Source: Eledone cirrhosa
Lineage: Eukaryota
Reading direction: 5' to 3'
Assembly (NCBI GenBank): GCA_964016885.1
Contig: OZ024753.1
Coordinates: forward strand, 15,996,001-16,060,000
Length of the DNA stretch: 64,000 bases
The stretch's first letter is position 1, and every line of letters starts with the position of its first letter. Position numbers and translations under genes: made by a program. Shown in pieces: positions 1-64,000 of the stretch. A model generated the notes under the pieces. The model searched no databases. It saw nothing but the letters and a program-made list of their open reading frames with translations, and had not been told where the DNA came from.

Positions 1-3000
1 TAACAAACCACAGTTCACAACTGACATCTCATCCCACAGCTAACAAACCACAGTTCACAACTGACATCTCATCCCACAGTTAACAAACCACAGTTCACAA
101 CTGACATCTCATCCCACAGCTAACAAACCACAGTTCACAACTGACATCTCATCCCACAGCTAACAAACCACAGTTCACAACTGACATCTCATCCTACAGC
201 TAACAAACCACAGTTCACAACCGACATCTCATCCCACAGCTAACAAACCACAGCTCACAACTGAAATCTCATCCCACACCTAACAAACCACAGTTCACAA
301 CTGACATCTCATCCTACAGCTAACAAACCACAGTTCACAACCGACATCTCATGGCCCACAGCTAACAAACCACAGTTCACAACCGACATCTCATCCCACA
401 GCGAACAAACCACAGTTCACAACCAACATCTCATCCCACAGCTAACAAACCACAGTTCACATCCGACATCTCATCCCACAGCTAACAAACCACAGTTCAC
501 AACCAACATCTCATCCCACAGCTAACAAACCACACTTCACAACCGACATCTCATCCCACAGTTAACAAACCACAGTTCACAACTGACATCTCATCCCACA
601 GCTAACAAACCACAGTTCACAACTGACATCTAATCCCACAGCTAACAAACCACAGTTCACAACCGACATCTCATTCCACAGCTAACAAACCACAGTTCAC
701 ATCCGACATCTCATCCCACAGCTAACAAACCACAGTTCACAACCAACATCTAATCCCACAGCTAACAAACCACACTTCACAACCGACATCTCATCCCACA
801 GTTAACAAACCACAGTTCACAACCGACATCTCATCCCACAGCTAACAAACCACAGTTCACAACTGACATCTAATCCCACAGCTAACAAACCACAGTTCAC
901 AACCGACATATCATCCCACAGCTAACAAACCACAGTTCACAACCGACATCTCATCCCACAGTTAACAAACCACAGTTCACAACCGACATCTAATCCCACA
1001 GCTAACAAACCACAGTTCACAACTGACATCTCATCCCACAGCGAACAAACCACAGTTCACAACCAACATCTCATCCCACAGCTAACAAACCACAGTTCAC
1101 ATCCGACATCTCATCCCACAGCTAACAAACCACAGTTCACAACCAACATCTCATCCCACAGCTAACAAACCACACTTCACAACCGACATCTCATCCCACA
1201 GTTAACAAACCACAGTTCACAACCGACATATCATCCCACAGCTAACAAACCACAGTTCACAACCGACATCTCATCCCACAGTTAACAAACCACAGTTCAC
1301 AACCGACATCTAATCCCACAGCTAACAAACCACAGTTCACAACTGACATCTCATCCCACAGCGAACAAACCACAGTTCACAACCAACATCTCATCCCACA
1401 GCTAACAAACCACAGTTCACATCCGACATCTCATCCCACAGTTAACAAACCACAGTTCACAACCGACATATCATCCCACAGCTAACAAACCACAGTTCAC
1501 AACCGACATCTCATCCCACAGTTAACAAACCACAGTTCACAACCGACATCTAATCCCACAGCTAACAAACCACAGTTCACAACTGACATCTCATCCCACA
1601 GCGAACAAACCACAGTTCACAACCAACATCTCATCCCACAGCTAACAAACCACAGTTCACAACCAACATCTCATCCCACAGCTAACAAACCACAGTTCAC
1701 ATCCGACATCTCATCCCACAGCTAACAAACCACAGTTCACAACCAACATCTCATCCCACAGCTAACAAACCACACTTCACAACCGACATCTCATCCCACA
1801 GCTAACAAACCACAGTTCACAACTGACATCTAATCCCACAGCTAACAAACCACAGTTCACAACCGACATCTCATTCCACAGCTAACAAACCACAGTTCAC
1901 ATCCGACATCTCATCCCACAGCTAACAAACCACAGTTCACAACCAACATCTAATCCCACAGCTAACAAACCACACTTCACAACCGACATCTCATCCCACA
2001 GTTAACAAACCACAGTTCACAACCGACATCTCATCCCACAGCTAACAAACCGCAGTTCACAACTGACATCTAATCCCACAGCTAACAAACCACAGTTCAC
2101 AACCGACATATCATCCCACAGCTAACAAACCACAGTTCACAACCGACATCTCATCCCACAGCTAACAAACCACAGTTCACAACCGACATCGCATCCCACA
2201 GTTAACAAACCACAGTTCACAACCGACATCTAATCCCACAGCTAACAAACCACAGTTCACAACTGACATCTAATCCCACAGCTAACAAACCACAGTTCAC
2301 AACCGACATATCATCCCACAGCTAACAAACCACAGTTCACAACCGACATCTCATCCCACAGCTAACAAACCACAGTTCACAACCGACATCTAATCCCACA
2401 GCTAACAAACCACAGTTCACAACTGACATCTAATCCCACAGCTAACAAACCACAGTTCACAACCGACATCTCATCCCACAGTTAACAAACCACAGTTCAC
2501 AACCGACATCTAATCCCACAGCTAACAAACCACAGTTCACAACTGACATCTAATCCCACTGCTAACAAACCACAGTTCACAACCGACATATCATCCCACA
2601 GCTAACAAACCACAGTTCACAACCGACATCTCATCCCACAGTTAACAAACCACAGTTCACAACCGACATCTAATCCCACAGCTAACAAACCACAGTTCAC
2701 AACCGACATATCATCCCACAGCTAACAAACCACAGTTCACAACCGACATCTCATCCCACACCTAACAAACCACAGTTCACAACCGACATATCATCCCACA
2801 GCTAACAACCCACAGTTCACAACCGACATATCATCCCATACCTAACAAACCACAGTTCACAACCGACATCTCATCCCACACCTAACAAACCACAGTTCAA
2901 AACCGACATCTCATCCCACAGCTAACAAACCACAGTTCACAACCGACATCTCATGGCCCACCTAACAAACCACAGTTCACAACCGACATCTCATGGCCCA

Positions 3001-3045
3001 CCTAACAAACCACAGTTCACAACCGACATCTCATGGCCCACCTAA
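1..3045. repeat. 40-bp tandem satellite (GCTAACAAACCACAGTTCACAACCGACATCTCATCCCACA), ~76 copies, runs off the left edge
   Basis: Direct 40-bp periodicity with point variants only and no spacers. Confidence 0.98.
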
Positions 3046-3299
3046 TCAGATCAGTGAAAGAAGACATTTCTGCCAATTTAGTTTACAAGTAATTTCATAA
3101 ACTTCGAAAGAATTTATTATAATTTTCTTTTTTATTATTTGAGTTAAACGTGTTAACTTTCATATTTAATGTTTTAACTAAATCACATTGAAGTTTGAAA
3201 TTAACAATTCATGATTCCAAATATCTGCTGTTTTATGATCTGGAACTCTTTTACTCTGTAAAGAATTGGCAGAGTTATTTTATTGTTGGATTTAATGAG

Positions 3300-3480
3300 T
3301 TGCTATTTGTTCTAGCAGTCTGTGCTGCTCTGAGTTCAAATACCACCAAGTCAGTTATACCTTTCCTCATTTCAGGGCCAATAAATATAGCTCTAAATAA
3401 GGCAGTGGACTGACTTGGTATTTGAGCTGCTCTGAGTTCAAATCCCAACAAGGTCAACTTTACCTTTCGTCGTTTTAGGA
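3300..3480 (+). mobile_element. Decayed tRNA-derived SINE fragments (two partial copies)
   Basis: CTGAGTTCAAAT B-box-like motif twice, each followed by a degenerate version of the ACTTTGCCTTTCATC motif seen in the intact copy at 5989. Confidence 0.55.
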
Positions 3481-3527
3481 CTCAGCATCCATAAATTAAA
3501 TATGAGATAATTAAGCATGGCTTAGAC

Positions 3528-4575
3528 CAGGCATGTCAAATATACGGCCCTTTACAAGCACACCTGCGGCCCACACAAAGGTTTATACAGCGCGAGCATA
3601 ATATAGAATAAAATATATTAGTTAAAATGTGCGCAATTAGTTGCCATGTGTGGCCCTTAGACAACGCACATGTGACCCATGTGGGCCTCAAACAACACAC
3701 ATGTAACCCATGTGGGCCTCAAATAACACACAAATGACCCATGTGGCTCTCAGACAGCACATATGTGACCCATGTGGCCCTCAGACAACACGTGACCCAT
3801 GTGTGGCCCTCAGACAACACATATGTGACCCATGTCGCCCCCAGACAACACATATGTGACCCATGTGACCCTCAGACAACACGTGCCCCATGTGACCCTC
3901 AGACAACACAAATGTGACCCATGTGACCCTCAGACAACACATATGTTACCCATGTGGCCCTCAGACAACACACGTTACCCTCAGACAACACATATGTGAC
4001 CCATGTGGCCCTCAGACAACACATGTGACCCATGTGACCCTTAGACAACACATATGTGACCCTTGTGGACCTCAGGCAACACACATGTGACCCATGTGGC
4101 CCTCAGACGACACACATGTGACCCATGTGGCCCTCAGACGACACATGTGAACCATGTGGCCCTCAGACGACACATGTGACCCATGTGGATCTCAAACAAA
4201 ACACATGTGACCCATGTGGCCCTCAAACAACACATGTGGCCCTCAGACAACACATGTGACCCATGTAGCCCTCAGACAACACACGTGACCCATGTGATCC
4301 TCAGACAATACATATGTGACCCAAGTGGTCCTCAGAAAACACACATGTGACCCATGTGGCCCTCAAACAACACATATGTGACCCATGTGGACCTCAGACA
4401 ACACACATGTGACCCATGTGGCCTTCAAACAACACACGTGTGACTCATGTGGCCCTCAGACAACACATATGTGACCCATGTGGACCTCAGACAACACACA
4501 TGTAACTCATGTGGCCCTCAGACAACACATATGTGACCCATGTGGCCTCAGGGGGCCCTTAGTTTGATCTGCCTG
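3528..4575. mobile_element. Non-autonomous hAT-type DNA transposon (MITE) with internal minisatellite
   Basis: TIRs CAGGCATGTCAAA and TTTGATCTGCCTG (11/13 match). Perfect 8-bp TSD GCTTAGAC at 3520-3527 and 4576-4583. Subterminal GGCCC motifs. Confidence 0.9.
3645..4550. repeat. ~29-33-bp minisatellite (CATGTGACCCATGTGGCCCTCAGACAACACA) inside the hAT MITE
   Basis: About 29 degenerate tandem units seen directly. Confidence 0.95.
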
Positions 4576-4749
4576 GCTTAGACACAGCTGTCTTCCCATC
4601 ACACCTGACTTCCTGTTGTAATTGGAACCAATGAATGAAGAGATGCCAAAAGGCTTGATGGTATCATAATCTCCCCCATTGCATGATGGCAGGCCCCTTA
4701 CATATTGTAAGGGGAAGGTATTTGTAGTTAAACCAGCAACTTCACCGAA

Positions 4750-5460
4750 TCTATATATACTATTGTATTTTCATGGTAAAGGCTTTACCTCACATAATAT
4801 CTCACATAACATTCACATTACTCTATATATACTATTGTATTTTCATGGTAAAGGCTTTACCTCACATAATATCTCACATAGCATTTACATTACTCTATAT
4901 ATACTATTGTATTTTTATGGTAAAGGCTTTACCTCACATAATATCTCACATAGCATTCACATTACTCTATATATACTATTGTATTTTTATGGTAAAGGCT
5001 TTACCTCACATAATATCTCACATAGCATTCACATTACTCTATATATACTATTGTATTTTCATGGTAAAGGCTTTACCTCACATAATCTCTCACATAGCAT
5101 TCACATTACTCTATATATACTATTGTATTTTCATGGTAAAGGCTTTACCTCACATAATCTCTCACATAGCATTCACATTACTCTATATATACTATTGTAT
5201 TTTCATGGTAAAGGCTTTACCTCACATAATATCTCACATAGCATTTACATTACTCTATATATACTATTGTATTTTCACAGTAAAGGCTTTACCTCACATA
5301 ATATCTCACATAACATTCACATTACTCTATATATACTATTGTATTTTCACAGTAAAGGCTTTACCTCACATAATATCTCACATAGCATTCACATTACTCT
5401 ATATATACTATTGTATTTTCACAGTAAAGGCTTTACCTCACATAATATCTCACATAATAT
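4750..5460. repeat. 72-bp tandem repeat, ~10 copies, derived from the left part of a piggyBac-type MITE
   Basis: 72-bp period (24-aa repeat in the ORF track). The unit aligns to ~35678-35745. Confidence 0.93.
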
Positions 5461-5600
5461 CGAATCTATGAGATTTTGAAAGTATTTATTTTGAGAACAA
5501 TACCTTAACATCAGTTTGAGTGACCAGTTACAGCCAGTTTCAACATTAAAAGGTAGAGAATTCTGGCCGGTTTTGGCCGGTTTGAACATTAAAGGATTAA
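4750..5600 (+). mobile_element. piggyBac-type MITE copy with amplified left part and decayed right TIR (…AACATTAAAGGA-TTAA)
   Basis: 5461-5600 is colinear with ~35746-35887. The left TIR was not found. Confidence 0.8.
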
Positions 5601-5932
5601 CCTAGTGGTTAAAAATAAAAGATAAAATATATATTGTCGTTGATATGATCAAATTTAAAGCGGTGCCCTAGCATGACTACAGTAAAATTACTGGTAACAG
5701 AACCAGAATAAAAGAATACCAGAATATCTAGCTAATGCTGCAAGACTTTGTTGATAAGAATGGAAACTTACATCAAAAATGTTATTTTGTAGTAGAGTTA
5801 TAAAAACATATAGAAAAAGAGAAGAGCATTAGAAAGGACCATAAATGCCAAAAGCAGGAAGTGCAAGGACAACTAGACAAATGGAGGAAGAAAAGGAGGA
5901 AGAGAAGAGGGTGAGAAACTCTACACCAAAAT

Positions 5933-5986
5933 GAGTTGTAGTGCACCTGAGCACTGTACATAATAATTTCATTATTATATTATTTT
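5933..5986 (+). mobile_element. Short 3' end of a LINE (probably CR1/L2-type)
   Basis: TTGTAGTGCACCTGAGCACTGTACA…AATTTCATTATTA is the reverse complement of ~54818-54868 and ends in an (ATT)n-like tail. Confidence 0.6.
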
Positions 5987-5988
5987 AA

Positions 5989-6180
5989 GGGCGGTGAATT
6001 GGCAGTATCAGTAGAGGGTTGGACGCCATGCTTTCTAGCATAGTTTCGTCCCTTTATGGTTTGAGTTCAAATCCCGTCGAGGTTAACTTTGCCTTTCATC
6101 CTTACGGGGTCGATAAAATAAAGTACCAGTAATGTACTGGGTAATTGCTGGCCTTATGCCTAAAGTAGAAACAATTATTA
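5989..6180 (+). mobile_element. Full-length tRNA-derived SINE, family M (central motif resembles the Meta domain)
   Basis: A-box-like GGCAGTATCAGTAG, B-box GAGTTCAAATCCC, core GCCTTTCATCCTTACGGGGTCGATAAAATAAAGTACCAG and (ATT)n tail. Many copies in the window. Confidence 0.9.
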
Positions 6181-6554
6181 TATTATTTTAAAAAGAAAAC
6201 TGTAGAATATTAAGAGACAATAATCCTGACAAAGTACAAAATTTAAGATAATTTAGACAAGAAACGGTAGAGGATTATGTTAATAATTCCAATAATATTA
6301 AAGAAGACTTCCAAGTTGACAGGATAAGCAATGAATGCTTTCTTCATCAAATCAAGCTTTAGTGAGAAAAAGATATGCTATGTAGCTAGAGGAAAACACG
6401 TTCCATAACAATTTGATATACTGTACATATGTACTGTAGTGTGTGTATATATATATATATATCTTTTTTTTTTTTTTTTTGTCGATCGACTTTCGTCAAA
6501 TCGGACCGAGGAAACAATGTTTCCGTTAGTCTTTCAATTTGCTAATACTATCTA

Positions 6555-6693
6555 TCGGTCGCAACTCCAGGTAGAAGGAGCAACCTGAAATAAAGTGTCT
6601 TGCTCAAGGACATAACGCATCGCCTGGTCCAGGAATCGAACCGACAACGTCACGATGGCGAATCCAGTTCTCTCACCAATCAGCCACATGCCT
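6555..6693 (-). mobile_element. Diverged CORE-like tRNA-SINE 5' half
   Basis: The reverse strand gives GAAGGCATGTGGCTGATTGGT…GGTTCGATTCCT…GTCCTTGAGCAAGACACTTTATTTCA. Confidence 0.75.
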
Positions 6694-6694
6694 T

Positions 6695-6752
<58 letters not shown>

Positions 6753-6769
6753 TATATATATATATACAC

Positions 6770-6808
<39 letters not shown>

Positions 6809-7477
6809 CACATATATATATATATATATATACATATACTGCGTTATGGTCCACCTGGTTCCTTACTACATTTCCTTCGTTATATATATACATATATATA
6901 TATATATGTATATATATCATCATTTAACGTCTATCTTCCATGCTAGCATGGGTTACATATATGTGTGTGTATGTGTATATATATATAGATATATATGTGT
7001 TTGGGGTTTTGATATAGGGTTCTCTATCGAAACCAGATAAAAGCATTCATAGGGGAAATCAACATTAAAGTGAACGTAAATCACACAAGTCTGTTGGTTT
7101 ATATGATTATGTTCTTGGAATGCTTAATAATAAAGCTATTTATATAATATATCTTATAGACGAGAGAAAGAGACTAGACAAAGAGAGAAAGGGAGGCGAG
7201 AGAGAGTCAATGGTATGGCTTATGCAGAACAGAGGCAAGTATTAATAGTTAATCAAAAATATCAAATAGAGAAGATAAGAAGATCTCAACAGCGACCATC
7301 ATGACAGAAAAATCTGTATAAGCAAAGTACACTTTCTTCAAGTTGATTGATGGTATTGTAACTTCCTTGTGATTATCACAATTTTACATGTTTTCTCACT
7401 GGGTTAGATAGGTTGTTAAACTCAGATAGCTGTGTTTTGCTCATATGTTCCATTTTGGCATGGCTTCTATGGCTGGA

Positions 7478-8290
7478 TCATCATCATCATCACCGTTTTA
7501 TGTCCGTTCTTCCACGTTAGCATGGGTTAGACGGGTTGTCCTGTTGTGGGCAGTGTCCGGTCGGTTGACCATGCCTTGCTCATACGGGAACTGATTCTGG
7601 CTTGATTTTTACAGCTGGATGCACTTCCTAACACCAACCTCATTTACAGTGAGTGCTGGGTGCTTTTTTTCCGTGGCGCCTACATGTCCACTTTACAGTG
7701 TGGGCTGGGTGCATTTTTGCCGTGGCACCTCCACGATCACTTTGCAGTGGGAGGGTGTGGGGGCATATTGTCTATATGGTTCAGCTTCGGCTTGTACCCG
7801 TGGGGGGTTCGGGTCTGCTGTATTACTGTGTGACGCCAGAGGTCATTGTCATGTGTCATCACCTGTGAGGGGGGTAATTGGGTAAGGTCGGCTTTAATCA
7901 CCTCATCCCAGATCTTCTTGGGTCTCCCCACTCCGCGGTTTCCATCAACTTCTAGTGCTCTACACCTTTTTATGCAGCTGTCATCCTTCATACGCATCAC
8001 ATGTCCATACCAACACAACCGCCTCTCCTGCACACAGCATTTGATTCCTCTTATTCTCAGTCTCTCTCTCAATTCATTTATGCTTTGCCGTTCGCGTATA
8101 TTACTATTACACATCCATCGGAGCATGCAGGCTTCGTTTCTTTCTAATCTATGAAAGTCTTCCACAGACAGTGCCTAGGTCTCACTACCATGTAACATTG
8201 CTGTTCGTATACATGGATCATACAGTCTGCCTTTCATTTTGAAGAAAAAGACTTTTGCAGCTAGCAGTGGAAGTAGCTCCCTGAATGTTC
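7478..8290 (-). mobile_element. 5'-truncated RTE-clade LINE (family B): RT C-terminus, 3' UTR and (GAT)n tail
   Basis: ORF 7737-8165 contains RLERNEACMLRWMC…[12 protein letters not shown]…GRPKKIWDEVI, typical RTE C-terminal motifs. The 3' UTR is shared with SINE tails. Confidence 0.92.
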
Positions 8291-9028
8291 TTTCTAATGC
8301 CAACCATTCTGGTGTATACCAGGTTGTTTGCCTCATGGTACCATCACTAGTGGCTGGTCAGTAAATTTAATGTTAAAATGATGATCATCATCATTTCATA
8401 TCTCTGCCGTTCCATGCTTGGACAGGTCACCACAGACCAAGTCAGTACTTAATCAAAGCTATTGTCCTTCTAGACAGGCCAACATCCATATCTTGCTTAG
8501 GGATGACTTCTATTGCTCGATGCCCTTCCTAACACCAACCACTTTCCAGTGAGAACTGGGTGTATATTATTATGGCACCAGGAATAAGGAGGTTGACATG
8601 TTCTTGACTTGACACAACAGAAAAAACCTTCTCAGACTTTTGTTTGGTATGTTAATAGCCTAAAAAATACAATATTCATATAAATTTCTCAACAAGAAAG
8701 ATGAACAAACACTGAATTTTAAATCTTTAATTTTTAATTCTTTTTAATTGTAATATTCAACGTTTGATAAGATGGATTTCACTGATATATTGAAACCAAA
8801 TACTTTATATATATTATATACATTATAAAACTCTTTTTTTAAAAGAATTGTCCCTCTCATTTTTTCAATAATGTAACTTTAATCAAGAAAAAAAAAAAAG
8901 AAAAACAGACTAAAATGTATTTTCCGTGCTATTTCCAATTCCACCCCACTCTCTCTATATATACACACACAAACGAATCAAACATTATTATTAATGTTCC
9001 ATATAACCCATATATATACATATAATCA

Positions 9029-9090
9029 AGGGCGGTGCCCCAGCATGGCCTCAGCCGGATGGCTGAAACAGGTAAAAGAGTAAAAGAGTA
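9029..9090 (+). mobile_element. SINE 3' tail fragment (GGCGGTGCCCCAGCATGGCC…GAAACAGGTAAAAGAG)
   Basis: Similar decayed tails at ~5660-5720 and ~13345-13385. Confidence 0.6.
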
Positions 9091-9122
9091 ATATATGTTT
9101 GTGAATGTGTGTATATATATAT

Positions 9123-9148
<26 letters not shown>

Positions 9149-9156
<8 letters not shown>

Positions 9157-9857
9157 AGTACATTTACCAACATATGTGTACAGATGTTCACCTATGCTAG
9201 CAAATATATATGTTATGTCTTAGTACCTTTGTGGTTCTATGCAGGGGGATGCAGAACAATTATATGAAAGACGTAAAATAAGAAAATTTTAAAAATTAAA
9301 AATCAACTTACTTTTACGTCTTTCATATAATTGTTCTGCATCCCCCTGCATAGAACCACAAAGGTACTAAGACATAACATATATATTTGCTAGCATAGAT
9401 GAACATCTGTACACATATGTTGGTAAATGTACTAATTCTCTATATTTATCTCCAAATTATTTGTTGAGCAAAACTTGCCAAAATTTACTGCTGATTCATG
9501 GTAGTAGTAGGCTCTTGTCATAATACCACCCCGCTCCTAACTGATTAACCTCAGTGTCACGTGATTGATTCTTTAGAATCTGCCACTGACCAGAGGCAGT
9601 GAATTTTTTCAGTGCTCCGGAATTTAGTCCTCGCTGGATTTATTCCATCCACTGAATTATTATTAATTTTATATGGGTTCCTAGTGTCCGCGCATCGCCT
9701 GGAACTTAGCTTAAAATAGACTCCCTGATGACGTAAGGAATTCTCTATAGTTATATTATGTAACTATATTTATCCCCTTACAGAAACTAATTAGTTGGAG
9801 TGAAAATTTTAGTAAGTAACTTCATTTTTAATTTTTAAAATTTTCTTATTTTACGTC

Positions 9858-9866
<9 letters not shown>
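9149..9866 (+). mobile_element. Non-coding Penelope-like/retrozyme-like cassette: ~537-bp unit preceded by an inverted partial copy
   Basis: 9149-9278 is the reverse complement of 9312-9441, and 9261-9311 is the reverse complement of 9816-9866. TTTTACGTCTTTCATATA occurs at both 9312 and 9849. It contains a hammerhead and is flanked by (GA)n and (TA)n. Confidence 0.8.
9720..9801 (+). ncRNA. Type-I hammerhead ribozyme motif (minimal, palindromic stem III)
   Basis: Stem I ACTCC/GGAGT, core CTGATGA, stem II GTAAGG/CCTTAC, GAAA, stem III CTAATTAG, GUU cleavage triplet ending at 9796. Confidence 0.8.
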
Positions 9867-9930
<64 letters not shown>

Positions 9931-9935
9931 CATAT

Positions 9936-10250
9936 GCAATGTGAAATAAAGTGTCTTGCTCAAGGAAACAACACATCGCAGACCGGGTGATGTGTTGTTT
10001 CCTTGAGCAAGAAACTTTATTTCACATTGCTCCAGTTTACTCAGCTGTAGAAATGAGATGATAGGGACTGGAGTCCCTATCATTCCACTGTAATGTGGTC
10101 GTGGAGGTGCCACGGAAAAAAAGCACCCAGCACTCACTGTAAATGAGGTTGGTGTTAGGAAGGTCATCCAGCTGTAGAAATCAAGCCAGAATCACTTCCC
10201 ATCCCACCCTTGCAAGCAGGGAAAAGCAGAGGTAAAAATGATGATGATGT
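9936..10250 (+). mobile_element. 5'-truncated CORE-like SINE (type-A tail) with a 5' fold-back duplication
   Basis: 9936-9977 is the reverse complement of 9989-10030. Body and tail match 14074-14420. Confidence 0.88.
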
Positions 10251-10275
10251 TTATATATATATATTTACATATTTT

Positions 10276-10337
<62 letters not shown>

Positions 10338-10766
10338 GTGCTTTTTCATAAATACAGATGAAGGCGAACTAGCCAGTTTTAGAATTCCCTTTTTCGGATT
10401 ATATTACTGTGAGAGCCCTGGTTTTCTGTTGAGCTCTGCTGATGATTGAAATTCCAACCGTGACCATCTCCACTGAAAGTTTTCATGAAATAGTCTTTTA
10501 AGACTATACAGAGCATTTGATGTTATTCCAAATTGAAGGATAAGTGTTTCAAACTTTATTTTATCATGAGTTAAAGGTCTATAGATTTTCCCTGGATTTT
10601 ACTAAATTCTGTGGATGAATTTATATCCTGATTCTCTTTTGAGATGAGTTTGAGTTATTTTTCCTAAATCTTTCGTTAACTACTTTTCCCATCTTGACGT
10701 TATAGTCGCATATATGTTATAGAATGCCGTTAGCTTCTTGCTAAAACAATCTCTATACCTCTCATT

Positions 10767-10846
<80 letters not shown>

Positions 10847-11109
10847 CATATATATACATATATATATATACATATATATATATACATATATATATATACA
10901 TATATATATATACATATATATATACATATATATATACATATATATATACATATATATATACATATATATATATACATATATATATACATATATATATACA
11001 TATATATATACATATATATATATACATATATATATACATATATATATATATACATATATACATATATATATATAAATATATATATATAAATATATATATA
11101 TAAATATAC

Positions 11110-11176
<67 letters not shown>

Positions 11177-11390
11177 CATATATACATATATATATATAAA
11201 TATATATATATAAATATATATATATAAATATACATATATATACATATATATATATATATATTTACATATATATATATTTACATATATACATATATACATA
11301 TATATACATATATATATATATATTTACATATATATATATATATTTATATATATATATATATTTACATATATATATATATATATATATATT

Positions 11391-11453
<63 letters not shown>
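10767..11453. repeat. (TA)n/(TACA)n microsatellite tract
   Basis: Seen directly. Confidence 0.97.
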
Positions 11454-11460
<7 letters not shown>

Positions 11461-12181
11461 GCGAGAATCGCATTTAGGCAAGTAGACATTAGCGAAACGC
11501 TATATCTCATGACTTAGCAGCTCAAACAGAGATCAGTAAAATAAGTAACAGAATTGAAAAAAACAAAACAAGCATTAATACTGGGATTTTGGTATGATTA
11601 AATATATATATATATCACAATATTTATCTCAGACCTTCAATTATTTTCAGTGTAGCCAATAAAGGTGAAGTAACAACTAATCTAACTTAAAGATGATTTT
11701 AATGTCATAATTTCTTTATATTATTTACATAGAAATAATATATAATTGTTTCTACTTTTAGCATAAGGCCAGCAATTACTCAGTGTATTACTGGTACTTT
11801 ATTTGGGAAGTAAGCATAAGTATCAACATTTATATAAGATAAGATAGCAAAGGCAGAAAAAGCATATGAAAAATATGAGCATATAAATGAAATAAAATTA
11901 GGGGCAGCTAAAATCATTATAAATTTAAAACACGCTGCTATAGAGAAAGATACTGCTATAGAAAGGTTAAGTATAGTACAAGACATATATCATAATCAGT
12001 AAATAAACATATATCGTAAGCATAAGAAACATTTATAGAGTTAATAAGAGCAAGTGTGCAGTTCAATTATAAATTTAAAAATATAAAAATACATCTCCAA
12101 AAGATATTTTAATAATAATGGATATAAAAAGTTTGACTGCGTAATTCAGTCATAATAATAAACTATTATATTTCAAACCAC

Positions 12182-12369
12182 GGGCGGTGGATTGGCAGTA
12201 TCGGTAGAGGGTTGGACACCATGCTTTGACGCATAGAGTTACAGCCCTTGCCATTCTGAGTTCAAATCCCGCCGAGGTTAACTTTGCCTTTCATCCTTCT
12301 GGGGAGTCGATAAAATAAAGTACCAGTAATGCACTGGGTAATTGCTGGCCTTGTGCCAAAAGTAGAAAC
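12182..12369 (+). mobile_element. Full-length SINE, family M
   Basis: Colinear with 5989-6180. Confidence 0.9.
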
Positions 12370-12381
12370 ATTTCAAAGGCA

Positions 12382-12487
12382 ATAATTGTTTCTACCTTTG
12401 GCACAAGGCCAGCAATTAACCTAGTGTATTACTGGTACTTTATATTATCGACCCCGTAAGGATGAAAGGCAAAGTTAACCTCGCCGA
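12382..12487 (-). mobile_element. 5'-truncated SINE, family M
   Basis: Reverse complement of the 3' half of 12182-12369. Confidence 0.85.
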
Positions 12488-12515
12488 GAAATAATATATA
12501 ATGTGTATATAACAT

Positions 12516-12702
12516 AATTGTTTCTACTTTTTCGGCACAAGGCCAGCAATTAACCAGTACATTACTGGTACTTTATTTTATCGACCCCGTAAGGATGAAA
12601 GGCAAAGTCAACCTTGGCGGGATTTGAACTCAGATCGTAAAGGGACGTAACTATGCTGGAAATCATGGCGTCCGACCCTCTATCGATACTGCCAATCAAC
12701 CG
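12516..12702 (-). mobile_element. Full-length SINE, family M, with TSD TGTATATAACATAAT
   Basis: Reverse-complement match. Duplicated flank at ~12504-12518 and ~12704-12718. Confidence 0.9.
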
Positions 12703-13027
12703 ATGTATATAACATAATAACAGCCGCTATAAGTACAAATGTGGTTTTGATGAAGGCACTTACTTTGTAAATATATGATTTCAGATTTAGTTATACTGAC
12801 TGGCACCTTGACCAAGTATTATAACCTTGGGTTGACCAATTCCCTTTAGGCACAGGACTGTAGCTAGATAGCGTTGCAGAATTTGTAGATTGACCATTCT
12901 GATTAAAGAACTGGATTAGGACTAGTTTCAGCTGACACAGATGGAGTTGCCTAAGAACTGTTTATAGCTTAATTAGGGATTGAGAAGAGTCAAATTTGGT
13001 AAATGAAAACTGGGTGGAAACTCAGCA

Positions 13028-13081
13028 TGTGTGTAAGTATGTGTGTATGTATGTATGAATGTATGTATGTGTGTATGTGTC

Positions 13082-13154
<73 letters not shown>

Positions 13155-13220
13155 GTGCGCGCGCGTGCGTGCGTGCGTGTGTGTGTGTGCACATGCATCT
13201 GTGTGTATATGTGTCTGTGT
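13028..13220. repeat. (TG)n microsatellite, probably attached to a decayed SINE
   Basis: The repeat is seen directly. The SINE association is inferred. Confidence 0.9.
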
Positions 13221-13878
13221 TTACGTTTATTGTTGGCTATATCTCATGTCCTAGCAGCTCAACAAACAGAGATCAATAAAATAAGTAACAGAATTGAAAA
13301 AAAACAAAACAACCGTTAATACTGGGATTTTGGTATGATTAAATCCCAGCATGGCCATAGTCTAATGACCTAAGCTGGTAAAATAATATATATTTAACAA
13401 AATCACAGACTTTAAATAATACAGCTATAAAATTGTTCTTCTTTCATGTTACCATGAAAGGATAAATCATCTCGGACTTAAACTAAAGGGAAATGAAGAG
13501 AGAGGGAGGGGGGGGGGGGGGGGTTAATAGCAGCTGATTTAATTTTCTTTGGTGAATTTAGAATCATAAATCAAGCATTTTATTACTCCCATCATCCACA
13601 AGCTATTTAATAATAAAAATAAAATAAACACGTAAAATAGTGTGTATATACACTCACACTACAAATATGTATGCATTTATATGTAAGTATATATATATAT
13701 ATATATATACACATAGATATAGATATATACAACATATTATGAAAATATATAAATGTATATATATGTATGTAAGGATATGTATTCATCTTTTATGAATAAG
13801 TAGTGAGTTTCGTTAATCTGGAATTTCACCTGCGCATTTACAGCAGCAGACAAGGCCTACTTGCATCAACTAAATATG

Positions 13879-13918
<40 letters not shown>

Positions 13919-13937
13919 TAAAGTATATGCACACATA

Positions 13938-13975
<38 letters not shown>

Positions 13976-14073
13976 ATATGCACACATATGTACATATATA
14001 TATATAAAGTATATGCACACATTATATATATATATATAAAGTATATGCACATATATATAAAGTATATGCACAT

Positions 14074-14420
14074 GGAGGCACATGGCTTAGTGGTTAGAGC
14101 ATTGGCCTTGCAATCGAAAGGTTGTGAGTTCAATTCTCAGACCGGGTGATGTGTTGTGTCCTTGAGCAAGACACTTTATTTCACATTGCTCCAGTTTACT
14201 CAGCTGTAGAAATGAGATGATAAGGACTGGGGTCCATATCATTCCACTGCAAAGTGGTCATGCAGGTGCCACGGCAAAAAAGCACCCAGCACTCACTGTA
14301 AATGAGGTTGGTGTTAGGAAGGGCATCCAGCTGTAGAAATCAAGCCAGAATCAGTTCCCATCCCACCCTTGCAAGCAGGGAAAAAGCGGACGTAAAATGA
14401 AATGATGAAATGATGATGAT
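14074..14420 (+). mobile_element. Full-length tRNA-derived CORE-like SINE, type-A tail
   Basis: A-box TGGCTTAGTGG, B-box GAGTTCAATTC, CORE-like CCTTGAGCAAGACACTT…CTCAGCTGTAGAAATGAG, RTE-derived tail ending GGACGTAAAATGA…(GAT)n. Confidence 0.92.
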
Positions 14421-14451
14421 GCACACATATGTACATATATATATATATATA

Positions 14452-14957
14452 TTCGGCTCATAGCCGAATCAATGGCTGAACTAGAGAAGAAATTCCAAAC
14501 ATGGAAGCATGGCCTAGAATCAAAAGGCCTTAAAGTTAACTTGTCTAAGACTAAATTCCTAATAAGTAGGAAGGAGATAGGGCACTGGTCCCATCTGGGA
14601 AATGGCCATGCTCAGTGTGTAAGAAAAGAGTAGGCAGAAACTCCATTTTATGTCCCAAATGCAAAGTATGGGTGTATAAAAGATGTAGTGGGATCGCAGG
14701 TAAGCTAACTAAGAATATACAGTCAGTAGGCACCTCTAACAAAAATACACCGCCATCCCACTACCCCCACCCCATCCACTCCACCCCTTTCAATGTAAAG
14801 TTATGTTGGTACCACAACATCCAGTCCTAAATAAATGAGGTTGTGTAGGTGTCACGACAAAAAAACACACAGTTCACGCTGTAAAGTGGCCGTGTAGGTA
14901 ACACGGTAAAAACCTCCCAGTTCCACACTGTAAATGTGGTTGGTGTTAGGAAGGGCA
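14452..14957 (+). mobile_element. Internally deleted RTE family-B fragment (RT Cys-rich region fused to 3' UTR)
   Basis: 14452-14718 matches ~25948-26210, then the sequence jumps at ~14719 to the 3' UTR (matches ~26994-27227). Confidence 0.85.
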
Positions 14958-15050
14958 TGTATATTTGTATATATGTATATGTGTGTGTATACTTTATATA
15001 TATACATGTATATTTGTATATAGGTACATGTGAGTGTATACTTTATATAT

Positions 15051-16050
15051 CATCATCATTTTACGTCCGCTTCTCCCTGCTTGCAAGGGTGGGACGGGTC
15101 TTATTCAGCACAGCATCTCTCCACTTGTCACGGTCCCTCGTCATCTCCGCCGTGAGCTTCAATGATCTGAGGTCTGTTCTCACCACCTCCGCCCATGTTT
15201 TTCGTGGTCTACCTCTACCACGTCTTCCTTCAACTGGCATTTCCTGGCACTTCTTCACCCATCGGTCATCCTCCATGCGCATCACATGTCCATACCACCT
15301 CAGTCTCCTCTCCCGTACACTACATTCTATCCCTCTCAGACACAGTTTCTCTCTCAACACATTTATGTTGGGTCATTCACGCACATTTACACTGCACATC
15401 CAACGGAGCATGCTTGCCTCATTTCTCTCCAGCCGTCGCATATCCTCTGTGGTTGCTGCCCATGTCTCACTACCATGCAGCATCGCACTCCTCACACAGG
15501 CATCATACAACCGGCCTTTCGTACGCAGGGAGAAACCCTTCTTCGTCAACAGAGGAAGCAGCTCCCGAAACTTCTTCCAACCCGTCCTTATTCTAGATAC
15601 TATGGCCTCGGAACATCTTCCTCCCGTGCTAATCTGATCTCCTAGGTACCGGAAGCTATCCACCACTTCTATAGCGCCCCCTCGCATTTGAAAAATGTGT
15701 CTATCAGTGCGACTTCTACTGTCTAATTTCCCTGTACATCTACTGCATACATATTTCTCCCTACCTGTTAGTTTGCTTGCTATCCCGCTACATCTCTTTT
15801 GTACCCAGGACCTGCATTGTGTGCATTTTATAGAATTTATGCCAGTTCCTTTTCTGCATATCAAACATGGCCATTTCCCTGACGGAATCAGGGTTTTGTC
15901 CTCTTTTCTACTCATCAACACTTTTGTCTTAGCTAGATTTACTCTCAGTCCTCTTGCTTCCAACTGCTGTTTCCATAGCCGGAATTTACTTTCTAGCTCC
16001 TCTACTGATTCTGCTATAAGAGCCAGATCGTCAGCATAGAGAAGTTCCCA
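15051..16050 (-). mobile_element. 5'-truncated RTE-clade LINE (family A), RT C-terminal half with one premature stop
   Basis: WELLYADDLALIA…FRYLGDQIS…[12 protein letters not shown]…RGRPRKTWAEVV…RPTLASREKRT* followed by (GAT)n. Stop at ~15373. Inserted in the AT satellite. Confidence 0.95.
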
Positions 16051-16382
16051 TATATACATGTATATTTGTATATATGTATATATGTATATGTGTGTGTATA
16101 TTTATATGTATATTTGTATATATTTATATGTGTGTGCATACTTTATATATATACATGTATATTTGTATATATGTATATGTGTGTGTATACTTTATATATA
16201 TACATGTATATTTGTATATGTGTGTGTATACTTTATATATATACATGTATACTTATACATATGTACATGTCTGTGTATATATGCTTTATTTTTTATATTT
16301 GTATATATGTACATATGTGAGTGTATATACTTTATATATATATATATATATTTGTATATATGTACATGTGTGTGCGTATACT
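16051..16382 (-). repeat. ~49-bp AT-rich satellite units in reverse orientation (also 14957-15050)
   Basis: CATGTATATTTGTATATATGTATATGTGTGTGTATACTTTATATATATA is the reverse complement of the 16982-25345 unit. Confidence 0.85.
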
Positions 16383-16384
16383 TT

Positions 16385-16982
16385 CATCATCATCATCATC
16401 GTTTAATGTCCATGTTCCACGCTTGCATAGGTTTGGACGGGAGTTTTCCCACTTGAGGCAAGAGTGGTTGTCTTGCTCGCATAGGATTGTCTGGCGGGTT
16501 TTCTACAGTTGGATGCCCTTCCTAACACCAACCACATTTACAGTGTGGGGCTGGGAGGTTTTTACCGTGTTATCTACACGGCCACATTACAGTGTGGACT
16601 GTGTGTTTTTTTGTCGTGACACCTACACGATCTCATTTGTTTTGGCCTGGAAGTTGTGGCACCAACATAACTTTACATTGAAAGGGGCGGTGAGGATGGG
16701 GTGGAGGCGGTGGGACGGGGGGGTGTTTTGATAGAGATGCCTACTGACTGTAGTAGGTTTTACTTTGTATTCAGGTGAGGCGAGTCTTATCTATTACTGA
16801 GTACCACCAAAGGTCTCGGTCCAGTGACATTGTCTTGGAGAGGTGTAAGTGTGTGAGGTCGGAATTTATCAGCTCATCCCAGGTTTTTCTGGGTCTGCCT
16901 ATTCCGTGGCTACCGTCTATCTTTATTGCCCTCCACTTTGTTATACAGCTGTCGTCTTTCATGCGCATCACGTGACCATACC
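16385..16982 (-). mobile_element. RTE family-B 3' fragment ([11 protein letters not shown]…[11 protein letters not shown], 3' UTR, (GAT)n)
   Basis: Protein motif at the end of ORF 16771-17211. Colinear with ~26674-27342. Confidence 0.92.
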
Positions 16983-19900
16983 AAATATACATGTATATAT
17001 ATAAAGTATACACACACATATACATATATACAAATATACATGTATATATATAAAGTATACACACACATACATATATACAATTATACATGTATATATATAA
17101 AGTATACACACACATGTACCTATATACAAATTTACATGTATATATATAAAGTATGCACACACATATACATATATACAAATATACATGTATATATATAAAG
17201 TATACACACACATATACCTATATACAAATATACATGTATATATATAAAGTATACACACACATATACCTATATACAAATATACATGTATATATATAAAATA
17301 TACACACACATGTACCTATATACAAATATACATGTATATATATAAAATATACACACACATGTACCTATATACAAATATACATGTATATATATAAAGTATA
17401 CACACACATATACATATATACAAATATACATATATATATATAAAGTATACACACACATATACATATATACAAATATACATGTATATATATAAAGTATACA
17501 CACACATACATATATACAAATATACATGTATATATATAAAGTATACACACACACATACAAATATACATGTATATATATAAAGTATACACACACATGCACC
17601 TATATACAAATATACAAAAATATATATAAAGTATACACACACATATACATATATACAAATATACATGTATATATATAAAGTATACACACACATACATATA
17701 TACAAATATACATGTATATATATAAAGTATACAAACACACATACAAATATACATGTATATATATAAAGTATACACACACATGCACCTATATACAAATATA
17801 CAAAAATATATATAAAGTATACACACACATATACATATATACAAATATACATGTATATATATAAAGTATACACACACATACCTATATACAAATATACATG
17901 TATATATATAAAGTATACACACACATATACATATATACAAATATACATGTATATATATAAAGTATGCACACACATATAAATATATACAAATATACATGTA
18001 TATATATAAAGTATACACACACATATACCTATATACAAATATACATGTATATATATAAAGTATACACACACATATACATATATATATATATACAAATATA
18101 CATGTATATATATAAAGTATACACACACATATACATATATACAAATATACATGTATATATATAAAGTATACATGCACATATTCATATATACAAATATACA
18201 TGTATATATATAAAGTATACACGCACATATACATATATACAAATATACATGTATATATATAAAGTATACACACACATATACATATATACAAATATACATG
18301 TATATATATAAAGTATACACACACATATACATATATACAAATATACATGTATATATATAAAGTATACACACACATATACATATATACAAATATACATGTA
18401 TATATATAAAGTATACAAATATACATGAATATATAAAGTATACAAATATACATGTATATATATAAAGTATACAAATATACATGTATATATATAAAGTATA
18501 CACACACATATAGATATATACAAATATACATGTATATATATATATAAAGTATACACACACACATAAATATATACAAATATACATGTATATATATAAAGTA
18601 TACACATATACAAATATACATGTATATATATAAAGTATACACACACATATATATATATACAAATATACATGTATATATATAAAGTATACACACACATATA
18701 CATATATACAAATATACATGTATATATATAAAGTATACACACACATATACATATATACAAATATAAATGTATATATATAAAGTATACACACACATACATA
18801 TATACAAATATACATGTATATATATAAAGTATGCACACACATATACATATATACAAATATACATGTATATATATAAAGTATACACACACATATACATATA
18901 TACATGTATATGTATACATATACATATATACAAATATACATGTATATATATAAAGTATACATATACATATATACAAATATTCATGTATATATATAAAGTA
19001 TACATATACATATATACAAATATACATGTATATATATAAAGTATACACACACATATACATATATACAAACATACATGTATATATATAAAGTATACAAACA
19101 CATATACATATATACAAATATACATGTATATATATATAAAGTATACATATACATATATACAAATATACATATATATATATAAAGTATACATATACATATA
19201 TACAAATGTACATGTATATATATAAAGTATACATATACATATATACAAATATACATGTATATATATAAAGTATACACACACATATACATATATACAAATA
19301 TACATGTATATATATAAAGTATACATATACATATATACAAATATACATGTATATATATAAAGTATACACACACATATACATATACACAAATATACATGTA
19401 TATATATAAAGTATACACACACATGTACCTATATACAAATATACATGTATATATATAAAGTATACACACACATATACATATATACAAATATACATGTATA
19501 TATATATAAAGTATACACACACATATACATATATACAAATATACATGTATATATATAAAGTATACACACACATGTACCTATATACAAATATACATGTATA
19601 TATATAAAGTATACACACACATATACATATATACAAATATACATGTATATATATAAAATATACACACACATATACATATATATACAAATATACATGTATA
19701 TATATAATGTATACACTCACATGTACCTATATACAAATATACATGTATATATATAAAGTATACACACACATATACATATATACAAATATACATGTATATA
19801 TATAAAGTATACATATACATATATACAAATATACATGTATATATATAAAGTATACACACACATATACATATATACAAATATACATGTATATATATATAAA

Positions 19901-22900
19901 GTATACATATACATATATACAAATATACATGTATATATATAAAGTATACACACACATATACATATATACAAATATACATGTATATATATAAAGTATACAC
20001 ACACATGTACCTATATACAAATATACATGAATATATATAAAGTATACACACACATATACATATATACAAATATACATGTATATATATAAAGTATACACAC
20101 ACATGTACCTATATACAAATATACATGAATATATATAAAGTATACACACACATATACATATATACAAATATACATGTATATATATATAAAGTATACACAC
20201 ACATGTACGTATATACAAACATACATGTATATATATAAAGTATACACACACATATACATATATACAAATATACATGTATATATATAAAGTATACACACAC
20301 ATATACATATATACAAATATTCATGTATATATATAAAGTATACATATACATATATACAAACATACATGTATATATATAAAGTATACACACACATATACAT
20401 ATATACAAATATACATGTATATATATAAAGTATACACACACATATACATATATACAAATATACATATATTTATATAAAGTATACATATACATATATACAA
20501 ATATACAAATATACATATATATATATAAAGTATACATATACATATATACAAATATACATGTATATATATAAAATATACACACACATGTACCTATATACAA
20601 ATATACATCTATATATATAAAGTATACACACACGTATACATATATACAAATATACATGTATATATATAAAGTATACACACACATATACATATATACAAAT
20701 ATACAAGTATATATATAAAGTATACACACACATATAGATATATACAAATATACATGTATATATATAAAGTATACACACACATGTACCTATATACAAATAT
20801 ACATCTATATATATAAAGTATACACACACATATACATATATACAAATATACATGTATATATATAAAGTATACACACACATATACATATATACAAATATAC
20901 ATGTATATATATAAAGTATACACACACATATACAAATATACAAGTATATATATAAAGTATACACACACATATAGATATAAACAAATATACATGTATATAT
21001 ATAAAGTATACACACACATATACATATATACATGTATATATATAAAGTATACACACACACATACATATATACATGTATATATATAAAGTATACACACACA
21101 TGTACAAATATACATGTATATATATAAAGTATACACACACATGTACCTATATACAAATATATATGTATATATATAAAGTATACACACAAATATACATATA
21201 TACAAATATACATGTATATATATATAAAGTATACACACACATATACATATATACAAATATACATATATATATATAAAGTATACATATACATATATACAAA
21301 TATACATGTATATATATAAAGTGTATACACACATATACATATATACAAATATACATGTATATATATAAAGTATACACACACATGTACCTATATACAAATA
21401 TACATCTATATATATAAAGTATACACACACATATACATATATACAAATATACATGTATATATATAAAGTATACACACACATATACATATATACAAATATA
21501 CAAGTATATATATAAAGTATACACACACATATACATATATACAAATATACATGTATATATATAAAGTATACACACACATATACATATATACAAATATACA
21601 AGTATATATATAAAGTATACACACACATATAGATATATACAAATATACATGTATATATATAAAGTATACACACACATATACATATATACATGTATATATA
21701 TAAAGTATACACACACACATACATATATACATGTATATATATAAAGTATACACACACATATACAAATATACATGTATATATATAAAGTATACACACACAT
21801 GTACCTATATACAAATATATATGTATATTTATAAAGTATACACACACATATATATATATACAAATATACATGTATATATATAAAGTATACATATACATAT
21901 ATACAAATATACATGTATATATATATAAAGTATACACACACATATACATATATACATATATACATGTATATATATAAAGTATACACACACATGTACCTAT
22001 ATACAAATATACATGTATATATATAAAGTATACACACACATATACATATATACAAATATACATGTGTATATATAAAATATACACACACATATACATATAT
22101 ACAAATATACATGTATATATATAAAGTATACACACAGATGCACCTATATACAAATATACATGTATATATATAAAGTATACACACACATACATATATACAA
22201 ATATACATGTATATATATAAAGTATACACACACATATACATATATACAAATATACATGTATATATATAATGTATACACACACATGTACCCATATACAAAT
22301 ATACATGTATATATATAAAGTATACACACACATATACATATATACAAATATACATGTATATATATATAAAGTATACATATACATATATACAAATATACAT
22401 GTATATATATAAAGTATACACACACATATACATATATACAAATATACATGTATATATATAAAGTATACATATACATATATACAAATATACATGTATATAT
22501 ATAAAGTATACACACACATATATACATATATACAAATATACATGTATATATATCAAGTATACACACACATGTACCTATATACAAATATACATGAATATAT
22601 ATAAAGTATACACACACATATACATATATACAAATATACATGTATATATATATATAAAGTATACACACATGTACGTATATACAAACATACATGTATATAT
22701 ATAAAGTATACACACACATATACATATATACAAATATACATGTATATATATAAAGTATACACACACATATACATATATACAAATATACATGTATATATAT
22801 AAAGTATACACACACATATACATATATACAAATATACATGTATATATACATAAAGTATACACACACATGTACATATATACAAATATACATGTATATATAT

Positions 22901-25345
22901 AAAGTATACATATACATATATACAAACATACATGTATATATATAAAGTATACATACACATATACATATATACAAATATACATGTATATATATAAAGTATA
23001 CACACACATATACATATATACAAATATACATGTATATATATAAAGTATACACACACATATACATATATACAAATATACATGTATATATATAAAGTATACA
23101 CACACATATACATATATACAAATATACATGTATATATATAAAGTATACACACACATATACATATATACAAATATACATGTATATATATATAAAGTATACA
23201 CACACATATACATATATACAAATATACATATATATATATAAAGTATACATATACATATATACAAATATACATGTATATATATAAAGTATATACACACATG
23301 TACCTATATACAAATATACATCTATATATATAAAGTATACACACACACATACATATATACAAATATACATGTATATATATAAAGTATACATATACATATA
23401 TACATGTATATATATAAAGTATATACACACATATACATATATACAAATATACATGTATATATATAAAGTATACACACACATATACATATATACAAATATA
23501 CAAGTATATATATAAAGTATACACACACATATAGATATATACAAATATACATGTATATATATAAAGTATACACACACATATACATATATACATGTATATA
23601 TATAAAGTATACACACACACATACATATATACAAATATACATGTATATATATAAAGTATACATATACATATATACATGTATATATATAAAGTATATACAC
23701 ACATATACATATATACAAATATACATGTATATATATAAAGTATACACACACATATACATATATACAAATATACAAGTATATATATAAAGTATACACACAC
23801 ATATAGATATATACAAATATACATGTATATATATAAAGTATACACACACATATACATATATACATGTATATATATAAAGTATACACACACACATACATAT
23901 ATACATGTATATATATAAAGTATACACACACATATACAAATATACATGTATATATATAAAGTATACACACACATGTACCTATATACAAATATATATGTAT
24001 ATATATAAAGTATACACACACATATACATATATACAAATATACATGTATATATATAAAGTATACATATACATATATACAAATATACGTGTATATATATAA
24101 AGTATACACACACATATACATATATACAAATATACATGTATATATATAAAGTATACACACACATGTACCTATATACAAATATACATGTATATATATAAAG
24201 TATACACACACATATACATATATACAAATATACATGTATATATATAAAGTATACACACACACATACCTATATACAAATATACATGTATATATATAAAGTA
24301 TACGCACACATGTACCTATATACAAATATACATGTATATATATAAAGTATACACAGACATATACATTGATACAAATATACATGTATATATATAAAGTATA
24401 CACACATATATACATATATACAAATCTACATGTATATATATAAAGTATACACACACATATACATATATACAAATATACATGTATATATATAAAGTATACA
24501 CACACATACCTATATACAAATATACATGTATATATATAAAGTATACACACACATACATATATACAAATATACATGTATATATATATAAAGTATACACACA
24601 CATATACATATATACAAATATACATGTATATATATATAAAGTATACACACACATATACATATATACAAATATACATGTATATATATATATAAAGTATACA
24701 CACACATATACATATATACAAATATACATGTATATATATAAAGTATACACACACATATACATGTATATATATAAATTATACACACACATATACATATATA
24801 CAAATATACATGTATATATATAAAGTATACACACACACATACATATATACAAATATACATGTATATATATAAAGTATACACACACATATACATATATACA
24901 AATATACATGTATATATATAAAGTATACACACACATATACCTATATACAAATATACATGTATATATATAAAGTATACACACACATACATATATACAAAAA
25001 TACATGTATATATATAAAGTATACACACACATATACATATATACAAATATACATGTATATATATAAAGTATACACACACATATACATATATACAAATATA
25101 CATGTATATATATAAAGTATACACACACATGTACATATATACAAATATACATGTATATATATAAAGTATGCACACACATATAAATATATACAAATATACA
25201 TGTATATATATAAAGTATACACACACATATACATATATACAAATATACAGGTATAATTATAAAGTATACACACACATATACATATATACAAATATACATG
25301 TATATATATAAAGTATACACACACATATACATATATACAAATATG
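16982..25345. repeat. ~49-bp AT-rich satellite (AAATATACATGTATATATATAAAGTATACACACACATATACATATATAC), ~170-180 units, 8.4 kb
   Basis: Direct periodicity, with slippage in the internal TA/CA runs. Confidence 0.97.
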
Positions 25346-25373
25346 TGTGCATGTATGTATATATATATATATA

Positions 25374-25545
25374 TAATAGAAAAAACGAGGAAGTCTCGTT
25401 TACATATGAAAAATATTTATTGCGTATTTTTCATATGTAAATGAAACTTCCTTGTTTTTTCTATTACATACACTCTGCCTGTGTATAGAGTGCTCGATTA
25501 GGTACCAACACCAGTATTTCACAGTACTACCTACACTATATATAT
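25374..25545. other. (TA)n-flanked fold-back cassette (42-bp arms plus unique tail)
   Basis: 25374-25415 and 25425-25466 are inverted, with 3 mismatches and a 9-nt loop. Confidence 0.75.
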
Positions 25546-25550
25546 ATATA

Positions 25551-27343
25551 TCTAGATGAAATGCAGTTCGGGTTGGTGTCAGGTAAATGTACCACAGACG
25601 CTGTTTTCATTGTACGGCAACTACAGGAGAAGTACCTAGCTAAAAGTAAACCTCTCTACTTAGCTTTTGTAGACCTGGCGAAAGCCTTTGACAGAGTCCC
25701 CCGCTCCATTATCTGGTAGGCTTTTAGAAAACTAGGTGTAGATGAATGGCTTGTGAGAGCTATACAAGCCATGTATAAAGAAACAGTCAGCAAGGTTAGA
25801 ATTAACAACGAATAATAGTGAAGAGTTTAGCGTAAAAGTTGGTGTTCATCAGGGCTCCGTCTTTAGCCCCCTCCTATTTATTATCGCCCGCCAAGCGGAG
25901 TTCAAGACCGGCTGCCCATGGGAACTTCTATACGCAGATGATCTAACGCTCATAGCCGAATCAATGGCTGAACTAGAGAAAAAATTCCAAACATGGAAGC
26001 ATGGCCTAGAATCAAAAGGCCTTAAAGTTAACTTGTCTAAGACTAAAGTCCTAATATATACGAAGGAGATAGGGCACTGGTCCCATCTGGGAAATGGCCA
26101 TGCTCAGTGTGTAGGAAAAGAGTAGGCAGAAACACCATTTTATGTCCCACATGCAAAGTATGGGTGCATAAAAGATGTAGTGGGATCGCAGGTAAGCTAA
26201 CTAAGAATATAGAATTTATATGTGGCCAGTGCTCTGGTGCAATAAGTAGCAGCAAATGCCCACAGAATACTAGCTCATTCCATTGCCCAGAAGGTTCTAT
26301 AGAAATAGTGTACACCTTCCGTTACCTGGGTGACAAAATCAGCAGTGGTGGAGGGTGCTCCGAAAGTACTGTAGCTGGAGTCCGAACGGGATGGAAAAAG
26401 TTCAGAGAGCTTATACCACTATTGGCCTCTAAAGGGTTCTCTCTAAAAATAAAAGGCAGGCTGTATGATGCCTGCATACGAACAGCGATGTTACAGGGCA
26501 GTGAGACCTGGGCCTTGTGTGCAGAGGATCTACGCAGACTGGAGAGAAACGAAGCTTGCATGCTCTGTTGGATGTGTAATAGTAATATACACGAACGGCA
26601 AAGCATAAATGAACTAAGTGAGAAATTAGGAATAAGAGGGATCAGATGCTGTTTACTCGAGATAAGCCTACGTTGGTATGGTCTCATGATGCGCATGAAA
26701 GATGACAGCTGTATAAAAAAGTGCAGGGCAATCAAAATAGACAGTAGCCACGGGGGTGTATTTTGGTTAAGAGGTGCCTACTGACTGTAGGTTTCGCTTT
26801 GTACTTAGGCAAGGCAGGTCTTCTGTATTACTACGTAGCGCCAAAGATCTCAGACCCAGAAAAACCTGGGACGACTTGATAAAATCCGACCTCACACACT
26901 TACACCTCTCCAAGACAGTGTCACTGGACCGAGATCTTTGGCGCTACGTAGTAATACAGAAGACCTGCCTTGCCTAAGTACAAAGCGAAACCTACAGTCA
27001 GTAGGCACCGCTTAACCAAAATACACCCCTGTCCAACCACTCCTACCCCCACCGCCATCTACACCACCCCTTTTGATGTAAAGCTATGTTGGTACCACAA
27101 CATCCAGTCCTAAATAAATGAGGTCGTGTAGGTGTCATGACATAAAAACACACAGTCCAGGCTGTAATGTGGCCATGTAGGTAACACGGTAAAAACACTG
27201 TAAATGTGGTTGGTCTTAGGAAGGGCATCCAGCCGTAGAAAACCCACCAGACAGTCCTGAGCAAGACAACCAATCTTGCCTCAAGTGGGACAATTCCCGT
27301 CCAGACCCTGCTCGCGTGGAAGATGGATATTAAATGATGATGA
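25551..27343 (+). mobile_element. RTE family-B LINE, 5'-truncated at the RT start, with stops/frameshifts and an internal 99-bp inverted duplication
   Basis: DEMQFGLVSGKCTTDAVFIVRQLQEKY…KAFDRVP…VGVHQGSV…WELLYADDL…FRYLGDKIS, then 3' UTR and (GAT)n. Confidence 0.95.
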
Positions 27344-27359
27344 TATATATATATATATA

Positions 27360-28073
27360 TGAAAGTTAACCTGCTAAAGGCGACAGATGAAATCTGTGGC
27401 TGGAACAGACCTTTAGGCAGGAGGAGAGTAACTTGGTGGTGGAACAGTAAGGTGGAGGAATCAATCAAAGCCAAAAAGCAGGCTTGGAAAGTATGGCAGG
27501 ATGGGGGAAGTAGAGAACACTATCAAGTGGCCAGGAGAGAAGCTAAGAGACAAGTGTACTTAGGAAGAAGGGAGGCAGAGGATAGAAAGTTCAAGCATGT
27601 TCTACAACGCGAGGAACAAAAAATGTGAGGTGTTCAGGATTGCAAGACAATGTGTCAAGGAAAACCGTGAGATTGCTGGAGAGAAGTGTGTCCGTAATGA
27701 CAATGGTGTATTTGCCATCACTGATGCTGATAAGAAGGTAGCTTGGAAGTGTCACTACGAGAGACTACTAAATGAGGAGAATAAATGGGAAAAAGATAGT
27801 CTGCCCCAAATCGATCCAATAGAGGGACCAGCAGTGCAAGTTAAAGGTAGTATAATAAGTAAGGCAATCAAAGATATGAAAACAGGCAAGGCAGCTGGGC
27901 CTTCGGAGATAGTTGCTGAAATGCTGAAAGCATCTGGAATGGTGGGACACACTATAGTCACCCGTATAGTTAACCAAGTAATACAGAATGGGGTCATACC
28001 AAAAGACTGGCATAGCTGCATCATCATTAACTGCTACAAGGGTAAAGGAGATGCCCTAGATAGGGGAAACTAT
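27360..28073 (+). mobile_element. RTE LINE (family B-like), region upstream of the RT; left piece of an element split by a nested insertion
   Basis: TWWWNSKVEESIKAKK…WKCHYERLLNEE…MKTGKAAGPSEIVAEMLK…IPKDW…YKGKGDALDRGNY, resuming with RGIKL at 31234. Confidence 0.92.
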
Positions 28074-31000
28074 CTTAGTCTTAGTTCCTCCAGTCACTTG
28101 TGGAACATTGGGCGACGAGCTTCCTCCACTATATCCTGTCACTGGCGGCCCTTCTAGCACCTCTCCAGGTAATTCCCATCTCCCGCAGGTCCTCCCTGAA
28201 TGTGCTCCGCCATGTTTTTCGTGGTCTTCCCCGTTCTCTCCTGCCACCTTCTGGTACCCAATCCATGGCAATATGAGCAGGTCGATCTGCCGGCAAACGA
28301 AGGATGTGGCCCGCGAACCGCCGTCTCCTTTTCCGGACAATGTCCCTTAACCTCTCCAATTCTGACCTCCTCATCACTTCCTCGTTGCTAACTTGGTCTC
28401 TCCATGAAATTTTCAATATGGTCCGAATGCAACGACGGTGGAATACATCAAGCTTGTTACATACACTTTCCGTACTCTTCCATGTCTCACAGGCATATAT
28501 CGCTGTTGGTACTACAATGGACATGTAAACACGGAATTTGACGGCATTGCCGATGTAACACCTGGACCATACCGGACGGAGTCGCTGGAAGACTGCCGCT
28601 GCTTTTCCCAGCCTTGTGCGCACATCTACCTCAGCATCCCCATCGTCAGATATGTTGCTGCCAAGGTATTGAAAGTGGTTTACACATTCAATGTTACGCC
28701 GACCAACCATGATGGGAGGATTTGGAGGGTCACCTGTCGACATGGTCTTGGATTTTTCACAACTGATGCGCAGGCCAACTTTCTCTGCATTGTCATTTAG
28801 AATGTTTGTCATCTCTTGCAGGTCTTCTCAGGAATGGCCTATCACTGCGATGTCATCGGCAAAGTCCAGGTCGCTTAATCTCCTTCCATCCCAACTGATG
28901 CCAAAACGAGGATCACTCAGTCTTCTTCATGATGAAATCGATGACAATGAGGAAAAGGAAAGGTGAAAGGATGCAGCCTTGTCGAACACCCGTCAAGATG
29001 TCAAACATTTCCATGTTTCCGTCCTTTGTCCTAACGCAGCACCTGGAATGTCGGTACAGCGACATGAAGATGTTAATATATTTCTCTGGGACACCGTAGA
29101 GTCTTAAAATCTTCCACAATGACTCCCAATGAACACTGTCGAGAGCTTTCCTGAAGTCAATGTAGTTGACAAGGAACTTGAGGAACTCCCGACATTGTTC
29201 AATGATATTTCGGAGAGTGAAGATCTGCTCTGAACAAGACCTTCCACTGCGGAAGCCAGCCTGTTCGTCTCGAAGATGACGATCTACTTCTGCTCTCAGC
29301 CGGTTCAGGATGACTGTGCAGAATACCTTCCCTGGCACTGATAGCAACGTGATCCCTCTCCAGTTGTTGCAGTCGCTGAGACAGCCCTTCTTCGGTAGTG
29401 GTACAATCACTCCATTTCCCCAGTCCTCCGGCACCTCCTCTTCTTGTCAAATCACATTGCATAAATGGGTGAGCTGCTCCTCTATTACATCCTTGCCGTG
29501 CTTCAAAAGCTCTGCAGGAATTTCATCCAGCCCTGCTGCTTTGTTATTCTTTTGGCAATAGATGGCCTTGGCCACCTCAGCTCTTGTGATGTTGTCTAGT
29601 CGTACATCCAACCGGTAGCTCGCTTCCTCCCAGTCAACCTCGAAGACTGTGTTGGGGGATGGCTGATTGAGGACCTCACGAAAGTGTTCATTCCACCTCT
29701 GGACCTGCCCTTCCCTGGCTGCAAGCATCCGACCATCTTTGCTCTTGATTGGCAAACTGCTTCCACTTCGTCCTCCCTAACGATCCGATACAGCGTCTTG
29801 GAATCATTCAATCTGCTGCCACCTGTGCCTCTGCAGTCCGATCTTCTAACCACTGGTGCTTGTCTTTTCGACAGCCCTTCTTTACTTCCTTGTCAAGACG
29901 TCTGTACTCTTTGTCCACTTCCTTCCATTGCTGTCGAGTTTTGGTTTGATCTCTTTTGTTCTTAACATCCTTCCTCTCGTCAATGAGATTCCATGAAGTA
30001 CTGCTGATCCACTGTTCCCGGTTGGTTCCCCTTCTTCTACCAATAACTACATCAGCACTTGCCCTGACCGCCTGAGCAAACATCTGCCACTGGTCTTCAT
30101 GGTTCTGTGCGTGCTGTAGTTCTTGGAACTTATTCCTGATCTCCAGGTAGAATCCCTCTGACGTGCCTTGGTCTTGCAGGCTTGCGTCAGCATATGGCCT
30201 CACGGTCTTAATTGCTTTGTTCTTCTTCAACCTCAAGCGGATTTTTCCAACCACAAGATGATGGTCAGATCCGACATCTGCCCCTCGGTAGGTGCGAACA
30301 TCCAAGAGAGGAACGCCACCTCGTGCCAATGTAGATATAATGAATCTCATTCCTGGTGTTGGCATCAGGGGAAGTCCATGTCATCTTGTGAATCCGCCTA
30401 TGGGTGAAGAATGTATTCCCGATGGAGAGGTTGCTGATACTGCTCAAGGACAGCAACCGTTCCCCCGTTATTATTGGTGGAATCAGCTGAACCGTGAGGG
30501 CCAATGGCTGAATGCATTTCTCTCCTGTCTCCATCTAGCTTGGCATTGAAGTCACCAATCACCAGCCTAATATCTGACCTGGGTGTTTCCTCTAGGACAT
30601 CCTGTAGTTGGATAAAGAAGGTAACCTTATCTTCATCTGAGGCAGTTTCAGTCGGTCCCAAACTCCGCCTTAGCCGGTCCCAAGTCCGGTTGAGAAAGGA
30701 GGAGAGTTGTAGCGTGGGGTTAGCAGCCCTACCCCCATAAAAACTTTTCACCGCTACAGAAACGACGAGAAAAAACCATTTTGATACCCAGCGGCGGACA
30801 AGAGAAGACAAGTCATCCCTGGATGCACCTATCAGGGTCAAAGCCAAAAGGAGGCCTGACCGCGGATAAGTCCTATCTTCAACGCCAAATCAAACACAAG
30901 AATAGGCACCTGGAATGTCGGCACGCTCTTTCGGGATGGGCGGATAGAGCAGGTGCTGAAGGAGATGAGAGAATATCGCCTTGACATCATGGGCATCAGC

Positions 31001-31221
31001 GAGACGAGGTGGACAGGATGGGGACGACTCGACAGCGGAGACATGACTATTCTCTACTCCGGTGATGATGACCACCATATCCACGGAGTTGGTATCATCT
31101 TCACCGGAGATGTATCGCGTGCTCATGTGGGATGGAGGCCAGTGAGTGAACGAATTATCACTGGCAGATTGAGCACAAGGTTAGCCAAGGTGACCGTAGT
31201 GCAAGACTACGCCCCGACTGA
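28074..31221 (-). mobile_element. Near full-length RTE-clade LINE (family C, AP endonuclease + RT) nested in another LINE, with an inverted 5' segment (30656-31221 on +)
   Basis: TSD AGGGGAAACTAT at 28062-28073 and 31222-31233, and a GACTAA-type tail. EN motifs IGTWNV, GISETRW, YAPTE, IGDFNAK and GSDHHLV. RT motifs NWRGITLLS, QAGFRSGRSC, GVRQGCILSP, FADD and FQYLGS. Several frameshifts. Confidence 0.95.
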
Positions 31222-31233
31222 AGGGGAAACTAT

Positions 31234-32220
31234 AGAGGCATTAAATTAGTTGACCAGGTCCTGAAGGTCACAGAAAGAGATATAGCGCAACTAATCAGAG
31301 AGCGAATTGATCTAGATGAAATGCAGTTTGGGTTTGTGTCAGGTAAAATAACCACAGGCTCTCTTTTCCTTGTACGACAAATACAGAAGTACCTAGCTAA
31401 AAGTAAACTCCTCTACTTAGCTGTTGTTGACTTGGAGAAAGCCTTTGACAGAGTCCCCCACTCCATTATCTGTTGGGCTCTTAGAAAACTAGGTGTTGAT
31501 GAATGGCTTGTGAGAGCTATACAAGCCATGTAAAAGAAACAGTCAGCAAGGTTAGAATTAACAACAAATATAGTCAAGAATTTAGTGTAAAAGTTGGTAT
31601 TCATCAAGGCTCTGTCCTTAACCCCCTCCTATTTATTATTGCCCTTCAGGCTATAACAGAGGAGTTCAAGACCTGGCTGCCCATGGGAAGTTCTATACGC
31701 TGGGAACTTCTATAAGCTGAATCGATAGCTAAACTAGAGAAGAAATTCCAAACATGGATGCATGGCCTAGAATCAAAAGGCCTTAAAGTTAACTTGTCTA
31801 AGACTAAAGTTCTAGTATGTAGAAAGGAAAATAGGGTACAGGTAACCTCTGGGAAATGGCCATGCTCAGTGTGCAGGAAAGGAGTGGGCAGAAATTCCAT
31901 TTTATGTCCCAAATACAAACTATGGGTGCATAAAAGATGTAGTGGGATCACAGGTAAGCTATCTAAGAACATAGATTTTATATGTGGCCGATGCTGAGGT
32001 GCAATAAGTAGCAAGTGCCCACAGGATACTAGCTCCTTCTTTTGCCCAGATGGTTCTATAGAAATAGTGGACACCATCCGTTACCTAGGTGACAAAATCA
32101 GCAGTTGTGGAGGGTGCTCTGAAAGTACAGTAGCTAGAGTCGAAACGGGATGGAAAAAGTTCAGAGAGCTTATACCACTATTGGCCATTAAAGGTTTCTC
32201 TCTAAAAATGAAAGGCAGAT
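31234..32220 (+). mobile_element. Right piece of the split RTE LINE (RT core and Cys-rich insert), truncated at KGRL
   Basis: MQFGFVSG…DLEKAFDRVP…GIHQGSVL…GKWPCSVCRKGVG…RYLGDKISS. Confidence 0.92.
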
Positions 32221-32222
32221 TG

Positions 32223-32341
32223 TTAGCTACTTGTGTGGTTAAATTTACCATATATAGGTTTATCAGTTGCTTAGCTACATGTGTGGTTAAATTTACCATA
32301 TATAGGTTTATCAGTTACTTAGCTACATGTGTGGTTTAGTC
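32223..32341. repeat. 48-bp tandem repeat, ~2.4 copies; inverted copy at ~39982-40070
   Basis: TTAGCTACATGTGTGGTTAAATTTACCATATATAGGTTTATCAGTTGC. Confidence 0.9.
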
Positions 32342-32695
32342 TCTCATAATTTATCACAGTATAATATTGAATTGTAGATTTTATTCCTGTTTCACTGTGT
32401 GTGTATGTGTATGTGTATGTTTATATGTGGATGTGTTTTGTTGAGTATATGTATGCATGTATATATGTGTGTGTGTGATGTAGTTTGTTGAGTGAAATGG
32501 TGCTGTCACCAACGCAAGGAGAAAGAATGAATGTGTGTGGTTGTGTGTGATGTAGTTGTATGTTGAATAAAATCATACTGTCACCAATGCAGAGAGAGAG
32601 AGAGAGTGAGTGAGTGTGTTTGTGTTTGTGCGATGTAATTTTCTGTTGAGGGAGATCCTAGTGAAAGGAAATGCTACCAATGAACCATTCTTTAT

Positions 32696-33480
32696 TACAT
32701 AGGTTTCATTGTTAATATATTTACAGTAGGAACAAGTTGAGAAATATTGTTGTGTTTCACATGTATATCACATAAGAATGTAACAATATATAACAGCTTT
32801 TTTCATTCACTGCTTAGATTTTGGTTCCATATAGTGGATATTATGGATTACCGTAGTTGGTCACAGGGTTATTTACTTTAGTAAACACCACTGTATGCCA
32901 ACCACTAATTTAATTAGATAACAGATATAGAAAAACGTTTGTGTATTTTCGCTCATGTGTGAACAGTTCAAGAGCCTGTCGCCAAAAAGAGAGAGATTGC
33001 TCTTTGCTTCCTCCTTTATAATTCCTAGAACGGTAGTTCAAGGAATACTCTAGAATTCTACAGGAAGTAACTTTAGCTACTTCTCTTTGTCTAGAGAGCG
33101 CTACACATAGGTTTCATTGTTAATATATTTACAGTAGGAACAAGTTAAGAAATATTTGTTTCTACTTTAGGCACAAGGCCAGCAATTACCCAGTGCATTA
33201 CTGGTACTTTATTTTATCGACCCCATAAGGATGAAAGGCAAAGTCAACCTCGGCGGGATTTGAACTCAGATATTATGGATTACCGTAGTTGGATATATTA
33301 TTGGATATATTATTGGATATATATATAGTTACATATATTATTGTTAATATATTTACAGTAGGAACAAGTTAAGAAATATTGTTGTGTTTCACATGTATAT
33401 CACATAAGAATGTAACAATATATAACAGCTTTTTTCATTCACTGTTTAGATGTCAGTTCCATATAGTGGATATTATGGAT
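32696..33480. repeat. Local ~160-bp segment present three times, the middle copy interrupted by a family-M SINE (33157-33270, minus strand)
   Basis: TTGTTAATATATTTACAGTAGGAACAAGTT…GATATTATGGAT recurs at ~32709, ~33117 and ~33341. Confidence 0.85.
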
Positions 33481-34066
33481 GATCAAATTTGCCAAAATAA
33501 AACATTTTTACTTTTTGATTTCTAAATAATATCTAAACACCTTATTAAAAATATAAAACTGTAAATCCTATAAATATGTTATTGTGTCCATCAGGAGAGG
33601 AATGGGCTCCACCAGACTTAAATGTTCAAGAAATGCTGAGTGTCACTATGGTGCCACTACGGTGCCACTACAACTTCATCAGGAGTTATGGGACTACACC
33701 ATACCATATCTGCTTTAGAATAGATAAACTCTACCCTTGTATGTCATAAGAGCTGAATAAAAGAGTTGGCATCAGGAAGGGCATCCAGTTGGAAAACCTT
33801 GCTTCAAAAAGGACCCCATGGTCTGCATGTCAAGAGTAAACTTGCTTTAGCAGGGAAAATAGTCTTAAACTCTTGTTGTTGTTGTAGTAATCACCCATAT
33901 ATATATATATTATATACACATACATATGTATACATATATATAAAGTATATACACACACATGTATACATATATAAACTATATACACACACACACACATAAA
34001 TATACATATAAAATATATATACATACACATATATATATATATTCATATATATATATATATATATAT

Positions 34067-34258
34067 ATAGGAAAATGTATGACCTCGATAGCAGAGCTCA
34101 AGTCGTTTCGACGGCTATTTCAGTCCAGAAATTGCCGTCAAAACGGCTTGGGCTCTGCCGTCGGGGTCAAACATTTTCCTATTACCCACTCTACTACCCT
34201 AAGTATTGAGTACTCTGGTGCGTTATGGTCCATCTAGTTCCTTACCACAACTCCTTCG

Positions 34259-34260
<2 letters not shown>
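34067..34260. other. (TA)n-flanked cassette: 116-nt GC-rich hairpin plus a tail also found at 6840-6881
   Basis: Inverted arms ~34067-34121 and ~34128-34182. The tail TGCGTTATGGTCCA…TCCTTCGTT is shared with 6840-6881. Confidence 0.8.
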
Positions 34261-34299
<39 letters not shown>

Positions 34300-34546
34300 T
34301 GTGTATGTATATATACTTTATATGTATTTTTATGTGTGTGTGTCTATATACTTTATATATATATGTATGTATACATGTGTGTATACATATATATATATTT
34401 GTCTGGATAACCAAAGATGTGGGTTCGACTCCCATGTACGTCAATACTCATCTTTTTCCATTTCTCCGAGGGTTCTTAACCTCACTATCAGGCTAAATAA
34501 TTTCTTTAATTTCTTTAGTCAAAATACGGTGATAGCTTACATTTAT

Positions 34547-34581
<35 letters not shown>

Positions 34582-35672
34582 TATTGAAGTTTCCGTTGAA
34601 AATTGAAAAAGTCATAGGAGTGAAGAGTGCTCTATGTAAGTACCAGAGCAAAATTTAATGTATAATAAACAATACAATATAATTACCTCATTCCCAGAGG
34701 TTTCCCGAATAAGACGAATACGAAAAAAACGTCCTCATTCGTTCGTCGGACAAAGCAATATAAAACATAGTGAAATATTTGGAAAGTCTCCTCAAGAAAT
34801 GCAAAAAAAATATATATATAAATAAAAGTAATGCAAGAGATATATAAAATATATAAAAAAATATAAGGAAATATATTATATATATAAAGTATACACATGC
34901 AAAATATTCACCCTTTCAATATATTTTTTGTTACCAATGAAACCATGAGAAATTGTGATACCATGAGAAGTGTCATTGAAATATAAAATTCTTCATTTAT
35001 AATTTCTTTATTGATCCTATGTTAGACCAATTAATGTTGGTAACATTTCTTAAACAGTGTCTTCAGTACTACCATCACCAATAGTCAAGTTCTTTGCGGT
35101 TTTTGTTTTGTTTGTCCCTAAGTGCAGTGTCATCTACGGGATACCAGTCCAATACAGTACATTTTAGTCTTTAGATGACAGCTTTTCAATTTGATCCTCG
35201 GCAACATATTGGGAATTATAAAGTAGGTTACACTTTCAATGGTGATCGATGCTTTGATCAAGTGATAATATGCAGAAAAGGATGAGTTCATGTGAAAAGA
35301 CAGAAATGAAGACCCAAGAGGAAAATAAGTTTTACTAATTGAAGAGTTTACCATACACATTTAATATCAATATTTATTGATCTTTTAATAATCTTTGATT
35401 TTAGTTTCTCTATTAGTTGGTTGACTTACTAGTGCTGCTGTTAGACAAACAAACTGAAGACTAATGTAGCTTGATAGCTAAGTCCTATGTTAAATCAACA
35501 TTGTAGTCCAGTGTTTGTTATCCTGCCTGCAATCCACTTGATAGATATGATAGATTACTAATAATGCATTGGCAAACCTGACTCCATTAAACTATTCTGA
35601 ATTACAGAAGTTCATGTACTGACATGAAAACTATCCAGTGTAGTAAGGGAGTGTCACAAAGGATGAGTTTAA

Positions 35673-35883
35673 CCCTTTAGCATTTACAATACTCTATATA
35701 TGCTATTGTATTTTTATGTGGCAAAGGCTTTATCTTACATAATATTGAATTTACGAGATTTTAATGTTATTTATTTTGTGAACAATATCTTAACATCAGT
35801 ATGAGCGGCCAGTTAGAGCTGGTTTAAATAGAAAAAAAGTGAGAGAATTCTGGCCGAATATGGCTGGTTTAAATGCTAAAGGG
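35673..35883. mobile_element. Intact 211-bp piggyBac-type MITE
   Basis: Perfect 14-bp TIRs CCCTTTAGCATTTA/TAAATGCTAAAGGG. TTAA TSD at 35669-35672 and 35884-35887. Confidence 0.93.
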
Positions 35884-36254
35884 TTAAGTCTATTGACTGA
35901 TCCACAGCAACATTGGTACTGTTATATTAACCCAAACCTCTGACTATTCATTTATAGAGGTTACCAAATGTACAGAGGACTTTAACCCTTTTGTTAGCAG
36001 ATTTCCAGGAAAGAGACTACCTAGAATCTTCAAATCATTTTGAAAATAATCAGGTATTTGGAGGGATTTAGAAATATAACTCATTTTCTCATTATTAAGT
36101 TAAACATTAAAGTCTTTTTCAAAGGACATTGTGTGTATCTGATGTTTTAACTGTCTTTATAGCATCATCAAAGCTGTTTTACATTCTATCATGCTAGCAT
36201 GGGTTAGACGATTATTAAACCAGGATGATCACATAGAAGCCCTCTGCTTGGCTT

Positions 36255-36488
36255 ATCATCATCATCATCACCGTTTGACATCCATTTTCCACACTAGCAT
36301 GGGTTAGATGAGTGGCCCCGTTGTATGACTAGCCAGGTCTGATGACCATGACTTGCTCATACAGGACTGGTTTTGGCTTGGTTTCTACAACTGGATGCCC
36401 TTCCTAACACCAACCACATTTACAGTGAGTATTAGGTGCTTTTTGTTGTGTCACCTGCATGACCACTTTACGGTGTGAGCTGGGTGCT
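36255..36488 (-). mobile_element. 3' tail fragment of RTE family B or SINE type B
   Basis: (CAT)n followed by a match to ~7478-7715. Confidence 0.75.
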
Positions 36489-37380
36489 ATAGAAATAGTC
36501 AACTCTTTCTGTTACCTGGGTGATGAAATCAGCAGTGGAAGGTGTTCCGAAAGTACAGTAGCCAGAGTAAAAACAAGATGGAGAAAGTCCAGAGTGCTAC
36601 TACCGCTACTAGCTACAAAAGGTTTTTCCCTTAAAATGAAGGGCAAATTGTATGATGCATGTATATAGACAGCAATGTTACATGGTAGTGAGACATGGGT
36701 ATTCTGTGCAGAGGACTTGCAAAGATTGGAAAGAAATGAAGCATACATGCTCCAATGCATGTGAAATAGTAATATACATGATTGGCAAAGTCTAAATGAA
36801 CTAAGAGAGAAATTAGGTATAAGAGTAATCAGATGCAGCATGCTAGAGAGGAGATTGCACTGTTATGATCATATGAATGACAGCTGTATAAAAAGGTGCA
36901 GAGTGCTCAACATTGATGGAAGCCTTGGAGTAGGTAGACCCAGGAAGAACTGGGACGAGGTCATAAAAGTTGAGCTTGCACAACTGAACCTCTTAAAATC
37001 AATAACGCAGGATTGAGATTTTTGCCGTTGTGCAGTAAAATAGAGGACATGCCTTCCCTTGTGCACAGACTCATGCATACTCCTAGTAGGCACCTCTTAA
37101 CCACTATATCACCCACTCCTGTCTATACCACCCTTACACGGTGAACCAAACATACCCAACCCACACTTTATAGTGGTCATGTAGGTGTCATGATAAAAAC
37201 ACCCAACCTACATTGTAAAAGCGGTTGGCATTAGAAAGGGCATCCAGCCATAGAAACCTAGCCAGAAACGATCCTATATAAGTAAGACACAGTCACCTGA
37301 CCCAACTTGCCCCAAATGGGACAACTCGTCTAACCCATGCTCGTGTGGAAAATGCATGTTAAATGAGGATGATGATGATG
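36488..37380 (+). mobile_element. Decayed RTE family-B 3' fragment with 3' UTR
   Basis: IEIVNSFCYLGDEISS…KGKLYDACI…LERNEAYML…GRPRKNWDEVI, ending in (GAT)n. Confidence 0.9.
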
Positions 37381-37425
37381 TGTGTGTACATACTTTATAT
37401 ACATATATTCATATAAATGTACATA

Positions 37426-37515
<90 letters not shown>

Positions 37516-37533
37516 TATATATATATTTATATT

Positions 37534-37644
<111 letters not shown>

Positions 37645-38448
37645 CTTTCAAATACAAACTTAAAAGAACCAACACTGCTCTCTCAGAACTCATATGGTCC
37701 TTAAAAGACAAAAACATTAAATATACCATCTTTTGGAAGAAGGTTTCTTCTGCATCCTCATACTTGAACAGCTCTCTATCTAAAATCTGTAATCTCCGCT
37801 TAAATGAAAAATTTACCATTATCTCTAACCTAGATTCTATAATAAATAGACGTACAGATTTGTTTTCTATCTGCCTGCATAAATTCCATAGGACTTTTCA
37901 CAAAGTATAGAGTTAATATTCAATTCTTTATCAATTTAGAATCTTTTCTCAAAGGCACATATACATACACCTCTTTAAAATATACCCATCTTCCTACCAT
38001 ACTTTAAAGGGCATTATACACTCTATAATACTTGTTTACTCATTACCCTCATTCTATCTTCACCTTGTAAAATCCTTCATAACATATACATTTGTTTGTT
38101 CTTTTGACGTTAGAATATTCATCCGCAATCATTATTATTTTTTCTCTCTATCATAAATCTTTTTAATCTCAATTTTATCCTTAATTTATTATTTTTTTCT
38201 CCCCATCAACGAACTCATTCTTAATACATATTAACTCTTTATTCGCATATATTATATTATCAATTCCTTCAATATACAAACTTTAACTTCACATTATTTT
38301 TCTCAAATCCTTCTACACACAAACCTTAATAATTTTTCTCTTCGTTAATTTTGAAATTGCCACAATACTTATCAACATACACTTTTTTTGACGTTAGAAT
38401 ATTCATCCACAATTATTATTTTTTCTCTCTATCTTCATACATAAATTC

Positions 38449-38860
38449 CCTTCGTTAATTTTCAAATTCCTTTAATTTATACATTATCTTCCAACGGTTC
38501 TCAACCTCTCTATGTAAAACAATATATCTTTTTCTCAGTTATAAAAACTATCTCTTTCTCTCTATCACCCATCTCTCCCTCTCCACCTTCACTCTCATCT
38601 CCTCCCCCTTTTTTCATCCTTTCCACCCCCCCTCCCTAAATAAAATATTTTTTCCTCGCACATATCCTCCCTTCGTTAATTTTCAAATTTTTTTTTTAAA
38701 TTTATACATTATCTTCCAACGGTTTTCAACCTCTCTATGTAAAACAATATATCTCCTCTCAGTTATAAAAATTATCTCTTTCTCTCTATCACCCATCTCT
38801 CCCTCTCATCTCCTCCCCTTTTTCATCCTTTCCACCCCCCTCTCTAAATAAAATATTTTT
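38449..38860. repeat. ~200-bp direct duplication within the PLE 3' region
   Basis: 38449-38650 matches 38670-38860 (CCTTCGTTAATTTTCAAATT…TAAATAAAATATTTTT). Confidence 0.85.
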
Positions 38861-38957
38861 CCCAATATCACACATCAATCTAAAACCACTTTTCATATGT
38901 TGATTTAAAACTGCACTATCCACAAGTGTTTTTTAGCCTTCATATCATGTTCTCCTG

Positions 38958-39024
38958 TTTTATCTGATGAAAACACAAATATTATTGCATGATGATGTTT
39001 GTTTTTGAAATGCGCATAATAAAA
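38958..39024 (+). ncRNA. Type-I hammerhead ribozyme at the PLE 3' end
   Basis: Stem I TTTTAT/ATAAAA, CTGATGA, ~16-bp stem II with G-U pairs and one mismatch, GAAA, palindromic TGCGCA, AUA triplet with cleavage after 39018. Confidence 0.85.
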
Positions 39025-39062
39025 TACATGGAACTCCTTTAGCCATCTTTTGATCTTATATA

Positions 39063-39147
<85 letters not shown>

Positions 39148-39535
39148 GAAGGCGCATGGTTGAATGGTTAGAGCATTGGGCTTGCAATCGAAAGGTTGTG
39201 AGTTCAATTCTCAGACCAGGTGATGTGTTGTTTCCTTGAGCAAGACACTTTATTTCACATTGCTCCACTTTACTCAGCTGTAGAAATGAGATTATAGGGA
39301 CTGGGGTCCCTATCATTCCACTGCAAAGTGGTCGTGGACATGCCACGGCAATAAAGCACCCAGCCCACACTGTAAAGTGGACGTGTAGGCACCACGGAAA
39401 AAAAGCATCCAGCACTGACTGTAAATGAGGTTGGTGTTAGGAAGGGCATCCAGCTGTAGAAATCAAGCCAGAATCAGTTCCCATCCCGCCCTTGCAAGCA
39501 GGGAAAAGCTGACGTATGATGATGATGATGATGAT
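39148..39535 (+). mobile_element. Full-length CORE-like SINE, type-A tail, two internal ~48-bp units
   Basis: Colinear with 14074-14420. Confidence 0.92.
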
Positions 39536-39591
39536 AATAATAATATATAAGGGAACAAAGAATCAGTATTGCATCATATACATATTTAATT

Positions 39592-39683
39592 ACATATTAC
39601 ATATGTTTCACTGTCGATCAGCTAAAGGAACAATCTATAAATGATTGAACCTGACTCTGGAATCGAAAGCTCCTCAGATATGT
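39592..39683 (-). ncRNA. Type-I hammerhead ribozyme motif
   Basis: Minus strand reads ACATAT-CTGAGGA-GCTTTCGAT…ATCGACAGT-GAAA-CATATG-TA-ATATGT: 6-bp stem I, palindromic stem III, GUA triplet. Confidence 0.8.
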
Positions 39684-39700
39684 TTTAACATGTAGACTCG

Positions 39701-39981
39701 CATCATTATCATCATCATCATCATTGTTTAACGGTTATCTCCCATGCTAGCATGAGTTTAGACAGGAATTGTCCCACTTGAGGCAAGATTGGTCGGGTGA
39801 CCATGTCTCGCTCGTTATAGGACTGTCTGACAGCCTTTCTATGGCTGGATGCCCTTCATAACACCAACCACGTTTAGAGTGTGGACTGGGAGGTTTTTAC
39901 TGTGTTTCCTACAAGACCACATTACAGTGTGGACTGTGTGTTATTTTGTCGTGACACCTACACAACCTCATTTATTTTGGA
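39701..39981 (-). mobile_element. RTE family-B 3' UTR fragment
   Basis: Colinear with ~16385-16645. Confidence 0.85.
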
Positions 39982-40409
39982 CTATATATGGTAAATTTAA
40001 CCACACATGTAGCTAAGCAACTGATAAACCTATATATGGTAAATTTAACCACACACCACACATGTAGCTATGTAGACTGACTGAACACACATGTGTAAAA
40101 TGATCTTATGCAATCCTACATGATCCCAAAAATATAATTTCTCCATCAACCTCTGCAATCCAGCCTGCATCCATAAAATGTATAAATCTACAAACGATTC
40201 AATGAAATTCTACCTTAATGTCATAACATTTATTAATCTAGCCATCATCATATGTAAACCTATAAAACCCAATAAACGTATCTTTCATCCTATGTGATGC
40301 AACCCCATAATATTACCTTACACATCAGTATATGTAAACTTAGCTAATGGCAGAAAATGTATTCATCAACACACCATTTACTGTTTTTTCGTCTCTTTAA
40401 ATCATCACA

Positions 40410-41198
40410 GAATCTCCAACAATCTCCGACCACCTCCAGCAATCTCCAACAACTTCCAACAACTTCCAGCAATCTCTAACAACTTCCAACAACTTCCAGC
40501 AATCTCTAACAACCTCCAGCAACCTCCAGCAATCTCCAGTAACCTCCAGCAATCTCCAGTAACCTCCAGCAATCTCCAACAACCTCCAGCAATCTCCAAC
40601 AACCTCCAGCAATCTCCAACAACCTCCAACAACCTCCAGCTATCTTCAACAACCTCCAGCTATCTTCAACAACCTCCAGCTATCTTCAACAACCTCCAGC
40701 TATCTTCAACAACCTCCAGCTATCTTCAACAACCACCAGCAATCTCCAACAGCCTCCAGCAATCTCCAACAATCCCAGCAATCTCCAGCAACTTCCAACA
40801 ACCTCAAGCAATCTCCAACAACCTTCAGAAATCTCCAACAACCTCCAGCTATCTCCAACAACCTCCAACAACCTCCAGCTATCTCCAACAACCTCCAACA
40901 ACCTCCAACTATCTCCAACAATCTCCAGCAATTTCCAGCAATCTGCAACAACTTTCAGCAATCTCCAACAACCTCCAACAATCTTCCACAACCTCCAGCA
41001 ATATCCAACAACCTCCAGCAAACATCCAACAATCTCCAGCCACCTCCAACAATCTCCAACCACCTCCATCAATCTCCAACAACCTCCAGCAACCTCCAAC
41101 CACCTCCAGCAATCTACAACAACCTCCAACAACCTCCAGCAACCTCCAACAACCTCCAATAACCTCCAGCAATCTCCAGCCACCTCCAGCAATTTCAG
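40410..41198. repeat. 10-bp degenerate tandem repeat (CAACCTCCAG/CAATCTCCAA)
   Basis: Seen directly. Confidence 0.95.
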
Positions 41199-41205
41199 CT
41201 TTACT

Positions 41206-41355
41206 AGGGGCAGATTAAGATTACATGGATCCTCAAGCTGAAAATTTGATTGGGGTGCTTCTATATTATTTATGGTAGTAAAATAAATTAATTTGGGGCC
41301 TTGTTGGTAACTTCACCCCAATGTCAAACCCAACCATAGTCCTTAACACCACCCA
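41206..41355. mobile_element. Possible highly decayed PIF/Harbinger-type MITE
   Basis: AGGGGCAGATTAAG at the left and CTTAACACCACCC at the right are only partly complementary. Confidence 0.3.
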
Positions 41356-42187
41356 AGACTAATCATCGTTTTGGGGAAAAAAAAACGTTAATTGTGAGCA
41401 AGTGAGAGGTTAGATTAGTTGAAAACACAATGTAAACCGTAGGGTGCTTTACTATAATTTACACAAGTTTCAGTTACTAAAAAAATTAAATGTTAGAGTT
41501 TATAATATTAATTATATTAGTTGCTGATTATTATCAACAGTAAAAGCTTTAACTTTCCAATATTATTTTAGGAATAAAAGTTTACATCTCAATTGTTGTT
41601 TTTCTTTGTTTTTTTTTCTTTTGTTTTTTTCAGGATAACCAATTACTAGATTTGTATATGTTGGTGATACTTGAGCTTATGTGACTCTTCCTGAAATTTG
41701 ATGGTATTTAAGTTTGTTGAATATAAAATAATTGTTTTGTAGAATAAACTTGAATAATTAGTTATTTTCTTTTTGTTTGTTTTTTAAAAATAATAATCAC
41801 TTTTAAATAATAATCACATATTTTTATTTTTTATTAATAATTGTTTCTACTTTCACGGCTGGTTCATACATTCTGTTTTAGTATTTGTATGGCCTCTATG
41901 ACAGAATGCCCTTCTGAACCCCAAACTAAGCATTTTATTGCGGTACAAGGTGGGCATGTCCGGCTTTCCATGTTGGCTTGGGTTGGATGTGAAAGGGTAG
42001 GGTTTGCTGGAATAAGTTGGACAAGCATGGGATTTGTCTTTCCTTGCTGGGAGGTGATGGATGAGGGGAGGAGTTGTCTTTCCCTGCTGGGAGGGAATGG
42101 ATGAGAGGAGCAGGAATTGTCTTTCCAACAGCTAGATGTTGTTGGACATGCAATGTGAAGACAGAAAAGGTGAAGACAGAAAAGGTA

Positions 42188-42355
42188 AAGATGAAAAAAT
42201 GCCAGGAACTCTTAGTGGAAGGTAGAAGCAGGAGATGATGACCAAGGAAGACCTGGGTAGAGATGATGATGACAAAAAAAATGCAACAAATGGAGAGATG
42301 CTGTGCTAGGAAAGACCTGTCCACCATATGTAAATATGGAGAAGCAGACCTAATA
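42188..42355 (+). mobile_element. Decayed RTE family-A-like 3' end
   Basis: AAATGCCAGGAA…GAAGGTAGA…CCAAGGAAGACCTGG…AAATGGAGAGATGCTGTGCT matches the reverse complement of ~15065-15255. Confidence 0.6.
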
Positions 42356-42369
42356 CTGTAATATATATT

Positions 42370-42701
42370 CAAACACACACATACATATATATATAATACA
42401 CAAATATATATATATATATACACACACATACATATATATAATACAATACACAAATATATATATATATACACACACACACACATATATATACACACACATA
42501 TATATATATATACACATATATATATACACACATACACACACACATATATATATACACTAACACATATATACACAAACACACATATATATGCACACACACA
42601 CATATATATACACACACACATATACACACAAACATATATATACACAAACACACATATATATATATAATACAATACACAAATATATATATACACATACACA
42701 C

Positions 42702-42776
<75 letters not shown>

Positions 42777-43030
42777 CAAACACATATATATACACAAACA
42801 CATATATATATATATACACACATACAAACACACATATACACAAACACATATATATACACAAACACATATATACACAAACACACATTTAGATATACATACA
42901 CACATATATATATATACACACACACATATATATATATACACACACATATATATATACACACACACATATATATATATACACACACACACATATATATATA
43001 CACACACATATATAAATATATATATATATA
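42370..43030. repeat. (TA)n/(CA)n compound microsatellite
   Basis: Seen directly. Confidence 0.95.
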
Positions 43031-43200
43031 TGTCCTTGAAATATGTATAATGAAATAACTATGGTTTTATAAATATAGTTTCCATTTGTTAATATCATAT
43101 TTTTACTCCAATTATTTGTTGAGTGCTTTATATCAGTTATAAAAATATTTGCTTGTTGCATCCCAACAATTTAAATAGAACTTTTACATATATATATATA

Positions 43201-43665
43201 TTATAAAGCGTGAAATGACAGGAGGCCAAATATGTTGAATTTCTTTAATATTATGCACATTTCAGTGGCAAGGTTGCATAAAATCCTGGCGACCTCATCA
43301 GGTGTAAATTGCATAATAGATTTATACCAATGGAATGATGGTAAGTAAACCTTAAGGAAACAAGCAAAGAAAAGACAGAGAAAAAAGTTTGTGTTTATGT
43401 CTTTGACCCAGAGATGGACAAAGTAGCATGCTGCCACCTTGCTGCCCTGTCTCTTACGCAACCCTAGCCACTGAAATGTGTGTAGTGTGTACAGTTATAA
43501 ATAATTAAGGAATTTCAACATATTTGGCCTCCTGTCATTTCACTTCATAATACATTTACTCCGTTCCCGCACCACCAACATGATTCAACATTGAATGTGG
43601 ATGAGTCATGGTTAACATTGCAGAATGACCAATTCTACCCAGTGGTAAACCACCCAATTTAAACA
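43201..43665. mobile_element. (TA)n-flanked inverted-repeat cassette with a decayed hammerhead (43252-43306, minus strand)
   Basis: 43210-43280 is inverted relative to ~43457-43543. Minus strand reads TACAC-CTGATGA-GGTCGCCAGG…CCTTGCCACT-GAAA-TGTGCA-TA. Confidence 0.65.
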
Positions 43666-43678
43666 TATATATATATAC

Positions 43679-44051
43679 GAAGGCACATGGCTTAGTGGTT
43701 AGAGCATTGGGCTTGCAATCGAAAGGTTGTGAGTTCAATTCTCGGACCGGGTGATGTGTTGTTTCTTTGAGCAAGACACTTTATTTCACATTGCTCCAGT
43801 TTACTCAGCTGTAGAAATGAGATGATAGGACTGGGGTCCCTATTATTCCACTGCAAAGTGGTCATGCAGGTGCCACTGCAAAAAAGCACCCAGCACTCAC
43901 TGTAAATGAGGTTGGTGTTAGTAAGGGCTTCCAGCTGTAGAAATCAAGCCAAAATCAGCTCCCGTATGAGCAAGACAAGGTCAGCCACAACAGGACAACC
44001 CGTCTAACCCATGCTAGCGTGGAAGAATGGACGTAAAACGGTGATGATGAT
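43679..44051 (+). mobile_element. Full-length CORE-like SINE, type-B tail
   Basis: Same head and body as 14074. Tail CCCGTATGAGCAAG…AACCCATGCTAGCGTGGAAGAATGGACGTAAAACGGTGATG. Confidence 0.92.
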
Positions 44052-44404
44052 TATATATATATATATATATATGGAATGTAACAAATGGAGAGGTGTTGTA
44101 CTGAGAAGGACCTGTCTACCCCATTCAAGTGTGGAACAACGGATGTAAAATTATGATGATGACATATACATATATACAACTACACAGACACACACACACA
44201 TATACAACTACACAGACACATATATACAACTGCACACACACACACATATAATCATTGAAATAGTTGAGATAAATATCAACAGAAGAGTTAATGAAAAAAG
44301 TTTGGTGTCGTTTTTAGTGTTTTATGATGTCGAGTTAATGAAATATAAGATATAGGAATGTCTACATTAACAATTTTACAAAATTGATTTCTCTTCATCT
44401 TTCA

Positions 44405-44755
44405 CAATACCCCCACCCCACCTCACACGCCCCACACCAGAGCCCCACCCCACCACACACATCACAGCCCCACACACCACTGCACACCCCACCTCCCACA
44501 CCAGAGCCCCACACACCACTGCACACCCCACAGCCCCACACACCACCACACACCCTACAGCCCCCCACCCTCACCCCCACACATCAGTCCACACCACACA
44601 CCCCCACACACCACCGCACACCCACCTCACACACCACAGCCCCACAAGCACCACAGCCCCACCGCACACTTCACAGCCCCACACACCATCACACACCACA
44701 GCCCACCCCCACCTCCACACCCCAGCCCCCACCACAGCCACACACCCACCCCATA
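44405..44755. repeat. C/A-rich low-complexity repeat
   Basis: Seen directly. Confidence 0.85.
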
Positions 44756-44847
44756 CTAGCTTCATTGATTTTTTTTTTAAATGGTAACTTTAAATATATT
44801 TTAAATTAAACATCAGCTGAGATCACAGTCTCAGAGTTGGTTGTTGT

Positions 44848-45430
44848 TGCCACATGTTATTACACATGATCTCACTATGATCACTGCCACATGTTATATC
44901 ATGACCTCACTATCATCACTGCCACATGTTATATCACATAACCTCTCTATCACTACTACCACATGTTATATCACAGCCTCTCACTATCATCACTGCCCAT
45001 CTGCTATATGTTATATCACATGACCTCACTATAATCACTGCCCCTACTGCTACATGTTATATCAGATGACCTCACTATCATCACTTACCCACTACCACAT
45101 GTTATATCACATGACCTCACTATAATCACTGCCCATCTGCCACATGTTATATCACATGAACTATCACCAGCGCTACATGTTATATCAGATGGCCTCGCTA
45201 TCATCACTTCCCCACTGCCACATGTTATCACATGACCTCACTATAATCACTGCCCATCTGCCACATGTTATATCACATGAACTCTATCACCAACGCTACA
45301 TGTTATATCACATGACCTCTATCATCAACACTACATGTTATATCAGATTACCTCGCTATCATCACTTCCCCACTGCCACATGTTATATCACATGACCTCA
45401 CTATAATCACTGCCCATCTGCCACATGTTA
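44848..45430. repeat. ~35-45-bp degenerate minisatellite (CCACATGTTATATCACATGACCTCACTATCATCACTG…)
   Basis: About 14-15 units, each anchored by ACATGTTAT. Confidence 0.9.
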
Positions 45431-45633
45431 GTTCATTAAGTGTTGCTCTGTTCAACATGTTTACTGCAGCTCATGTAACCAGTAGAAGCCAATACTGCAT
45501 AATGCAATGTTTTAAGATGTCTGTAGCAAGTCCCATCTTGCAGTGTTGTAAGTTAATCTCTGTTTAAGGCAGCAAATTGTCAGAGTCTTGAGAACGTTGG
45601 AATACTTTGTGGTATTTGTTCTGCCTCTGTTTT

Positions 45634-45870
45634 CATCATCATCATCATCCTCGTTTAACGTCCACTTTCCACGCTAGCATGGGTTAGACGGGAGTTGTCC
45701 CACTTGAGGCAAGGTTGGTTGGGTGACCATGTCTCGCTCATATAGGACTATCTGGCAGGTTTTCTATGGCTGGATGCCCTTCCTAACACCAACCACATTT
45801 ACAGTGTTTTCTCAGTTCAAATCCCTCCGAGGTCAATATTACCTTTCATCAATTCAAAGTCAATAAAAAA
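45634..45870. mobile_element. RTE-type 3' tail (minus strand) abutting a family-M SINE fragment (plus strand)
   Basis: (CAT)n…CCCTTCCTAACACCAACC, then GTTCAAATCCCTCCGAGGTCAA…CCTTTCATC. Confidence 0.7.
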
Positions 45871-46043
45871 AATACCAGCTTCGTACTGAGGAGCAATTCT
45901 TTCTCTATATCCGTTCTCACCTCCTCTCTCACTTCCTCGCCTTCTCTGAAAGAAATCTGCTGTATTCAGAATTGGAGAGGAGATGGGTTCCAGCCGGCTT
46001 AAAACTGTCCAAGAAACACCATTTGCCACAAAAGTGCTGCTAC

Positions 46044-46520
46044 AACACCATACCATACTACACACCACACCATACCCTACTACACACCATACCATACTAC
46101 ACACCACACCATACCCTACTACACCACACCATACCCTACTACACACCATACCATACTACACCATACCATACTACACCACACCATACGATACTACATCATA
46201 CCATACTACACACCATACCCTACTACACCACACCATACTACACCATACCATACTACACCATACCATACTACACCATACCATACTAAACCGCACCATACTA
46301 AACCACACCACACCATACCATACTACACCATACCATACCACACCATACCATACCACACCACACCATACCATACCATACTACACCACACCATACCATACTA
46401 CACACCATACCATACTACACACCATACTACACCACGTCATACCATACTAAACCATACCATACTAAACCACACCACACTCAACTGCACCACACCACACCAC
46501 ACTACACTACACCACACCAA
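46044..46520. repeat. Pentanucleotide (CACCA/TACCA/TACTA)n repeat
   Basis: Seen directly. Confidence 0.95.
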
Positions 46521-47102
46521 TCTCTGTTTCCATTTGTAGACAATAACTGTCACAATTTCCACATTTTCAAAAAGCAATGAGATAAATTCTGTCCCTGTTA
46601 TCCCCCCCCCCCCTCCCCAGTTAAGATCAGTAGAGAAGGTAATACAAGAGATAAACCAGTGTTTATTAGATACATGGATTCGTTTATTGGTTCTGATTGC
46701 AAAATGTAAAATAATAAAAAAGCTTAGCATTTTATTGCAGTTGAGTAAATTGTATTGAAGAACCTTATTGCATTATCATTGTAAGAGATGAAAGCAATTG
46801 TTTTGAGAAAAGATAACTGTTGCATGGTAATATATGATGATAGATGTGTATTTAACACCTTCAGTGCAATACCAATTAATTGCATGACTATAGCTAAATG
46901 AAATCAGTTTGTTGCAGGCAAATAAATGAGTTTAAACAAACAATGTTAATACTCAAAATTGGACATTACATACAATGCTCTATCAAAACTGTGTGGAATG
47001 AAGTATTTTGGCCATCACACACAAGGTGCGAGAAATCTCAAGAACTAAATTCAATTTTGGAAGTTTCACCAAGCCATGTCTGTTTATATATGAGACCTTA
47101 GT

Positions 47103-47462
47103 AAGTAGAGAAATGAGGTGTGTGTTTGTACTGTGAAACCAATATGTCTGTGTATATATATATATATGTTATCTTTGTAGGTAGGGAAATGAGGTGTGTG
47201 TTTGTACTGTGAAACCAATATGTCTGTATATATATATATATATAGGTTACCTTTGTAGGTAGGGAAATGAGGTGTGTGTTTGTACTGTGAAACCAATATG
47301 TCTGTGTGTATATATATATATATATATATAGGTTACCTTTGTAGGTAGGGAAATGAGGTGTGTGTTTGTACTGTGAAACCAATATGTCTGTATATATAAC
47401 CACACACCTCATTTCCCTACCCTTTTAGGTAGCGACATGAGGTGTGGGGTTATACTGTGAAA
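47103..47462. repeat. ~75-bp tandem repeat (4 copies, variable TA run), followed by a short inverted piece and a decayed fifth copy
   Basis: GGGAAATGAGGTGTGTGTTTGTACTGTGAAACCAATATGTCTG four times. CACACACCTCATTTCCCTACC at 47401-47421. Confidence 0.9.
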
Positions 47463-47664
47463 GAAACTCCTTCAAATGCAGCTCCAATGTCTCTGATGTA
47501 GTAAACAGAGTTTTTACTAATGTTATGACTCATTACATAGGGTTCATTGTCTTTGTAGATAAATTGGTCTTCTTAAACACATACAATTGCAACATATATA
47601 TATATACGCACACAGATAGAAAGAATATATATATATATTATATACACACATGCAGAAAGATTAT

Positions 47665-48068
47665 AGAGAGAGAGGGGGGGTGAGGGGGGGTGAGGGAGGG
47701 GGGAGAGAGAGAGAAAGAGAGAAAGAGAGAAAGGGAGAGAGAGGGAGAGAGAGGGAGAGAGAGGGGGAGAGAGGGGGAGAGAGGGGGAGAGAGGGGGAGA
47801 GAGGGAGAGAGAGGGGGAGAGAGGGGGAGAGAGGGAGAGAGAGGGGGGGGGAGGGGGGAGAGAGAGGGAGAGAGAGGGAGAGAGAGGGAGAGAGGGGGAG
47901 AGAGAGGGGGGAGAGAGGGAGAGAGGGAGAGAGAGAGAGAGAGGGAGAGAGGGAGGGAGAGAGGGAGAGAGAGGGAGGGAGAGAGGGAGAGAGAGAGAGG
48001 GAGAGAGAGGGAGAGAGAGAGGGGGGGGGAGAGGGGGGGAGAGAGAGAGAGGGGGAGAGAGAGAGAGA

Positions 48069-48111
<43 letters not shown>

Positions 48112-48170
48112 AGAGAGAGAGGGGGAGAGAGAGAGAGAGGGAGAGAGAGGGAGAGAGAGAGGGGGGGGGA
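47665..48170. repeat. (GA)n/(GGGA)n polypurine tract
   Basis: Seen directly. Confidence 0.97.
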
Positions 48171-48438
48171 TCAGTGGAAGAAAACTTTTTCAAACGTTTG
48201 GAAACCCTCACCCCCACCCCATCATACCTCTTCCACTTGTTTTCCTGATATCTAAATAAATATATTTTAGAACATTTTCGACAGATTATTGAAATCATGT
48301 GGACACAGAGGCGGTAGACATATGGTAATCTAGGTAAATATTTAGATATGGCACAGTAACGTTGTTTTGGCATTGGTCAAAACATTTGAGGTGAAATGTT
48401 TGGGAATAAACAAGAAATATTTTACATTTCATATATAT

Positions 48439-49803
48439 AGTCCACCCTGTAAAGTGGTCATATCAATGCTATGATAAAAAGTACCCAGTCCACCCTGTAA
48501 AGTGGTCATATTGATGCTATGATAAAAAGTACCCAGTCCACGTTGTAAACTGGTCAAATCGATGCTATGATAAAAAGTACCCAGTCCACCCTGTAAAGTG
48601 GTCATATTGATGCTATGATAAAAAGTACCCAGTCCACCCTGTAAAGTGGTCATATTGATGTTACGATAAAAAAACACCCAGTCCACCCTGTAAAGTGGTC
48701 ATATTGATGTTACGATAAAAAAACACCCAGTCCACCCTGTAAAGTGGTCATATTGATGCTATGATAAAAAGTACCCAGTCCACCCTGTAAAGTGGTCATA
48801 TTGATGCTATGATAAAAAGTACCCAGTCCACCCTGTAAAGTGGTCATATTGATGCTATGATAAAAAGTACCCAGTCCACCCTGTAAAGTGGTCATATTGA
48901 TGTTACGATAAAAAAAACACCCAGTCCACCCTGTAAAGTGGTCATATCGATGCTATGATAAAAAGTACCCAGTCCACCCTGTAAAGTGGTCATATTGCTG
49001 CTACGATAAAAAAAAAAAAACACCCAGTCCACCCTGTAAAGTGGTCATATCAATGCTATGATAAAAAGTACCCAGTCCACCCTGTAAAGTGGTCATATTG
49101 ATGCTACAATAAAAAACACCCAGTCCACCCTGTAAAGTGGTCATGTTGGTGCCACAATAAAAAACACCCAGTCCACCCTGTAAAGTGGTCATATTGATGC
49201 TATGATAAAAAGTACCCAGTCCACCCTGTAAAGTGGTCATATTGATGCTATGATAAAAAGTACCCAGTCCACCCTGTAAAGTGGTCATATTGATGTTACG
49301 ATAAAAAAAAAAACACCCAGTCCACCCTGTAAAGTAGTCATATCGATGCTATGATAAAAAGTACCCAGTCCACCCTGTAAAGTGGTCATATTGCTGCTAC
49401 GATAAAAAAAAAAAAACACCCAGTCCACCCTGTAAAGTGGTCATATCAATGCTATGATAAAAAATACCCAGTCCACCCTGTAAAGTGGTCATATTAATGC
49501 TACAATAAAAAACACCCAGTCCACCCTGTAAAGTGGTCATTTTGGTGTCACAATAAAAAACACCCAGTCCACCCTGTAAAGTGGTCATTTTGGTGCCACA
49601 ATAAAAAGCACCCAGTCCACTCTGTAAATGTGGTTGGTGTTCAGAAATGCATCCAGTTGTAAAAACCAATCCAGAATCAGTTCTGTATGAGCAAGACTCC
49701 ATCATCTGCTCTGACTTGTCTCACAACGGGATAACTTGTCTAACCCATGCTAGTGTGGAATATAGACGTGTGGAATATAGACGTGTGATGATTATGATGA
49801 TGA
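48439..49803 (+). mobile_element. RTE/SINE-type 3' UTR whose internal ~48-bp unit is amplified ~24-fold (48439-49630), followed by the normal tail
   Basis: Unit CCCAGTCCACCCTGTAAAGTGGTCATATTGATGCTATGATAAAAAGTA grades into …GGTTGGTGTT…CATCCAG…AACCCATGCTAG…(GAT)n. Confidence 0.9.
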
Positions 49804-49807
49804 CATC

Positions 49808-50099
49808 AAAAGGTTGTGAGTTCAATTCTCAGACCAGGTGATGTGTTGTTTCCTTGAGCAAGACACTTTATTTCACATTGCTCCAGTTTACTCAGCTGTA
49901 GAAATGAGATGATAGGGACTGGGGTCCCTATCATTCCACTACAAAGTGGTCGGGGAGGTGCCACGGAAAAAAAGCACCCAGCACTCACTGTAAAAGAGGT
50001 TGGTGTTAGGAAGGGCATCCAGTTGTAAAAATCAAGCCAGAATCAGTTCCCGTCCCACCCTTGCAAGCAGGGAAAAAGCGGATGTAAAATGATGATGAT
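49808..50099 (+). mobile_element. 5'-truncated CORE-like SINE, type-A tail
   Basis: Colinear with ~14117-14420. Confidence 0.92.
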
Positions 50100-50444
50100 A
50101 GACAAAAGAGTATATTATTGTATATGTTCTACAAAGACAGGATGGTCTTGATTAGAATGCCTTTGATCATGTCTGCTTGGTTAAGGCTTAGCTGGGTTTA
50201 AACCACAGCAACAAGCAGGATTCCTTCATTACACTGACCCTATCGATATATCTACTAACCCATAGATAGTAACCCAGCCAAAATCAGCTCTGATTCTCAT
50301 GAAATAAAACCAGACATTTTAAAGAGTTCTCATTCAGATTAAAATCTTCCAAAATATTTATATAAGAACAATATTAAGTCACATTTTTAGTAACAAAATA
50401 AACAAATAAACCCTCAAACTTTTATATTTATCAATTGAAATATA

Positions 50445-50803
50445 GTGTGTGTGTTTGAGTGTGTGTGTTTGTGAGTGTGTGTGAGAGTGTGTGTTTGTGA
50501 GTGTGTGTGAGAGTGTGTGTGTGTGAGAGTGTGTTTGTGAGTGTGTGTGAGAGTGTGTGTGAGAGTGTGTTTGTGAGTGTGTGTGAGAGTGTGTGTGAGA
50601 GTGTGTTTGTGAGTGTGTGTGAGAGTGTATGTGTGAGTGGGTGTTTGTGTGTGTTTGTGCATGTGTTTGTGTGTGAGTGGGTGTTTGTGTGTGTTTGTGC
50701 ATGTGTTTGTGTGTGCATGTGTGCATGTGTTTGTGCATGAGAGAGTGTGTGTGTGTGCGTGAGAGAGTGCATGTGTTTGTGCGTGAGAGAGTGCGTGCGT
50801 GTG
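50445..50803. repeat. (TG)n/(TGAG)n compound microsatellite
   Basis: Seen directly. Confidence 0.95.
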
Positions 50804-50920
50804 ATAGTAGCTATAAATCGAAGTTGTAACCACAGCAGAGCAGATACCGATCAAATTGTTTGAGGCAGCACAAGCACTGAACGGTTTGAAAAGTTAATAC
50901 ATTTTCATCCAAAATATATA

Positions 50921-51233
50921 GCACATGGCTTAGTGGTTAGAGCATTGGCCTTGAAATCGAAAGGTTGTGAGTTCAATTCTCAGACCGGGTGATGTGTTGT
51001 TTCCTTGAGCAAGACACTTTATTTCACATTGCTCCAGTTTACTCAGCTGTAGAAATGAGACGATAGGGACTGGGGTCCCTATCATTCCACTGCAAAGTGG
51101 TCGTGGAGGTGCCACGGCAAAAAATCACCCTGCACTCAATGTAAATGAGGTTGGTGTAAGAAATCAAGCCAAAATCAGTTTCCGTCCCACCCTTGCAAGC
51201 AGGGAAAAAGCGGACGTAAAATGAAATGAAATG
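50921..51233 (+). mobile_element. CORE-like SINE, type-A tail, with a ~20-bp internal deletion and (ATGAA)n end
   Basis: Colinear with 14074-14420. Confidence 0.92.
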
Positions 51234-51548
51234 AAATATACTCTGAGTTTTTCAAATATTAATAATAACATTCGATTTGTTCCCAATTATGCAAACAGCC
51301 TCTTTTATAAGCCATGTCAGCAGAATGAGCCCCTCATTCCCGCTCTTGTGTTGGCATGCAAAAGAGCAAGAATGAGGGGCTCATTCTACTGACCTGGCTT
51401 ATAAAAGAGGCTGTTTGCATAATTGGAAACAAATCGAATGTTATTATTAATATTCGAAAATAAAGTACCAGTAATGCACTGGATAATTGCTGGCCTTGTG
51501 CCAAAGGTAGAAATGATTATTAATATTCGAAAAACTCAGAGTATATTT
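51234..51548. mobile_element. Near-perfect palindromic (fold-back) MITE with a SINE 3' end inserted in its right arm
   Basis: Arms are ~51234-51347 versus 51361-51460 plus 51534-51548. The SINE piece 51461-51515 is flanked by an 18-bp TSD, ATTATTAATATTCGAAAA. Confidence 0.88.
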
Positions 51549-51754
51549 ATTGTATTCAGCCATGTAGAGCGATAACTAGTTATATATCTACCTATGTATA
51601 TATCTCTTCTTCTCTCTACCTTTATCTATCTCTCCCTCCCCCTCTCTCCGTCTCTCCATCTTTCAACATATCTATGTATATATATATAAAGATTTTATTA
51701 GAAATACAGTCATGAAATCTTAAGACACAAAAGAAGAATTTTGGAAAATTGGAA

Positions 51755-53880
51755 GGAGAGTTACAACCTCTATATGTAGTTTATCACAAGAGAGTTACAC
51801 ATAAATGTAGTGTATATAGAGGAGAGTTATAACATCTCTGTAAAAGACTTACAACAACTACATGTATTTAATAATACAGATGAGAGTTACATCTATATGT
51901 AGTCCATTATATTGAGAAGATAGTTATAATATCTGTATGTAGTTCATAGTGTAGAGGAGAGAGTTACAACATTTATATATAGTCCATAATGTAGAGGAGA
52001 GAGTTACAACATTTATATATAGTTCCTAATGTAGAGGAGAGAGTTACAAACTTTATATATAGTTCCTAATGTAGAGAAGAGAGTTACAACATTTATATAT
52101 AGTTCCTAATGTAGACAAGAGAGTTACAACATTTATATATAGTTCCTAATGTAGACAAAAGAGTTACAACATTTATATATAGTTCATAATTGTTTCTACG
52201 TTAGGCACAAGGCCAGCAATTACCCAGTGCATTACTGGTACTTTATTTTATCGACCCCATAAGGATGAAAGGCAAAGTTAACCTCGGCGGGATTTGAACT
52301 CAGAATGGCAAGAGAGTTACAACATCTATATATAGTTCATAATGTAGATGAGAGAGTTACAACATTTATATGTAGTTCATAATGTAGACAAGAGAGTTAC
52401 AACATCTATATATAGGTCCTAATGTAGAGGAGAGAGTTACAACATCTATATATAGTTCATAATGTAGAGAAGAGAGTTACAACATTTATATATAGTTCCT
52501 AATGTAGACAAAAGCGTTACATTTATATATAGTTCCTAATGTAGACAAGAGAGTTACAACATTTATATGTAGTCCATAATGTAGAGAATTATAACCTGTA
52601 TATGGAGTTTGTAGCGTAGCTGTTCTTGTCATCATTAGTGGTTTGCCTTACCAATGTATCAGGTGATACTCGTGAAGGTACTTGGTTGTTTCAGAAGCTT
52701 AGCCCTGCCATCACCCATGGTAATGCTCCAAGCATGCTAGCTTGCCTCAAACATTTCTGATGACCCTTGTGGTGTGTCACTGATTGATGTTTTTTTTTCT
52801 CTCACTTTGATTATATATTTTTATGTATTATATTTATAAGGCTCTTAGCAATAACTGATTGATTATATGTATTTCTATTTAATCATATATATTTGTTATA
52901 CAAAAATATAAATTAACTGCAGTTTATACCATAAAAAGGATTAAAAAAACCTGTTACAACTTCTACATATATTTATTAATGTAGAAGAGAGAGTTACATC
53001 TAGTTTACAAGTGTTACAACTTGTACATATATTTATTAATGTAGAAGAGAGAGTTACATCTAGTTTACAAGTGTTACAACTTGTACATATATTTATTAAT
53101 GTAGAAGAGAGAGTTACATCTAGTTTACAAGTGTTACAACTTGTACATATATTTATTAATGTAGAAGAGAGAGTTACATCTAGTTTATAAGTGTTACAAC
53201 TTGTACATATATTTATTAATGTAGAAGAGAGAGTTACAACCTCTATATATAGTTCATATTGTAGAAGAGAGAGAGTTACAACCTCTATATGTAGTTTATA
53301 CAGTGAAAGAGAGTTACAACCTGTATATGTAGTTTATACAGTGACAACCTCTATATGTGGTTCATATTGTAGAAGAGAGAGTTATAACCTCTATATCTAG
53401 TTCATATTGTAGAAGAGAGAGTTACAACCTCTATATATGGTTCATATTGTCGAAGAGAGAGTTACAACTTCTATATGTAGTTCATATTGTATAAGAGAGA
53501 GTTACAACCTCTATATGTAGTTCATACAGTGTAAGAGAGTTACAACCTCTATATGTAATTCATATTGTAGAAGAGAGAGTTACAACCTCTATATGTAGTT
53601 CATGCTGTGTAAGAGAGAGTTACAGCCTCTATATAAAAGTGTTACAATCTCTAAATGTAAGTCATAATGTGGAGAGCTACAATGTCTATATGTAGTTCAT
53701 ATCAAGAGCAGAGTGTTTCCACCTCCATATAAGAGAGCTACAATGTCTATATGTAATTCATAAAAACAGAAGAGTGTTCCAACCTCCATATAAGAGAGCT
53801 ACAATGTCTATATGTAGATCATATCAAGAGAAGAGTGTTTCCACCTCTACATAAGAGGGCTACAATATCAATATGTAGTT
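51755..53880. repeat. Degenerate ~39-40-bp minisatellite (GAGAGTTACAACATTTATATATAGTTCCTAATGTAGA…) with 60-bp and ~64-bp derivative blocks and a unique gap at ~52620-52950
   Basis: AGAGTTACAAC anchor recurs throughout. Near-exact 60-bp period at 52953-53238. Confidence 0.9.
52187..52312 (-). mobile_element. 5'-truncated SINE, family M, inserted in the minisatellite
   Basis: Reverse complement of ~12248-12369. Confidence 0.9.
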
Positions 53881-54506
53881 CAGAACATGCGACACACTGC
53901 CTGTGTGACTTGCTTTAACCAAGTCCTACTCTGCTGAACTACAGAGCTTAATTAGGGAATATATATATCAAGAAATAAGTTTGTTCTGGCTAAAGGCAAA
54001 TACAAATGGTAGAGAAATGTGTTCGTTAGTTTGACTTGATTGGTTATCAGCAGGAAGTATAACATACTGAGACGAAAGATGAATAAATACAGTTCAGAAA
54101 TGTCTAGTTGGTGTGTGAATGTTAAGAACATCTTAAAAGAAAGTATATTACACACACAAATGAAATGTTGAAATAACACTTTTGAATCAAGGCTTGATTT
54201 TTTTTTTTTTTTTTTTTTTTTTTAAACACATTAGTAGAATTTAACCTGTAATTATGTCTCCTGATACAGAGTGAAAAACACCTGATAAGTGAAGTTAGTG
54301 TACACATACCTGTGTGATTCAGACATTCCATTTACATATCTGTGGTTGTTGGTTTTATCACATCAGGTGGCACCTTGACTATATGTTTTCTGACAAAATC
54401 TTTGGCTGATATAGTGCCTTCATCATCAGCAGCATCACCAGGACACTGTGCATAAATTTGAAAATATTTTAGCTACATTGTAAACAGCTATGAGTAATAG
54501 TTTATA

Positions 54507-54811
54507 ATAATTGTTTCTACTTTTGGCACAAGGCCAGCAATTACCCCAGTGCATTACTGGTACTTTATTTTATCAACCATGTAAGGATGAAAGGCAAAGT
54601 TAACCTCAGCAGGATTTGAACTCAGACCATAAAGGGCCATAACTATGCTGCAAAGCAAGGCGTCTGACTCTCTACCGATTCTGCCATGATTTCTGATTTA
54701 GGCACAAGGGCAACAATTTTAATGGAGGGGAAAGTCAATGAAATCAACCTCAATGCATTACTGGTACTTTATTTTATCGACCCTGTAAGCATGAAAGGCA
54801 AAGTTAACCTG
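54507..54811 (-). mobile_element. Family-M SINE (54507-54685) plus an adjacent diverged SINE fragment (54686-54811)
   Basis: Reverse-complement matches to 5989-6180. Confidence 0.85.
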
Positions 54812-54817
54812 TTCTAT

Positions 54818-55020
54818 TTAATAATAATAATGAAATTATTGTGTACAGTACTCAGGTGCACTACAATTCATCAAAGGTGCATGTATAGTACATAGAATAA
54901 TGTACAAATGTCAGAAAAGAGAACAGTGCATAAGTCATGATATACATGTGTGTATGTGTATGGAGGGGGGATATCAGGTGTAGTGTTGGCAAACTTCAGG
55001 AAGCATAAAGGTTTTAAAAG
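54818..55020 (-). mobile_element. 3' end of a LINE, probably CR1/L2-type
   Basis: The minus strand ends a frame …FKTFMLPEVCQHYT*, then 3' UTR and an (ATT)n tail. The same terminus is at 5933-5986. Confidence 0.6.
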
Positions 55021-55198
55021 AGTTTTTGTCTATGATTTTAAAAAAACTGAACTGCTATCATTGTTGAAAGGTTAAGAAGACATCAATCAAATATTGATAG
55101 ACAATTGTAATTATTGGAAATTACAGTAATAAAATGATAATTATTCAAAGTGTGAAATTACTGGATAAATCCCATTTGCCTCAGAGGAATGAAAACTA

Positions 55199-55450
55199 AT
55201 CATCATCATCATCATCATTTAACATCCATTTTCCATGCTATCATGGGTTAGATGGGCTGTACCATTAGAGGCAAGTTGGATCAGGTTACCATATCGTGTT
55301 CAGACAGAACTGTTTCTGGGTAAATTTCTATGGATGGATACCCTTCCTTACACCAACCTCGGTGGGATTTGAATGCAGAACGTAAAGGGTCATAACTATA
55401 TGTCACTAAGCATATTGTCCAACACTCGACCGGCTCTTACAATCCACCAC
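55199..55450 (-). mobile_element. Junction of a family-M SINE 5' half (~55355-55450) with an RTE-type tail (55199-~55358)
   Basis: …CCTTACACCAACC|TCGGTGGGATTTGAA…, with AACC shared at the join. Confidence 0.6.
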
Positions 55451-55740
55451 ACTAATAGTTTGTAATAATAAAAGGTAGTTTAAATTAGATATAGATAAAA
55501 TACTCCTGGAAAGGTAAAACAAAGTCAATAAAGACAGCTGTGAGAATCAAAAAACACAGCTCACGTATCCATGCTAAAGATAGAGAAGCCATCACAATCA
55601 TTTTAACGTTGCCATCTAGATAACTGCTCAACAATAACATGTTGCTACGGAGTAAATCCATGAGATATGTTCTCCGGGACACGATCCACAAATAGAACAT
55701 ATTTAGGTTAACTATTCAAGAAAGATTTGAAATACACATT

Positions 55741-56176
55741 GGAGGCACATGGCTTAGTGGTTAGAGCATTTGCCTTGCAATCGAAAGGTTGTGAGTTCAA
55801 TTCTCAAAACCAGTTGATGTGTTGTTTCCTTGTGCAAGACACTTATTTCACATTGCCCCAGTTTACACTGCTGTAGAAATGAGATGATTGCAATGGGGTC
55901 ACCATCATTCTACTGCAAAGTTGTCGTGGAGGTGCCACGGCAAAAGAGCACCCAGCCCACATTGTTAAGTGGTCGTGGAGGCGCCATGGCAAATAAAGCA
56001 CCCAGTACTCACTGTAAATAAGGTTGGTGTTAGGAAGGGCATCCAGCTGTAGAAATCAAGCCAGAATCAGTTCCTGTATGAGCGATACAAGGTCAGCCAA
56101 CCAGACTCTGCCCACAGCAGGACAACCTGTTCTACGCATGCTAGCGTGGAAGAACGGACGTAAAACGATGATGATG
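55741..56176 (+). mobile_element. Full-length CORE-like SINE, type-B tail, two internal ~48-bp units
   Basis: Its 3' ~265 bp are colinear with the LINE 3' UTR at 7478-7750 (minus strand). Confidence 0.92.
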
Positions 56177-56177
56177 A

Positions 56178-59100
56178 TTATCACCTCCATCAACAGGTTT
56201 CAGCCCCTATCACTGAACTACACATTATCACCTCCATCAACAGGTTTCAGTCCCTATCACTGAACTACACATTATCACCTCCATCAACAGGTTTCAGCCC
56301 CTATCACTGAACTACACATTAACAACTCCATCAACAGGTTTCAGCCCCTATCACTGAACTACACATTATTACCTCCATCAACAGGTTTCAGCCCCTATTA
56401 TTGAACTACACATTATCGCCTCCATCAACAGGTTTCAGCCCCTATCACTCAACTACACATTATCACCTCCATCAACAGGTTTAAGCCCCTATCACTGAAC
56501 TACACATTATCACCTCCATCAACAGGTTTCAGCCCCTATCACTGAACTACACATTATCACCTCCATCAACAGGTTTCAGCCCCTATCATTGAACTACACG
56601 TTATCACCTCCATCAACAGGTTTTAGTCCCTATTATTGAACTACACATTATCACCTCCATCAACAGGTTTCAGCCCCTATCACTGAACTACACATTATCA
56701 CCTCCATCAACAGGTTTCAGCTCCTATCACTGAACTACACATTATCACCTCCATCAACAGGTTTCAGCCTCTATCACTGAACTACACTATATGACCGCCA
56801 TCAACAAGTTTCGGCCCCTATCACTGAACTACACATTATCACCTCCATCAACAGGTATCAGCCCCTTTCACTGAGCTACACATTATCACCTCCATCAACA
56901 GGTTTCAGCCCCATTCACTGAACTACACATTATCACCTCCATCAACAGGTTTCAGACCCTATTACTGAGCTACACATTATCACCTCCATCAACAGGTTTC
57001 AGCCCCTATCACTGAACTACACACTATCAGCTCCATCAACAGGTTTCATCCCCTATCATTGAACTACACATTATCACCTCCATCAACAGGTTGAGTCCCT
57101 ATCACTAAACTACACATTAACACCTCCATCAACAGGTTTCAGCCCCTATCACTGAAGTACACATTATCACCTCCATCAACAGGTTTCAGCCCCTTTTACT
57201 GAGCTACACATTATCACCTCCATCAACAGGTTTCAGCCCCTATCACTGACCTACACATTATCACCTCCATCAACAGGTTTCAGCCCTTATCACTGAACTA
57301 CACATTATCAAATCTATCAACAGGTTTCAGGCCCTATCATTGAACTACACATTATCACCAACATCAACAGGTTTCAGCCCCTACCACTGAACTACACATT
57401 ATCACCCCCATCAACAGGTTTCGGACGCTATCATTGAACTACACATTATCACCTCCATCAACAGGTTTCAGCCCCTATCAATTAACTACACATTATCATC
57501 TCCATCAACAGGTATCAGCCCCTATAACTGAACTACACATTATCACCTCCATCAACAGGTATCAGCCCCTATCACTGAACTACACATTATCACATCCATC
57601 AACAGGTTTCAGCCCCTATCACTGAACTACACATTATCACCTCCATCAACAGGTTTCAGCCCCTATCACTGAACTACACATTATCACCTCCATCAACAGG
57701 TTTCAGCCCCTATCACTGAACTACACATTATCACTTCCATCAACAGGTTTCAGCCCCTATCACTGAAATACAAATTATCACCTTCATCAACTGGTTTCAG
57801 TCCCTATCACAGAACTACACATTATCACCTCCATCAACACGTTTCAGCCCCTATTATTGAACTACACATTATCGCCTCCATTAACAGGTTTCAGCTCCTA
57901 TCACGGAACTACACATTATCATCTCCATCAACAGGTTTCAGCCCCTATCACTGAACTACACATTATCACCTCCATCAACAGGTTTCAGCCCCTATCACTG
58001 AACTACACATTATCACCTCCATGAACACGTTTCAGCCCCTATCACTGAATTACACATTATCACCTCCATCAACATGCTTCAGCCCCTATCACTGAACTAC
58101 ACATTATCACCCCGATCAACAGGTTTCGGCCCCTATCACTGAACTACACATTATCACCCCCATCAACAGGTTTCGGACCCTATCACTGAACTACACATTA
58201 TCATCTCTATCAATAGGTTTCGGACACTATCACTGAACTACACATTATCACCTCCATCAACAGGTTTCGGCCCCTATCACTGAACTACACATTATCGCCT
58301 CCATCAACAGGTTTCAGCCCCTATCATTGAACTACACATTATCACCTCCATCAAAAAGGTTTCAGCCCCTATCACTGAACTACACATTATCACCTCCATC
58401 AAAAAGGTTTCAGCCCCTATCACTGAACTACACATTATCGCCTCCATCAACAGGTTTCAGCCCCTATCACTGAACTACACATTATCGCCTCCATCAACAG
58501 GCTTCAGCCCCTATCACTAAACTACACATTATCACCTCCATCAACAGGTTTCAGCCCCTATCACTGAACTACACATTATCACCTCCATCAACAGGTTTCA
58601 GCCCCTATCACTGAACTACACATTATCACCTCCATCAACAGGTTTCAGCCCCTATCATTGAACTACACGTTATCACCTCCATCAACAGGTTTTAGTCCCT
58701 ATTATTGAACTACACATTATCACCTCCATCAACAGGTTTCAGCACCTATCACTGAACTACACATTATCACCTCCATCAACAGGTTTCAGCCCCTATCACT
58801 GAACTACACATTATCACCTCCATCAACAGGTTTCAGCCTCTATCACTGAACTACACTATATGACCGCCATCAACAAGTTTCTTCCCCTATCACTGAACTA
58901 CACATTATCACCTCCATCAACAGGTATCAGCCCCTTTCACTGAGCTACACATTATCACCTCCATCAACAGGTTTCAGCCCCTATCACTGAACTACACATT
59001 ATCACCTCCATCAACAGGTTTCAGTCCCTATTACTGAGCTACACATTATCACCTCCATCAACAGGTTTCAGTCCCTATCACTTAACTACACATTATCACC

Positions 59101-62100
59101 TCCATCAACAGGTTTCAGCCCCTATTATTGAACTACACATTATCGCCTCAATCAACAGGTTTCAGCCCCTATCACTGAACTACACACTATCAGCTCCATC
59201 AACAGGTTTCATCCCCTATCATTGAACTACACATTATCACATCCTTCAACAGGTTGAGTCCCTATCACTAAACTACACATTAACACCTCCATCAACAGGT
59301 TTCAGCCCCTATCACTGAAGTACACATTATCACCTCCATCAACAGGTTTCAGCCCCTTTTACTGAGCTACACATTATCACCTCCATCAACAGGTTTCAGC
59401 CCCTATCACTGACCTACACATTATCACCTCCATCAACAGGTTTCAGCCCTTATCACTGAACTACACATTATCAAATCTATCAACAGGTTTCAGCCCCTAT
59501 CATTGAACTACACATTATCACCAACATCAACAGGTTTCAGCCCCTATCACTGAACTACACATTATCACCCCCATCAACAGGTTTCGGACGCTATCATTGA
59601 ACTACACATTATCACCTCCATCAACAGGTTTCAGCCCCTATCGATGAACTACACATTATCATCTCCATCAACAGGTATCAGCCCCTATAACTGAACTACA
59701 CATTATCACCTCCATCAACAGGTATCAGCCCCTATCACAGAACTACACATTATCACATCCATCAACAGGTTTCAGCCCCGATCACTGAACTACACATTAT
59801 CACCTCCATCAACAGGTTTCAGCCTCTATCACTGAACTACACATTATCACCTCCATCAACAGGTTTCAGCCCCTATCACTGAACTACACATTATCACTTC
59901 CATCAACAGGTTTCAGCCCCTATCACTGAAATACAAATTATCACCTTCATCAACTGGTTTCAGTCCCTATCACAGAACTACACATTATCACTTCCATCAA
60001 CACGTTTCAGCCCCTATTATTGAACTACACATTATCGCCTCCATTAACAGGTTTCAGCTCCTATCACTGAACTACACATTATCACCTCCATCAACAGGTT
60101 TCAGCCCCTATCACTGAACTACACATTATCACCTCCATCAACAGGTTTCAGCCTCTATCACTGAATTACACATTATCACCTCCATCAACAGGCTTCAGCC
60201 TCTATCACTGAACTACACATTATCACCTCCATCAACAGGTTTCAGCCCCTATCACTGAACTACACATTATCACTTCCATCAACAGGTTTCAGCCCCTATC
60301 ACTGAACTACACATTATCACCTTCATCAACTGGTTTCAGTCCCTATCACAGAACTACACATTATCACCTCCATCAACACGTTTCAGCCCCTATTATTGAA
60401 CTACACATTATCGCCTCCATTAACAGGTTTCAGCTCCTATCACGGAACTACACATTATCATCTCCATCAACAGGTTTCAGCCCCTATCACTGAACTACAC
60501 ATTATCACCTCCATCAACAGGTTTCAGCCCCTATCACTGAACTACACATTATCACCTCCATGAACACGTTTCAGCCCCTATCACTGAATTACACATTATC
60601 ACCTCCATCAACATGCTTCAGCCCCTATCACTGAACTACACATTATCACCCCGATCAACAGGTTTCGGCCCCTATCACTGAACTACACATTATCACCCCC
60701 ATCAACAGGTTTCGGACCCTATCACTGAACTACACATTATCATCTCTATCAATAGGTTTCGGACACTATCACTGAAATACACATTATCACCTCCATCAAC
60801 AGCCTTCAGCCCCTATCACTGAACTACACATTATCACCCCGATCAACAGGTTTCGGCCCCTATCACTGAACTACACATTATCACCTCCATCAACAGGTTT
60901 CAGCTCCTATCACTGAACTACACATTAACACCTCCATCAACAGGTTTCACCCCCTATCACTGAACTACACATTATCACCTCCATCAACAGGTTTCAGCCC
61001 CTATTATTGAACTACACATTATCGCCTCCATCAACAGGTTTCAGCCCCTATCATTGAACTACACATTATCACCTCCATCAAAAAGGTTTCAGCCCCTATC
61101 ACTGAACTACACATTATCACCTCCATCAAAAAGGTTTCAGCCCCTATTACTGAACTACACATTATCGCCTCCATCAACAGGTTTCAGCCCCTATCACTGA
61201 ACTACACATTATCGCCTCCATCAACAGGCTTCAGCCCCTATCACTAAACTACACATTATCACCTCCATCAACAGGTTTCAGCCCCTATTATTGAATTACA
61301 CATTATCGCCTCAATCAACAGGTTTCAGCCCCTATCACTGAACTACACACTATCAGCTCCATCAACAGGTTTCATCCCCTATCATTGAACTACACATTAT
61401 CACCTCCTTCAACAGGTTGAGTCCCTATCACTAAACTACACATTAACACCTCCATCAACAGGTTTCAGCCCCTATCACTGAAGTACACATTATCACCTCC
61501 ATCAACAGGTTTCAGCCCCTTTTACTGAGCTACACATTATCACCTCCATCAACAGGTTTCAGCCCCTATCACTGACCTACACATTATCACCTCCATCAAC
61601 AGGTTTCAGCCCTTATCACTGAACTACACATTATCAAATCTATCAACAGGTTTCAGCCCCTATCGATGAACTACACATTATCATCTCCATCAACAGGTAT
61701 CAGCCCCTATAACTGAACTACACATTATCACCTCCATCAACAGGTATCAGCCCCTATCACTGAACTACACATTATCACATCCATCAACAGGTTTCAGCCC
61801 CGATCACTGAACTACACATTATCACCTCCATCAACAGGTTTCAGCCCCTATCACTGAACTACACATTATCACCTCCATCAACAGGTTTCAGCCCCTATCA
61901 CTGAACTACACATTATCACTTCCATCAACAGGTTTCAGCCCCTATCACTGAAATACAAATTATCACCTTCATCAACTGGTTTCAGTCCCTATCACAGAAC
62001 TACACATTATCACTTCCATCAACACGTTTCAGCCCCTATTATTGAACTACACATTATCGCCTCCATTAACAGGTTTCAGCTCCTATCACTGAACTACACA

Positions 62101-64000
62101 TTATCACCTCCATCAACAGGTTTCAGCCCCTATCACTGAACTACACATTATCACCTCCATCAACAGGTTTCAGCCCCTATCACTGAACTACACATTATCA
62201 CCTCCATCAACAGGTTTCAGCCTCTATCACTGAATTACACATTATCACCTCCATCAACAGGCTTCAGCCTCTATCACTGAACTACACATTATCACCTCCA
62301 TCAACAGGTTTCAGCCCCTATCACTGAACTACACATTATCACTTCCATCAACAGGTTTCAGCCCCTATCACTGAACTACACATTATCACCTTCATCAACT
62401 GGTTTCAGTCCCTATCACAGAACTACACATTATCACCTCCATCAACACGTTTCAGCCCCTATTATTGAACTACACATTATCGCCTCCATTAAGAGGTTTC
62501 AGCTCCTATCACGGAACTACACATTATCATCTCCATCAACAGGTTTCAGCCCCTATCACTGAACTACACATTATCACCTCCATCAACAGGTTTCAGCCCC
62601 TATCACTGAACTACACATTATCACCTCCATGAACACGTTTCAGCCCCTATCACTGAATTACACATTATCACCTCCATCAACATGCTTCAGCCCCTATCAC
62701 TGAACTACACATTATCACCCCGATCAACAGGTTTCGGCCCCTATCACTGAACTACACATTATCACCCCCATCAACAGGTTTCGGACCCTATCACTGAACT
62801 ACACATTATCATCTCTATCAATAGGTTTCGGACACTATCACTGAACTACACATTATCACCTCCATCAACAGGCTTCAGCCCCTATCACTGAACTACACAT
62901 TATCACCCCGATCAACAGGTTTCGGCCCCTATCACTGAACTACACATTATCACCTCCATCAACAGGCTTCAGCCTCTATCACTGAACTACACATTATCAC
63001 CTCCATCAACAGGTTTCAGCCCCTATCACTGAACTACACATTATCACTTCCATCAACAGGTTTCAGCCCCTATCACTGAACTACACATTATCACCTTCAT
63101 CAACTGGTTTCAGTCCCTATCACAGAACTACACATTATCACCTCCATCAACACGTTTCAGCCCCTATTATTGAACTACACATTATCGCCTCCATTAACAG
63201 GTTTCAGCTCCTATCACGGAACTACACATTATCATCTCCATCAACAGGTTTCAGCCCCTATCACTGAACTACACATTATCACCTCCATCAACAGGTTTCA
63301 GCCCCTATCAACGAACTACACATTATCACCTCCATGAACACGTTTCAGCCCCTATCACTGAACTACACATTATCACCCCGATCAACAGGTTTCGGCCCCT
63401 ATCACTGAACTACACATTATCACCCCCATCAACAGGTTTCGGACCCTATCACTGAACTACACATTATCATCTCTATCAATAGGTTTCGGACACTATCACT
63501 GAACTACACATTATCACCTCCATCAACAGGCTTCAGCCCCTATCACTGAACTACACATTATCACCCCGATCAACAGGTTTCGGCCCCTATCACTGAACTA
63601 CACATTATCACCTCCATCAACAGGTTTCAGCTCCTATCACTGAACTACACATTAACACCTCCATCAACAGGTTTCACCCCCTATCACTGAACTACACATT
63701 ATCACCTCCATCAACAGGTTTCAGCCCCTATTATTGAACTACACATTATCGCCTCCATCAACAGGTTTCAGCCCCTATCATTGAACTACACATTATCACC
63801 TCCATCAAAAAGGTTTCAGCCCCTATCACTGAACTACACATTATCACCTCCATCAAAAAGGTTTCAGCCCCTATCACTGAACTACACATTATCGCCTCCA
63901 TCAACAGGTTTCAGCCCCTATCACTGAACTACACATTATCGCCTCCATCAACAGGCTTCAGCCCCTATCACTAAACTACACATTATCACCTCCATCAACA
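56178..64000. repeat. 47-bp tandem satellite (TTATCACCTCCATCAACAGGTTTCAGCCCCTATCACTGAACTACACA), ~166 copies, with higher-order blocks; runs off the right edge
   Basis: Direct periodicity. Diagnostic variants recur at ~2.07-2.16-kb spacing. Confidence 0.98.

What the first reader, a model, noticed from the sequence alone, without database searches (positions are those of the whole stretch)
37645..39058. Penelope-like endonuclease fragment with an intact hammerhead ~1.05 kb downstream
Seen: an ~88-codon frame with a PLE GIY-YIG C-terminal-like pattern, a pyrimidine-rich 3' region with internal duplications, then a well-formed hammerhead (38958-39024) ~35 nt before a (TA)n run. The 5' side is also (TA)n. 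Inference: this links the hammerheads and TA targeting in this window to an autonomous PLE family, a candidate helper for the non-coding cassettes. I recall the LSxxIWxLKD/CxLCxxEK signature from Naiad-type rather than Poseidon or Neptune PLEs (tentative), and whether that group carries hammerheads is worth checking.
Basis: partly seen in the sequence, partly recalled or inferred. Interest (0 to 1): 0.7.

Follow-up and report, generated by a model that had tools for sequence, protein, structure and literature searches.

The report
Young Hydra-type Penelope retrotransposon with ribozyme
This is the broken tail end of a recently multiplied jumping gene of a known group, carrying its own predicted self-cutting RNA motif, and the shape of its thousands of sister copies suggests the enzyme likely copies one RNA into both ends of a DNA cut from two fixed start points.

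Summary
Observation confirmed. 37643-39061 is one 5'-truncated copy of a young, high-copy Penelope-like element (PLE). Full copies encode an 800-aa RT plus C-terminal GIY-YIG protein. The hammerhead follows the ORF end in 29 of 29 ORF-selected loci, so it belongs to the element. The clade is Hydra, not Naiad: C-terminal nuclease, DKT, CxCX5C, CxxC, CxH, no CCHH. Hydra hammerheads and (TA)n targeting are published (PMC8557442). Unusual here: a 1.1-1.25-kb 3' UTR (relatives about 0.2 kb) and at least 8,528 hammerhead copies. Copies end at two fixed points past the cut site; 49 of 52 back-to-back pairs have one of each. 40 of 93 arms stop at window 38895, a likely RNA start, so many short non-coding cassettes are likely by-products of the coding RNA. 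The window's three other hammerhead cassettes share no DNA similarity with this family, so it is not shown to be their helper. The scan noted paired ends, twin hairpins and a fixed 5' stop before, on other DNA of this genome. Cleavage and expression are untested.

The parts
37438..37644 (.). (TA)n target tract on the 5' side, interrupted by TTT
37643..37910 (+). Last 88 codons of the RT-EN ORF (residues 711-798 of 800): second half of the GIY-YIG domain. The CxxC motif is changed (Cys to Arg, 37797) and the stop comes two codons early (37910). The 5' break joins TA directly with 1-2 nt overlap.
   Evidence: domain fold
37911..38955 (+). Long pyrimidine-rich 3' UTR / pseudo-LTR body with two internal duplications
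   Evidence: length compared with relatives
38895..38899 (+). Point (ATATG, after TTTTC) at which 40 of 93 sampled family arms begin; inferred RNA 5' end (transcription start) or strong RT stop. This copy reads through it.
38956..39026 (+). Type I hammerhead motif: stem I 38956-63/39019-26, CUGAUGA 38964-70, stem II 38971-39006, GAAA 39007-10, palindromic stem III 39010-17, AUA cut site 39018|39019
39027..39061 (+). 3' terminus of the 'short' type, 41-43 nt past the cut site. The 90-nt tail and the two hairpins of full copies are absent from this copy.
39057..39145 (.). (TA)n target tract on the 3' side

Best explanation
The stretch is a non-functional, 5'-truncated copy of a young Hydra-clade Penelope-like retrotransposon whose predicted hammerhead is the normal 3' pseudo-LTR ribozyme, and it was likely written into a (TA)n tract by target-primed reverse transcription. 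Shown: the identity, the ORF-hammerhead linkage, the copy numbers, the two fixed 3' ends, their pairing, and the 5' stop at 38895. Inferred: the element's GIY-YIG nuclease cuts both strands of (TA)n. The RT then starts inside an uncut element RNA at two sites about 45 and about 135 nt past the ribozyme cut site, one site per target end, each 5 nt before a conserved hairpin. The two cDNAs join head to head by microhomology. When RT starts at the sites in the 5' pseudo-LTR it runs off the RNA 5' end at 38895 and leaves 170-260-nt non-coding arms. In the window copy the second arm is absent (zero length) or lies elsewhere.
For: Own-genome search: 150 of 150 scored hits at 99-100% identity, 47,971 first-look candidates. 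Full ORF of 800 aa from the inferred start. RT fold with telomerase RTs in 6 of the top 7 rows. Nuclease model: the top four VIA hits are I-TevI (Z 8.9, rmsd 2.4, 89 aligned), T4 EndoII (7.3), the UvrC GIY-YIG domain (5.8) and PD-T4-3 (5.5). Hydra motifs as defined in PMC8557442 section 11. Linkage 29 of 29: 26 at 0.85-1.4 kb, 3 closer through UTR deletions. Relatives at 30-42% identity carry a sense hammerhead in 38 of 54 loci versus 2 of 54 antisense. The two common hammerhead variants, G38997A (38 of 93) and G38957A (15 of 93), both turn G.U into A-U pairs. 3' ends: 63 at +36..+51, 59 at +130..+137, 1 at +54 and 5 read-through, plus one arm that starts at +136 and runs into the ORF, of 129 arms. 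49 of 52 inverted pairs are one short plus one long, p 5e-12. Both arms share the diagnostic haplotype in 25 of 30 pairs versus 22% between loci. Long end joined to TA: 5,968 on the forward strand; read-through into the ORF: 209. Copies span the cut site, so the template is uncut. This agrees with PMC11167929 (parts 1-2 read): two internal starts, both strands extended, cleavage not needed.
Against: No RNA or cleavage data. The canonical hammerhead fold without a full stem III scores -6.9 versus an MFE of -11.1 kcal/mol. RWK reads RWT, and the unit (3,864 nt) exceeds the '<3 kb' of described Hydras. No tree with labelled references was built. The locus sample is the first 65 Mb of one contig, chosen by an exact 28-mer. 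Arm identity could also come from later gene conversion between inverted arms. One full-ORF locus (L038) lacks the 3' hammerhead. 3 of 52 pairs are same-type. 38895 sits in a CATATG palindrome, which also fits fold-back priming, and has no TATA or DPE match by eye.
Confidence: 0.75

Rival explanations
1. Same element, but the inverted pairs come from self-priming (fold-back) on an antisense RNA or on the first cDNA, with the two unequal ends set by nuclease resolution, as proposed for rotifer Penelopes (PMC3846280, passages read).
For: The 5' stop lies in a CATATG palindrome and several junctions are perfect fold-backs (L068, L128). Same-haplotype arms fit a single template.
Against: In several pairs the arm that stops at 38895 is the short-ended one, while its partner carries tail sequence (+52..+134) that the short arm lacks (L098, L119, L121, L126). 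A short cDNA cannot template that partner. In vitro data for Poseidon show sense-RNA internal starts on both strands.
Confidence: 0.15
2. The short arms starting at 38895 are a separate non-autonomous mini-element that amplifies itself, not by-products of the coding RNA.
For: They are very abundant: 12,419 exact hits for the word at 38895 versus 2,554 for the next word upstream, about 3:1 after a rough correction for variants. One haplotype was seen in 5 short and 0 long arms.
Against: Junctions differ from locus to locus. The four commonest haplotypes and one more are shared by long and short arms (24/17, 9/4, 6/2, 4/2, 3/1), as expected from repeated birth from the same masters.
Confidence: 0.2
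3. One reading: a Naiad-type PLE that carries a hammerhead, which would be an exception for that clade.
For: Naiads also favour (TA)n and occur in octopods (PMC8557442 supplement sheet).
Against: The nuclease is C-terminal in all full ORFs read. DKT rather than DKA, CxCX5C, no CCHH. The LSxxIWxLK pattern is in 17 of 26, and CxxCxxE in 25 of 26, aligned C-terminal-EN relatives.
Confidence: 0.01
4. The hammerhead belongs to a separate insertion that only lies next to the ORF fragment.
For: Most hammerhead-selected loci (47 of 65) do not reach the ORF.
Against: Those arms are nested 5' truncations of the same UTR. 29 of 29 ORF-selected loci have the hammerhead downstream on the same strand. It also sits 212 nt before the start codon in tandem copies.
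Confidence: 0.01

Closest known systems
Hydra clade of C-terminal EN+ Penelope-like elements, incl. Hydra-1_Obim (Craig et al. 2021, PMC8557442; sections 11 and 12, passages, supplement parts 1, 2, 7, 52, 53 read)
   Same: Single ORF with RT then GIY-YIG; DKT; CxCX5C linker; CxxC and CxH; no CCHH; canonical type I hammerhead near the 3' end; (TA)n targets; tandem and inverted pLTRs.
   Different: A different family from Hydra-1_Obim: other hammerhead and protein, compared by eye only. RWT instead of RWK. Unit 3.86 kb versus under 3 kb. 3' UTR 1.1-1.25 kb versus a median of 207 nt in relatives. About 80 extra low-complexity residues before the nuclease. AUA cut triplet (relatives mostly GUA) and a 16-pair A/U-rich stem II. 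At least 8,528 hammerhead copies.
Poseidon_Ac of the green anole (Frangieh et al. 2024, PMC11167929; text parts 1-2 of 4 read)
   Same: Two internal RT start sites that define an optional tail; AT-rich targets; both strands extended; uncut RNA as the template.
   Different: The tail here is about 90 nt, not 30-40. Start sites lie in the 5' UTR, not inside the ORF. The ends abut TA-like sequence. Strict one-short-one-long pairing and twin hairpins are not described in the parts read.
Penelope of Drosophila virilis (PMC2377424, passages) and rotifer Penelopes (PMC3846280, passages)
   Same: Transcription from inside the pseudo-LTR; head-to-head inverted pLTR with a one-sided tail; low-complexity Asn-rich insert between RT and EN.
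   Different: Different clade (CCHH nuclease). A fixed 5' stop producing thousands of pLTR-only insertions is not described in the passages read.
Metazoan type I PLE hammerheads and non-LTR retrozymes (PMC4209133, passages; bioRxiv 10.64898/2026.07.22.740005, part 1 of 5)
   Same: Short palindromic helix III predicted to need a dimer; non-coding hammerhead repeats derived from pLTRs.
   Different: The short arms here are inverted pairs without tandem repeats. The window's 538-nt tandem cassette at 9725 fits the retrozyme description better.
Naiad PLEs (PMC8557442)
   Same: (TA)n bias, pLTRs, high copy numbers.
   Different: N-terminal nuclease, CxC domain, DKA, IFD, no canonical hammerhead: none of the tested ones fits.

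Membership tests
Hydra PLE | Single ORF, RT followed by C-terminal GIY-YIG nuclease | tested here: met
Hydra PLE | DKG changed to DKT | tested here: met
   HSDKTNN at residue 121; DK[TS] in 26 of 26 aligned
Hydra PLE | RWK motif at the N-terminus | tested here: inconclusive
   RW is aligned and conserved, but the third residue is T
Hydra PLE | CxCX5C linker | tested here: met
   CNCRIKNKC at residues 659-667
Hydra PLE | No CCHH in the nuclease; CxxC and CxH beside the conserved E and N | tested here: met
   CNLC..E and CLH in full copies; invariant columns of A2. The window copy has lost one Cys.
Hydra PLE | Canonical hammerhead near the 3' end | tested here: met
   motif and linkage; activity not tested
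Hydra PLE | Insertion into (TA)n | tested here: met
   120 of 126 called ends are followed by TA repeats; the 6 others were mostly internal miscalls
Hydra PLE | Generally short (<3 kb) | tested here: not met
   Unit is 3,864 nt. The paper gives this as a tendency, not a rule.
Hydra PLE | RT groups with the Hydra clade in a phylogeny | not tested
   No labelled reference proteins were available to the tools. By eye, the published Hydra RT motifs match those of the family and its homologs.
Naiad PLE | N-terminal GIY-YIG nuclease | tested here: not met
   nuclease at residues 655-800 of 800
Naiad PLE | DKA motif; no canonical hammerhead | tested here: not met
   DKT; hammerhead present
Poseidon/Neptune/Nematis PLE | CCHH motif inside the nuclease; DKG | tested here: not met
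Type I hammerhead ribozyme | CUGANGA, GAAA, NUH and three stems | tested here: met
   stem III is a palindrome with a 2-nt loop as a monomer
Type I hammerhead ribozyme | Self-cleavage | not testable with these tools
   needs an assay

The most novel reading that the evidence does not exclude
One Hydra-type RNP copies the same uncut RNA into both ends of a (TA)n cut, starting 5 nt before each of two conserved hairpins. Because the same two signals lie in the 5' pseudo-LTR, most insertions are run-off copies of the first 170-260 nt of the coding mRNA. Thousands of apparent non-autonomous ribozyme cassettes would then be by-products of the autonomous transcript, and their fixed 5' end would map the element's promoter from DNA alone.
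Probability: 0.45. Interest if true: 0.7.

Novelty: new member of a known kind. Interest (0 to 1): 0.42.

Why it matters
As a finding at this locus it is ordinary: a dead copy of a described PLE clade whose hammerheads and TA bias are published. The family is useful because it is young (about 1% from its nearest copies), has intact ORFs and has more than 8,500 near-identical ends. That makes the open question of how PLEs form inverted, one-tailed insertions directly testable. The genome predicts exact RT start sites, two candidate RNA signals and an RNA 5' end, all of which can be checked with the published in vitro PLE assay. The Hydra protein also escaped the Pfam copy and the PDB sequence search used here, so such families are easy to miss.

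Tried and rejected
Pfam scans of the fragment, two full ORFs and four homologs gave nothing above cut-off; the best was a weak GIY-YIG match (E 0.012) on P0006. The PDB sequence search with the alignment gave 0 hits. Foldseek on the nuclease model gave only weak E-values, though GIY-YIG enzymes ranked first. Rfam listed no hammerhead in the 150 rows shown of 270. Sequencing runs: no RNA holder listed. A first automatic pairing count (45 of 53) included internal miscalls and was redone requiring TA after each end (49 of 52). Possible in vivo cleavage footprint: only 2 of 129 arms begin near the cut site (+4, +6), none at +1, and the sample is biased against them; not used. Two-sided covariation in stem I: C38955A and C39027T never co-occurred in 99 motifs, so family evidence is one-sided only. 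Helper test: no blastn similarity between the family unit and the window cassettes at 9725, 39677 and 43301. No Hydra coding sequence lay upstream in register in 75 cassette loci with 1.5-kb flanks; the five loci with hits had them beyond the TA end or on the other strand (whose printed listing was cut in the middle). The idea that L002 and the window copy were split by a simple inversion: TA-tract polarity does not fit. No tree with labelled PLE clades was built. Literature: eight searches listed no paper on this family, on paired short/long ends, or on twin hairpins. Most subscription journals and bioRxiv supplements were not visible, and only 5 of 59 parts of the Craig supplement were read.

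Full report
1. Observation. The frame 37644-37910 has 88 codons with [10 protein letters not shown]. The 3' region is 68% pyrimidine with two duplications. A type I hammerhead motif lies at 38956-39026 with its cut site at 39018|39019, and (TA)n flanks both sides. A strict descriptor finds 2 motifs in the window and none in 40 resampled windows. Stem II is stable (z -3.4) but the whole motif is not (z -1.2). Stem III is an 8-nt palindrome, the type thought to work as a dimer (PMC4209133 passages).

2. The element. The window lies in a 3.0-Gb animal genome; that it is octopus-like is my impression from the repeats and from earlier notes, not tested. The peptide has 150 of 150 scored hits at 99-100% identity among 47,971 candidates. 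Of 20 loci fetched for their long frames, 11 hold an 811-831-codon open frame. One natural unit (L032) is 3,864 nt from cut site to cut site: 212 nt of 5' UTR, an 800-aa ORF and 1,249 nt of 3' UTR. The full model matches reverse transcriptases, with telomerase RTs in 6 of the top 7 rows. The C-terminal 146 residues match I-TevI (Z 8.9, rmsd 2.4, 89 aligned), T4 EndoII and the UvrC GIY-YIG domain. The window copy keeps only residues 711-798, has lost a CxxC cysteine and stops two codons early, so it is inert. It is about 1% from its nearest copies.

3. Linkage. In 29 of 29 other ORF-selected loci the hammerhead follows on the same strand: 26 at 0.85-1.4 kb and 3 closer through UTR deletions. 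One full-ORF locus, L038, lacks it. Of 65 hammerhead-selected loci, 18 reach the ORF and the rest are shorter truncations of the same UTR.

4. Clade. Craig et al. (PMC8557442, section 11) define Hydra by a C-terminal nuclease, RWK, DKT, CxCX5C, no CCHH, CxxC and CxH, canonical hammerheads and (TA)n targets. Naiads have an N-terminal nuclease and no canonical hammerhead. The family has all the Hydra features except RWT for RWK and its length. An octopus family, Hydra-1_Obim, is already published with another hammerhead and protein (compared by eye). 35 database homologs at 30-38% identity have the same layout where aligned (25 of 35 aligned). Among 77 metagenome loci, 54 have room after the ORF; 38 carry a sense hammerhead versus 2 antisense, a median of 207 nt past the nuclease (loci not deduplicated by species). 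The 1.1-1.25-kb UTR here is thus about five times longer, partly through duplications.

5. Scale. An exact 28-mer of the hammerhead occurs 8,528 times. The long end joined to TA occurs 5,968 times on the forward strand alone (the reverse count is inflated by overlapping matches), versus 209 read-throughs towards the ORF. Contigs from two other coded organisms hold 95-99% identical pieces, one with the short-end and one with the long-end TA junction.

6. Insertion footprint. The sample was 65 loci covering the first 100 listed hammerhead hits of contig C1. Of 129 arms, 63 end 36-51 nt past the cut site, 59 end at 130-137, one at 54, and 6 run on into the ORF. Arms come as head-to-head pairs; 49 of 52 pairs have one short and one long end (p 5e-12), and 16 ends were single. 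The two arms share the diagnostic haplotype in 25 of 30 pairs versus 22% between loci. Either arm can be the longer, and long-ended arms hold sequence that the short-ended partner lacks, so neither is a copy of the other cDNA. All arms with a hammerhead span the cut site, so the template was uncut. This matches the Poseidon results: two internal starts, both strands extended, cleavage dispensable (PMC11167929). The tail here is about 90 nt.

7. Twin hairpins. Following a lead from earlier notes, I found RCUC...GAGY hairpins at +51 and +141, each 5 nt past the furthest short and long end; the first has A-U where the second has G-C. The motif follows 48 of 73 hammerhead sites in distant relatives, twice in 29, versus 13 of 1,460 shuffles. 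A role in positioning the RT is inferred.

8. Fixed 5' stop. 40 of 93 arms that contain the word at window 38895 begin there. Genome-wide the word has 12,419 exact hits versus 2,554 for the next word upstream, about 3:1 after a rough variant correction. Junctions differ between loci and haplotypes are shared with long arms, which points to repeated birth from the same masters. The simplest reading is RT run-off at an RNA 5' end inside the pseudo-LTR, where Penelope's promoter lies (PMC2377424 passages). Against it: the site is in a CATATG palindrome, and no RNA data exist.

9. Helper claim. The window holds three other hammerhead families, at 9725 (+), 39677 (-) and 43301 (-), with 2,611, 2,570 and 1,320 candidates. 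None resembles this family in DNA or shows a linked ORF within 1.5 kb in 75 loci. The first forms 538-nt tandems. The first two have fixed ends and a similar hairpin. Other Hydra-type coding sequences exist in the genome (L036, L144, L160, L167). A Hydra-clade helper is plausible; this family is one candidate among several.

10. Verdict. A new, young and very abundant member of the Hydra clade. The identity is close to certain (about 0.97); the two-site, both-strand mechanism is likely (about 0.7); the promoter run-off is even odds. Eight literature searches showed no paper on the pairing rule or the hairpins, within the limits of the library. Interest 0.42.

Noticed in passing
L002 / L293 (G000:C13, about 23.03 Mb; 7 Mb from the window): The only one of 50 compared copies that shares both the Cys-to-Arg change and the early stop with the window copy. 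It has a 5' break within 6 nt of the window's, carries the long end while the window copy has the short end, and keeps a 16-nt inverted remnant. It may be the missing second arm moved by a rearrangement or an assembly join; TA-tract polarity does not fit a simple inversion.
   Followed up: partly
window 9560-9862 (+) with inverted partner near 9150-9385: Well-formed hammerhead (core at 9725) of an unrelated family; 538-nt tandem unit, two ends, TA targets; retrozyme-like.
   Followed up: partly
window 39560-39700 (-): Hammerhead with CUGAGGA core and long stem II, about 600 nt from the studied one. Its family has a fairly fixed 5' start 25-35 nt before the core and a hairpin in the long tail.
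   Followed up: partly
window 43200-43420 (-): Older hammerhead cassette (copies about 80% alike), with stem I damaged in this copy.
   Followed up: partly
window 10439 (+): CUGAUGA just after a TA tract, with nearby GAAA; did not pass the strict descriptor.
   Followed up: no
window 30656-30710 (+): Weak Rfam twister-P1 match (36.1 bits, E 3.7e-4, gathering score 67.2) next to LINE-like sequence; could be a ribozyme at a LINE 5' end.
   Followed up: no
window 36429-37016 (+): Frames that look like a decayed RTE-type LINE C-terminus (by recall; no Pfam hit).
   Followed up: no
L036:6809-8200 (-), L167:1986-2788 (-), L160:862-1254 (-), L144:2372-2569 (+): Coding pieces of other Hydra-type families in the same genome (59% identity in the L167 RT piece), often next to each other in shared TA tracts.
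   Followed up: no
family protein residues 491-503 and 584-652: Low-complexity Asn/Ser/Pro/Thr inserts absent from homologs and disordered in the model; recalls the Asn-rich inserts of rotifer Penelopes.
   Followed up: partly
window 1-3034, 16982-25344, 56177-64000: Large minisatellite arrays with periods 40, 49 and 47.
   Followed up: no
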